The notes: generated by a model from the sequence alone, not told the origin. 60,584 nucleotides of DNA from Candidatus Limnocylindria bacterium (GCA_041494645.1 JBGQBD010000002.1:1-60584); one strand, 5' to 3'; shown: positions 1 through 60,584, counted from the stretch's first letter. A program made the numbers and translations.

Positions 1-2
1 AA

Positions 3-551
3 GAAAAGCTCCAGGAACGCCTGGCCAAGCTCGCCGGCGGCGTGGCCGTCATCAAGGTCGGTGCGTCCACCGAGGTCGAGCTCAAGGAGAAGAAGCACCG
101 CATCGAGGACGCGCTCTCGACCGTTCGGGCCGGCATCGAGGAGGGCATGGTCGCCGGTGGCGGCGCGACCCTCCTGCATTGCCAGGCCGTTCTGGTCAAG
201 ATGAAGCTGGACGACGCCGACGCCCAGGTGGGTGTGGATATCGTCCGCCGCTCCCTCGAATACCCGATCCGCCAGATCGCCGACAACGCCGGCGCTCATG
301 GCGAGGTGATCGTCGATCAGGTCCGTGGCATGAAGGTCAGCTTCGGCTACGACGCCCTCAAGGGCGAGTTCGGCGACATGTTCGAGAAGGGGATCGTGGA
401 CGCCGCCAAGGTAACCCGCTCCGCCCTCGAAAACGCGGCCTCGATCGCCAAGATGGTCCTGACGACCGAAACCCTCATCACCGACATCCCCGAGAAGAAG
501 GAGTCCGCGGCCGGCGGTCACAACCACGGCGGCGGCGACATGGACTTCTAA
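3..551 (+). CDS. groEL: Chaperonin GroEL (Cpn60), C-terminal ~180 aa; 5' end outside window
   Basis: Frame is open from position 3 ([21 protein letters not shown]...). GroEL motifs [16 protein letters not shown] and [18 protein letters not shown], with Gly/Met-type tail [12 protein letters not shown]. Stop TAA 549-551. Confidence 0.95.
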
Positions 552-570
552 CCTTCGCCCCGCCACATCA

Positions 571-600
571 GGAACCCGGGCCTTGCGCTCGGGTTCCTTC
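571..600 (+). terminator. Stem-loop downstream of groEL (GGAACCCG / CGGGTTCC) followed by TTC-ATAT
   Basis: 8-bp GC-rich inverted repeat 571-578 / 591-598 lies 20 nt after the groEL stop. The following T-tract is weak. Confidence 0.55.
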
Positions 601-706
601 ATATGTAGGGTGAAACAAGCGCCGGCACTGTTGCGCCGCGGCTTACAGCTCGGCAGGTCAGCAGCCAGTCTTGCGCCGGACCAGAAGTCCGAGAGGAGGT
701 CTCACC

Positions 707-1663
707 TTGGTACGTCTTCCCAGGACGGCGCTCTCCTTCTTCGCCGGAGTGCTCCTGGTGGCCAGCGCCTGCAGCAGCAGCTCTGTCACCTGGCCACCCG
801 CGGGCACTCCCGGAGGAGGAGGCGGAGGCGGAGGCGGTGGCGGCTCCAGCGCCTCCGCCGCTGCCACGGTCAACCCCAACGACCCGAACTCGATTATCAC
901 CTCGGTCCTCGGCGGCGGGGTCCAGCTCGTCGGCGGCGAGCAGAACATCAAATCGTTCCACGTCAAGGTCGCCCTCAACGGCACGATCAAGGCCGCGGCC
1001 CTCAAGGATCTGCTCGGCAGCAGCGAGGCGTCCCTGATCACCAGCGATCTCAAGCTCGATGGCACCGCCATCCAGGGCGATGTCGACGTGGTCGGTCAGG
1101 CCGCCCATCTCGGGTTCAACGTCCCGGCCATCGCGTTCCTGGGTGGCCAGCCGATCACAGGCGACCTGATCCTGAAGGACTCTGCTTTCTATGCCAAGGT
1201 CAGCCTGCTGGGCACCAAATACACCAAGTACGACCTGGGCGACCTGACGAGCAGCCTTCCGATCAGCGTCCCGACAGCGGGTCCTTCGACCCTTTCCAAC
1301 GTGACCACCAGCGTCGATGAGATTCGCAAGCAGCTCGATGAGGCCGGCGCCAAGGCCACGCTCGTGGGCGTCGAGAAGATCGGTGGCAAGGATGCCTACC
1401 ACATCAACCTCTCGGTCCCGCTCAAGCTCATCAATGACCAGATCGCTGCCATGGCCAGCCCCAGTCCGGCGCCGCTGACGCTCGACTCGGCGGCCGTCGA
1501 CATGTGGGCCTACAAGGACACCTACTATCTGGCCCAGCTCGAGGTCAAGGGCGCTTCATCCAAGATCGGGAACCTTGACCTGATCGTGACCGTGACCAAC
1601 TACGACCAGCCCGTGACGATCACCGCTCCGCCGGCGAGCCAGGTCGAGACCCCAGCGCCCTAG
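707..1663 (+). CDS. Secreted lipoprotein, LprG/LppX (LppX_LprAFG, LolA-like) family candidate, paralog A
   Basis: TTG 707 is preceded by GAGAGGAGG (691-699); the track ORF starts at TTG 671. Signal peptide with lipobox LVASAC, then an 11-Gly linker. Body pattern (SFHVKVALNG..., VDMWAYKDTYYLAQLEV..., VTNYDQPVTITAPP) resembles mycobacterial LprG and is paralogous to 2138-3193. Confidence 0.6.
   Translation: MVRLPRTALSFFAGVLLVASACSSSSVTWPPAGTPGGGGGGGGGGGSSASAAATVNPNDPNSIITSVLGGGVQLVGGEQNIKSFHVKVALNGTIKAAALKDLLGSSEASLITSDLKLDGTAIQGDVDVVGQAAHLGFNVPAIAFLGGQPITGDLILKDSAFYAKVSLLGTKYTKYDLGDLTSSLPISVPTAGPSTLSNVTTSVDEIRKQLDEAGAKATLVGVEKIGGKDAYHINLSVPLKLINDQIAAMASPSPAPLTLDSAAVDMWAYKDTYYLAQLEVKGASSKIGNLDLIVTVTNYDQPVTITAPPASQVETPAP
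812..844 (+). repeat. (GGN)11 trinucleotide run encoding Gly11 linker
   Basis: gga gga gga ggc gga ggc gga ggc ggt ggc ggc, in frame within the lipoprotein gene. Confidence 0.9.
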
Positions 1664-1698
1664 ACAGCGCACTGCCGGCGCCCCCGCGAAGGCTCTTT

Positions 1699-1735
1699 GG
1701 ACCCCGGACCGCAAGGTCCGGGGTCCCTTTTCTTC
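1699..1735 (+). terminator. Rho-independent terminator
   Basis: Perfect 12-bp stem GGACCCCGGACC / GGTCCGGGGTCC with GCAA loop, followed by CTTTTCTTC, 36 nt after the lipoprotein stop. Confidence 0.85.
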
Positions 1736-1933
1736 GTACCGTGGGACAACAGCCCGGATGGCGCGCCGAGGCCTCCGGCCTACCACATCGACTCACGTAG
1801 GAACCCCGGGCGGTGCGCCCGAGGTTCCTCTATTCACCGGTCCGGGCGCCGATGATGGATATGCGCCGCATTGACAGCCCTCGGGAGCGAAGCAAGCAGT
1901 CACGCCCAGGGCAGCAGTCAAGGAGGGCTCGAG

Positions 1934-2050
1934 TTGGTCCGAAGAAGATCCCCTCTCGCGCTCTGCGCGATCCTCTTCGCGGTCGCGACCAGTGGCTGTG
2001 GCAGCAGCTCATCCAGCCCCTTCAGGTTTCCGACGGCCGACAGCCGCTAA
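1934..2050 (+). CDS. 38-aa ORF: lipoprotein-type signal peptide plus 17-aa tail (mini-lipoprotein or remnant of a third paralog)
   Basis: Not in the ORF track (<60 aa). AAGGAGGG (1920-1927) lies 6 nt upstream of TTG 1934. Translation is MVRRRSPLALCAILFAVATSGCGSSSSSPFRFPTADSR, with stop TAA 2048-2050. It has an n-region, h-region and SGC lipobox-like cleavage site. Confidence 0.3.
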   Translation: MVRRRSPLALCAILFAVATSGCGSSSSSPFRFPTADSR

Positions 2051-2137
2051 ACTGCGAGTGCCGCCTGCCCGGCGCCGGCCCCGCGCCGGTGACCATGAGG
2101 GCGCAGCCCCGGGCTGGCAACTGTTTGGAGGATTCTC

Positions 2138-3193
2138 GTGTTGCGTCGGAAGTCGATCGCCACCTTTGCAGCCGGCCTGCTGTCCGTCGCGGCGCTCGCC
2201 GCCGGTTGCACATCGGCCCCTTTGACCGACGTCCACCTGATTCTATCCAACGCCGTGACGGCGATGACTCCGTCTGGCGCGGCAATGGCCACGTCCAGTC
2301 CGGGGAGCCTGCAATCCGTGCACTTCGTTCTCGACGCCGGAGGGCAGCTGCTCTACGGTATCGAGGCGGCCACTCCGAGTCCGGCCCCCTCCGCCTCGCC
2401 GGCCGCGAGCGCCACGGCTACCGCCACCCCGGCCGCTTCGTCTAGCCCGAGCGCCACGTCGTCCGGCGCCGCGAGCGGCTCGCCCGCGGCCAGCCCTTCG
2501 GCCACTGCAACGCCAACACCCACGCCGACCCCGACGCCCACGCCGACTCCCACTCCGACTCCGACTCCGACCCCCAGCGCGTCCGGCTCCCTTGCGCCGA
2601 CGCCGACTCCGCTCTTCACCTCGATTCCGATCTCGCTGGACAAGGCCCACGCCGAGGGCGACGTCGACCTCGTCAACAAGACGGCCCACGTCATCGGCTG
2701 GATGCCCGGCCTGGATCTGTCAGGCGAGCTGATCGTCGTCGACCCCTACGCCTACACGAGGGGGTACGGAGCCACCAAGTACTCGCAGGTGGCCGACGCG
2801 ACGCTGTCCCTTAACCCGGCTCTCGCGAGCGGCGCCCCGGTGTACGTAGTTCAGCAGGTGCTCGCCATCGCCGGCGATTCGCGGCTCAGCCCCAAACTCA
2901 TTGGAACCGAACAGGAGCCCGGCGGCGCCGCCTACCATGTTCGGGTCGACCTGACGCCGAACGTCGTCAACGACAAGCTGGGTGCGAGCGGCCATTCCTT
3001 CGGCATCGGGACGCTCGATCTCTGGATCCTGCACGACGGGTTCTACGTCGAGCGAATGGAGTTCACCACCAGCGACCCGAACGCGGGCGCGGTGGCGATC
3101 CGGCTGGTTCTGTCGAACTTCAACGACGTTGCGCCGATCGAAGCCCCGCCTGCGGCCCAGATCGACAACGGAGCCGTCCCGTCGCCGTCGTAG
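2138..3193 (+). CDS. Secreted lipoprotein, LprG/LppX-like family candidate, paralog B with (Thr-Pro)11 linker
   Basis: GGAGGA (2127-2132) upstream of GTG 2138. Lipobox LAAGC. A long Ala/Ser/Thr/Pro linker precedes a C-terminal body colinear with paralog A (LDLWILHDGFYVERMEF..., LVLSNFNDVAPIEAPP). Confidence 0.6.
   Translation: MLRRKSIATFAAGLLSVAALAAGCTSAPLTDVHLILSNAVTAMTPSGAAMATSSPGSLQSVHFVLDAGGQLLYGIEAATPSPAPSASPAASATATATPAASSSPSATSSGAASGSPAASPSATATPTPTPTPTPTPTPTPTPTPTPSASGSLAPTPTPLFTSIPISLDKAHAEGDVDLVNKTAHVIGWMPGLDLSGELIVVDPYAYTRGYGATKYSQVADATLSLNPALASGAPVYVVQQVLAIAGDSRLSPKLIGTEQEPGGAAYHVRVDLTPNVVNDKLGASGHSFGIGTLDLWILHDGFYVERMEFTTSDPNAGAVAIRLVLSNFNDVAPIEAPPAAQIDNGAVPSPS
2510..2575 (+). repeat. 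Hexanucleotide tandem repeat (ACN CCN)x11 encoding (Thr-Pro)11
   Basis: Read directly: acg cca aca ccc acg ccg acc ccg acg ccc acg ccg act ccc act ccg act ccg act ccg acc ccc. Confidence 0.9.
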
Positions 3194-3241
3194 CGGAGCG
3201 TCCCGGGGCCCCGATGTGAGCCGGGGTGGTTTCGGCGCTCC

Positions 3242-3247
3242 TACAAT
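3242..3247 (+). promoter_or_regulatory. -10 hexamer TACAAT positioned for a leaderless pcrA mRNA
   Basis: TACAAT is followed by 6 nt (tccgag) and then GTG 3254. No Shine-Dalgarno sequence lies between. Confidence 0.45.
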
Positions 3248-3253
3248 TCCGAG

Positions 3254-6046
3254 GTGAGCACCAGATCGAGCGACGGGCCCCAGGCCCGTGACGGGCGCGG
3301 CCCCGGCCGGAAGGCCGGGCGGCCCCTTCGCGGCGGCTCGAAGCCGCCCTGGCACGCTTCGGCCGGCCATCGGCTCGAGCCGGTGCCCCCCTTCCCGGCC
3401 GAGGAGCCGCCGTCGCCCGATGACGCCCCGCCGGAGGCGTTCGATGGGCCGCGCATCGAACCTCCCGAGCCATCTCCCTTCGAACCGGAGCCGGTCGCCC
3501 TGGCCGAACGACAGGCCGCCACCGACGCGCTGGCCGCCCGCATCCTGGCCCGTCTCAATCCCGAGCAGCAGCGGGCCGTCCGGACGACCGACGGTCCGGT
3601 TCTCATCCTGGCCGGCGCGGGCAGTGGCAAGACGCGTGTGCTCGCTCACCGCGTCGCCTACCTCGTGGGGGTCAAGGGCGTCCGGCCCTGGCAGATCCTG
3701 GCCGTGACCTTCACCAACAAGGCAGCCGCGGAGCTGCGGGCCCGCATCACCGGGCTGGTGGGAGACGAGGCTGGCCGCGAGGTCGCAATGGGCACGTTCC
3801 ATGCTCTCTGCGCCCGCGTCCTTCGACGTGACGGATCGGCCATCGGCCTGGATCGGCACTTCGTCGTCTACGACTCGGACGACCAGCAGGCGCTGATGAA
3901 ACAGATCCTGCGCGAGGAAGACCTTCCGGTCACGGGCGAGTACAAGCCGAGCGCGATCCTCGGGGCCGTTTCTCGGGCGAAGAACGAGATGCTCGATGCC
4001 GACTTCATCGCCGCGAACGCCCATACCCATCGCGAGCGGGAGATCGCCCGCCTCTTCCGGCTCTACCAGGCGAGACTCCACGCGGCGAACGCTCTCGACT
4101 TCGACGACCTCCTGCTCGAGGCCGTACGGGTCTTCAGCGAAGCCCCCGCGGTCCTGGAGCGCTACCAGTCCCGCTGGCGCTACCTCCACGTCGACGAGTA
4201 CCAGGACACCAACCGGCCGCAGTACCTGTGGGTCAAGGCTCTAGCCGCAGGCCACAGGAACCTCTGTGTCGTGGGTGACGATGACCAATCGATCTACTCA
4301 TGGCGCGGAGCCGACATCCGCAACATCCTCGAATTCGAGGGCGACTACCCTGACGCGACGGTGGTCAAGCTCGAGCAGAACTACCGCTCGACACAGCTGA
4401 TCCTCGACGCCGCGCACGCCGTCGTGACCCACAACGCCTCGCGCAAGGACAAGAAGCTCTGGACCGACAACAGCGGCGGCCGACCGATCCAGCGCTTCGA
4501 GGCCTACAACGAGGAGGAGGAGGCGGAGTGGATCGCCCGCCAGGTCGAGGAAGTGACGGGCGGGCGCAGCTCGGTCCTAACCCGGCGTGCCGACGAGGAT
4601 GCCGAGCGCTGGGAGCGCCGCGAGATCGCGGTCATGTATCGGACGAACGCCCAGAGCCGAGCCATCGAGGAGGCGTTCCTGCGCTACGGCATCCGCTACC
4701 AGCTGGTGGGTGGAACGCGGTTCTACCAGCGGCGCGAGGTCAAGGACGCCCTGGCCTACCTGCGCATCCTGCGCAGCGAAACGGACCAGGTCAGTTTCGA
4801 GCGGGTCCTCAACGTGCCAGCGCGAGGGATCGGCGAGAAGAGCCTGGAGCAGCTGCGCGGGTTCGTGGCGGCGGGCCCCGTCCAAGCCGGCGAGGGCGCC
4901 GCAGGTTCGGATGAACCTGGCGCGACCCGGACGCCGGCCTCGTACTGGGGAGCGATCCGGGCGGGCGGCGAGGGCCGCGTCGAGGCTCTGGGGTCGCGGG
5001 CGAGGAGCGCCCTGGGCAGTTTCGCCGGGTTGGTGTCCCGGCTGCGGACCCGGGTCGGGGTGCTGCCGCTGCCCGAGCTGCTGGACGCCGTGCTGGAAGA
5101 GACGGGCTATCGGGCCATGCTGGCCGACGGGTCTGAGGAGGGCGAGGAGCGCTGGGCGAACCTGCTCGAGCTGCGCTCGGTAACGACCCGCTACGACGAC
5201 CTCACGCCCGACGACGCGCTGGATCGCTTTCTGGAGGAGACGGCTCTGGTCGCCGACCAGGACTCGTACGAGTCCGGAGCGGACGCGGTCACCCTGATCA
5301 CGCTCCACGCCGCCAAGGGGCTCGAATTCCCGGTCGTCTTCATCGCCGGTCTCGAGGAGGGCGTCTTCCCGCACAGTCGCTCGCTCGACGACGAGAAGCA
5401 GCTCGAAGAGGAGCGGCGGCTGGCCTACGTCGGGATCACGCGCGCCAAGAGACGGCTGTTCCTCAGCCATGCCGCCCGGCGGGCGACCTGGGGGAGTGGC
5501 AGCCTGTCCGTCCCGAGCCGTTTCCTGTTCGAGATCCCGGCCGCTCTCATGTCGGGCCCGCACCTGGAGCGGGCCGACGATTTCGACGACGACGTGGGCC
5601 AGGTCGACCCGGACCTGGTCTTCGGCCGACGGTTGGGCAGCCGCTTCGGGACGCCGATCCGGACCGGCGGCGGCGCCTGGCGGTCGGCGAGCGGCCAGCC
5701 CGGATCCCCCAGGGCGGGGGAGACGTTCCGTCCCACGCGCGACCTGGGTGCCAGACGCGAGGCTTATTCGGCCGGAGCGCCCTCGGGCAGCCTCGGGCCG
5801 CCCCGCGGCGCGCAGTCTGACGGGCCTCCGGCGCCGCTCCGGCCCGCCCCGGCGGCCCGGCCCCGCATCCCCGGCGAGCGGCAATTCCGGGACGGCGACC
5901 GCGTCCGCCACCCGCGGCTGGGGGACGGCATCGTCGTCACCTCCAAATTGACCCGCAACGACGAGGAGGTGACGGTCGCGTTCTCGAATGGCGGCGGCGT
6001 GAAGACGCTGATTGCGAGCATTGCCAACCTGGAACTGATCGGTTGA
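3254..6046 (+). CDS. pcrA: ATP-dependent DNA helicase PcrA/UvrD (superfamily 1)
   Basis: LNPEQQRAV, Walker A AGAGSGKT, DEYQDTN and VGDDDQSIYSWRGA motifs, plus C-terminal Tudor-like tail FRDGDRVRHPRLGDGIVV. The ~95-aa Pro/Glu-rich N-terminal extension makes the start uncertain. Confidence 0.9.
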   Translation: MSTRSSDGPQARDGRGPGRKAGRPLRGGSKPPWHASAGHRLEPVPPFPAEEPPSPDDAPPEAFDGPRIEPPEPSPFEPEPVALAERQAATDALAARILARLNPEQQRAVRTTDGPVLILAGAGSGKTRVLAHRVAYLVGVKGVRPWQILAVTFTNKAAAELRARITGLVGDEAGREVAMGTFHALCARVLRRDGSAIGLDRHFVVYDSDDQQALMKQILREEDLPVTGEYKPSAILGAVSRAKNEMLDADFIAANAHTHREREIARLFRLYQARLHAANALDFDDLLLEAVRVFSEAPAVLERYQSRWRYLHVDEYQDTNRPQYLWVKALAAGHRNLCVVGDDDQSIYSWRGADIRNILEFEGDYPDATVVKLEQNYRSTQLILDAAHAVVTHNASRKDKKLWTDNSGGRPIQRFEAYNEEEEAEWIARQVEEVTGGRSSVLTRRADEDAERWERREIAVMYRTNAQSRAIEEAFLRYGIRYQLVGGTRFYQRREVKDALAYLRILRSETDQVSFERVLNVPARGIGEKSLEQLRGFVAAGPVQAGEGAAGSDEPGATRTPASYWGAIRAGGEGRVEALGSRARSALGSFAGLVSRLRTRVGVLPLPELLDAVLEETGYRAMLADGSEEGEERWANLLELRSVTTRYDDLTPDDALDRFLEETALVADQDSYESGADAVTLITLHAAKGLEFPVVFIAGLEEGVFPHSRSLDDEKQLEEERRLAYVGITRAKRRLFLSHAARRATWGSGSLSVPSRFLFEIPAALMSGPHLERADDFDDDVGQVDPDLVFGRRLGSRFGTPIRTGGGAWRSASGQPGSPRAGETFRPTRDLGARREAYSAGAPSGSLGPPRGAQSDGPPAPLRPAPAARPRIPGERQFRDGDRVRHPRLGDGIVVTSKLTRNDEEVTVAFSNGGGVKTLIASIANLELIG

Positions 6047-6120
6047 CTACCATCTGCCATGCGCGGCGACGGGGCGCATAGTCCCCGTCGGCAACGACAA
6101 AGCGAGGACGAGCGCGAACG

Positions 6121-6681
6121 ATGACGAAGTCGAAAGTCACCCGAGCCGGCAAGGCCAAGACCGGCGGCAAGGCGGCGCTGGAGCCGTGCGCCTGCTGCGG
6201 CATCTCCCCGGACCCACGCGGCCGCCCGTTCTCCATTACCTTCGAAGAGCCCGACGTCATATCCCAGATCGAGCCCGAACTGCTGGACACGTGGGGCGGC
6301 GATCCGTTCCTCGCGATCAAGAGCGTGGGCTTCTTCATCCGCGTCATCCTGCCGATCAAGCTGAGCGATGGCTACGCGATCGACTTCGGGACATGGCTCG
6401 AATGCGGCGGGGATGACTTCCGGAAAGCCTGGCAAAGCTGGAACTTCCCGGAGTACAAGGACCTCGAAATCGAGGGCTACATCGCCAACGAGATCCAGCC
6501 TTTCGACAACTTCCCCCACGCGCTCGTCAAGGCGACGGTTCGGGAGATGGAGCAGGTCCCGTACCTGACCAGCAGCAAGAACGAGGTCTTCTCGATGCTG
6601 CTGGACAACATCTGGCCTCACGCCGACGTGCTGCCGCACTACGCCGAGCTGTTGAAGTCGGAGCCGCCGACTCAGGGCTGA
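6121..6681 (+). CDS. DUF2199 family protein (function unknown)
   Basis: N-terminal CxxC (CACCG) followed by FFIRVILPIKL...FGTWLEC, as I recall for DUF2199. Codon third positions are slightly less GC-biased than in neighbours. Confidence 0.5.
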   Translation: MTKSKVTRAGKAKTGGKAALEPCACCGISPDPRGRPFSITFEEPDVISQIEPELLDTWGGDPFLAIKSVGFFIRVILPIKLSDGYAIDFGTWLECGGDDFRKAWQSWNFPEYKDLEIEGYIANEIQPFDNFPHALVKATVREMEQVPYLTSSKNEVFSMLLDNIWPHADVLPHYAELLKSEPPTQG

Positions 6682-6792
6682 CCGGTCCTGGCGCCCACAT
6701 CACGGCGCCCACGGCTTGCCGGGGCGCTGGCTCCCGGTCTCGTCGCCGATCCGCGCGCGGCCCGCGTAGCCTGGATCCGTCCCCGGTGGGTC

Positions 6793-6966
6793 CTACTCCG
6801 CGCCAGTCCCCCGCTCTCGGCGGACCTGCTCGAGGAGCTTCTTGAGCCGGTCGATCGTCTCGCGGTCGTCCTCGATCATGAGCATCAACCGCAGGCCGGC
6901 CTCGACGAGGGCGAGATCCTCCGTCGTCAGCTCGAGGTTGATCGGCGTTTCGATCGTCTGCTTCAT
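6793..6966 (-). CDS. 57-aa hypothetical helical protein (not in ORF track)
   Basis: ATG at 6966 (minus) is preceded by GGAGGA 7 nt upstream. Translation is MKQTIETPINLELTTEDLALVEAGLRLMLMIEDDRETIDRLKKLLEQVRRERGTGAE, with stop at 6793-6795. GC3-rich codon usage matches neighbouring genes. Confidence 0.45.
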   Translation of the reverse strand: MKQTIETPINLELTTEDLALVEAGLRLMLMIEDDRETIDRLKKLLEQVRRERGTGAE

Positions 6967-7066
6967 CGTCGTGTCCTCCGTGTCCGCGGCAGACGCCGTG
7001 GCTCCAGCCTAGCCATTTGCCGGCCCATAGCAAGTGGTCGAGTTCGCCGGCGCATCGGCGGGGCGA

Positions 7067-7072
7067 TACGAT
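7067..7072 (+). promoter_or_regulatory. -10 hexamer TACGAT positioned for a leaderless Mut7-C/ligA transcript
   Basis: TACGAT is followed by 6 nt (cggcgc) and then ATG 7079. No SD. Confidence 0.4.
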
Positions 7073-7078
7073 CGGCGC

Positions 7079-10062
<2,984 letters not shown>

Positions 10063-10113
10063 GGGAGCGACACGGGCCAGCGGGAGTGTGCGCGGCGCTC
10101 CTGCGACGGTCGC

Positions 10114-10989
10114 TCAGCCCATCGCCGAGCTGATCTGGCCCCAGATCCATTCCGGCCGCCACGGGACCGCCGGGCCAAGGATCATCCGCGGTGCCCGCCA
10201 CATCTCCCGCCAGCCACGCGCCTCGAGCTCGCGCCAGGCGGCATGGTGCTCGTCGGGGACGCCGGCCCGCACGTGGGCGCCCTCAGGGACGGTGTGGCGG
10301 TGCAGATCCAGGAGAAACAACCCGTCTTCGAATCGGGGCGCGACAATCGCTCCGTTGGCTCGCTCGGTCGGGAGGAGAAAGCCGCGCAAGCCGCCGCCCG
10401 GCTCGTCGCGCGGCCCGCCGGCCGCCTCGCCCTCCAGCACCCAGCCGCCCGACTCCACCAGCATGGTGAGCGGTGCCGATCGGTCCTCGGCTGTCGCCAT
10501 CCGGTCCAGCTCGAGGACGGCCCGCAGGTCTCCCGGCTCGAGCTTTCGGACTCGCGTGCCTTGGGGCGAAGCCGGCCGTTCGGCCAGATGATCCGCCTGC
10601 AGCTGGTGGTAGTGCGAGACGAGGCGGAAGCCCATGCTCTCGTACATGGGCCGGCCCGCGTCGGTCGCCTCGAGCGAAAGCGTCTCGCAGCCGGCCGCCT
10701 CCAGGCGCCGCATCAGCTCTTCGGTCACGGCCCGACCGAAGCCGCGGCGGCGGAACTCCGCCTCGACCGCGATCGCGCTCAGCCATCCGACGCGCCCGTT
10801 GGCGGTGGCAAGCCCAGTGGCTACGAGGCGGTCGCCCACTGTTCCGACAACCGGCTGACACGTCGGAACGCGCATCACGAACTCGTAGAAGCGGGTCCGG
10901 TCGCGCCAGCCCTGAGCCCTCGCCAGGCCGATGGCGGCGTCCAGGTCGTCCGCCGTCATCGATCGAATCTCGAAATCAGCCACACTCAT
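10114..10989 (-). CDS. GNAT family N-acetyltransferase, two-domain (GNAT + YitH-like C-terminal domain)
   Basis: The motif-A region RRRGFGRAVTEELMRRLEAAG and its surrounding fold pattern are GNAT-like. The start is uncertain (ATG 10989 chosen; the ORF is open to 11058). Confidence 0.7.
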   Translation of the reverse strand: MSVADFEIRSMTADDLDAAIGLARAQGWRDRTRFYEFVMRVPTCQPVVGTVGDRLVATGLATANGRVGWLSAIAVEAEFRRRGFGRAVTEELMRRLEAAGCETLSLEATDAGRPMYESMGFRLVSHYHQLQADHLAERPASPQGTRVRKLEPGDLRAVLELDRMATAEDRSAPLTMLVESGGWVLEGEAAGGPRDEPGGGLRGFLLPTERANGAIVAPRFEDGLFLLDLHRHTVPEGAHVRAGVPDEHHAAWRELEARGWREMWRAPRMILGPAVPWRPEWIWGQISSAMG

Positions 10990-11077
10990 CCCTTGCTTCA
11001 GCCGAACGCGAAGACGAGGATGCCCCAAATCGGCCCGGCCCGTCAGGCGACCGGGCACCCGCGGAGGAAGAGGCCTG

Positions 11078-11257
11078 TCAACGCGCGGGGCGGGGCGTCC
11101 GCGCCCCGAAGGGGCGCAGGTGGCGAGACGGGTCGGCCCGTTGCCCGAAGCGATCGCGCAACGCGGGTAGACGAGGCGCCGTCAGTCGAGCGATCCGCGC
11201 TTCGGAGATCAACTCGCTTTGGCGCATCTTCGCGACCATCAGCCGCATGTCCTCCAT
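11078..11257 (-). CDS. 59-aa hypothetical protein upstream of the GNAT gene
   Basis: AAGGAGGTG (11262-11270, minus) lies 4 nt upstream of ATG 11257. Translation is MEDMRLMVAKMRQSELISEARIARLTAPRLPALRDRFGQRADPSRHLRPFGARTPRPAR. It appears in the track only as the tail of an implausible 428-aa ORF. Confidence 0.4.
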   Translation of the reverse strand: MEDMRLMVAKMRQSELISEARIARLTAPRLPALRDRFGQRADPSRHLRPFGARTPRPAR

Positions 11258-11701
11258 CTCACACCTCCTTTCTGTCGTCGGGGCTCCGTTGGGAGCCACG
11301 GATAGCATCGGTCGCAGACGTCGACCGCGCATCGGCATTCCGTCCCATGCGCTCGCAAGACATATGACGAAGATCGCGCAATCGCCACGGCGCCGTCGAC
11401 GCCGGTGGGAGAATCTGCGCAGGCACCGGGGGGCTTCGACACAGGGCCCCCGGCCCACGCAGCCGGGCGCTTCCGTTGGGCGCCGCCACTCCCGGTGCTG
11501 TGCGCGAGAGGCCCTCAGCCGAACCCCGCGTCTTGAGGGGCTCAGCCCACCGGCTGCCGGGCGGCCTTTTGTAGCCGGGTAGGATCGCGGCGCGGATCGC
11601 TTCGGCTTTGGGCGCGTGGGCGCGTGTCCCGTGGCACTTCTGGTAGCCTTCCCGCCAGGCTCACCCGACCGCTGGACCACCGGTACCTTCGCAGGTAGAG
11701 C

Positions 11702-12013
11702 ATGGCCAATCTGACCCGTCCCGATGTCGAGCATGTCGCCCATCTCGCCCGCCTCGGGCTTACCGAGGAGGAGCTGGCGCGCCTCGAGGGCCAGCTCAAC
11801 CACATCCTCGACCAGTACGCCATTCTCGCCACCCTGGACACGGAGCACATCCCGCCGACGGCGCAGACGATCGAGCTGGCGAACATCCTGCGCGATGACG
11901 TGGTGCAGCCCTCTCTGGCGGTGGACGACGCCCTGGCTAACGCCCCGGAGCGGAGTGGCGACCACTTTGTGGTGCCGGCCATCCTCGGCGGCGGCGGCGA
12001 GGGGGGCGCGTGA
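11702..12013 (+). CDS. gatC: Asp/Glu-tRNA(Asn/Gln) amidotransferase subunit C
   Basis: VEHVAHLARLGLTEEELARLEGQLNHILD...VVQPSL is the typical GatC pattern, and the gene is followed by gatA. Confidence 0.9.
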   Translation: MANLTRPDVEHVAHLARLGLTEEELARLEGQLNHILDQYAILATLDTEHIPPTAQTIELANILRDDVVQPSLAVDDALANAPERSGDHFVVPAILGGGGEGGA

Positions 12014-12068
12014 CCGAGCTGGCCACCGGCCGAATTTCGGACGCCGCCCCCACGAGGCGCATGGCGTC

Positions 12069-13679
<1,611 letters not shown>

Positions 13680-13689
13680 GGACGCCCCG

Positions 13690-14948
<1,259 letters not shown>

Positions 14949-14952
<4 letters not shown>

Positions 14953-16430
14953 CGACGGCGCTGGCAGCCGCGGGCAAGGGCGCTCTGGCGCGCTACGAGG
15001 CCGTCATCGGCATCGAGATCCACTGCCAGCTGCGAACCGCCAGCAAGATGTTCTGCGGCTGCTCCACCGAGATCGATGGGGCGGCCCCGAACAGCCACTG
15101 CTGCCCGGTCTGCCTGGGGCTGCCCGGCGTCCTGCCGACCATCAACAAGACGGCCGTCGAGTACGTGATCGCGACCGGCTTCGCCATCGAGGCCACGGTC
15201 GCGCCCACCACGCGCTGGGATCGCAAGAACTACTTCTACCCGGACCTGCCCAAGGGTTACCAGATCAGCCAGTACCAGCTGCCTCTCGCGGCCGACGGCC
15301 GGCTGATCTTCGACACGAGCGAGGGTCCGTTCACGGTTCGCGTCCGCCGCGCTCACCTGGAAGAGGACACCGGCCGTCTGATCCACGCCGAGCTCGGGGG
15401 CCGCCGGGTGAGCCTGATCGACTTCAATCGCTCGGGCATGCCGCTCATGGAGATCGTTACCGAGCCCGACATCCGGACGGCCGAACAAGCCCGCCGCTAT
15501 GCCGAGGAGCTGCGGCTGCTGATGAGGACGATCGGCGCTTCCGATGCCGAGATGGAGAACGGCCAGATGCGAGTCGAGGCCAACGTCTCCCTCAGGCCGA
15601 TCGGCCGGGAGGCGTTCGGCACGCGGATCGAGGTCAAGAACATGAACTCGATGCGGTCGGTGGAGCGGGCCATCGCCTTCGAGATCGAGCGGCAGGCCCG
15701 CATCCTGGACGAGGGCGGCTCCATGCGTATGGAGACCCGAGGCTGGGACGAGGCGCGCCAGTCGACGTACCTGATGCGGCCCAAGGAAGAGGAGAACGAC
15801 TACCGCTACTTCCCCGAGCCGGACCTGCCGCCCCTGGTGACATCGCCCGAATGGCTGGCCGAGATCAAGGCTCGTCTGCCCGAGCTGCCTGCCGCACGGC
15901 GGCGCCGCTACGGGGCCGACCTCGGCCTGTCCGCGTACGACGCCGGCGTCATAGTCAACGATGCGGCGGCGACGACCCTGTTCGAGGGCGCGCTGGCGGC
16001 CGGCACAGGCGCGCCCGCCAAGCTGATCGCCAACTGGGTGACGGGCGAGTACATGCGACTGGCCAAGGGTGAGGCGGGCGCCGGGAAGGTCGATGCCGCA
16101 GAGCTTGCCGCCCTGGTCAAGCTGGTCGCCGACGGGGCCATCTCCGGGACGAACGCCAAGGAGGTCTTGGCGGAGCATCTTGCCTCTGGGGCGCGAGTGG
16201 CCTCGATCGTGGAGGCTCGCGGCTTCCGCCAGATCTCCGACTCCGGAGCGCTGGACACGGCCATCGAAGATGTGCTGGCCGCCAACCCGGCAGCGGTTGC
16301 GGACTACCGTGCCGGCAAGGCCGCGGCCGCCGGTTTCCTCGTCGGCCAGGTCATGAAGGCGACGCGCGGCCAGGCCAACGCAGCGATGGTCCAGACGGCG
16401 CTGCGCGCGCGCCTGGACCGGCCGGAGTAG
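14949..16430 (+). CDS. gatB: Asp/Glu-tRNA(Asn/Gln) amidotransferase subunit B
   Basis: YEAVIGIEIHCQL, RAHLEEDTG, NRSGMPLMEIVTEPD and the C-terminal GatB/YqeY domain. GTG 14949 overlaps the aminotransferase stop (GTGA). Confidence 0.95.
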
Positions 16431-16447
16431 GCCGCCGGGGAGGGCGA

Positions 16448-16723
16448 ATGAGTCTGGTCAATCTGATCTGCTGGGGTCTCGGAGTGGTCCTGATCGCGGT
16501 CGGCTATCTGCGGGCCCGCGGGCCGTGGGCGCGCTACCAGGACCTCAAGGCCCAGGAGGCGAACATCGCCCGCTACGAGGGCTGGCGCGGCACCCGCCTG
16601 CGCGACGAAGGCACGAGCGCGGCGACGGTGATGGCCCAGGAGATGCGCCGCCGGGCCCAGCTGGCCGGCCTCGTCCTCATCGCCGGCTTCGTCCTGGTCT
16701 TCGTCGGCTTCGCCGTCCACTGA
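16448..16723 (+). CDS. Small membrane protein (2 predicted TM helices), hypothetical
   Basis: Hydrophobic N- and C-terminal segments (LICWGLGVVLIAVGYL; LAGLVLIAGFVLVFVGFAV). GGGGAGGG lies upstream of the ATG. Confidence 0.5.
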   Translation: MSLVNLICWGLGVVLIAVGYLRARGPWARYQDLKAQEANIARYEGWRGTRLRDEGTSAATVMAQEMRRRAQLAGLVLIAGFVLVFVGFAVH

Positions 16724-16823
16724 TAGCGGCGACCCCAGCGCCGTTCTGGGCGCAAGTCGCGTCCCTCACGCGGCCTACCTCGCGGGTATCTGGGGGCGTC
16801 CTGGGCTCGGCGGGAAGCGTGGC

Positions 16824-17273
16824 TCAGGGGCGCTTGACGCGCCGCAGCTCGATGGCCGTGCAGCGGTCCATGACGACGGCCAGGCCGCCTTCGGCGGCGA
16901 TCCGGGCGGCCTCCCAGTTGACCACGCCGAGTTGCAACCACAGCGCCTTCGCTCCGATGGCGGCGGCTTCTCGCGCGATGGGCTCTGTGAGCTCGGGCCG
17001 CCGGAACACGTCGACGATGTCGATCGGGCCGGTCGCGGCCGCTTCGGCGAGGGTGGCCACTGCCGGCAGGCCCTCGACTTCGGTTTCGTTCGGGTTGACC
17101 GGAATGCATTCGTAGCCGGCCGCGACGAGCGTCCGGAAGACGCCGTTGGAAGGCCGGGCGGGGTTGGAGGAAGCTCCGACGACCGCGACCCGCCGCGCCT
17201 TTCGCAGCAGCTCCGCGATCGCGGCGTCGTCGAGAAGGGCGACCTGGGGGAGCGGCGAGTCGTCCGCGCTCAT
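16824..17273 (-). CDS. CoA-binding domain protein (YccU/YneT-like)
   Basis: RRVAVVGASSNPARPSN...GYECIPVNPN...VDVFRRPE is the typical CoA_binding_2 pattern. ATG 17273 is chosen over the Arg-rich upstream extension. Confidence 0.75.
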   Translation of the reverse strand: MSADDSPLPQVALLDDAAIAELLRKARRVAVVGASSNPARPSNGVFRTLVAAGYECIPVNPNETEVEGLPAVATLAEAAATGPIDIVDVFRRPELTEPIAREAAAIGAKALWLQLGVVNWEAARIAAEGGLAVVMDRCTAIELRRVKRP

Positions 17274-17292
17274 CGGCTGGATCTTATCTCGG

Positions 17293-18465
17293 CTACGGCT
17301 TGGCCGAGCCGCTCGGCGGCGCGGGCGAGCTCGTCGGCAAGCCCGGGCTCGGGTGAGGCGGGCCATTCTCGAGGGCGGATAGAATGCCCGCGAGCTGCGA
17401 ATCGAACCCAGCGGGCCGGTCCACGTGGAAGTCGCCGAGCGCGATGCCGCCGCTCGAGACGTCGTCGACCGTTATAGCCGAGACCGTCCGGCCGGACGCC
17501 ACGCGCATGATCGCGGCGTCGATGGCGACGTCGTAGCGCTTCAGGACGCTGACGATCAGGCACGACCGCACATCCGTGACCGTCTGCCAGGCGTCCGTGT
17601 CCACGGCCACGAGCCGGGCCATGCGCGAGCAGGCCTCGCGGAGCGCGCCGATTCCGGACAGGTCGGGCAGGGCCGACACCACGTCGACCCCAGACTTGAC
17701 GAGGCCCGCGGCGGTCGTCCGACCCTTGTCCGGGGAGTCTGCCGTGCCGGCGTAGGCGAGCGACACGCCGATGCCGGCCCGCCCTTGCAAGGCGCCGCTC
17801 TGAAAGCCCGAGGCGTAGTTGGCCGAGCGCACGTCGGCGGCCGCGTCGCCGACGAAACCGACCTTGCCGCCGCCGGAGAACGACCCGGCCACGAACCCGG
17901 CAAGGTAGCCGGCCTGGGCCTCGTCGAAGACGATTCCATGGACGTTGCCTGGAGATCCGCTCGAGACGGCCACGTCCACCTCGACGAACTGGGCCGATGG
18001 GTGGGCAACGGCCGCTGCCTGGACGGCGGCGTCGGCATCGGCGCCGATCGTGACCACAACCGCGAGGTCGCTCGCCGCGGCTCTGTCGATGGCCGACGCG
18101 AGGTCGGCGTTGGAAGCCGGTACGACCAGCGTGGTCGAGGCGCCGATCTTCGTGCCGGCTTCTTGCACGCCCTTCCAGGTCAGACCGGACGGCGTGGCGT
18201 CTTTGGGCTCGGCTACGGCCGCGACCAATGTGATGTTCTTCACCAGCTGGGGCGTTGGGCTCGGAGTGGCCGGCGTGATGGTGACCGTGCTCGTCGGGCC
18301 GGAGCCGGTCGACGGGGACGCGGTCGGACCGGGCGGGTTCGAGAAGGGGTTGCAGGCCGCGACCAGCAAGGCCATGGCGGCCAGCGCGGCGCCCGCGGCG
18401 AAGCGACCTCGTTGAATCGGGCCGCGTCGGGGAGCCAGGAAGGGCGCGCGCGTCGATCGAGTCAT
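17293..18465 (-). CDS. BMP (Med/PnrA) family ABC-type substrate-binding lipoprotein, orphan
   Basis: Lipobox LLVAAC. FVEVD...VHGIVFDEAQAGYLAGFVAG...GKVGFVGD is the BMP-family pattern. ATG 18465 is chosen (the track ORF extends to 18870). No permease or ATPase gene is adjacent. Confidence 0.7.
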   Translation of the reverse strand: MTRSTRAPFLAPRRGPIQRGRFAAGAALAAMALLVAACNPFSNPPGPTASPSTGSGPTSTVTITPATPSPTPQLVKNITLVAAVAEPKDATPSGLTWKGVQEAGTKIGASTTLVVPASNADLASAIDRAAASDLAVVVTIGADADAAVQAAAVAHPSAQFVEVDVAVSSGSPGNVHGIVFDEAQAGYLAGFVAGSFSGGGKVGFVGDAAADVRSANYASGFQSGALQGRAGIGVSLAYAGTADSPDKGRTTAAGLVKSGVDVVSALPDLSGIGALREACSRMARLVAVDTDAWQTVTDVRSCLIVSVLKRYDVAIDAAIMRVASGRTVSAITVDDVSSGGIALGDFHVDRPAGFDSQLAGILSALENGPPHPSPGLPTSSPAPPSGSAKP

Positions 18466-18474
18466 GGTGTGGCG

Positions 18475-18480
18475 ATTGTA
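18475..18480 (-). promoter_or_regulatory. -10 hexamer TACAAT (minus strand), 9 nt upstream of the BMP lipoprotein ATG
   Basis: The minus strand reads CGTCCC-TACAAT-CGCCACACC-ATG, with no SD. This suggests a leaderless or near-leaderless transcript. Confidence 0.35.
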
Positions 18481-18589
18481 GGGACGTGGCGGCTCGCTCG
18501 GTGGAACCGCCGCGGGCCGACGGTCGCCCGGCCTTGCTCCTCGGGCCAGACTTATCCCCGATACTAGGATGAAACCCACAGGAGACGGA

Positions 18590-19555
18590 ATGGGCTCTCG
18601 GATCGAACCGCACGACGAGCGAGTCGGTGTGGCGGACGGAATCGAGCTGCGCGTTCTTCGCTGGGTGTCGGCCGAGGGCGGTCGCGATGGCGCCGGAGAC
18701 GGCGCCGGTTCGGGCACCGCCGGCGCCGCCGCGGCGCGGCAGGCGCCCTTCCTGCTGGTCCACGGCCTCGCCTCCAACGCGAGGCTCTGGGACGGAGTGG
18801 CCAGGCGGCTCGCCGCCGCCGGACGAACCTCCGTGGCGGTCGATCTCCGCGGCCACGGCCACTCGGACAAGCCGGACGGCGGCTACGACTTCGCCACCAT
18901 CTCAGAGGATCTGCGCGCGCTGGTCGCCGGGCTGGGCCCCGATTACGTCCGCCCGATCATCGCCGGTCAGTCCTGGGGTGCCGGCGTCGTCCTGGATTTC
19001 GCCGTTCGCCATCCGGACCTGACCCGCGGCATCGTGCTCGTGGACGGCGGCTTGACCGATCTGCGCGACGCCTTCTGGACATGGGAGATGTGCTGGGATC
19101 GGCTGGCGCCGCCGCCGCTGGTTGGTCTGCCGCTCTCGTCCGTTGAGGGCTACTTCCGGACGAACCACGCCGACTGGCCCGAGGAGGGGTTCGAAGGCTC
19201 GCTCGGCAACTTCGAGATCCGACCGGATCGGACGATCGCGCCGTGGCTCTCTCGCGATCACCACAAGGCCATTCTCGAGGCGATGTGGAACCAACGCACG
19301 GCGGATCTGTGGCGCTCGCTGCGCGTGCCGGCGCTAATCGTTCCGGTTGACGGCGGCGAGTCGGACTGGACGGCAGCCAAGCGGGCGGGCGCGGAAGCGG
19401 CACAGGCTTCCACCCTGGTCTCGGGCGTGCCGGTCCGCGTCCAGTGGTTCAAGGGCGACCACGACATCCACGCCCAGCACCCGGCCGAGCTGGCCGAAGC
19501 GATCCTGACGGCCGAAGGCGAGGGGTTGTTCTCCGGGGCGGAGACCCGGCCATGA
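18590..19555 (+). CDS. Alpha/beta-fold hydrolase
   Basis: [13 protein letters not shown], nucleophile elbow GQSWGA and C-terminal GDHDIH. ATG 18590 (AGGAGACGG upstream) is preferred over ATG 18569, which sits only 3 nt after a GATACT -10-like hexamer. Confidence 0.8.
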
Positions 19556-20835
19556 GCGGCGTGCCCCGCATCCTGACGATCATGGGCTCGGGCGAGACGA
19601 CGCCCACGATGGCGCGCGTCCACCGCGCCGTCCTCGAGCGCCTGGGGGAGCGGCCCGTTCCGGCGGTCATCCTCGACACCCCCTACGGCTTCCAGGAGAA
19701 CGCGGACGACATCTCCGAACGGACCATCGACTACTTCCGGGTGAACGTGGGGGCGCCATTCACGGTCGCCTCGTACCGGTCCGCCGACGCGGACGCGCTG
19801 ACGCGAGAGACGGCGCTGGTCAGGATCCGAGAAGCCCGCCTGGTATTCACGGGCCCGGGCAGCCCGTCCTACGCCCTGCGCCAGTGGTCGGGCTCGGACA
19901 TACCGCGGTTGCTGGCCCAGAAGCTGGCGGACGGTGGCGCCGTCACCATGGCAAGCGCCGCCGCCCTCACGCTCGGCCGCTTCACTATCCCGGTGTATGA
20001 GATCTACAAGGTGGGCGAGGAGCCGCGCTGGCTGCCCGGACTGGATCTGCTGACCCCGCTGGGCCTGCCGGCAGCTGTCGTGCCCCACTACGACAACGCC
20101 GAGGGCGGCAACCACGACACGCGCTTCTGCTATCTCGGCGAGCGGCGGCTGCGGGTCCTGGAGGCGACGTTGCCCGACGACGTCTTCATCCTGGGTGTGG
20201 ACGGGCACACCGCGCTGGTTCTCGACCTTGAGGCCGGATCCGCGTCCGTGGTCGGACTGGGCGCCGTCACGGTCCGCAAGGACGGCCGCAGCGTCGTGTT
20301 TCCCGCCGGCTCGGAGCTGCCGATCCACGGGCTGGTTGAGGCTGCGGGCCGGCCCGGGTCTGGGCCAGTCGTGGCCGCCTCCACACCGCCGACTGAAATC
20401 GCGGGCGTCCTGGCCGAGCTCCCGACGTCGCGACCCTTGCGCGAGGAGGTCGCGAATCTGGAACGCATCTTCAGCTCTTCTCTGGAAGAGTGTGACGCTG
20501 CGGCCGCTGTCCGCGCGATCCTCGCTCTCGAGGAGACTATCCAGGCCTGGTCCCGCGACACGGACCAGTCGGACGCCCTGGCGATGGCGCGTTCCTCGCT
20601 GCGCGCCGCCGTCGTTAGCCTGGGCGAGCTCGCCGTCGAAGGGTCTCGCGACCCGGCCGAGCTCGTCGGCCCATTCGTGGACGCGTTGCTGGCCGAGCGG
20701 CTCCGGGCTCGTGCCGCTCGTGACTGGTCCGCGGCCGACGCCATTCGCGACCGATTGCTGGCGGCCGGCGTCGAACTGCACGACACACCCGACGGCACCA
20801 CATGGGAGCTTCGCCCGACGGCGCCGGTGAGCTGA
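19552..20835 (+). CDS. Peptidase S51 (cyanophycinase/dipeptidase E)-like domain fused to a cysteinyl-tRNA synthetase C-terminal-like domain; function unknown
   Basis: The N-terminal half ([11 protein letters not shown]...[10 protein letters not shown]...MASAAAL...HYDNAEGG) is S51/class-I-amidotransferase-like. The C-terminal tail ([43 protein letters not shown]) matches the CysRS C-terminal pattern. ATG 19552 overlaps the hydrolase stop (ATGA). Confidence 0.55.
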
Positions 20836-20899
20836 GCCAACCAGGCCTGCGACCGGCGCTCCCGTGGATGGCGTGAGGCCGCGGGGAGCCGTCACCGGC

Positions 20900-20905
20900 T
20901 AGACT
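20900..20905 (+). promoter_or_regulatory. -10 hexamer TAGACT positioned for a leaderless dnaE mRNA
   Basis: TAGACT is followed by 8 nt and then GTG 20914. No SD. Confidence 0.35.
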
Positions 20906-20913
20906 AGGGTCCC

Positions 20914-23900
20914 GTGACCGTTGCCCCGAACGACTTCGTCCACCTGCATCTCCACTCCGAGTTCAGCCTGCTGGACGGGCTCGGCCGCATCAACGAGCTT
21001 GCCGAGCAGGGCTCCAAGCTCGGGTTCGACGCCATGGCCATCACGGACCACGGGGCCCTCTACGGGGCGGTGGCCTTCGTCCAGGCGACGGCTGCAAGAG
21101 GGATGCGGCCGATCGTCGGGGTGGAGACGTACGTCGCCCGGCGGAGCATGCGAGACAAGGAGGGCAAGGCCGACAGCCAGCCCTTCCACCTCGTCCTGCT
21201 GGCGGAGAACTGGCAGGGCTACCAGAACCTGTGCCGGCTGGTCACGGACGCGCACCTGGACGGCTATTACTACAGGCCCCGCATCGACCGCGAGCACCTG
21301 GCGAAGCACTCCAAGGGCCTGATCGGGCTGTCCGCCTGCCTGGGAGGCGAGATTCCTAAGTCACTCGAGGTCGATGACTGGGAGTCGGCGCGCCGCCTCG
21401 CCGGCGAGTACCGCGACATCTTCGGGCCCGACCGCTTCTTCCTGGAGCTGCAGGACCACGGCCTTCCCGCGCAACGCCGCCTCAACGAGCAGCTGCTGCG
21501 CCTCGGCCCGGAGGTGGGTCTCCAGCACGTCGTCACCAACGACCTGCACTACGTCCGGCGCGAGCAGGCCGAAGCCCACGACGTCCTGCTGTGTGTCGGA
21601 ACCGGCAACAACCTCGACACGCCGGGCCGGCTGCGCTTCGAGTCGAACGAGTTCTACCTGAAGTCGGCGGCCGAGATGGCGGCCCTCTTTCCGGACAACC
21701 TGGACGCCGTACGCCGAACCCGGGCTATCGCCGAGATGGTCGAGATGAAGCTTCCCTTCGGCCAGCTCCGGATCCCCAGCTTCCCCGTGCCCGAGGGCGA
21801 AACCATCGAGTCGTGGCTGCGCAAGGAGTGCCAGGCCGGCCTGGGCCGCCGCTACGGGACCATCACTCCCGAGCTCCAGGCCCGCCTCGACTACGAGCTG
21901 GACGTCATCTGCCGGATGGGCTACGCCGGCTACTTCCTGATCGTGGCCGACTTCACCAGGTTCGCCCGCGAGCAGCGCATCGCCATCACGGTGCGCGGCT
22001 CGGCGCCCGGCAGCATCGTCACCTACACCCTCGGCATCACGCCCGTAGACCCGATCTACTACCAGCTGCCGTTCGAGCGGTTCCTCAACCCGGACCGTGT
22101 GACGATGCCCGATATCGACGTGGACTTCGAGGACGGCCGGCGCGAGGAAGTCATCAACTACGTCAGCCGCAAGTACGGCGCCGACCACGTGGCCCAGATC
22201 ATCACCTTCGGCACGATGCTGGCCAGGGCGGCCATCCGCGACGTGGCCCGGGTCGTCGGCATGACCTACGGCGAGGGCGATCGGATCGCCAAGGCGGTCC
22301 CAAACCAGCTCGGGATCAAGCTCGAAGAGGCGATCGAGACGAGCCCGGTCCTCAGGGAGATGTACGGGGGCGAGCCGCCGGTCCGTCGGGTCATCGAGTT
22401 TGCCAAGCAGCTGGAGGGCGTGGCGAGGAACGCGTCCACGCATGCGGCCGGCGTCGTGATCTCACGCGAGCCCCTCACGGAGCTGATGCCGCTCCAGCGC
22501 GCCACCAACTCGGACGCGGTCATGACCCAGTACGAGATGCACGGCGTCGAGGCTCTCGGACTGCTCAAGTTCGACTTCCTGGGCCTCTCCAACCTGACCA
22601 TCCTGCGCCAGGCGGTCGACCTGATCCGCGAGCACCGGGCCGAGGAGATCGACCTCGAGCGGATCCCGCTCGACGACCGAAAGACGTTCGAGCTGCTGGC
22701 GTCGGGCGAGACGACGGGAGTCTTCCAGCTCGAGTCCGCGGGCATGAGGCGCTACATCCGCGAGCTTCGTCCCTCGACCGTCTTCGACCTGGCGGCGATG
22801 GTGGCGCTCTACCGGCCCGGGCCGATGGACAACATCCCGGCTTACATCCGCCGCAAGCACGGAGAGGAGAAGGTCACCTACCTCCACCCTCTTCTCGAGC
22901 CGTACCTGGAGCGGACCTACGGCGTGTTCGTCTACCAGGAAGACATCATGTCCGCCTCCACGGCGCTGGCCGGCTTCACGGGTCCCGAGGCCGACACGCT
23001 CGGCTATGCCATCCGCAAGAAGAAGGCCGCGCTCATGCGCGAGATGCGCGAGAAGTTCGTGCGCCAGGCGGCCGAAAGGGGCGTCAAGCCTTCGGTGATC
23101 GACGCCGTCTTTGCGGCCTTCCAGCCGTTCGAGCGATACGGCTTCAACAAGGCCCATGCGACGTGCTACGGCCTGATCGCCTACCAGACCGCGTATCTGA
23201 AGGCGAACTACACCGTCGACTACATGACCAGCGTGCTGACCGCCTTCCGGGACAACGAAGAGAAGGTCGCCGCGGCGGTGGCCGAATGCCGGCGCTTGGA
23301 GATAGAAGTCAGGCCGCCGGACATACACCGCTCGTTCGTCGAATTCACAGTCGAGGATGACGCCATCCGGTTCGGGTTGCTGGCGGTCAAGAACGTCGGC
23401 GAGGGGGCCATCGAATCGATCATCACCGCCCGCCAGGCCGACGGCGAGTTCCGCTCTCTGGCCGACTTCTGCGCCCGAGTCGACCTCCGCCTCGCCAACA
23501 AGCGGGTCCTCGAGTCGCTCATCAAGGTCGGGGCGATGAGCCGGTTCGGGCACGCGGCCCAGCTGCTCGAAGCCCTGGACGATGCGATCGCCGCGGGAGG
23601 GGCGGCCCAGCGCGACCGGACGAGCGGGCAGACGGCGTTGTTCGACCTCGGCTCGTCGCCGGAGGCGCTCGAGAAGCCATTGCCGCAGGTCCCGGAGGCT
23701 CTCTCGCGGGAGCGGCTCCGCTGGGAGAAGGAGCTGCTCGGGCTGTACCTGTCCGAGCATCCGCTCGGCACGATTTCCGAGCAGCTGGCGCAGTACGTGA
23801 CGGCCTATTCGGGCGACCTCAAGGACGAGTCGCTCGACGGTCAGCGGGTGGTCATGGGTGGGATCGTGACGGGGCTGCGCACAGTCGTGACGCGGGCCAG

Positions 23901-24855
23901 GGAGACGATGGCTGTGGCCACGCTCGAGGACCTGCAGGGGACGCTGGAGGTGGTGGTCTTCCCGCGGATGTACGTGACGTCGGGCGGGACGTTCGCCGAG
24001 GGGGCGATCCTTCTCGTGGCCGGCCGCGTCGACCACCGGGGCGAGGAGGCGTCGCTCCTGGCCGACGCCGTGTGGGTCTGGGAAGAGGCGGCCGCCCGCG
24101 GCCCCGCGGCGATATCCCAGGAAGTGGCGGCCGGGGAGCGGAGGGGCGGTGCGGGCCGGCGCCTCGGCAGCGGCTCCGGCAGTGGCGATGGCAACGGCAA
24201 CGGATACCCCCGGCCGTCGGCGCCGGCGGCCATGCCCGCGACTTCGGCCGTGGCTCCGGCCTCCCCCGGGCCGGCCGCGGTTGCCCGGCCCTCGTCCGTG
24301 GCTCCGCCGCCGCCCGCCGTGCGCGTCTCGCCACTGCGCGGTGGGGGAGTGACGCCGATGCCGGCCGCCGGCCCCGCACCCGCAAGCCACGTGCTCGCCG
24401 CCCCCGAGCCCGCCGACCTCGCGCCCCCCGGCCTGGCGCATCTGCCCGACGAGCCGCTCTCCTCTCTGCCGGTGCCGGACGACCTCCTCTCTCTTGCCCC
24501 GGATCGCGAGGAGCCGCCCCTCCCCGACGAGGCGCGAGCCGTTGCGGCCCGCGCCTCCGCCGCGCCTACGGTGCCCCTCGAGGCACCGGCCTCCGGAATC
24601 CTGAACGTGCGCTTCACCCGCGGTGCCGACACCGGCCGCATCGTGACGGCGATGGAGGAGCTGAGAGCGATGCTGAAGGAGCGGCCTGGAGCCACGCGCG
24701 TCGTCTTCCATATCCCCCAGCAGGGCGGAGCCACTCTGCCGCTGGAGGTGCGGGGCGGCGTGGCCTACGACGCGGAGCTGCTGGCAGAGGCCCAGCGGCG
24801 GCTGGGTGAGGGGCTGGTGCGCCTCGATCTCTCGGCCGGATCGGGACCGGCATGA
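20914..24855 (+). CDS. dnaE: DNA polymerase III alpha subunit (DnaE1) with ~190-aa Pro/Ala-rich insertion before the C-terminal domain
   Basis: PHP motif FVHLHLHSEFSLLDG, palm/fingers region (MPDIDVDF, GLLKFDFLGL), OB-fold, then a low-complexity P/A/S tract and a terminal folded segment ILNVRFTRGAD...VVFHIP. Confidence 0.95.
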   Translation: MTVAPNDFVHLHLHSEFSLLDGLGRINELAEQGSKLGFDAMAITDHGALYGAVAFVQATAARGMRPIVGVETYVARRSMRDKEGKADSQPFHLVLLAENWQGYQNLCRLVTDAHLDGYYYRPRIDREHLAKHSKGLIGLSACLGGEIPKSLEVDDWESARRLAGEYRDIFGPDRFFLELQDHGLPAQRRLNEQLLRLGPEVGLQHVVTNDLHYVRREQAEAHDVLLCVGTGNNLDTPGRLRFESNEFYLKSAAEMAALFPDNLDAVRRTRAIAEMVEMKLPFGQLRIPSFPVPEGETIESWLRKECQAGLGRRYGTITPELQARLDYELDVICRMGYAGYFLIVADFTRFAREQRIAITVRGSAPGSIVTYTLGITPVDPIYYQLPFERFLNPDRVTMPDIDVDFEDGRREEVINYVSRKYGADHVAQIITFGTMLARAAIRDVARVVGMTYGEGDRIAKAVPNQLGIKLEEAIETSPVLREMYGGEPPVRRVIEFAKQLEGVARNASTHAAGVVISREPLTELMPLQRATNSDAVMTQYEMHGVEALGLLKFDFLGLSNLTILRQAVDLIREHRAEEIDLERIPLDDRKTFELLASGETTGVFQLESAGMRRYIRELRPSTVFDLAAMVALYRPGPMDNIPAYIRRKHGEEKVTYLHPLLEPYLERTYGVFVYQEDIMSASTALAGFTGPEADTLGYAIRKKKAALMREMREKFVRQAAERGVKPSVIDAVFAAFQPFERYGFNKAHATCYGLIAYQTAYLKANYTVDYMTSVLTAFRDNEEKVAAAVAECRRLEIEVRPPDIHRSFVEFTVEDDAIRFGLLAVKNVGEGAIESIITARQADGEFRSLADFCARVDLRLANKRVLESLIKVGAMSRFGHAAQLLEALDDAIAAGGAAQRDRTSGQTALFDLGSSPEALEKPLPQVPEALSRERLRWEKELLGLYLSEHPLGTISEQLAQYVTAYSGDLKDESLDGQRVVMGGIVTGLRTVVTRARETMAVATLEDLQGTLEVVVFPRMYVTSGGTFAEGAILLVAGRVDHRGEEASLLADAVWVWEEAAARGPAAISQEVAAGERRGGAGRRLGSGSGSGDGNGNGYPRPSAPAAMPATSAVAPASPGPAAVARPSSVAPPPPAVRVSPLRGGGVTPMPAAGPAPASHVLAAPEPADLAPPGLAHLPDEPLSSLPVPDDLLSLAPDREEPPLPDEARAVAARASAAPTVPLEAPASGILNVRFTRGADTGRIVTAMEELRAMLKERPGATRVVFHIPQQGGATLPLEVRGGVAYDAELLAEAQRRLGEGLVRLDLSAGSGPA

Positions 24856-25682
24856 GCGCCGACGTGGGCGAGGTCACCAGTCGGTCTGCCCGCCGCCCGA
24901 GCCCAACCGTGACGCTGCAGCGGCAGGTATGCGGCTGCGGCACGCTCGAGAGCAAGTTCCTGTTCGCGGTGGCATGCGCGGGGCCGCTGCTCTTCCTGAC
25001 CATCGGCTTCGTCGCGGGGATGCACGGAGCCCTCACGACCCTTCTCGTTTTGCTGCCCACGCCGGCGCTGGGGATGGCGCTCGGCCTCCGGGGACGCGGT
25101 CGCTGGCCGGCGCTCGACGTCCTGTGGTGGATGGACGGGCACGGCGCAGCCGACTGGCGACGGCAGGTTGGCGGATCGCTGCCGCGCAACGCCGCGGGAG
25201 CTCGGGCATGGTTGGAGATACACCCGGAGGGTTCGACCCCCGCCTGGGCCAGGGCGACCGTGCTGCTAGCGGCGGGTCGGATTCCGTCGGCGCGTCAGGC
25301 GATCGCGGCGATGCCGGTGGAGACTCCCGACGACCGTCGCAGGCGTCTCGAGCTCGAGCTGGCCGTCAGCGCCCACGAGGGTCTGGCCATCGACGCGACG
25401 GCAGTGGATGCCTCGATCCGCGAAGACCCGGACCAGCCGCCAGAAGAGGCAGCCGTGCATCTGGCCTATCACAGGGCGCTGGCGGAGGTCGACGCCGGAC
25501 GTGACGGCCTGCCTGCGCTCCTGGCCGCTCGGTCTTCACTGGGCCGCCTGCCGTCCGACCTAGCCATGCGGCTATGGGTGGCTCGGTTCCGGTACGCCGC
25601 GGCCTCTTTCCTCGTCGGCGCCTGGCTGCTGGTGATGGTCCTCGTCGGCCTCGCGACCTCGGGCGGAGTCGTCTGGTTCTGA
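24852..25682 (+). CDS. Hypothetical membrane protein (TM helices near the N-terminus and at the C-terminus)
   Basis: ATG 24852 overlaps the dnaE stop (ATGA). Hydrophobic segments are FLFAVACAGPLLFLTIGFVAG, LTTLLVLLPTPALGMALGL and FLVGAWLLVMVLVGLA. I recognise no family. Confidence 0.5.
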   Translation: MSADVGEVTSRSARRPSPTVTLQRQVCGCGTLESKFLFAVACAGPLLFLTIGFVAGMHGALTTLLVLLPTPALGMALGLRGRGRWPALDVLWWMDGHGAADWRRQVGGSLPRNAAGARAWLEIHPEGSTPAWARATVLLAAGRIPSARQAIAAMPVETPDDRRRRLELELAVSAHEGLAIDATAVDASIREDPDQPPEEAAVHLAYHRALAEVDAGRDGLPALLAARSSLGRLPSDLAMRLWVARFRYAAASFLVGAWLLVMVLVGLATSGGVVWF

Positions 25683-25875
25683 CTCTCGAACCTTCCGCCG
25701 GAGCCGGCGCCTCCTGACCACCGTTAAGTGTTCTTACGGGCAGACGTAACGTCTCTACACGCGCCGGGCGTCCTTGGAGAACCGCCTCGGCTGAGATCAG
25801 GCAGAATGGCACGGTCGGCGGGCCGCGACGCGCCGGCCGGACCGCAACGCGGGCGGCAACGGAGAGACCAAGAGC

Positions 25876-27654
25876 ATGAAGTTCCCGTCCCCACTTCGGA
25901 CGCCAATCGGGGCGGCTGTCCTGTCCGCGCTCTTCCCCGGGTTGGGCCAGGCGGCGGCCGGGCAGCCCCGCCGGGGCGCGATCGTGGCCATCCCCGTGTT
26001 CGCCGTCCTGGGCGCCTTCCTGCTGATCCTGCTCCTCGCTCGCAGCTCGCTCTTCGGTCTGGCGGTGAATCAGTCGTGGCTGGCCAGCCTGCTGATTCTC
26101 GACATGGTCGCTCTCATCTACCACCTCTGGGCCGTTGCCGATTCCTACCTTCTGGCCGGCATGGAGCGCTCCAAGGAGCAGCGCCGGAACCGGCAGTCCA
26201 CGAGGAAGTGGGGCACGACCGCCGCCCTCGTGGTCATCGTCACGGCCATCGTCGGCGTACACGCCAGCGTCGCCAAGGTCGACGCGGACTGGCAGCACGC
26301 CCTGTATTGCCTGACGGCCAAGATTCCCTGCTGGGTGACGGACGGCAACTACAGCTTCGACCCGTTTGCGAGCGACATCGCCCAGGCACCGGACACGCCG
26401 GACCTCGTCGTTTCCGGCTCTACCGCCTCCGCGACTCCGATGCCGACGTACGACATGAGCAAGGTCCCGACGTTCTCGACCACGGCGGACTCTCAGAGCT
26501 GGGATGCCGACGGCGAGCTGAACGTACTCATGCTGGGGCTCGGAGTCCAAGGGAACGCCAGCGCACTCGGACCCGACACGATCATGGTCCTGCACGCCAG
26601 CTTGACCACGGGCCAGGCCGAGCTGATCAGCGTCGGACGGAACAACTACTGCACTCCTATGCCCACCCAGGAGATCGCGGCGCACTACCCGAACCCGCCG
26701 TACAACTGCCCTGCGGGCACGTACGGACCGCTGCTCTTCAACATTCCCAACGAGATACTGGCGCATTGCGACAGGTGGCCGATCCCTGAGTTCGCCTCGA
26801 CATGCGGACAGCCGAACGACCCGAACCGCTACCTGCGGGCGTACAAGGGCTTCGAGATGACGATCGGCAACCTCCTCGGTATCCACATCGACGGGTCCAT
26901 GTGGATCAACCCGGTGGGATTGACCACCCTGATCGACGCGCTGGGCGGCGTGACCATCAACGTCCAGACGAAGATCTACGACAAGCCCTGCGGTCCTGCC
27001 GGGAGCCAGCAACAGAAGCTTGGCTCGCAGATGGCCGTGCCGGGGAACGCCACGTGCAGCGACACATCTCACTGGGGGTACTTCGTGCCGACCGGCCCAT
27101 CCGGGATCAAGAACATGCAAGACGAGGCCGCCAACTCCGGGGGTGGCCTGACTGTCATTCAGGTCCCCGGCCTTGCCTATGACGTTGGATTCGTCATCGC
27201 TCCCGGGACCTACCACATGAACGGCGACTGGGCCCTCGCATATGCCAGAACTCGCATCTACGATCCCCAGGGGGACTACGGCCGGGCCCTTCGACAGCAG
27301 ACCTTGCTCGCCTCCCTACGCAAGACCCTGGATCCGTGCCGGTTCGCGTCCTTGGACAACGTGCTGCCACTCCTGAGTGTCGTTCAGGCGGTTCCGTACG
27401 GGTTCAACACGGACATGGACATAACGAATCCGCAGAACCTCAAGGTCTGGGCCGGCCTCGCCAAGAGGGTGCTCGGCGAGAACGTGCAGGAGCTGGTCCT
27501 GACGCCTCAGAAAGTCGGGATGCCCGCTGGCGTCAGCTACGTCGCCTGGGACCCCAGCACTACGATCCCCAAGGCGCAGGCGCTGGTGAAGCAGTACTTC
27601 CAAGAGGCGCCCACGGCCAGCCCGGGCGCCAGCGGCGGCGGGTCCAGCTGCTGA
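25876..27654 (+). CDS. LytR-CpsA-Psr (LCP) family cell-envelope phosphotransferase with N-terminal TM region
   Basis: LNVLMLGLG...DTIMVLHA...LISVGRN and GLTTLIDALGGVTINV are the LCP core pattern. Three N-terminal hydrophobic helices. Confidence 0.75.
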   Translation: MKFPSPLRTPIGAAVLSALFPGLGQAAAGQPRRGAIVAIPVFAVLGAFLLILLLARSSLFGLAVNQSWLASLLILDMVALIYHLWAVADSYLLAGMERSKEQRRNRQSTRKWGTTAALVVIVTAIVGVHASVAKVDADWQHALYCLTAKIPCWVTDGNYSFDPFASDIAQAPDTPDLVVSGSTASATPMPTYDMSKVPTFSTTADSQSWDADGELNVLMLGLGVQGNASALGPDTIMVLHASLTTGQAELISVGRNNYCTPMPTQEIAAHYPNPPYNCPAGTYGPLLFNIPNEILAHCDRWPIPEFASTCGQPNDPNRYLRAYKGFEMTIGNLLGIHIDGSMWINPVGLTTLIDALGGVTINVQTKIYDKPCGPAGSQQQKLGSQMAVPGNATCSDTSHWGYFVPTGPSGIKNMQDEAANSGGGLTVIQVPGLAYDVGFVIAPGTYHMNGDWALAYARTRIYDPQGDYGRALRQQTLLASLRKTLDPCRFASLDNVLPLLSVVQAVPYGFNTDMDITNPQNLKVWAGLAKRVLGENVQELVLTPQKVGMPAGVSYVAWDPSTTIPKAQALVKQYFQEAPTASPGASGGGSSC

Positions 27655-27710
27655 TCGCGTCGCTCGGCCCGCCCGGTAGATCGTCGGGGTGCCGGCGCGG
27701 CGTCAGGGAT

Positions 27711-27797
27711 TGGTGCCGACGGCGGGAGTTGAACCCGCATGACCTCACGGCCACTCGATTTTGAGTCGAGCGCGTATGCCAGTTCCGCCACGTCGGC
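27711..27797 (-). tRNA. tRNA-Leu (anticodon CAA), 87 nt, CCA encoded
   Basis: The minus strand reads GCCGACG-TG-GCGGAACTGGCATACGCGC-TCGACTCAAAATCGA-long variable arm (GTGGCCGTGAGGTCATGC)-GGGTTCAACTCCCGC-CGTCGGC-A-CCA. It has a 7-bp acceptor stem, a T-loop GTTCAACTCC and a class II variable arm. Confidence 0.9.
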
Positions 27798-27972
27798 ACG
27801 GTCCGGCGGCATGGTACAGCCTGGCGGTCCCGGATGATCGGGCGCCGCGCCAGCCTGGCGGGAATAGAGGTCCGGCGGTCGCGAACCCCGTGCTATCCTC
27901 GCGCCGCCACCGCCCATCCGAGCGGCCACAGGGCGAGGCGTTCTGGAGGAGAGAGGGGCTGACGGGCGAGTC

Positions 27973-28587
27973 GTGACGGGTCAGAGGGCAGCACGCGATC
28001 GCGGCGCGGAGGCGCCGGGCCAGGCCGTCGACGTGGCCCTGGTGGAGGAGGCGCTGCGTGGCCGGCTCGAAGCCTTCAACCAGCTCGTGGCCCGCCATCA
28101 GGACCACCTCTTCGGCCTCGTCTTCCGCCTGGTACCGGACCGCGACCAGGCCGCGGACGCGGTCCAGGAGGCGTTCTTCAGCGCCTACCGGAACCTGGAG
28201 TCGTTTCGGGGCGGCAGCGTCCGGAGCTGGCTGGGCAGGATCGCCGTCAACGCCGCCATGGACATGCAGCGGGTGCGGCATCGCCGGCCGGTGCAGCCCT
28301 ACCCTGAGTTCGAGGACGACAGCTGGCAGCCACCTGCCGGAGAGGAGACCGAGCCAGAAAGCCAGAGCCTGGCCCTCGAGCGCTCGAGGGCCCTCGCCCG
28401 GGCGCTCGGCGCTCTGCCGTTCGAGCAGCGCAACTGCATCGTCCTCTTCGACGTGGATGGGTACGACTATGCGGAGATCGCCGGGATCATGCGCGTCTCG
28501 GTCGGGACTGTGAAATCGCGCATCCACCGCGGCCGTCTCGCACTCCGGAGCGCTTTGGCCCCGAATCGGGAACTGTTCCGTGGCTGA
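27973..28587 (+). CDS. ECF-type RNA polymerase sigma factor (sigma-70 family, group 4)
   Basis: Region 2 (LVARHQDHLFGLVFRLV...DAVQEAFFSAYRNL) and region 4 HTH (YAEIAGIMRVSVGTVKSRIHRGR). The start codon is uncertain (GTG 27973 has no well-spaced SD). Confidence 0.85.
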   Translation: MTGQRAARDRGAEAPGQAVDVALVEEALRGRLEAFNQLVARHQDHLFGLVFRLVPDRDQAADAVQEAFFSAYRNLESFRGGSVRSWLGRIAVNAAMDMQRVRHRRPVQPYPEFEDDSWQPPAGEETEPESQSLALERSRALARALGALPFEQRNCIVLFDVDGYDYAEIAGIMRVSVGTVKSRIHRGRLALRSALAPNRELFRG

Positions 28588-28605
28588 GATCGTCTGAGGA
28601 CCGTG

Positions 28606-29382
28606 ATGCCGAGAAGCGCCGCCGACCACGCCGCACACGACGAGCTGCTGATTGCCCGCCTGTACGGGGGCGACGTCGACGATCGTGAGCGGGCTCGTGC
28701 CCTGGAGCTGGTGGCGGTTTGCGAAGGATGCGCCGCCCTCTACGCCGACGTCGGAGCGATCGCCGATGCCACGGCGGCGCTGCCGGTGCCACCCCGGCCG
28801 CGGGACTTCGCCCTGACCGAAGGCGACGCCGCCCGACTGAGCCCGCGCCACCGTTTCCGGGGGCGGCTTCTCGGGCTTGGGCGGAGGCGATCGTTCGGCG
28901 GGGCCATGGTCTCGCTCGGCTTCTCGGGCCTGGTCTTGACCTTCGCGCTGTCCATCTTTGGGGCCGTCGGAAAGCCGGCGTCGCTGGACGCCGGCGCGAT
29001 CCAGGAGCAGCGCGCCGCTGCGGCGGCCACGGCTGCCCCGGTCCCGGCGCCGGCCGACAACAACTTCGGCGCGAACGCCACGGCCGCGACGGCCGCCACG
29101 GCGATACCGGCAAAGGCGCCCGAGACCGCCAGCCCAGCACCGTCGCCTGCGTTCTACGATGGCGCGACGCCCGGGGCGCCGGCCGTTGCCGGGGGCGGCA
29201 CCTCCAACGCCTGGGCTCCGAGCGCCCCTCCCGCCGTGCCGGCTGCCGCAACCATTTCCCAGTCCGGGTGGGACGGGCGCGAGATCGTCCTCGGTGGATC
29301 GACGGCTGCCCTCGCCCTGGGGATGCTCTTCCTGCTCGCGCCGGCCATCCGGAGGCGGTTGCGAGGCGGAGCGCGCCGCTAG
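28606..29382 (+). CDS. Putative membrane anti-sigma factor
   Basis: Lies immediately downstream of the ECF sigma gene (18-nt gap, GAGGA upstream). The N-terminal cytoplasmic segment has CxxC (VCEGC), followed by a central TM (MVSLGFSGLVLTFALSIFGAV), an Ala/Pro-rich external region and a second C-terminal hydrophobic segment. Assignment is by position and architecture only. Confidence 0.5.
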   Translation: MPRSAADHAAHDELLIARLYGGDVDDRERARALELVAVCEGCAALYADVGAIADATAALPVPPRPRDFALTEGDAARLSPRHRFRGRLLGLGRRRSFGGAMVSLGFSGLVLTFALSIFGAVGKPASLDAGAIQEQRAAAAATAAPVPAPADNNFGANATAATAATAIPAKAPETASPAPSPAFYDGATPGAPAVAGGGTSNAWAPSAPPAVPAAATISQSGWDGREIVLGGSTAALALGMLFLLAPAIRRRLRGGARR

Positions 29383-29491
29383 TCGGGAGCGGGTCGCGGG
29401 TACACTTGAACTGATCGGTAGACGATCGGCATCCGTCCGGCCGCCGGCCGATGAGCGCGCCGCTGGCGGCGCCAGTCAGTTCGAGGCCCGC

Positions 29492-32449
<2,958 letters not shown>

Positions 32450-32550
32450 TCGATCGGGCCGCCCGAACCGGATCGCGGAAGCCCACACGGGAAAGGCGGG
32501 CGGCGGGGGAGCCCCGATGCCGCGAGGTCGCGGATCTACCTGACGGCGGC

Positions 32551-32910
32551 TCAGCCGCCGGCGACGTCCACCTGCCAGCGGTCGTACTCACCGCCGAGCG
32601 GTCGAGCCACGGCCTCCAGCTCGCGCCGCAGGGCGCCGATCGCATCCGGCGAGACGATCATCGACTGCACGACCACGACGAGCCAGTAGCCCCTGCGAGC
32701 CGACGTGTCGATCTCTATGCGGCGATTCTCGGCCTTGAGGGACTTCGCCACCTGCTGGGCAGCTCTCACGCCCGGCACGAAGATGAAGTGGCGCGTTTGA
32801 TGTGGCACGGTTGGGTCCGCCCCGGCCCGACGCATCTGCTCGATGGCGAGCCGCTCCGGATCGACCTCGTGCTGATTCCTCCGGCCCGGCGTCCGTCTCA
32901 AGAAGCCCAC
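32551..32910 (-). CDS. RraB (DUF1260, regulator of ribonuclease activity B)-like protein
   Basis: Pattern GADPTVPHQTRHFIF...A...VAKSL...YWLVVV...LGGEYDRWQV resembles the RraB family. GTG 32910 has GGAGGA 4 nt upstream. Confidence 0.5.
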   Translation of the reverse strand: MGFLRRTPGRRNQHEVDPERLAIEQMRRAGADPTVPHQTRHFIFVPGVRAAQQVAKSLKAENRRIEIDTSARRGYWLVVVVQSMIVSPDAIGALRRELEAVARPLGGEYDRWQVDVAGG

Positions 32911-33145
32911 CGGATCCTCCGTGGCCGCGGGGTGGACCGCGTTTCAGGTCCGAATACTAGCCGACCCTGTCTCCGGCGCCCTGCCGACCTGCCGGCTCGG
33001 TCGGCCCAAGTGTTTGGCCTGGGTGGTCTGGCCACGGCGGCGATGCTGGCGAGGGCGCTGCTGCCACGGCGATTCACGGTCTCGATTGAGCCGCTCGGGC
33101 GCGAGCGCGGCCGGTGGCAAGCTCGCGCGCGGAGCGCCACCCGGC

Positions 33146-33151
33146 TACGCT
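33146..33151 (+). promoter_or_regulatory. -10 hexamer TACGCT positioned for a leaderless mutM mRNA
   Basis: TACGCT is followed by 7 nt and then ATG 33159. No SD. Confidence 0.35.
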
Positions 33152-33158
33152 CTACGCC

Positions 33159-34250
33159 ATGCCCGAGCTGCCCGAAGTCGAGACGATAGCCCGCGACCTG
33201 CGCGGCCTGGTGACGGGCGCGCGAGTCGTCGGGGTCGGCTGCAACTGGCCTCCGACGCTGCGCAGCCACGAACCGGAGGCCTTCGCCGCGGCAGTGGCCG
33301 GGCGCGAGATCCGAGGTGTGGACCGGCGCGGAAAGCAGTTGCTGGTGTTGCTGGGGCCGGGGGTCGAGCCCGGAGCCGCCGACCCGGCCGTCCTGACGAT
33401 CCACCTCAAGATGACCGGCCAACTGTTCGTCGTGGAGGCGGGCGCCGCTCGGGACCGCCACGTTCATCTGGTACTGAGACTGGCCGACGGGCGCGAGCTC
33501 CGCTTCCGCGACATGCGCAAATTCGGGCGGATCGGGCTGTACAGGCGCGACGAGGCCACCGGCGAGCCGGTCGAGGGTGAGGCCGCAGGCGTCCTGGCCG
33601 CAGGCGCGGAGCCGCTCTCCGAGGACTTCACCGCGCGGCGTTTCGGCGAGCTGCTAGCCCGCCACCGCGGGCGGCTGAAGACGCTGCTGCTCAACCAGGA
33701 CTTCCTGGCTGGCGTCGGCAACATCTACGCCGACGAGTCTCTCTGGCGGGCCCGGCTCCACCCGCTGCGCGACGCCCGGTCGCTGAGGCGCGACGACGTC
33801 CGCCGGCTCCACGGGGCTCTGCGCGACGTCCTGGCGGAGGCGATCGAACGACGCGGCAGCTCGATCGACGACTACACCGCCCCCGAGGGCGACGGCTCGA
33901 TGCAGGAGCATCTCCAGGTGTACCAGCGAGCCGGCGAGCCGTGCCTGCGCTGCGGCCGGCCGATCCGGCGGATCGTCGTGGGCGGGCGCTCGACCCATTT
34001 CTGCAGCTGGTGTCAGCGGCTGCCGGCCGAGCAGAGGGAAGGGGCGGCGAGGCTGTTGCGGGGCGCGGATTGGGCCACGAAACGCAGGGGCCCGCGCTGG
34101 ACGGAGCTCGGCGGCGTAGGCGTCCTCGGTCGGACCAGGTCGGAAGAGGAACGCGCTCGGCGCGTGGCGGCCACGCGCAAGGCGGCCGCGACCCGCCGGG
34201 CGGCGGCCCGCGCCGGCGGGGTCGGCGCAACCGCGGGAGGGCCCGCCTGA
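33159..34250 (+). CDS. mutM: Formamidopyrimidine-DNA glycosylase (Fpg/MutM) with ~80-aa basic C-terminal extension
   Basis: Catalytic N-terminus MPELPEVE, H2TH region LLNQDFLAGVGNIYADESL and zinc finger CLRCG...HFCSWCQ. An Arg/Ala-rich tail follows. Confidence 0.9.
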   Translation: MPELPEVETIARDLRGLVTGARVVGVGCNWPPTLRSHEPEAFAAAVAGREIRGVDRRGKQLLVLLGPGVEPGAADPAVLTIHLKMTGQLFVVEAGAARDRHVHLVLRLADGRELRFRDMRKFGRIGLYRRDEATGEPVEGEAAGVLAAGAEPLSEDFTARRFGELLARHRGRLKTLLLNQDFLAGVGNIYADESLWRARLHPLRDARSLRRDDVRRLHGALRDVLAEAIERRGSSIDDYTAPEGDGSMQEHLQVYQRAGEPCLRCGRPIRRIVVGGRSTHFCSWCQRLPAEQREGAARLLRGADWATKRRGPRWTELGGVGVLGRTRSEEERARRVAATRKAAATRRAAARAGGVGATAGGPA

Positions 34251-36307
34251 TGTCGATCGTGCGACTCGCGGGCGTCCGCCGCGAGGTCGGCGACTTCGTG
34301 ATTCTGGATCACGTGGATGCCGCCGTCGCCGTGGGCGACCGAATCGGCCTCGTAGGACCCAATGGCGCAGGCAAGACGACCCTGCTTCGGCTGGTGTCGG
34401 GCCTCGACGAGCCCGACAGGGGCGAGGTTCACCGCAAGCGCGGTCTGACCGTGGCCATGCTCCCGCAGGAGGCGCACGTCGACGCGAGCTTCATTGAGGC
34501 GCCGAGCCTGAGGCTGGCCGTTCGCGCGGGCGCCAGCCGGCTGGAGGAGCTGGAGCGAACCCTTGGCCGGCTCGAACATGCTGGCCGTGTGACGGAGCCC
34601 GAATACGAGACCGCCCAGCACGAGTTCGCGGTCATGGACGGCTACGCGCTCGACCAGCGGGTGCAGGCGGCGCTCTCGGGGCTGGGCTTCGTTCGCGGGC
34701 AGTGGGATCGGCCGCCCACGAACCTATCGGGCGGCGAGCAGACCCGCGCCGCGCTGGCGCGGCTGCTCCTCGCCGACCCGGAGTTGCTGCTGCTGGATGA
34801 GCCGACGAACCATCTCGACCTGGGGGCTCTCGAGTGGCTCGAGCAAACCCTCGGCCGGCGCCACGGCAGCTTGATCGTGGCCTCGCACGACCGCGCCTTC
34901 CTGGACGCCACGGTGACGCGCGTCTGGGAGCTGCGCGACCGGCGGTTGACGCCGTTCCGTGGCAGCTACTCTCGCTATGCCCGCCAGCGCGAGGAGCGCG
35001 ACCTCCTGGCGGCCGACCAGGCCGAGGATCGGGCGGGTCGAATCGCGCGCGAACGAGAGCTCGTTCAGCTGTACCGGCACCAGCGCAAGTTCTCGAAGAT
35101 GCATGAGCACGAGGCCCGTCTCGAGGCTCTCGAGCCGCTCGAGAAGCGCCGTACCGACGCGAGGCTCCGGCTGCCGACCGAGGCTCTGGCCGGGGGAGCG
35201 CCCGCTCGCTCGTACGAATCGGTGGTTCGAGCGGAGGGGCTCGTCGTCGGCTACGGCGCCAGAGAGGCGCCCGGCCCCGCCGAGGCCGTGCCCGTAGCAC
35301 GGGTCCCGTGGCTGGAGCTGCACCGCGGCGATCGAATCGGCCTCGTAGGACCCAACGGCGCAGGCAAGACGACGCTCCTGCGCACCATCGCCGGGGAGTT
35401 GGCGCCGCTGGACGGTGCCCTGGATGTGGGCCGCAACGTCCAGCCAAACTATCTCGCCCAGCTCCGCGACGCGCCGATCCCCGGCGCCACGGTCCTCGAC
35501 GCCGTGCTGGGCGAGCTGCCGATCGGGCAGGGTGAGGCGCGCAGCCACCTGGCCCGCTTCCTCTTCCGCGGCGACGACGTCTTCAAGGAGGTCTTGGACC
35601 TCTCCGGCGGAGAGCGATCGCGTCTGGAGCTTGCGCTCCTCTTCCTTCTGCCGGCCAATCTGCTCCTGCTCGACGAGCCCACGAACCATCTGGACATTCC
35701 GGCGCGCGAGGCGCTGGAGGCATTCATGGCCATGACGGACGCCACTCTGCTGATCGTCAGCCACGACCGGCGGCTCCTCGAGACGGTCTGCGACTCCCTC
35801 TGGGTCGTTGACGGGGGGCTGGCGGTGCCGTTCGAGGGCGGGTATCGCGCCTGGCGGGCGGCGGTGGCGGACGGCTGGACGGTGAAGGCCGCCGCCGAAA
35901 GGGAGGCGGGACGCCTGCATGGCCGGCAGGCGCGGGAGATCGGCGAGCGTCGGGCGGGGGGCACGGTCGGGAATCGGAGTCGGAAGGCGTCGGCGCGATC
36001 GGGTGGGGGAGTGGCTTCTTCTTCCGCTCCGGACCACGGCGCCACGGCGGCAGCGACCGCGACCGCGACCCGCGCCCCAGCCGCCAAGCTGTCGAAGGAC
36101 GCCTACCGGCGCCGCAAGGCCCAGATAGACGAGGAGCTGGCCCGCCTCGCCGCGCGCAAGCACCAACTCGAGTCGGCCCTGCAGGATCCCGGCGTTCATG
36201 GCAACTTCGTGGAGTTGCGTCGCGTGACAGGCGAGCTCGCGACCGTGAACGAGGCCCTCGCCGCGACCGAGGAGGCATGGCTGGAGCTGGAGGAGGCGGC
36301 GCCATGA
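34250..36307 (+). CDS. ABC-F family ATPase (two ABC domains, no TM; Uup/YheS-like)
   Basis: Two Walker A motifs (GLVGPNGAGKTTLL, twice), two LSGGE signatures and a C-terminal coiled-coil tail. ATG 34250 overlaps the mutM stop. Confidence 0.9.
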   Translation: MSIVRLAGVRREVGDFVILDHVDAAVAVGDRIGLVGPNGAGKTTLLRLVSGLDEPDRGEVHRKRGLTVAMLPQEAHVDASFIEAPSLRLAVRAGASRLEELERTLGRLEHAGRVTEPEYETAQHEFAVMDGYALDQRVQAALSGLGFVRGQWDRPPTNLSGGEQTRAALARLLLADPELLLLDEPTNHLDLGALEWLEQTLGRRHGSLIVASHDRAFLDATVTRVWELRDRRLTPFRGSYSRYARQREERDLLAADQAEDRAGRIARERELVQLYRHQRKFSKMHEHEARLEALEPLEKRRTDARLRLPTEALAGGAPARSYESVVRAEGLVVGYGAREAPGPAEAVPVARVPWLELHRGDRIGLVGPNGAGKTTLLRTIAGELAPLDGALDVGRNVQPNYLAQLRDAPIPGATVLDAVLGELPIGQGEARSHLARFLFRGDDVFKEVLDLSGGERSRLELALLFLLPANLLLLDEPTNHLDIPAREALEAFMAMTDATLLIVSHDRRLLETVCDSLWVVDGGLAVPFEGGYRAWRAAVADGWTVKAAAEREAGRLHGRQAREIGERRAGGTVGNRSRKASARSGGGVASSSAPDHGATAAATATATRAPAAKLSKDAYRRRKAQIDEELARLAARKHQLESALQDPGVHGNFVELRRVTGELATVNEALAATEEAWLELEEAAP

Positions 36308-36954
36308 CGGAGTCCGGCCGGCGCCGGCGCCGCGGAAATCTCGGGACGGGCGCCCCGCTGATCGGCCTTATCGGGCCGATCGGCTGCGGCAAGTCCACCG
36401 TGGCTGCCTGGCTGGCCGATCGTGGCGCAGCCGTGGTGGACGCGGATCGGCTGACCCGCGAGCTCATGTCGCCCGGCGCGCCGGTCACCGAAGCCGTCAT
36501 CGCCCGTTTCGGCCCGGCGTTCCGCGGCCCCGACGGCGCCCTGGATCGGGCCGCCCTCGGCCGGCTCGTCTTCGCCGATCAGGCCAGCCTGGCGGAGCTG
36601 GAGTCGATCGTCCACCCGGCCGTGGCGCGGCTGGAACAGGACTCGATCCGGGCCGCGGATGCGACGCGGCCAGCGGCCATCGTCCTCGAGGCGATCAAGC
36701 TGGTCGAGGCCGGGCACGCCCCGTGGTGCGACGAGATCTGGCTGATCGTCTGCGACCCGGCGGCCCAGCTCGCCCGTCTCACCGGCCGTGGCATGGCCGA
36801 ATCCGACGCCCGCCAGCGGATCGCCGCCCAGGCCTGCTCGCTCCCGCTCTGGCGTTCGGCCGCCACCCGCATCATCCGAACGGATGGCGCCCCCGCGGAA
36901 GTGGAGCCGGCCGTGGATGCCGCGTTTCGCAAAGCGCTGGCCAGGCAGGGCTGA
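36304..36954 (+). CDS. coaE: Dephospho-CoA kinase
   Basis: IGLIGPIGCGKSTVAAWL...VVDADRL pattern. ATG 36304 overlaps the ABC-F stop (ATGA). Confidence 0.85.
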   Translation: MTESGRRRRRGNLGTGAPLIGLIGPIGCGKSTVAAWLADRGAAVVDADRLTRELMSPGAPVTEAVIARFGPAFRGPDGALDRAALGRLVFADQASLAELESIVHPAVARLEQDSIRAADATRPAAIVLEAIKLVEAGHAPWCDEIWLIVCDPAAQLARLTGRGMAESDARQRIAAQACSLPLWRSAATRIIRTDGAPAEVEPAVDAAFRKALARQG

Positions 36955-37079
36955 CGGCCGGGGAGCCGACGAACCGACGGGCACGACCGCCCGGACGCAG
37001 GCCCGGGGCGGCGCCAGGGCCACTTCCGGCAGCGAGGCGGACGGCCGCCTGTCTCGGGCGCCGTGCTGGCGCCTGTTCG

Positions 37080-37085
37080 TACAAT
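37080..37085 (+). promoter_or_regulatory. -10 hexamer TACAAT positioned for a leaderless transcript of the peptidase gene
   Basis: TACAAT is followed by 6 nt (ctatcg) and then ATG 37092. A GGCGCC/GGCGCC hairpin lies just upstream (37048-37064). Confidence 0.45.
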
Positions 37086-37091
37086 CTATCG

Positions 37092-38435
37092 ATGATCGCG
37101 CCCCGATCGTGGCCTCGCCGCCGGTTGGCCGCGGGCACGGCTGCCCTGCTCGTGATCGCGCTGGCAGGCGCGGCGATAGTCGCGGTCTCGCCGCTGGCGA
37201 ACGCCGGTCCGACCCCACCCGGGACCGACATCGCGGCGGGCACGTCTACCGGTGCGCCGGCATCGGCGTCGGGCCCCCCTGACTTTGAAGCCTCGATGGC
37301 GGCCTCGGCCACGCTCGTTGACCCGACTGCCACGTTCCCCGCCAGCCCGACGTTCCAGGCGATCGACCTCTTCGCCACGCCCAGCCCGCCGCCCGCTCGC
37401 GGCGCCCAGCCAACCGACCCCGCCTATTCGATCGATACCCACCGGCCCATCCCCGCCCAGTCGGTGGAATGGCTCGAGGCCAAGGCTGCCGGCCGCGTCG
37501 CCCTGTTCAACGGCAGGATCGTCCGTCTGGATTCGGGCGCCGACCCGCTTCTGGACCCGGCCACGGGCGACGGCCTCCCCGCCGCCAGGACGCTGGACAC
37601 CACCTGGACCCGCTGGGTGGTGGAGCCGGCCGGCTACGGCACCGACGAGAAGGGCAATCGCTTCTCGAACCTCAACTACTGGAACCTGTGCAGCACCGGC
37701 GCCTCGACGGTCGCCCTCTACTACTGGCAGCAGCTGACCGGTCACCCGGACGTCACCGGCACGGCCGGCTACTTCCTGGAGCCGTACTCGATCGAAGCCG
37801 GTGCGTGGCCCAGGCCCGGTCCCACCGTGGCGTTGGCCGGCGACGGCTCTCGCCTGGGGACCTACTGGTCCGGCTCGGACTCCGTCAGCGGCTTCACGGC
37901 TCACGGCCGCGGCTTTCTCATGTACCTGGCCACGCAGACCCAGCCGCCGGCGTGGCAGACGACGGGGATGGCGGTGTACACCCATTCGGACGGCAGGCCG
38001 CTCTATCCGTCGTGGGGCGCGCCCCGGACCAACATCATGACCGCGCTCAACTGGGAGGCTTCGAACCGAAACCCCAATAGGTGGGTCGATACCTGGTACG
38101 CGTCGGTGATCAGGCCCGACCCAACCCTGGCCCGCGACCTTACGGCGGCGGTAACCCTGGACGTTGGCCGGGATGGAGTGCCGATCATCGCCGCCCTTGA
38201 CACATTCGATCTCCCGAACTGGCAGAACGGCAGCGCGACGCCGCACATCCGCCACGCGGTGGCCATCGTCGGCTATGACAATGCCGCGAATCCGCCGACC
38301 TTCACCTACATCGACACCTGCGGTCGGGCCTGCAACGCCCGCGGCGGAAACCAGAACGGCCAGGTGCACGTGGTGTCTCAGGCGCGGATGACCGCGGCGA
38401 TCCAGGACAAGGTCGGCTCGGGGTTCGTCTGGTAG
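37092..38435 (+). CDS. Secreted papain-fold (C39-like) cysteine peptidase candidate
   Basis: Signal peptide/TM (LAAGTAALLVIALAGAAIVAV). Candidate catalytic Cys in NYWNLCSTGASTVALYYW and candidate His in HIRHAVAIVGYDN. The family call is tentative. The upstream part of the 570-aa track ORF overlaps coaE and is rejected. Confidence 0.45.
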   Translation: MIAPRSWPRRRLAAGTAALLVIALAGAAIVAVSPLANAGPTPPGTDIAAGTSTGAPASASGPPDFEASMAASATLVDPTATFPASPTFQAIDLFATPSPPPARGAQPTDPAYSIDTHRPIPAQSVEWLEAKAAGRVALFNGRIVRLDSGADPLLDPATGDGLPAARTLDTTWTRWVVEPAGYGTDEKGNRFSNLNYWNLCSTGASTVALYYWQQLTGHPDVTGTAGYFLEPYSIEAGAWPRPGPTVALAGDGSRLGTYWSGSDSVSGFTAHGRGFLMYLATQTQPPAWQTTGMAVYTHSDGRPLYPSWGAPRTNIMTALNWEASNRNPNRWVDTWYASVIRPDPTLARDLTAAVTLDVGRDGVPIIAALDTFDLPNWQNGSATPHIRHAVAIVGYDNAANPPTFTYIDTCGRACNARGGNQNGQVHVVSQARMTAAIQDKVGSGFVW

Positions 38436-38553
38436 ATGACCGGCGGGTGCCGGCGGCGGCTCGTCTCGCGCGCAACGCGAGAATCGCTTCACGGGCCGTC
38501 CCATTCCAGGCACAATCCAAGGGTCCGGCAAGCTCTTTCGGTGAGGATCCGCA

Positions 38554-39423
38554 ATGACCGACCGCGTCGACCTGAGCCTGATCTTCGGAATCGGCGCGGC
38601 TGCCGAGGTTCTACTGCTCACCCTCCCCAGCTTCAAGCTGAGACGCCTCTGGCGAGTCGCGCTGGCGGTGGTTGCCGGCGGCCTCGGGTTCGTGATTGGC
38701 CGGAACGAAGACACGAGCGTGCTGCACGCCCACGTGCTGATCGGCTTCGCGTGCTTCGCCGTCGCGGCATTCATCCTGTTGAAGGAGGAGATCCTGCCCC
38801 GGGTCAGTGAGTCGAACCTGCTGCTGAGCACCCTCGTCTTCTGGTACCTGTGGCGGACCGTCGATGCGCCGCGGGAGGTCCTGGTTGCACTGGCCGCAGC
38901 CGCGATCCTTCCCACCGCGGGAACCCTGGTGGTGGCGATGATCGTCCGCGACTGGGGCTTCCGGGTCAGGCTGCTGTGCTACGTTTGGTTCCTGGTGCTG
39001 AGCTCGGCCATCTCGGTCCTGCTGCTCCGCTTTGGTGACCTGTCGTTCGCCTACCTGGGATCCTTCGATCCGCCGAACCTCCTTAGCCTCTTCCTGACGG
39101 GAATGTCCGTTACGTACCTGGCCGCGAGCGTCTTCTACATCTGGACCCTGATCCCGATCCTCGGGCGAGCGGACTGGTGGGAGGACGCGAGAGGGATGGC
39201 CGGCCGCTTCGCGGACTACGAGATGAGGATCCCCGAGGTGGCGTTGACGATCCTGGTGCCCGGCGGCATCTTCCTCTTGAACTCGCAGTACCACTGGATC
39301 CCGGTGACCCTGCTGGCCAGCGCCGCCCTCGTCATGCAGCGCTACGGGTCCAGGCTCCTGCAACGTCGCCGGGCCCGGGCGAGCGTGCCGTCTCCTGCGC
39401 CCGCTGGGGGTCGAGCCGAGTAG
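38554..39423 (+). CDS. Polytopic integral membrane protein, hypothetical
   Basis: Seven or more hydrophobic helices throughout. GAGGA lies upstream of ATG 38554. I recognise no family. Confidence 0.55.
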   Translation: MTDRVDLSLIFGIGAAAEVLLLTLPSFKLRRLWRVALAVVAGGLGFVIGRNEDTSVLHAHVLIGFACFAVAAFILLKEEILPRVSESNLLLSTLVFWYLWRTVDAPREVLVALAAAAILPTAGTLVVAMIVRDWGFRVRLLCYVWFLVLSSAISVLLLRFGDLSFAYLGSFDPPNLLSLFLTGMSVTYLAASVFYIWTLIPILGRADWWEDARGMAGRFADYEMRIPEVALTILVPGGIFLLNSQYHWIPVTLLASAALVMQRYGSRLLQRRRARASVPSPAPAGGRAE

Positions 39424-39445
39424 CGACCAGTCGGACATCGAGCTA

Positions 39446-39459
39446 GAACGGGCGTGCTA
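39446..39459. promoter_or_regulatory. SOS (LexA)-like box AGAAC-GGGC-GTGCT upstream of uvrB
   Basis: One mismatch to AGAAC-N4-GTTCT. It lies 16 nt upstream of the TATACT -10 hexamer (39476-39481), the same geometry as the uvrA box. Confidence 0.4.
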
Positions 39460-39507
39460 TTCTGGGTTGCGGCGGTATACTGCAGCTCCCACGCCGACGA
39501 GGTTTCT

Positions 39508-41892
39508 GTGCCCGACTTTCGGCTCGTTGCCGACTTCCAACCCACCGGCGACCAGCCCCAGGCGATCGATAAACTGAGCGAAGGCCTGGCCAAAGGCCTG
39601 CGCCATCAGACGCTGCTGGGCGCGACCGGAACCGGCAAGACATTCACGATCGCCAAGGCGATCGAGGCGCATCAGAAGCCCACCCTGGTCCTGGCCCATA
39701 ACAAGACGCTGGCCGCGCAACTGTACTCGGAGTTCCGCGAGTTCTTCCCGGACAACGCCGTCGAGTACTACGTCAGCTACTTCGACTACTACCAGCCCGA
39801 GGCGTACCTGCCCCGCTCGGACACCTACATCGAGAAGGACTCGAGCCGCAACGACGAGATCGACAAGCTCCGCCACGCGGCCACCAAGGCCCTCTTCGAA
39901 CGGCGCGACGTGATCATCGTGGCCAGCGTCAGCTGCATCTACGGCCTCGGCGCCCCGGTCGACTACGGGGCCACGATCCTGCGGCTGCGCGTCGGCGGGC
40001 AATACCGCCGCGACGCCGTGCTGCGACACCTGGTGGACCTGCAGTACCAGCGCAACGACGCCGCCCTGTCCCGGGCCCGGTTCCGCGTCCGCGGCGACAC
40101 CCTGGAGCTGATCCCAGCCGCGGAGGATCGCCTGGTGCGGGTGGAGTTCTTCGGCGACGAGGTGGAGCGGATCACGGACCTGGACCCCCTCACCGGTGAG
40201 CTGCTGGCCGAGCGGAAGGACCTCAACGTCTACCCGGCCACGCACTTCGTGACGCCGGCCGACAAGCTGATGGCCGCGGTCAAGGCGATCGGCGAGGAGA
40301 TGGAGGTCAGGGTCGCGGACCTGGAAGCTCAGGGGCGCGCCCTGGAGGCGGCCAGGCTTCGGCAGCGCACGACCTTCGACCTCGAGATGATGCGCGAGCT
40401 GGGCTACTGCACCGGCATCGAGAACTACTCGCGCCATCTCTCGGGGCGGGAAGCCGGGTCACGGCCGTGGACGCTGCTCGACTACTTCCCGCCGGACTGG
40501 CTCCTCGTCGTCGACGAGAGCCACATGTCGATCCCGCAGGTCGTGGGCATGTACAAGAACGACCGGACGCGCAAGGAGATCCTCGTCGACTTCGGCTTCC
40601 GCCTGCCATCGGCGCTGGATAACCGCCCGCTCACGTTCGAGGAGTTCGAGGCCAGCGTGAACCAGGCGGTATACATGAGTGCCACGCCGGGTCCATACGA
40701 GCTGGAACGAAGCCAGCAGGTCGTCGAGCAGCTCATTCGACCAACCGGCGTGGTAGATCCACACATAACCGTCAAGCCGACGGAGGGGCAGATAGACGAC
40801 CTGCTCGACCTCATACGTGGACGCGTGGAACGCGGCGAAAGATCGATCGTTACAACGCTCACAAAGAAGATGGCCGAAGACCTGGCCGACTACCTGCACG
40901 AGCTGGGCGTGAAGGTCCAGTACCTGCATTCCGAAGTCGACACGCTGGAGCGCGTCCAGATCCTACGAGACCTCAGGCTGGGCGTATTTGACGTGATCGT
41001 CGGCATCAACCTGCTGCGTGAAGGGATCGACCTGCCCGAAGTCACGCTCGTTGCGATTCTCGATGCGGACAAGGAGGGATTCCTGCGCAGCGCCTGGTCG
41101 CTCGTGCAGATGATCGGTCGGGCGGCGCGTAACATCGGCGGCGAAGTCGTCATGTACGCCGACAACATGACCGACTCGATGAGGGCGGCGATCGGCGAGA
41201 CGAACCGCCGGCGCGCGGTCCAGGAGAAGTACAACCTGGATCACGGTATTCAGCCGGTCACGGTCGTGAAGGGGATCCGCGACATCAACGATCGCCTGCG
41301 AGCCGTGGCCGAGGCGCACGGGACCTACGCCACGGCGCCTGGCCAGGAACGTGCCTTCACAGAGATGGCCAAGGAGCAGGTCGAGAAGCTCGTCCGCCAG
41401 ATGGAGGCGGAGATGCGTCAGGCCGCCCGGGACCTGGAGTTCGAGCGGGCGGCGGCGTTGCGCGACGAGATCCAGGAGATCCGGCTGCGCGTCCTGGACG
41501 AGGATGCGTCCGCGGCCGTGGCCCGGGCGGCGGAGCGAGCGGCCAGGGTCAGGCCGGACGGACCGGCCGGCGCGCGACCCGCCCCGGCCCGAGCTGGCCG
41601 GACGATCAAGCCCGTTCGCGACATCCGGCGCCGCGAGCGCGCCCTCCGCGACGGCGGGGGACTGGACGCGGCCGCGCTCGACGTGACGGAGGTGCGCGTG
41701 ATGGCGGCGACCGAAGCGGCCGACGACGCGACCGCGGCCACGGCGTCCGACTGGCTGCCGGGGATTCGCGACGAGCACGAGGACGACGGCTGGTCGGTCA
41801 AGTGGCTGGATCGGCCGATGTGGGACCATACCGTGACGCCGAACGTTATCAAGCGGACCGGGACGCGACCACCGGGCAGGCGGCGGAGGTAG
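39508..41892 (+). CDS. uvrB: Excinuclease ABC subunit B with ~130-aa C-terminal extension
   Basis: GDQPQAI, Walker [13 protein letters not shown] box [11 protein letters not shown], helicase motif VI and UVR domain ([16 protein letters not shown]). GTG 39508 has GACGAGG upstream. The tail after the UVR domain ends [37 protein letters not shown]. Confidence 0.95.
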
Positions 41893-41932
41893 CGGGCGTG
41901 CCCGTGGCCCAATCGGCCCCGGAGGAGGACCC

Positions 41933-42430
41933 ATGGACGCGTTGAGCGAGGCTTTCCAGCACCACACGTGGGCCACGGAGAAGCTCATCCGGCACCTTCG
42001 GGGACTGCCCGAAGCGGCGCTCAGCGCCAGCTCGGCCGGTGTCTACGGCGAGGTGCTCGCGACGCTCTCGCACCTGCTGGCGGCCGACGGCCGCTACCTC
42101 GCCAACCTGGAGGGGACGGTGCCGCCTCCTCGCCGGCCCGGACCGGACCCCGTTCGGTCCCTCGACCAGCTGGCGGATCAGGTTCGCGACCAGGCGGTTC
42201 GCTGGCGGATCGTGCTGGCTCGCGTCGGCGAGATCGACGTCACGCTGGCCGCCCGCGGCGACCGGCCGGAGATTCGCCATGCGACGAACCTGCTGGTGGC
42301 CCAGGCCCTCCACCACGGCAGCGACCACCGCACCCAGATCTGCACGGTCCTCTCCTCGAACGGCTACGAGGTGCCGGACCTGGACGTTTGGTCCTACTGG
42401 ATGGACCGCCGCTTCGAACGCGCCCGCTAG
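41933..42430 (+). CDS. DinB-family (DinB_2, four-helix bundle metalloprotein) protein
   Basis: HHTWATEKLIRHL...LSHLLAADGRYL...HHGSDHRTQI gives the His triad pattern. GGAGGAGG lies upstream of the ATG. Confidence 0.75.
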   Translation: MDALSEAFQHHTWATEKLIRHLRGLPEAALSASSAGVYGEVLATLSHLLAADGRYLANLEGTVPPPRRPGPDPVRSLDQLADQVRDQAVRWRIVLARVGEIDVTLAARGDRPEIRHATNLLVAQALHHGSDHRTQICTVLSSNGYEVPDLDVWSYWMDRRFERAR

Positions 42431-42454
42431 ACCTCGGCGCGGGCCGTTCATCCG

Positions 42455-43648
42455 TCAGGGCAGCTCTTCCGGCACGGCCGGCTCCGGGATCGTGACCGGC
42501 CCGCCCACGACACGGTTGGCCGTGATTGCCAGAACCGCCAACAGCGCAACCACCAATCCGAGGGCGGCTCGAATACCCGTCAGCCCGGCGACGGTGCCGA
42601 TGATCGGAGGGCCGCTGAGCAGCCCCGCGTAGCCCATGGTGGAGACGGCGGCGATGCCGAGACCGGATGGGATTCCGGGCTGAGACCCGCCGGCCCTCAG
42701 TGCGATGGGCACGATCGCCCCCAGGCCGAGACCAAGCATCGTGAAGCCGGCGATCGCCGGCACGGTCACATGAAGCGCCAGGGCCATGCCGAGACCGGCA
42801 GCCCCCAGGATGGCTCCCAGGGTAACAAGCCGGCCACCGCCCAGAAGCTCGGTCATTCGGTCGCCTAACAGCCGCGAAAGGGCCATGGCCGCCGAGAACG
42901 CTCCGAGAGTCAGCGCCGCCTCCTGCTGGCTCGCCAGGACCGAGGTCCGCATGTACACGCCGCTCCAATCGCCGGCCGAGCCCTCGGCCAGCATGCCGCA
43001 GTAGATCAGGAAGCCGAGGGCCACCAGTCGGCGCGGCGGTCGGCGGAAGGCCGAGCCCTCGATCGGCTGGCGCTGCGGCAGCATCGTTCGCCACAGGACG
43101 GCCGCCGAGAGCGCCATCCATCCGGCGATGAGGCAGAACTGGCCGAAGAGCGACAGCCCGGCATTGACGGCCAGGATCGTCACGAAGGCTCCCACGAAGG
43201 AGCCGATGCTCCAGGTTCCGTGGAGCCGGGACATGATCGGGCGCGTCCCGGCTTGTTCGACCGCAAGAGCGTTGGCGTTCATCGTCACGTCCATCGAACC
43301 CTGGAATGCGCCGAGGACGAGCAGCGTCAGAGCCAGAGTCAGGAAGGAATCCGTCAGGGCCAGGACCGGCACGATGGCCGCGCAGCCGAGAAGCATCGCT
43401 ACGGTCACGACGTTGCTGCCGAAACGCCCGGCCATGACGCCGGCGAAGGACATCGCCAGGACAGCTCCGCCCGAAGCCGCCAGGAGCGCGAAGCCAAGGT
43501 GGGTCGAGTCGAGCCCGGTCTGATCTTGGATGACCGGGATCCGTGATGCCCAAGCCCCGAACATGACGCCGTGGACGAGGAAGGCGTAGGCGACGCCGAA
43601 CCGAGCCCACCCGAGGTGAGGTTCATCCGAACGAACCATGCCGCTCAT
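42455..43648 (-). CDS. MFS transporter
   Basis: About 12 hydrophobic helices with the typical MFS loop 2-3 region (GVMAGRFGS). 397 aa. Confidence 0.8.
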   Translation of the reverse strand: MSGMVRSDEPHLGWARFGVAYAFLVHGVMFGAWASRIPVIQDQTGLDSTHLGFALLAASGGAVLAMSFAGVMAGRFGSNVVTVAMLLGCAAIVPVLALTDSFLTLALTLLVLGAFQGSMDVTMNANALAVEQAGTRPIMSRLHGTWSIGSFVGAFVTILAVNAGLSLFGQFCLIAGWMALSAAVLWRTMLPQRQPIEGSAFRRPPRRLVALGFLIYCGMLAEGSAGDWSGVYMRTSVLASQQEAALTLGAFSAAMALSRLLGDRMTELLGGGRLVTLGAILGAAGLGMALALHVTVPAIAGFTMLGLGLGAIVPIALRAGGSQPGIPSGLGIAAVSTMGYAGLLSGPPIIGTVAGLTGIRAALGLVVALLAVLAITANRVVGGPVTIPEPAVPEELP

Positions 43649-43745
43649 CCGCGCCCTCGCGGCCGCTCGTGCTCCTTGGGCCTGGATGTCGGGCAGAGTA
43701 TGGCCGCTGCGGCCGAACGGCTCTCGGACACGTGTCGGGCGTCCC

Positions 43746-44078
43746 TCAGCCCATGCCCCAAGCCCGGGCCAGCGCGACCAGCACCACCGCGGCCGCGACG
43801 CCAGGCAGGAGCAACCGCGTTCGGGCGACGATCGCGACGCAGACCAACACCGCTACGGGCTCGACGCCGATCAAGAGCGAACGCGGACCGCCGGACGTGA
43901 GCAGGCAGTTGACGCCGGCCAGCGAGGCCAGGGCCGACGGTCCGGCCAGGCGCAGGTAGGTGACCGCCCGAGGTGGCAGGCGCTCGATTCCGGGCGCGAG
44001 CATCGGCAGGGCCCGCGAAGGGTACGTCACCGCCCACATCAGGAACGCCAGCGGGACGAGGCTCATCGAGAGGTTCAT
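43746..44078 (-). CDS. azlD: Branched-chain amino acid exporter small subunit AzlD
   Basis: 110-aa, 4-TM protein (YPSRALPML pattern) that overlaps the stop of azlC by 4 nt. Confidence 0.75.
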   Translation of the reverse strand: MNLSMSLVPLAFLMWAVTYPSRALPMLAPGIERLPPRAVTYLRLAGPSALASLAGVNCLLTSGGPRSLLIGVEPVAVLVCVAIVARTRLLLPGVAAAVVLVALARAWGMG

Positions 44079-44857
44079 GGCAGGCCAGCCTCGGCCGACG
44101 GCTCGGGAGTCTCGGGCGCGCTCGACTCCTCGTTTGGCGAAGCCGGCGTGGCGAGGCCAAAGAAGGGCCCCAGGATCGCTCCAGCCACCAGTCCTACCGA
44201 CGCCCCGGCTGCCAACCCCACCGGCACGGCCACCGCAACTGCCCCCACGGCGGCGGCCACGTCGCGGCGTCCGGAGACCATGCCCAGCGAGAGGCCGGCC
44301 ATGGCCGCCGGGAACGCGACATCGAGGCCGAGCCGGTTCGTGTCGACCGCCCCTGCCACCAGATAGCCGAGAGCCGAGCCGATCGTCCAGGGCACGAAGA
44401 TGGCCATTGCGGCCATCCAGTAGCCGCGTCTGTCGAAGCGTCCGATTCGCCGGAAGTGGGCCAGCGCCAAAGCGAACGTCTCATCGGTGAGGAAGTGGGC
44501 CATTACCGCTCGTTCGCGCCGCGTCCCGGCGATCGTGTAGGGCGCCAATGCGGCCGAGTAGAGAAGGTGGCGCGCGTTTACAAGGGCCGTGACGCCGGCG
44601 ATAGCCAGCCACGATGCGCCGTCCTTGACCAGCCCGGCCGCGGCGAACTGGGCTCCACCGGCGAACGCGATGCTCGAGTTAGCCATGACGTCCAGCAGCG
44701 AGTAGCGGGCTTGCAGGGCAGTGAGTCCGAAGACCAGCCCAACCGGCAGGGCATAGGCCGAGATGGCCATGCCATCGCGCGTCATCCGCCGGCGCGACTC
44801 CGCGACCGTAGGGTTCTCCGGTGTCCGATCTGCTTCGCTCCTCTGAACTACGCTCAT
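44075..44857 (-). CDS. azlC: Branched-chain amino acid exporter AzlC family protein
   Basis: The AGGAQFAA..., NARHLLYSAAL and TDETFAL motif pattern is typical of AzlC. Confidence 0.8.
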   Translation of the reverse strand: MSVVQRSEADRTPENPTVAESRRRMTRDGMAISAYALPVGLVFGLTALQARYSLLDVMANSSIAFAGGAQFAAAGLVKDGASWLAIAGVTALVNARHLLYSAALAPYTIAGTRRERAVMAHFLTDETFALALAHFRRIGRFDRRGYWMAAMAIFVPWTIGSALGYLVAGAVDTNRLGLDVAFPAAMAGLSLGMVSGRRDVAAAVGAVAVAVPVGLAAGASVGLVAGAILGPFFGLATPASPNEESSAPETPEPSAEAGLP

Positions 44858-44986
44858 CGCCCGTGCCGGCTCGACCTCACGATTCGTGTCGTCGGATCGT
44901 AACGGACGTTGGGCTCGGGCGCGGCGTATGCTCGTGTACGGAGCCCGCGCGAGGCGTCGGCGTACGCCGGTCGAGCGTGCAAGATG

Positions 44987-45000
44987 TGAGAGCGCTCTCT
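44987..45000. promoter_or_regulatory. LacI-family operator O1: TGAGAGCGCTCTCT (perfect 12-bp core palindrome GAGAGCGCTCTC)
   Basis: Read directly. It resembles the CebR/CelR-type box TGGGAGCGCTCCCA and overlaps or abuts TTGACG (45000-45005). Confidence 0.6.
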
Positions 45001-45031
45001 TGACGAGGGTGATACTGTCTCCGTGTCAGCG

Positions 45032-45045
45032 TGAGAACGCTCTCA
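45032..45045. promoter_or_regulatory. LacI-family operator O2: TGAGAACGCTCTCA (14-bp near-palindrome)
   Basis: It lies 45 bp centre-to-centre from O1. A TG-extended -10-like TGATACTGT (45010-45018) lies between the two sites. Confidence 0.6.
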
Positions 45046-45328
45046 GAACGATTCACGATTCCAGACCGAGCGGGATCACGCGAGGACGAATCCGTCAACC
45101 TGGGCACCAGGAGTCAGAGGAGCGGTCGGCCTGATCGGGGAATTCGGGCCGCGAGGTGAAGTGCCGGTGGCACTCCGTGCCACGGCGTCGCAGGAATGGG
45201 AGCTGAGGTCCGGGGCCGGCCCTACGCAACCCCGTGGGCCCGCGGATCTAAGCTCCCGAGAAGGCGACGGTCCCTAGTCGTCGTGCCCGAGTTGGTGCGC
45301 CCTGAAGCGGCTTGCAGGAGGCTCGTTC

Positions 45329-46360
45329 GTGAGCATTCCTACGCTCGAAGTAGTTGCTCGAGCCGCCGGTGTCTCGCGCGCGACCGTATCTCGGGTCGTG
45401 AATGGGAGCCCCACTGTCAGGATCGAATCCCGGCAGTCGGTCGAGCGGGCGATCGCCCAGCTCGGGTATGTCCCGAATCGGGCTGCTCGCACTCTCGTAA
45501 CTCGTCGGAATGACTCGATCGGCGTGGTGATTGCCGAGCCGAGCGGACGCATCTTCGGCGACCCGTACTTTGCGGAGGTTTTGCGGGGTATCAGCGCCGG
45601 CCTGGCCGCGCGCAACGTTGCGCTGGTCCTGGTCATGTCGCAGTCTCCTGAGGAGGAGCGCCAGGCGGAGCGCTACCTCACCGGTGGCCACGTCGATGGC
45701 GTGATCCTGTTTTCGCTGCACGGTGATGACCCACTCCCGCAGCACCTTAAGTCGCATGGCATACCGGTCGTCGTGGGCGGTGAGCCGCCCCACGGAGCCC
45801 GGGTCAGTTATGTCGACAACGACAACCACGGCGGCGCTATCGCGGCCGTGAACCACCTTATTGAGCAGGGGCGGACCCGGATCGCCACGATCACCGGTCC
45901 GCTGGACATGCCGGCCGCAATCACGCGCCGGCTGGGCTTCCTCGAAGCAATCCGGGCCGCCGGGCGGACGCCGGATGCGGATCTCGAGGAAAGTGGCGGA
46001 TTCACCCGTGAGGGTGGTCAGCGCGCCATGGAGGTCTTGCTCCAGCGGTGCCCCGATATCGATGCGGTATTCGCCGCGTCGGACCTGATGGCTGCAGGAG
46101 CGCTGTCGGCGCTGTACGCGGCCGGCAGGAGAGTGCCCGAGGACGTCGCGGTCGTCGGCTTCGACGACTCGATCATTGCCCTCTCGACCCAGCCTGCTCT
46201 TTCCAGCGTGCACCAGTCAATGGAGGTGACGGGTCTCGAACTCGCCAACGTCCTGCTCCAGACGATCGACGCGCGGGAACAGGTGGTCCGCCATGTCGTC
46301 CTGGAAACCGAGCTCATCGTCAGGCAATCGAGTGGAGGGCCGCCGACAGGGAAGAGCTGA
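45329..46360 (+). CDS. LacI family transcriptional regulator
   Basis: N-terminal HTH IPTLEVVARAAGVSRATVSRVVNG and a periplasmic-binding-fold effector domain. AGGAGG lies 8 nt upstream of GTG 45329. Confidence 0.9.
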   Translation: MSIPTLEVVARAAGVSRATVSRVVNGSPTVRIESRQSVERAIAQLGYVPNRAARTLVTRRNDSIGVVIAEPSGRIFGDPYFAEVLRGISAGLAARNVALVLVMSQSPEEERQAERYLTGGHVDGVILFSLHGDDPLPQHLKSHGIPVVVGGEPPHGARVSYVDNDNHGGAIAAVNHLIEQGRTRIATITGPLDMPAAITRRLGFLEAIRAAGRTPDADLEESGGFTREGGQRAMEVLLQRCPDIDAVFAASDLMAAGALSALYAAGRRVPEDVAVVGFDDSIIALSTQPALSSVHQSMEVTGLELANVLLQTIDAREQVVRHVVLETELIVRQSSGGPPTGKS

Positions 46361-46425
46361 GCGACTGAGCGCGGCCAGTCAGGAGCCACGCACTGCGTTA
46401 CCAAAGGGATAGGAAGGGAGCCCTA

Positions 46426-47964
46426 ATGGTCAGGAGAGGTTTCACCCGGTTTGCAGCCCTAGCTTCGGTGGCCGCGCTCGCGGCCAGCGCGTGCACGGGC
46501 GCGGCCGCAACAACAGCGCCCTCGACGGGCGCAGCAACGCCAAGCGCGCCGCCTCCGCAAGTGACACCCGCGACAACCGCTGGGGGCGGCCAGATCGTCA
46601 GCGTTAACGGCGTGAACCACGTCGTCGTTCAATGGTACGTTGGCCTCGGATCTGGCACCAACCCGTCGCAGATCACGGTGGAGCAGAAGGTGGTCAGCGA
46701 CTTCAACGCGTTGCAGGACAAGACACCTACCGGCACGAAGGGTATGCCGATCCTGCTCTCGCTGAACATTGTCCAGAACACCACCGCGACCGACATCCTC
46801 AAGACCCAGCTGGCCGCCAACAATGCGCCGGACATCGTTGGCCCGGTTGGCGTCAAGGGTCGCGCCGCATTCCAGGGCGTGTGGGCTGACATCACCCCGC
46901 TGGCCAAGACGGCCGGCTTCGACTTCAGCGCATATGACCCCAACCTCCTCAAGCAGTTGAGCACCAACGGCGTCCTGGATGGCTTCCCGTATGCCGTCTA
47001 CCCGTCGATGATCTTCTTCAACAAAGACCTCTTCGATGAGGCCAAGCTCCCGTACCCGCCGCAGAAGGTGGGCGACAAGTACACCATGCCTGACGGCACG
47101 AAGGTCGACTGGACCTGGGACACCGTCCGCAAGCTCGCCATGCTCCTGTCCGTTGACAATAAGGGCAAGGACGCGACCCAGGCCGGCTTCGATCCGACCA
47201 ATCAGGTGCAATTCGGCTTCGACTTCATGTGGAGCGAAGGCCGCCGAATGGGCTCCGACTTCGGCAACGGCGGTTTCGTTGCTGCGGACGGCAAGACGGC
47301 TCAGTTCCCGGATGCCTGGAAGGCCGCGTGGACCTGGTATTACAACGGCATCTGGACTGACCATTTCATCGCCAATACCACGCAGGAGAACTCCACCCTC
47401 CTGGCCACCGGCAACCCGCCGTCCTCCGGCCATGTTGCTATGGCCCAGATGTTCCAGTGGTACGACTGCTGCATGGCGGCGACCAGCCCCAGCAAGACCA
47501 TCAAGAAGTGGGACGTCGCCATCCAGCCGAGCTACAACGGCACGATTAGCGCTCCGATGGACCTGGACGTGTTCAGCATCACCAAAGCCTCTAAGGATGC
47601 GCAGGATGCGTTCACGGCTCTGGCCTACATCGCCGGCCGCGGCGACCTCTCGGCCACGTACGGTGGCATCCCGCTCGTCGGCGATCAACTCACGTACTAC
47701 CACAAGTACATTGACGCGATGCTGAAGCCCGAGTTCCCCGAAATCTACGCCAACGGCGGCTTGATCAACTGGCAAGTCCCGATCGACATGGAGAAGTACG
47801 CTCCGGCGATTCACCACGAAGCGGCAATGCCCAACTACGTCAAGTCAATGGACGACTACAGCAAGATCTGGACGACTCTTGGGACCACCAAGGGCCTTGA
47901 CATGAACAAGGTCTTCACGGACGTGACCACGGCACTGCAGACCGACTTCAGCGCGGCCCCGTAG
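46426..47964 (+). CDS. Carbohydrate ABC transporter substrate-binding lipoprotein (family 1 SBP, large 512-aa form)
   Basis: Lipobox LAASAC and a Thr/Ala/Pro linker. The overall pattern and its position before two sugar permease genes support the call. GGAAGGGAG lies upstream. Confidence 0.8.
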   Translation: MVRRGFTRFAALASVAALAASACTGAAATTAPSTGAATPSAPPPQVTPATTAGGGQIVSVNGVNHVVVQWYVGLGSGTNPSQITVEQKVVSDFNALQDKTPTGTKGMPILLSLNIVQNTTATDILKTQLAANNAPDIVGPVGVKGRAAFQGVWADITPLAKTAGFDFSAYDPNLLKQLSTNGVLDGFPYAVYPSMIFFNKDLFDEAKLPYPPQKVGDKYTMPDGTKVDWTWDTVRKLAMLLSVDNKGKDATQAGFDPTNQVQFGFDFMWSEGRRMGSDFGNGGFVAADGKTAQFPDAWKAAWTWYYNGIWTDHFIANTTQENSTLLATGNPPSSGHVAMAQMFQWYDCCMAATSPSKTIKKWDVAIQPSYNGTISAPMDLDVFSITKASKDAQDAFTALAYIAGRGDLSATYGGIPLVGDQLTYYHKYIDAMLKPEFPEIYANGGLINWQVPIDMEKYAPAIHHEAAMPNYVKSMDDYSKIWTTLGTTKGLDMNKVFTDVTTALQTDFSAAP

Positions 47965-47998
47965 CGGGGATCGCAACCTAAGTCGTGCGTGGGTAAAC

Positions 47999-48031
47999 CT
48001 CGGGCGGCCGACAACGTGCCGGCCGCCCGAG
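47999..48031 (+). terminator. Intercistronic stem-loop after the SBP gene (perfect 12-bp stem CTCGGGCGGCCG / CGGCCGCCCGAG, 9-nt loop)
   Basis: Read directly. No U-tract follows, so it is more likely an mRNA-stabilising or partial-termination element than a full terminator. Confidence 0.5.
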
Positions 48032-48059
48032 CCATCCAAGGCGATTTCGGAGCGGATCG

Positions 48060-49025
48060 ATGGTGATCGTCGAAGACAACGAGTCGGTTCACGCCCCTCC
48101 ACCCAGAAGGATGAGCCTTGCCCGTCGCGAGACACTGATGGGCCTCGCCTTCCTGTCGCCGTGGCTCATCGGCCTGGTGGTGTTCACCGCGCTGCCGATC
48201 GTAGCCTCCCTGGTGCTTTCGTTCACGGACTTCAACCTCCTCCATCCGGCAGACTTCCGGTTCATCGGGCTGGACAACTACACCCGGATGTGGAACGAAT
48301 TGATGAATGACGGGGCCGCCGGCAAGTCGCTGGGTGTCACGGCCAGATTTGCGCTGATGTCGGTCCCGGTGACGATCGTCCTGGCGCTCGGTGTGGCGCT
48401 GCTGGTCAACCGGAAGCTTCTCGCCGGCAAGCCCGTCTTCAGGACGCTGTTCTTCATGCCCGTGCTAATCCCGCTCGTAGCAAGCACCATCGTGTGGCAA
48501 GGATTCCTGAACGGCAGCACCGGCTGGTTGGGGCAGATCCTGCGCTCTTTCGGACTTCCCTCGCCGGACTGGTTCAACGATCCGTCCTGGGCGCTTCCGG
48601 GGCTCGTTCTTCTTGGTACCTGGGGCATCGGGAACATGACGCTGATCTTCCTGGCCGGCCTGCAGGGAGTGCCGACCGAGCTGTACGAGGCCGTCAAAAT
48701 CGACGGCGGCGGACCCTGGGCTCGATTCCGCCATGTGACGCTGCCGATGATCTCGCCGGTCCTCTTCTACAACATCCTGATCAGCATCATCGGAGTGTCG
48801 CAGTACTTCACCCAGGCTTATGTCCTCGACCCGGGGTCGAATGGAAACCCTGGCGGCTCGACGTACTTCTACAACCTGAACCTGTACAAGGAAGGCTGGT
48901 CCTACAACCAGATGGGCTTTGCCTCGGCGCTCGCCTGGCTCATGATGCTCATCGTCGTGGTCGCAGCGCTCGTGTTGTTCCGTACGTCGGCACGCTGGGT
49001 GTTCTACGCCGGAGGTGACCGATGA
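48060..49025 (+). CDS. Carbohydrate ABC transporter permease (MalF/UgpA-like)
   Basis: Six hydrophobic helices and an EAA-type loop (LYEAVKIDGGGPWARFRHVTLPM). GGAG lies upstream of ATG 48060. ATG 48111 is an alternative start. Confidence 0.85.
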   Translation: MVIVEDNESVHAPPPRRMSLARRETLMGLAFLSPWLIGLVVFTALPIVASLVLSFTDFNLLHPADFRFIGLDNYTRMWNELMNDGAAGKSLGVTARFALMSVPVTIVLALGVALLVNRKLLAGKPVFRTLFFMPVLIPLVASTIVWQGFLNGSTGWLGQILRSFGLPSPDWFNDPSWALPGLVLLGTWGIGNMTLIFLAGLQGVPTELYEAVKIDGGGPWARFRHVTLPMISPVLFYNILISIIGVSQYFTQAYVLDPGSNGNPGGSTYFYNLNLYKEGWSYNQMGFASALAWLMMLIVVVAALVLFRTSARWVFYAGGDR

Positions 49026-50113
49026 CCGGGAACGCATTGTCGCTTCCGCTGGCCAGGAGCGGGCGCAGACGGTCGCCCCGAGCGCGTGCGATCAGGTTGG
49101 GGATCTCCAGGCTCGGCGTGACGTTGTTCACCGCCTCGATGGCGATGATCTTCCTGCTGCCGCTCGTCTACATGCTGCTGACTTCGTTCAAAGACAGCAC
49201 CCAGATGACCGCGTTGAACGCACCGTTGTGGCCCGCTACGCAGCAGATATACACGGCCGCCGACGGCCAGACGTACACTCTCTATGAAGTTCCGACGGCC
49301 AGTGGCGTCCAGGGTCTCGCGCTGGAGAAGCCCGGGCGAGTCACGAGCACCTTCATCGACCCCAAGACGGGGCAAGAGGTCGAGTGGCAGGGCAACTGGC
49401 GCGGCCTGAGCCCAGTGTGGTCGCTCACCGTCAGTTTCGACAACTTCTCCACGGTGTTGGACGTCCTCAACTTCCCAATGCTGTTGAGAAATACCCTGGT
49501 AGTTTCCGTTCTCGGAACGATTGGCGCGGTCAGTTCGGCCGTCCTTGTCGCTTTCGGCTTCGCTCGGTTCAGGATCCCGGGCAAGAACGGCCTCTTCCTT
49601 GTCTTGATCATGACGATCATGCTGCCATTCCAGGTCACTCTGATCCCGCAGTACATCGCCTTCCTGCAGATTGGCTGGGTCGGCACATTGTTACCGCTGA
49701 TAGTGCCAACCTTCTTCGCCAACGCGTACAACGTCTTCCTGCTGAGGCAGTACTTCTTGACTCTGCCTCGAGAGCTGGACGAGGCTGCTCAGATGGATGG
49801 CGCCAGCCCGCTTCGGATCCTGTGGTCGGTGATCATTCCTCAGGCGTGGCCGGCGATCATCGCCGTGTCTTTGTTTCACTTCTTCTTCTCATGGAACGAC
49901 TTCTTCGTACCTCTGATATATCTGTCGGGACATGCCGACCTCTTCACGATGACCGTGGGCCTGCAGGCCTTCAGCGCCACCTACGCTCGTGCGGGCAGTG
50001 GCACCCTGACCCAGACCGCAGCTCTCCTGGCGATGCTTCTGCCTGTAGCGATCTTCTTCGTCGCCCAGCGGGCGTTCATGCGAGGCGTGGTCATCTCTGG
50101 CGTCGAGAAGTAG
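49022..50113 (+). CDS. Carbohydrate ABC transporter permease (MalG/UgpE-like) with enlarged first external loop
   Basis: EAA loop LDEAAQMDGASPLRILWSVIIPQ. GGAGGTG lies upstream. ATG 49022 overlaps the previous stop (ATGA). Confidence 0.85.
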   Translation: MTGNALSLPLARSGRRRSPRARAIRLGISRLGVTLFTASMAMIFLLPLVYMLLTSFKDSTQMTALNAPLWPATQQIYTAADGQTYTLYEVPTASGVQGLALEKPGRVTSTFIDPKTGQEVEWQGNWRGLSPVWSLTVSFDNFSTVLDVLNFPMLLRNTLVVSVLGTIGAVSSAVLVAFGFARFRIPGKNGLFLVLIMTIMLPFQVTLIPQYIAFLQIGWVGTLLPLIVPTFFANAYNVFLLRQYFLTLPRELDEAAQMDGASPLRILWSVIIPQAWPAIIAVSLFHFFFSWNDFFVPLIYLSGHADLFTMTVGLQAFSATYARAGSGTLTQTAALLAMLLPVAIFFVAQRAFMRGVVISGVEK

Positions 50114-50119
50114 GTGTCC

Positions 50120-52537
50120 ATGAACACGAGACAGGGACCCGAGGTCCTCTCGGGTCCGGCTCCCTGTGCCTGGCGGCGGCCGATCGGGCTCCCCTACGAC
50201 GGCCCCGAAACGTCCAGGCAGGACGTCGATCCGCCGCTCGTCGACGATGGTCCCTGGGGTGGCGTGCCACTGGGCGGTCTGGGTGCCGGAAGCATCGGGC
50301 GAACCCATCGCGGGGACTTCGCCCGATGGCACCTGGACGTGGGCCGCCACCGCTTCGAGACCATCGCGGCAGACCAGTTCTCGGTGTACGTGGCCAGGGG
50401 CGGGGCCAATTCGGCCCACGTGCTCTCGACGATACGTCCCGAGACGCTTCGGAGCTGGAACTGGGACCTGCCGGAGGGAGCCGGCATGTACCACGGCCTG
50501 TTCCCATATGCCTGGTTCGAATATGACTGGGCTGAACTTCCCGTGCGCCTGATGCAGCGGCAGTTCAGCCCGGTCATTCCTGGGAACCACCGCGAGAGCA
50601 GCTACCCCGTCGGTATCTTCGAGTGGCAGATCGAGAACCCGAGCCCGGATTCGGTGATTGTCGGGCTGATGTTCAGCTGGCTGAATGACATCGGCCGAGA
50701 CCGTGGACAGGACCGCCGGGGCGGCCATCGAAACGTTTCGCTCCGCAAAGACGGCCTGGCCGGGGTCCTGCTTCAGGGGCCTTCGGACGTTGCCGACGCG
50801 CCCTGGAACGGCAGCTTCGCGATGATGGCTGGCGAAGAACCCGGCGTCCAGCTCACGACCTGGGATCGGTTCTTGGCCGACGAGGGGTCGGACGTATGGG
50901 CGGACTTTGCGGCCGACGGCCGGCTGGGCGACGTCGTCGACGGCCGGCCCAGCCAGCCGGGCGAGGCTATCGGAGCAGCCCTTGCTGCGACGGTCGAGCT
51001 CGCTCCAGGCGAGACGAAGCGCGTGTCGTTCGTGCTCGTCTGGGATCTGCCCGTCGTTGAGTTCGGGTCCGGCACGTGCTGGTACAAGCGCTACACGCGG
51101 TTCTTCGGCCGCAGCGGCGCCAACGCCTGGGCCATCGGCGCCGAGGCTCTCGAGAGGCGCTCTGAGTGGTCGTCCGCTATAGACGCCTGGCAGGCGCCGA
51201 TCCTGGCCGATTCCGCGCGCCCTTCCTGGTACAAGGGGGCGCTCTTCAACGAGCTCTATTACCTCGTCGACGGCGGCACGGTCTGGACCGATGGCGAGCC
51301 GTTCCACAGGCCCCAGTCTGCCGGTGGCACCGCAGTCCTCCTGTCCGCAAAGCAGTCGATGGACGGCGGGGCGACTGAGTCGCTCGGTCATTTCGCCGTC
51401 CTGGAGTGCTACGACTACGCCTGTTACAACACCCTCGACGTCAACTTCTACGCGTCGTGGGCGCTGCTTCTGCTATGGCCTGACCTGGATGTCGGCGTCG
51501 TCAGGGATTTCGCGGCGACCGTGGATCTCGACGACCCGGAGATCGTCACCGTGGGCTGGAAGGGCACTCGCGCTCAGAGGAAACGGCGCGGCGCGATGCC
51601 GCACGACCTGGGTGGCCCGAGCGGAGACCCGTTCCTGCGTCCCAACATTTACAACTGGCGCGACATCAACATCTGGAAGGACTTGAACAGCAAGTTCGTC
51701 CTCCAGGTCTGGCGCGACGTCCTGCTTGTGCCGGCTCCGGACCTCGCTCGCGAGACGTGGCCGGCTGTCGTGCAGGCAATGGATTACCTCGGCCGATTCG
51801 ACCGAGACGACGATGGGCTGCCCGAGCACGATGGGCTGCCCGACCAGACTTACGATAGCTGGTCGATGCTCGGGCCGAGCGCCTACAGCGGGGCGCTCTG
51901 GCTGGCCGCCCTTCGCGCGGCCATCCGGTTGGGCACGATGGTCGGCGACTCAGCGAGCGTCGCCCGGTTCCGGCAATTGCACGATCGCGGCAGCGCCGCC
52001 TTCGAGGCCAAGCTCTGGAACGGCCGCTGCTATCGCTTCGATACGAGCGGCGAAGATTCCTCGGCTTCGATCATGGCTGACCAGCTGGCCGGTCAGTGGT
52101 ACGCGGATGCGACCGGACTTGGCGACCTGGCTTCGCCGGAGCGCATCCTGACGGCGTTGCGCACTGTTTACGAGTCGAACGTCCTTGGGTTCGGCGGCGG
52201 CGAGATGGGTGCGGTCAACGGGATCAGACCCGACGGTTCGATCGACGAGTCGACCGAGCAGTCGGCCGAGAGCTGGACCGGCACCACCTATGCCCTGGCG
52301 GCTTTCATGATCGGCCGCGGCCTCGTCCAAGAGGGCTGGCGCACGGCCCATGGAACGTTCGCCGTCACCTACGGCCGAGGGTTGTGGTTCCGGACGCCGG
52401 AGGCGTACCTGCAGGACGGTCGGTATCGGGCCGCCATGTACCTGCGGCCGCTGGCGATCTGGGCGATAGAGCACGCCCTTCGTCAGAATGGAGGGCATGG
52501 GATCTCGGCTGGTCGACGCCCGTCGGCCGACGCGTAG
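50120..52537 (+). CDS. GH116 family beta-glucosidase (GBA2-type glucosylceramidase fold), cytoplasmic
   Basis: N-domain GGVPLGGLGAGSIGRTHRGDFARWHL...LFPYAWFEY and C-terminal (alpha/alpha)6 DUF608-type region (DGLPDQTYDSWSMLGPSAYSGALWLAAL). ATG 50120 follows AGGTG. GTG 50114 is an alternative start. Confidence 0.8.
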   Translation: MNTRQGPEVLSGPAPCAWRRPIGLPYDGPETSRQDVDPPLVDDGPWGGVPLGGLGAGSIGRTHRGDFARWHLDVGRHRFETIAADQFSVYVARGGANSAHVLSTIRPETLRSWNWDLPEGAGMYHGLFPYAWFEYDWAELPVRLMQRQFSPVIPGNHRESSYPVGIFEWQIENPSPDSVIVGLMFSWLNDIGRDRGQDRRGGHRNVSLRKDGLAGVLLQGPSDVADAPWNGSFAMMAGEEPGVQLTTWDRFLADEGSDVWADFAADGRLGDVVDGRPSQPGEAIGAALAATVELAPGETKRVSFVLVWDLPVVEFGSGTCWYKRYTRFFGRSGANAWAIGAEALERRSEWSSAIDAWQAPILADSARPSWYKGALFNELYYLVDGGTVWTDGEPFHRPQSAGGTAVLLSAKQSMDGGATESLGHFAVLECYDYACYNTLDVNFYASWALLLLWPDLDVGVVRDFAATVDLDDPEIVTVGWKGTRAQRKRRGAMPHDLGGPSGDPFLRPNIYNWRDINIWKDLNSKFVLQVWRDVLLVPAPDLARETWPAVVQAMDYLGRFDRDDDGLPEHDGLPDQTYDSWSMLGPSAYSGALWLAALRAAIRLGTMVGDSASVARFRQLHDRGSAAFEAKLWNGRCYRFDTSGEDSSASIMADQLAGQWYADATGLGDLASPERILTALRTVYESNVLGFGGGEMGAVNGIRPDGSIDESTEQSAESWTGTTYALAAFMIGRGLVQEGWRTAHGTFAVTYGRGLWFRTPEAYLQDGRYRAAMYLRPLAIWAIEHALRQNGGHGISAGRRPSADA

Positions 52538-52586
52538 GAGCGGACGTTGACGACTGAGAGCTACGGTGAGCGGGTGATGGCGCACC

Positions 52587-55500
52587 ATGACGACTGAGAG
52601 TGGTCCGGTGGACGGTTTGGCCCAGCACCCCGCGAAAGCACCAGCCTGGCCCGACTTCGTGACTCTGGCCGGGCAGCGGTATGCCTGCATCCACGACGTC
52701 GACCGTCTCGCGCCATTTCTGATGAGCATCGTGAGCGACAGCGATGCCTGGCTCTTCGTCGGCAGCAACTCGCCCTTCACGGCCGGGCGCGTGGACCCCG
52801 ACGGCGCGATGTTCCCGTACCAGAACGTCGACAAGCTGCTGCGCCATGCCGACGGAAGCGGATCTCTGAGCGCCTTCCGCGTTCGCCGCGGCGGTTCGGG
52901 CCCCTGGGTCTGGGAGCCGTGGCGTTCCGATTCCCATGCGCTCCCGGTCACCCGCAACCTTTACAAGCACGTCCTGGGTACGAACGTGCTCTTCGAGGAG
53001 ATCAACCGTGAGTTGGGGCTTCGCTTCACCTGGAGCCTCAGCACGTGCGCGCAGTTCGGCCTCGTCCGGCATGCGGTCCTGGAGAACATCGGCTCCGAGC
53101 CGGTTCGCGTGGACTATCTCGACGGGTTCCAGATGCTGCTGCCACCCGGCGTGGGCGAGGAGTCGTACGCTCGCATGAGCTACCTGGCAGGTGCCTACAT
53201 GCGCCACGAGGTCCTGCCCGACGTCCCGCTGGCGATCTACACCCTGAACTCGGCGATCGAAGACAGGCCCCTGCCATACGAGTCCCTGCGCGCAACGTGC
53301 GCCTGGTCGGTCGGCCATCTCCACCCAGACATCATCCTTTCGGACCGGCATCTGCAAGCATTCCGGGCGGGCCAGAAGATTCCAGTGGAGATGGAGCTGA
53401 GGGGTGACTTCGGGTCGTACCTGGTGGCTGATCGCGTCGAGCTCGAGCCCGGCCAGCAGCACAGCTGGTTCAGCGTCGCCGACACCCGTCTCGACCACGC
53501 CGGCCTGGTCCTGCTGCGCGAACGGCTCGCCACGCCAAACCTGCTCGAGGCCGAGCTTCGGGCGGCCGTTTCGGCCGATCGGGAGAGCCTGCGCCGAGTG
53601 GTCGCCGCGGCCGATGGGCTGCAGCACACGGCGGACGAGGCGGCCACCGTCCACCACTTCACCAGTGCCCTCTTCAACTGCCTGCGTGGCGGGACCTTTC
53701 TCGACTCGTACCGATTCCCGCGTCGCGACCTCGACACGTTCCTGCGTGCTCAGAACGCTTCGCTGCACACCCGGGTGGAAGGCTGGCTGGCCACCCTGCC
53801 AGAGACGATCTCGCTCGACTCGCTCCGGAGCGCCATGGAGGCGACGGGTGATCCCCAACTCAGACGGCTGTGCGGCTCGTATCTGCCGGTCATCTACAGC
53901 CGACGCCATGGCGACCCGAGCCGACCCTGGAACCGCTTCTCGATCCACGTCAGGGGCGAGAACGGGGAGCCGGTGTACGGCTACGAAGGCAACTGGCGCG
54001 ACATCTTCCAGAACTGGGAGGCGCTGGCCCAGAGCTTCCCCGGCTTCCTCGAGCAGATGCTAGCGGTCTTCCTGAACGGGTCGACGGCGGACGGCTACAA
54101 CCCGTACCGGATCAGCCGGGACGGAGGCATCGACTGGGAGGTCGGCGACCCGAACGACCCGTGGAGCCACATCGGCTACTGGGGCGACCACCAGATCGTT
54201 TACCTGCTTCGGCTGCTCGAAAGCGAGGAGCGATTCTGGCCCGGCGCCCTGGCGTCGCGGCTCAATCGACGTGAGTATGCCTACGCCAACGTGCCGTATC
54301 GGATCGCCGGGCTGGACGCTACTCTGGCCGATCCGCGCACCACGATCACTTTCGACGTGACGTTGCATCGCCGACTCCTGGCCGCCGCCGGTCAGGTCGG
54401 GGCGGACGCGAAGCTGGTCGCAGACTCGAACGGCGACGTCCTGCTCGTATCCCTGGCCGAGAAGTTGCTGGTGCCGCTGCTGGTCAAGCTCAGCAACTTC
54501 GTCCCCGACGGCGGGACGTGGCTGAACACGCAGCGCCCGGAATGGAACGACGCCAACAACGCGCTGGCGGGTTGGGGCCTGTCGATGGTGACGGTCGCCC
54601 ATGCGCGGCGCTACCTGCGCTTCTGCGAGAAGCTCTTCGCAGGGTCCGAGCCGGTGGAGCTGTCCGAGCCGGTCGCGGCCCTGCTGGAGCGGCTCACCGC
54701 GATCTACGGCGCCGCTCCCGAGACGTTCGACGACGTCTCGCGATACGAGTTCCTCGTGGCGGCCGGGCGGGCCGGCGAGGAGCACCGTCGCCTGGTCTAC
54801 GCCAACGAGCTCGGAACCCGTCGGGCGGTACCGATGGCCGCCCTGCGCGAGCTCATCGTTCACGCCCTGCCAGTCCTCGAGCGGGCTATCGTCTCGAACC
54901 GCCGCGGCGACGGCCTGTACCACGGCTACAACCTGCTGCACGTCGAGGCCAGTCAGGCCAGCATCACCCATCTCTTCCCGATGCTCGAGGGTCAGGCAGC
55001 GGTGCTCGCGTCCGGGCTGCTGGCGCCGACCGAGGAGCTTGCCGTCCTGCGCGCACTTCGCTCCAGCGAGCTCTATCGGGCCGACCAGAACAGCTATGTC
55101 CTCTACCCCGACCTGGCCCTGCCATCCTTCCTGAGCCGCAACACGATCACCTCCGTGCCGCCGCTGGACGACCCGCGGATCTTCGTCCGCGACGCCCGCG
55201 GCCGGTGGCACTTCCAGGCGGACCTGCGAAACGCCAACGACGTGGCCGGTCGCCTGGACACCATGAACGTGGACGGGCGAGTCCGCGAGGCCACTCTCGC
55301 CCTCTGGGAGAAGACCTTCCGGCACCGCGAGTTCACCGGCCGAAGCCGCACCTTCTTCATGTTTGAAGGCCTCGGCAGCATCTACTGGCACATGGTCGCC
55401 AAGCTGCTGGTGTCGGTTCAAGAGTGCGCCGTGAGGGCTCTTGAGCCGGAGATTGGAGAGGTCGACCTCGAAGCCGCTGCGGCGCTGGCTGACGTCTACG

Positions 55501-56072
55501 ACGACGTGCGCGACGGCCTCGGCTTCCGCAAGCCGGCCGAGGTCCATGGCGCCTTCCCGTACGATCCCTACTCGCACACGCCGCAGCACCGTGGCGCACA
55601 GCAACCGGGCATGACAGGCCTCGTCAAAGAGGAGGTCCTGGTCCGTTGGGGCGAGCTTGGCGTGCAGGTTCGGGGAGGCAGGCTGCGGTTTGCGCCAAGA
55701 CTGCTGCACCGGGCAGAGTTCGAGGCAGCGCCGTACCTGTTCAACTACGTCGACATCGCTGGCCAGGATCGGTCGTGGGAGCTGCCCGCGGGCAGCCTGG
55801 CCTTCACGTTCTGCGGTACTCCGGTCTGCTACGAGCTGGCCGACCGGGCCTCCGTCGTCGTGGATCGTGTGGCCGGCCCGAGCGAACTGATCGTCGGCGA
55901 CGAGCTACCCCGTGCGGTGAGCGAGTCGGTCTTTGCCCGGGAGGGCTCGGTCGTGCGGCTGATCGTCCGCGTGCCACAGGAGGGGCTCCCCCTCCTGGCC
56001 GCTGAAGCGCTCACAACGGCGCAGAGCGACCTCAACGTCGTGCCTGTCGCCAATCGAAGTCGCAAGGAGTAG
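52587..56072 (+). CDS. Large (1161 aa) uncharacterised cytoplasmic protein; candidate divergent GH94/GH149/GH161-like glycoside phosphorylase
   Basis: A long ORF with strong GC3 codon bias and no signal peptide, flanked by GH116 and GH3. Motifs are NWRDIFQNWE (R471/D472, nt 53997-54002), RPEWNDANNALAGWG (D655, nt 54549-54551) and PYSHTPQHRGAQQPGMTG (H997, nt 55575-55577). Family assignment is inference only. Confidence 0.7.
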   Translation: MTTESGPVDGLAQHPAKAPAWPDFVTLAGQRYACIHDVDRLAPFLMSIVSDSDAWLFVGSNSPFTAGRVDPDGAMFPYQNVDKLLRHADGSGSLSAFRVRRGGSGPWVWEPWRSDSHALPVTRNLYKHVLGTNVLFEEINRELGLRFTWSLSTCAQFGLVRHAVLENIGSEPVRVDYLDGFQMLLPPGVGEESYARMSYLAGAYMRHEVLPDVPLAIYTLNSAIEDRPLPYESLRATCAWSVGHLHPDIILSDRHLQAFRAGQKIPVEMELRGDFGSYLVADRVELEPGQQHSWFSVADTRLDHAGLVLLRERLATPNLLEAELRAAVSADRESLRRVVAAADGLQHTADEAATVHHFTSALFNCLRGGTFLDSYRFPRRDLDTFLRAQNASLHTRVEGWLATLPETISLDSLRSAMEATGDPQLRRLCGSYLPVIYSRRHGDPSRPWNRFSIHVRGENGEPVYGYEGNWRDIFQNWEALAQSFPGFLEQMLAVFLNGSTADGYNPYRISRDGGIDWEVGDPNDPWSHIGYWGDHQIVYLLRLLESEERFWPGALASRLNRREYAYANVPYRIAGLDATLADPRTTITFDVTLHRRLLAAAGQVGADAKLVADSNGDVLLVSLAEKLLVPLLVKLSNFVPDGGTWLNTQRPEWNDANNALAGWGLSMVTVAHARRYLRFCEKLFAGSEPVELSEPVAALLERLTAIYGAAPETFDDVSRYEFLVAAGRAGEEHRRLVYANELGTRRAVPMAALRELIVHALPVLERAIVSNRRGDGLYHGYNLLHVEASQASITHLFPMLEGQAAVLASGLLAPTEELAVLRALRSSELYRADQNSYVLYPDLALPSFLSRNTITSVPPLDDPRIFVRDARGRWHFQADLRNANDVAGRLDTMNVDGRVREATLALWEKTFRHREFTGRSRTFFMFEGLGSIYWHMVAKLLVSVQECAVRALEPEIGEVDLEAAAALADVYDDVRDGLGFRKPAEVHGAFPYDPYSHTPQHRGAQQPGMTGLVKEEVLVRWGELGVQVRGGRLRFAPRLLHRAEFEAAPYLFNYVDIAGQDRSWELPAGSLAFTFCGTPVCYELADRASVVVDRVAGPSELIVGDELPRAVSESVFAREGSVVRLIVRVPQEGLPLLAAEALTTAQSDLNVVPVANRSRKE

Positions 56073-56074
56073 CA

Positions 56075-58030
56075 ATGCCAGTCTCGTATCCGCGTCGCCC
56101 CAGGCGGCCTCGCCGATGGATCCGTCGCCTCGCTGCACTAGCAGTCGTAGCCTTCGTGGCCGCTTGCGGCAACTCCACCGCCACGGGCACACCCCCTTCC
56201 TCGATCTCGGCGGCGTCCGGGTCACCATCCTCCGGGCGTCCCTGGATGGACGCCACCAAATCCGTGGATGATCGCGTGGCGGCGTTGCTGGGTCAGATGA
56301 CCCTGGCCGAGAAGATCGGCCAGATGACCCAGGCCGAGAAGAACGCCATCAATCCGGCGAACTCGGGCGCCTACAACCTCGGCTCGATCCTCAGCGGCGG
56401 CGGCGGATACCCCGATCAAAACACCCCGCAGGCCTGGTACGACATGGTCAACGCGTATCAGCAGACGGCTCTCGGGACCCGTCTGAGCATCCCGATCATC
56501 TACGGCGTCGACGCTGTGCATGGGCACAACAACGTCGAAGGCGCGACCATCTTCCCGCAGAACGTCGGTATGGGTGCCACGAACGACCCCGCGCTCGTGC
56601 AGCAGGCCTGCGCCGCGACGGCTCTCGAGATGAATGCCACCGGGATTCGATGGGATTTCGGTCCGGTCGTCGCGGTCCCCCAGGACATTCGCTGGGGCCG
56701 CACGTACGAGGGCTACAGTGAGAACACCGACCTCGTCTCCAAGCTTGGGGCGGCCTGTATAGAGGGCCTACAGGGTTCCGGCCTGAGCGCCGAGAACACC
56801 TCGGCTGCAACGGCGAAGCACTTCATTGGCGATGGCGGAACGGCCTTTGGCAGCTCCACGGCGAACGGCCCAACCGGCCCCTACCTGCTCGATCAGGGCG
56901 TCGACCAGATGGACGAGGCCACGCTGCTCAAGCTCTTCCTGCCGCCGTACAAGGCGGCTGTCGAAAGTGGCGCCAGGATCGTCATGACCTCTTACTCGAG
57001 CACGAGCGCTGGCAAGGTTCACGGCGATAAGCATCTGATCACCGACATCCTCAAGGTCCAGCTGGCCTTCACCGGTTTCGTCGTCTCCGACTGGGGCGGC
57101 ATCGACCAGGTCGTACCCGGTCACTACTCCGCCTCGGTCGCGCAGTCGATCAACGCCGGCATAGACATGGTCATGGTTCCCACTGACTACGTTCGGTTCA
57201 TCACCACGATGACGTCGCTGGTGCAGGCGGGGACGATCTCGCAGGCTCGGATCGACGATGCCGTCACCCGGATCCTCCGGGTGAAGTTCGAGATGGGCCT
57301 CTTCGAGAATCCGATGCCCGCCGCGGGCAAGACCTCCGAGGTAGGGTCGGATGCCGATCGCGCGATCGCCCGCCAGGCCGTCGCCGAATCGGCCGTCCTG
57401 CTCAAGACGAGCGCGAACGTCCTGCCGATCCCGGCGTCGGGAAAGAAGGTCCTCCTGGCCGGTCAGGGCGCCGACGACATCGGCATCCAGTCCGGCGGTT
57501 GGACGATCACCTGGCAGGGTTCTGCGGGACAGATTACGTCCGGCTCGACGCTCCAGGGAGTTCTGAAGGCCAAGCTCGGCGACAACCTCACCTATGACCG
57601 CAATGCCGCATTCCCGGCTGGCACGAAGGCCGACATCGGGATCGTCGTCGTGGCCGAGCGGCCCTATGCCGAGGGTGTCGGCGACTCCTCGACGCTGGCT
57701 TTGCCGAATGAGGACGTGGCGCTCCTGGCGAAGATGCGGCCGCTCGTGAACAAGCTCGTCGTCGTGGTCATCTCGGGTCGGCCCATGGTCCTGGGCGACG
57801 TTGCGTCGGCGGACGCGGTCGTGGAGGCCTGGCTTCCCGGAACCGAGGCGGCCGGCCTCGCGGACGTCCTGCTCGGCGACAAGCCATTCGTCGGGACCAC
57901 GCCGTATACCTGGCCGAAGACGGCAGGGGATGCGCCCAGAGTCGGCAAGTCCGCTTGCGCTGGGGCGGTTTACCCGGTCGGCTACGGTCTGGACGCCGCG
58001 GGCAAGCTACTGGGCCCGGCTGCCTGCTAG
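56075..58030 (+). CDS. GH3 family beta-glucosidase / exo-beta-glucanase, lipoprotein
   Basis: Lipobox [18 protein letters not shown], the nucleophile context [11 protein letters not shown] and a C-terminal alpha/beta sandwich. AAGGAG lies 6 nt upstream of the ATG, which is 2 nt after the previous stop. Confidence 0.9.
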
Positions 58031-58100
58031 CTCGGGCCCCTGGCGGTCGTGACGTCCTGCCGTCGATCGGGCTGATCCACCGTTCGCCGTCGTAAAGGCG

Positions 58101-58114
58101 CGAACGTCCGTTCG
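58101..58114. promoter_or_regulatory. SOS (LexA) box CGAAC-GTCC-GTTCG upstream of uvrA
   Basis: Perfect inverted repeat matching the Gram-positive/actinobacterial consensus CGAAC-N4-GTTCG. It lies 17 nt upstream of the TACAAT -10. Confidence 0.65.
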
Positions 58115-58131
58115 ATTTCGGCTGATTGCCC

Positions 58132-58137
58132 TACAAT
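58132..58137 (+). promoter_or_regulatory. -10 hexamer TACAAT positioned for a leaderless uvrA mRNA
   Basis: TACAAT is followed by 8 nt and then ATG 58146. No SD. Confidence 0.45.
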
Positions 58138-58145
58138 GGCGGCCT

Positions 58146-60584
58146 ATGCCGCAGGAACAGCTGGTCGTTCGCGGGGCCCGCGAGCACAACCTCAAGAACA
58201 TCACCGTCTCGATGCCGCGCGACCGGCTGGTCGTCATCACCGGCCTGTCCGGATCGGGCAAGAGCAGCCTCGCCTTCGATACGATCTATGCCGAGGGTCA
58301 GCGCCGCTACGTCGAGAGCCTGTCCGCCTACGCCCGGCAGTTCCTCGGCGAGATGCAGAAGCCGGACGTCGACCAGATCGACGGTCTGAGCCCCGCGATC
58401 TCGATCGACCAGAAGGGCGCCAGCCGGAACCCGCGGTCGACGGTCGGAACCGTGACCGAGATCTACGACCACCTGCGCCTCCTATTCGCCCGGATCGGCC
58501 ATCCGCACTGCCCAACGTGCGGTCGCGAGATCCAGCGCCAGAGCGTCCAGCAGATCGTCGACCAGATCTACGACCTGCCCGAGGGGACGCGGCTGATGGT
58601 GCTGGGCCCCGTCATCAAGGACCGCAAGACGGAGGGGGATCGCGTCTTCGACCAGATCCGCCGCGGAGGCTTCGCCCGCGTGCGCGTGAATGGCGAGCTG
58701 ATGGACCTGGCGGAGACGCGGCAGCTGGACAAATACAAGCGCCACACGATCGAGGTGGTCGTGGATCGGTTCGTGGTGCGCCACGGGGATGCCGAAGGAG
58801 GCCCGGACGGCGACCCGAGGCCGGACGCGAGCCGCCTGGCGGACAGCGTGGAGACGGCGTTGCGGCTCGGCGAGGGCGTCGTCCAGATTGCCCCGGCGCC
58901 CCGCGACGGCGAGGCGCCCGAATTCGAGGAACGACGCTACAGCGAGCGGTACAGCTGCCCTTATGACGGCACAACCGTGGACGAGCTCGAGCCTCGAAGC
59001 TTCAGCTTCAACTCACCCCACGGGGCCTGCCCGTCCTGCACGGGGATAGGCAGCCGTCTCGAGATAGACCCGGACCGGGTCATCCCCAACAAGAACCTGT
59101 CGCTGGCCGGCGGGGCCCTGGTGCCGTGGGGCCGCCTGCCGATGGAGAACTCCTGGCACGGCAAGATCATGGAAGCCGTCTGTCGGGAACACGGCTGGGA
59201 CTACAACGCTCCCGTGAAGAACCTGCCGCCGGAAGCGCTCGAGTACGTCCTGTACGCGGATCGCGGCGAGCGGGTCGTGATCGGCTACCGCCATGAGCGG
59301 GGTGAGAACACCTACGGCGCCACGTTCGAGGGTGTCGTTCCCAACCTCGAGCGCCGCTTCCGCGAGACCGAATCGGACTTCATCAAGTCGGAGCTCGAGC
59401 GCTACATGGTCGCCCGGCCGTGTCCCAGCTGCGAAGGCAAGCGCCTCAAGCCGGAGATCCTCGCCGTCACGGTCGACGGCCAGAACATCTGGCAGGTGTC
59501 GACGCTGTCGATCACGGCCGCCTGCGAATGGGTCGCCCGACTGCCCGACCGGCTGACCGAGCGCGAGCAGACGATCGCCCGGCAGGTCCTCAAGGAGATC
59601 TCGGCCAGGCTCGGCTTCCTGCTCGACGTCGGGCTGGACTATCTGACCCTCGATCGAACGAGCCAGACGCTGTCGGGCGGTGAAGCGCAGCGCATCCGAT
59701 TGGCCACCCAGATCGGCTCCAGCCTGATGGGCGTCCTCTACATCCTCGACGAACCTTCGATCGGACTTCACCAGCGCGACAACGCCAAGCTGATCGCCAC
59801 CCTCACCCGCCTGCGCGACCTGGGCAACACGGTCCTCGTCGTGGAGCACGACGAGGAGACGATCCGGACGGCCGACTGGGTCATCGACATCGGGCCCGGG
59901 GCAGGGGAGCACGGCGGCGAGATCGTGGCTTCAGGGCCCCTGGAAACGATCCTGGCCGAGCCGCGGTCGATTACCGGCGCCTACCTGCGCGGCGAGCTGA
60001 CCGTTCCGATCCCGGACCGGAGACGCAAGGGAAGCGGCCAGTCCCTGTTCGTTCGGGGCGCCCGCGAGCACAACCTCAAGCACGTGGATGTGGCCTTCCC
60101 GCTGGGCTGCTTCGTCTCGGTCACGGGCGTGTCCGGTTCGGGCAAGAGCACGCTCGTCTCGGACGTTCTGTATCGGGCCCTGGCCCGCCAGCTGAGCGGT
60201 TCGCGCGAGAGGCCCGGCGACCACGACGCCATCGAGGGGATCGAGGCCATCGACAAGGTCATCGACATCGACCAGAGCCCGATCGGTCGAACGCCCCGCT
60301 CGAATCCGGCGACCTACACCGGCCTCTTCGCGCCGATCCGCGAGCTGTTCGCCGGCACCCAGGAGTCGCGTCTGCGCGGCTACAGGCCGGGCCGGTTCAG
60401 CTTCAACGTCAAGGGCGGCCGCTGCGAGCACTGCAAGGGCGACGGCATCCTCAAGATCGAGATGCAGTTCCTGCCGGACGTCCACGTCCAGTGCGAGGTG
60501 TGCAAGGGCAAGCGCTACAACCGCGAGGCTCTCGAGATCCATTACAAAGGCCGATCGATCGCCGACGTCCTTGAGATGACGATC
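58146..60584 (+). CDS. uvrA: Excinuclease ABC subunit A, N-terminal 813 aa; 3' end outside window
   Basis: Absent from the ORF track (no stop before the window end) but read directly. The sequence is [68 protein letters not shown]..., with zinc-finger Cys pairs, [12 protein letters not shown] and a second Walker [11 protein letters not shown]. The frame is open through 60584. Confidence 0.95.

Follow-up and report, generated by a model that had tools for sequence, protein, structure and literature searches.

A cytoplasmic protein assigned to the GH149 β-1,3-glucan phosphorylases in a β-glucoside locus of Limnocylindrales-like Chloroflexota

Introduction

Two GH149 enzymes have been characterized, and no further one was found in the searchable literature. 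These are EgP1 from Euglena gracilis and the bacterial β-1,3-oligosaccharide phosphorylase Pro_7066, for which crystal structures are available (PDB 6HQ6/6HQ8; Kuhaudomlarp et al. 2018, 2019). Both act as β-1,3-glucan phosphorylases, and their chain-length kinetics differ at 45% identity. The + subsites have yet to be defined by a GH149 structure with bound acceptor. Chloroflexi members were already listed among GH149 in the family-defining paper of 2018. Published GH149 genes cluster with ABC transporters, LacI regulators, and GH3 genes, and the so-called Type I clusters have been interpreted as serving the scavenging of short β-1,3-gluco-oligosaccharides. GH116 goes unmentioned in the published GH149 cluster types as well as in the cluster paper on GH161, a family of β-1,3-glucan phosphorylases that cannot use glucose as acceptor and do not cleave the disaccharide.

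Here, we describe a locus in a window of 60,584 nucleotides (the whole stretch of DNA that was analyzed) from a Candidatus Limnocylindria bacterium. The large enzyme at its center had been regarded in a previous sequence-only reading as divergent and impossible to place in a family, with a glycoside phosphorylase as a candidate and a new CAZy family as an equal possibility.

The gene and its boundaries

The gene (52587..56072, + strand) starts with an ATG and encodes a cytoplasmic protein of 1161 aa, exactly as previously read. An in-frame TGA at 52575-52577, located 5' of this ATG, rules out a longer start. A 13-nt repeat at the gene start was considered as a possible assembly duplication, which was rejected because the upstream copy is conserved in relatives and the intergenic length there is the same. 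The N-terminus is free of hydrophobic segments (highest 19-residue Kyte-Doolittle mean of 1.22 for windows starting in residues 1-50), in line with the proposed absence of a signal peptide. The only segment of the protein that reaches a mean of at least 1.6 on the same scale, residues 617-637, aligns inside the Pro_7066 catalytic domain, and a helix is predicted from residue 623 onward.

At the 3' end, the Shine-Dalgarno sequence of the following GH3 gene (AAGGAG, 56064-56069, + strand, read off the sequence) is made up of the final two sense codons (K-E), after which come the TAG, the dinucleotide CA, and the GH3 ATG at 56075. This position, which had been recognized before, points to close translational linkage of the two genes. 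A second open reading frame of similar size (about 1160 aa, 28958..32449) was evaluated as a paralogue and discarded, as it encodes DNA polymerase I.

Family assignment

The protein scores 1275.9 bits with the curated NCBIfam equivalog NF058639.1 (GH149_beta_1_3, GH149 1,3-beta-D-glucan phosphorylase), for which the cut-off is 1150, in a match over residues 23-1129 that takes in profile positions 8-1133 of 1134. Against the crystal structure of Pro_7066 (PDB 6HQ6), a single colinear HMMER stretch was obtained (E = 6.8e-261, 871.7 bits) that aligns residues 22-1129 with 41-1169 of 6HQ6. The GH149-specific insert Dom 1 is aligned with only a 2-residue gap, and insert Dom 2 lacks about 18 residues relative to Pro_7066, as seen from a deletion in the alignment. 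The database contains at least 7985 proteins that match at E ≤ 1e-10. Similarity to the other two families under consideration is fragmentary: the GH94 entry 9h8v is matched in three short stretches (E = 1e-11) and the GH161 entry 9qqk in fragments (E = 4.2e-11), and full-length similarity was found for neither. A scan of the translated gene against Pfam-A gave no match, which is explained by the lack of a GH149 model in Pfam-A and not by novelty of the protein.

By its sequence, the protein is thus assigned to the inverting glycoside phosphorylases of clan GH-Q, family GH149, as an uncharacterized ortholog within a known family. The sequence-only reading had the enzyme class right and had named GH149 among three families; its description as unassignable and divergent does not stand given the full-length profile and structure matches. 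That reading had also held that a strong match to a characterized GH family would make the protein known rather than novel, and known it is: a standard GH149 member, which makes for a sound annotation and no discovery.

Active-site residues

Residues were transferred from Pro_7066 with a chain-to-paper numbering offset of 19, which reproduces the residue letter at all ten named positions. Conservation was judged in two alignments, one of 31 close relatives and one of 16 genomes with 41-54% identity (Bacteroidota, Gammaproteobacteria, Verrucomicrobiota, Planctomycetota, Chloroflexota, and others). The three motifs quoted in the earlier reading were found in their places (NWRDIFQNWE, residues 469-478; RPEWNDANNAL, 650-660; YSHTPQHRGAQQPGMTG, 995-1011). 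The RD motif R471-D472 (codons 53997..54002, + strand), which serves to recognize the sugar 1-phosphate at subsite -1, aligns with R470/D471 of Pro_7066, and the WND catalytic loop W653-N654-D655 (54543..54551, + strand) aligns with W651/N652/D653; both are invariant in the two alignments. D655 is predicted to be the general acid, i.e., the catalytic Asp, so that two of the three residue assignments made earlier agree with the Pro_7066 alignment.

The third requires correction. H997 had been proposed as the phosphate-binding His, but the phosphate-recognition His of the GH94/GH149 literature maps to H935 (in SIYWHMV). This residue and E927, the counterpart of the donor-contacting Glu, delimit a stretch (FEGLGSIYWH, codons E927 to H935 at 55365..55391, + strand) in which they align with H959 and E951 of Pro_7066, respectively, and are invariant in both alignments. 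None of the published active-site positions differs between the query and Pro_7066. The segment around H997 (codons 55569..55619, + strand) is nonetheless conserved, with S996, H997, Q1006, P1007, G1008, M1009, T1010, and G1011 invariant among the 16 genomes, and Pro_7066 matches it except at four residues (aligned to P994 and Q1000-R1002 of the query). When a sub-profile of residues 900-1045 was searched against the PDB, only 6HQ6 was matched and GH94 was not reached, so no residue equivalence of S996-H997...Q1006...T1010-G1011 with the GH94 phosphate site can be drawn.

In the query, D969/D972/D973 stand in place of E990/Y993/E994, the residues of the surface oligosaccharide site in Pro_7066, and a surface site of this type is therefore probably absent. 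The site is a feature of Pro_7066 rather than a family-defining one, and the Pro_7066 paper reports that its conservation is poor among bacterial GH149 members that are more distant.

Predicted fold

An AF2 model was built from a 31-sequence alignment and, being of moderate confidence (mean pLDDT 68.4), was used for fold assignment only. It comprises β-strands (residues 21-302), helices (304-1024), and again β-strands (1026-1130), an order that fits a β-sandwich, a helical linker, an (α/α)6 barrel, and a jelly-roll. The top Foldseek match is 6HQ6 (E = 5.4e-74, TM 0.56, 38% identity in the alignment), followed by GH161 (E of about 1e-25, 16% identity) and GH94 (E = 1e-16 to 1e-9). The anticipated (α/α)6-barrel-type architecture is borne out at the confidence of this model. 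The pLDDT falls below 50 in the invariant loops that carry the motifs (435-468, 649-664, 913-931, and 991-1010), and the motifs would come together in a single pocket, to judge from the published description of 6HQ6.

Neighboring genes and conservation of the locus

The genes of the locus all lie on the + strand. The first encodes a LacI-family transcriptional regulator (45329..46360; Pfam LacI HTH and Peripla_BP_1/3/4), which is likely the repressor of the locus; it scores below every NCBIfam equivalog cut-off, and its position is kept in the relatives L081-L084. It is followed by the solute-binding lipoprotein of an ABC importer (46426..47964, 512 aa). This protein has no Pfam or NCBIfam match at E ≤ 0.01 and only weak PDB matches (sugar-binding lipoprotein UspC, E = 7e-6), but is 84% identical to the protein at the same position in L081, for which a precomputed PF13416 (SBP_bac_8) match exists. 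Its N-terminus, MVRRGFTRFAALASVAALAASAC, contains a hydrophobic segment (residues 9-29) and a lipobox-like Cys. Two permeases with six hydrophobic segments each and matches to PF00528 (BPD_transp_1) come next, one MalF/UgpA-like (48060..49025) and one MalG/UgpE-like (49022..50113) according to NCBIfam, and their genes overlap by 4 nt.

The GH149 gene is flanked by two β-glucosidase-type genes. Upstream lies a GH116 β-glucosidase (50114..52537; PF12215, E = 5.5e-94; PF04685, E = 4.2e-137) that matches 5bvu_A and related entries, deposited as β-glucosidase/glucosylceramidase, over residues 19-787 (E = 2.7e-222); it has no N-terminal hydrophobic segment and is classified as cytoplasmic. Downstream lies a GH3 exo-β-glucan glucohydrolase (56075..58030; PF00933 and PF01915), whose solved relatives include 5m6g (E = 8.9e-152), barley ExoI (1e-145), and the exo-1,3/1,4-β-glucanase 3usz (1e-117). 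The arrangement between GH116 and GH3, in the same orientation as a LacI regulator and a sugar ABC importer, had been read correctly (for the solute-binding protein, the Pfam support comes through the relative), and the association with GH3, ABC, and LacI genes agrees with published GH149 clusters. The GH3 enzyme, however, is probably not a cytoplasmic partner. It carries an N-terminal lipoprotein signal followed by a Ser/Thr/Pro linker, and since this signal is conserved in L081 and L084, the enzyme is probably exported and acts outside the cell.

Neither an endo-β-1,3-glucanase nor an ABC ATPase was found in or beside the locus, which is bordered upstream by genes for a DinB-family protein, an MFS transporter, and AzlC and downstream by uvrA. 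An open reading frame at 58136..58966 (276 aa) was rejected as a gene, being an alternative frame of uvrA. Searches of the locus for sigma-70-like promoters and for operators found none, the sole inverted repeat being a weak one inside lacI. Terminator-like sites are all intragenic, with 11 sites against a shuffled expectation of 6.2 (sd 2.6), i.e., about twice as many.

The order LacI, solute-binding protein, two permeases, GH116, GH149, and GH3 is kept in Limnocylindrales-like relatives with 80-87% identity, and the combination of GH116, GH149, and exported GH3 is fixed in those whose loci were read. Close relatives that bear any name are labeled "hypothetical protein". The surrounding GH149 clade (54-87% identity) comes mostly from metagenome contigs, with a Limnocylindrales (Chloroflexota) MAG as the nearest named member.

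Proposed function and alternatives

Judged by sequence, the gene product is very probably a cytoplasmic GH149 β-1,3-glucan/laminaridextrin phosphorylase. Since identity is about 40% and just two GH149 enzymes have been characterized, its specificity is an extrapolation. We infer the chemistry from GH94 and GH149, and the pathway from gene content and localization signals; the family assignment, the conservation of residues, the gene order, and the signals themselves are shown by the data above. H935 would help to position inorganic phosphate, which would attack C1 of the non-reducing-end glucose held in the -1 subsite by R471, D472, W653, and E927, while D655 would donate a proton to the O3 of the adjoining glucose as it leaves. 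This reversible reaction would yield α-D-glucose 1-phosphate and a chain shortened by one glucose. Outside the cell, the exported GH3 lipoprotein would act on β-glucan, and β-gluco-oligosaccharides would be imported through the lipoprotein and the two permeases, for which the ATPase would have to be encoded elsewhere. In the cytoplasm, GH149 would remove one glucose per step as glucose 1-phosphate, at a cost lower by one ATP for each glucose than that of hydrolysis and subsequent phosphorylation by glucokinase, and GH116 may clear leftover disaccharides or non-β-1,3 linkages. The operon would be under the control of the LacI-family regulator.

The best-surviving alternative, although improbable, concerns the substrate: the enzyme may be a GH149-fold phosphorylase that prefers β-1,3/1,6-branched or mixed-linkage β-1,3/1,4 fragments, or another chain-length window, as might suit a soil or peat niche of Chloroflexota and the pairing with GH116. 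The low identity to the sole structurally characterized member, the unconserved surface site and shorter Dom 2, a GH116 partner that published cluster descriptions do not mention, and the kinetic divergence already seen between EgP1 and Pro_7066 all point in this direction. Against it stand the score above the curated equivalog cut-off, the full identity of the -1 subsite and catalytic residues, and the β-1,3 specificity common to the Euglena and bacterial enzymes; the best solved relatives of the GH3 partner, being exo-β-1,3/1,4-glucan hydrolases, also fit β-1,3-containing glucans. That the clade as a whole favors substrates other than those of the two characterized enzymes, for example branched β-1,3/1,6 or mixed-linkage β-1,3/1,4 oligosaccharides derived from the cell walls of fungi or plants, is similarly a long shot; if true, it would provide the first GH149 activity beyond linear β-1,3-gluco-oligosaccharides.

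A GH149 fold working without phosphate, as a hydrolase or transglycosylase, is very unlikely. Family GH65 offers a precedent in holding both phosphorylases and hydrolases (PMC8626586), but the query and both alignments keep H935, the RD pair, and the WND loop without exception, and no published active-site position is substituted relative to Pro_7066. The suggestion of a new CAZy family apart from GH94, GH149, and GH161 could draw on the lack of a matching Pfam-A model, the reason why the protein looked unassigned, but is refuted by the full-length NF058639.1 and 6HQ6 matches and by thousands of homologs, including the Chloroflexi members of the 2018 paper.

Significance

With the β-1,3-glucan phosphorylase as the preferred assignment, the locus has little significance beyond correct annotation. 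It exposes an annotation gap, in that Pfam-A has no GH149 model and those close relatives that are named at all are called hypothetical despite an NCBIfam equivalog and a crystal structure. For ecology, a conserved operon for β-1,3-glucan oligosaccharide uptake and phosphorolysis can be assigned to Limnocylindrales-like Chloroflexota, a modest addition to the known diet of these poorly cultured bacteria. For biocatalysis, it extends the set of candidates for β-1,3-glucan synthesis by a further GH149 sequence, whose lineage is remote from the two characterized enzymes.

Comparison with known systems

The query resembles Pro_7066 in length (1161 aa versus 1175 residues in the tagged 6HQ6 chain), in colinearity over all four domains as well as Dom 1 and Dom 2, in its identical RD, WND, Glu, and His active-site residues, in having no signal peptide, and in its setting within a carbohydrate-utilization gene cluster. 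It differs in that identity is only about 38-45%, the surface-site residues are D/D/D, and Dom 2 is shorter by the 18 or so residues mentioned above. Furthermore, its host is a high-GC, Limnocylindrales-like Chloroflexota, whereas Pro_7066 comes from a probable Flavobacteria species. EgP1 belongs to the same family and, as judged from published residues, has the same conserved catalytic and phosphate residues (D660, W658, R477/D478, and H960), but is a eukaryotic enzyme with a targeting peptide and a preference for short acceptors.

At the level of gene organization, the locus is similar to the Type I GH149 clusters of Proteobacteria (ABC transporter, LacI or AraC, GH149), as it combines a cytoplasmic GH149 with an ABC importer and LacI and has no endo-laminarinase. 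Those clusters contain an Opp/Dpp-type transporter (COG0747 solute-binding protein, COG0601/1173 permeases, and two ATPases), whereas the query locus has a MalF/MalG-type two-permease system with no ATPase gene and further includes genes for a cytoplasmic GH116 and for an exported GH3 lipoprotein. The GH161 β-1,3-glucan phosphorylases (PapP; PDB 9GY9, 9QQK) share the clan, overall fold, reaction type, and a gene neighborhood with β-glucosidase and ABC transporter, but form a separate family with marginal sequence similarity. Finally, GH94 (laminaribiose phosphorylase PsLBP, 6GGY; cellobiose phosphorylase; cellodextrin phosphorylase) belongs to the same clan and has the RD, WND, and His constellation; unlike the query, its members lack Dom 1 and Dom 2 and show marginal sequence similarity, and those active on β-1,3 linkages, the laminaribiose phosphorylases, act on the disaccharide only.

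Identification of a GH149 phosphorylase

The open reading frame at 52587..56072 (+ strand, ATG start, 1161 codons) encodes an uncharacterised ortholog of a known family, GH149, from a Chloroflexota lineage. A longer N-terminus is ruled out by an in-frame TGA at 52575-52577. Since a Pfam-A scan returned no matching model, the protein looked unassignable. Against the curated NCBIfam equivalog NF058639.1 ("1,3-beta-D-glucan phosphorylase, GH149 family"), the protein scores 1275.9 bits (cut-off 1150 bits), and the alignment pairs residues 23-1129 with profile positions 8-1133 of 1134. The top match in a PDB sequence search was 6HQ6/6HQ8, the bacterial beta-1,3-oligosaccharide phosphorylase Pro_7066 (E = 6.8e-261), which aligns in a single colinear stretch (22-1129 vs 41-1169), and only fragmentary matches of ~1e-11 were obtained to GH94 (9H8V) and GH161 (9QQK).

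A previous sequence-only reading had placed the gene at exactly these coordinates and proposed either a divergent phosphorylase related to GH94, GH149, or GH161 or a new CAZy family. Its mechanistic guess was good; the suggested novelty was not upheld, as the strong match to a characterised family makes the protein, in that reading's own terms, known rather than novel. GH149 was defined in 2018 and solved in 2019, and is routinely counted among the CAZymes of laminarin-utilisation loci in metagenome studies.

As had been noted before, the protein carries no signal peptide: an N-terminal hydrophobic segment was not seen. Its sole hydrophobic stretch (residues 617-637), for which a helix is predicted starting at residue 623, is aligned with a segment inside the Pro_7066 catalytic domain. 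The first five codons, ATGACGACTGAGAG (52587-52601), recur out of frame 40 nt upstream as TTGACGACTGAGAG (52547-52561), and the TTG of this repeat opens a 16-codon ORF ending within the GH149 start region. The upstream copy is kept in two relatives' contigs with the same gene order (L081 and L084) and could be a regulatory element or due to chance.

Active-site residues

According to the papers defining GH149 and describing its structure, the catalytic residue of Pro_7066 is D653, part of a W651-N652-D653 loop; the sugar 1-phosphate is recognised by R470/D471, the donor mimic is contacted by E951, and phosphate recognition is ascribed to H959. A 19-residue tag shifts the 6HQ6 chain from the published numbering; with this offset, each of the ten named positions shows the expected residue letter, and the numbering is therefore secure. 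By alignment, the corresponding residues here are W653/N654/D655, R471/D472, E927, and H935. All of them are invariant among 31 close relatives (54-86% identity) as well as among 16 genome-derived homologues (41-54% identity) from Flavobacteriia, Vibrionaceae, Alteromonadales, Verrucomicrobiota, Planctomycetota, Chloroflexota, and others.

Three motifs quoted earlier as recalling a GH94-type catalytic constellation were found in the translated ORF, namely NWRDIFQNWE (residues 469-478), RPEWNDANNAL (residues 650-660), and YSHTPQHRGAQQPGMTG (residues 995-1011). The first two were read correctly as carrying the RD and WND residues; in the third, H997 had been the candidate phosphate ligand, whereas the phosphate-recognising histidine of the literature maps to H935. 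Judging from its invariance across the GH149 family and its near-identity in Pro_7066, the H997...Q1006...T1010-G1011 segment is nevertheless surely important; the Pro_7066 counterparts of H997, Q1006, and T1010 are H1021, Q1030, and T1034 in the published numbering, obtained by subtracting 19 from the chain index. A sub-profile of this region (residues 900-1045) matched 6HQ6 only and gave no link to GH94 phosphate-site residues.

Over the structural alignment, the protein shares ~38% identity with Pro_7066. Dom 2, one of the GH149-specific inserts, is ~18 residues shorter here, and the surface oligosaccharide-binding residues E990/Y993/E994 of Pro_7066 are replaced by D969/D972/D973. This surface site is poorly conserved in more distant bacterial GH149 members, as stated in the Pro_7066 structure paper. 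These differences are ordinary within-family variation. Among alternative readings, only an altered substrate preference of the clade around this protein carries any real weight, and it is improbable.

Predicted fold

An AlphaFold2 model built from the alignment of the 31 close relatives reached moderate confidence (mean pLDDT 68.4, pTM 0.62), with the lowest values in the most conserved, active-site-forming loops: residues 435-468 (window 53890-53991), 649-664 (54532-54579), 913-931 (55324-55380), and 991-1010 (55558-55617). The poor loop confidence is likely due to a shallow alignment of closely related sequences and to the modelling of a homodimer as a monomer. The model consists of beta strands (residues 21-302), helices (304-1024), and again beta strands (1026-1130), a layout that agrees with the published Pro_7066 domain boundaries after mapping via the alignment. 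When searched against the PDB with Foldseek, GH149 ranked first (6HQ6/6HQ8, E ~5e-74, TM 0.56), followed by GH161 (~1e-25), GH94 laminaribiose phosphorylase (~1e-16), and other GH94 enzymes (~1e-11). Non-CAZyme folds, which had been named beforehand as evidence against a phosphorylase, were absent near the top of the ranking, and a fold lacking an (alpha/alpha)6 barrel, also named there, was not obtained either. Convergence of the active-site motifs on one pocket is predicted from the published description of 6HQ6, the model serving for fold assignment.

Distribution and genomic setting

GH149 homologues are numerous, with at least 7985 proteins at E <= 1e-10 among 8000 candidates scored and at least 599 stretches encoding a relative in a species-representative genome collection. 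The closest named relative (87% identity) is annotated as a hypothetical protein in a "Candidatus Limnocylindrales bacterium" MAG. GH149 had been recorded in this host phylum before, since the supplement to the 2018 family-defining paper includes Chloroflexi sequences.

The window has a G+C content of 68.6%, and its remainder carries chromosomal housekeeping genes. The region 3254-41892 is rich in DNA replication and repair genes and encodes PcrA/UvrD (3254..6046), LigA (7900..10062), GatA (11724..13679), an aminotransferase (13690..14952), GatB (14949..16430), DnaE (20914..24855), tRNA-Leu(CAA) (27711..27797, - strand), PolA (28958..32449), an ABC-F protein (33941..36307), and UvrB (39454..41892). 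At the other end, uvrA (58053-60584) extends past the 3' end of the window, with its Walker A region readable; the 276-aa ORF listed at 58136..58966 is an artefact, an alternative reading frame within uvrA. Given the position of uvrB, this genome has the sugar locus, together with a few small genes, between uvrB and uvrA, whereas in relatives an aldo-keto reductase or ACT-domain gene follows the GH3 gene.

Neighbouring genes

The neighbours agree with those described earlier, comprising a LacI regulator (45329..46360), two ABC permeases (48060..49025 and 49022..50113), a GH116 gene (50114..52537; PF12215 and PF04685), and a GH3 gene (56075..58030; PF00933 and PF01915). Between regulator and permeases, the 512-aa product of 46426..47964 is a predicted divergent sugar-binding protein. 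It has no Pfam or NCBIfam match at E <= 0.01, carries a lipoprotein-type signal at its N-terminus, and shows weak PDB matches (UspC, E = 7e-6) as well as 84% identity to the L081 protein in the same position, which has a precomputed SBP_bac_8 match. The order LacI, solute-binding protein, permease, permease, GH116, GH149, GH3 is kept on the contigs of relatives with 87% and 80% identity. No ABC ATPase gene was found within 45329-58030, and the importer must thus borrow an ATPase encoded elsewhere, a situation also treated in the GH161 cluster paper. An operator, promoter, or terminator for the locus was not found.

The GH116 protein, on which no signal sequence was seen, matches PDB chain 5bvu_A and related structures, which were deposited under the names beta-glucosidase / glucosylceramidase (E = 2.7e-222). 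The best solved relatives of the GH3 protein are 5M6G, barley beta-D-glucan exohydrolase ExoI, and an exo-1,3/1,4-beta-glucanase. The GH3 Shine-Dalgarno sequence lies within the end of the GH149 gene, as had been observed: AAGGAG makes up the final two sense codons, after which come TAG, CA, and the GH3 ATG. The GH3 N-terminus (window 56075-56240) comprises an Arg-rich n-region, a hydrophobic core, Cys31, and a Ser/Thr/Pro-rich linker. As this lipoprotein-type N-terminus is conserved as protein in L081 (13510-13845) and L084 (13510-13710), where it likewise starts directly after the GH149 stop codon, the enzyme is most likely an exported lipoprotein. On the related public contigs, the called genes begin further downstream and therefore lack the signal (528 or 595 aa vs 651 aa). 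In L081 the gene seems to be broken into two ORFs of 111 aa and 528 aa, pointing to a frameshift or an assembly error.

Proposed pathway and comparison with known GH149 clusters

Most likely, the locus serves a five-step pathway, in which the GH3 enzyme would trim beta-glucan outside the cell and the solute-binding protein and two permeases would import the oligosaccharides, powered by an ATPase from elsewhere in the genome. In the cytoplasm, the GH149 enzyme would then phosphorolyse these oligosaccharides to alpha-Glc-1-P, and the GH116 enzyme would hydrolyse residual disaccharides or other linkages, with the LacI regulator controlling the operon. A similar arrangement is known from the published "Type I" GH149 clusters, where an ABC transporter and a LacI regulator accompany the phosphorylase and an endo-laminarinase is absent; in the literature these clusters are read as scavengers of short beta-1,3-gluco-oligosaccharides. 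The present locus differs from them in the type of transporter and in the addition of the GH116 and GH3 genes.
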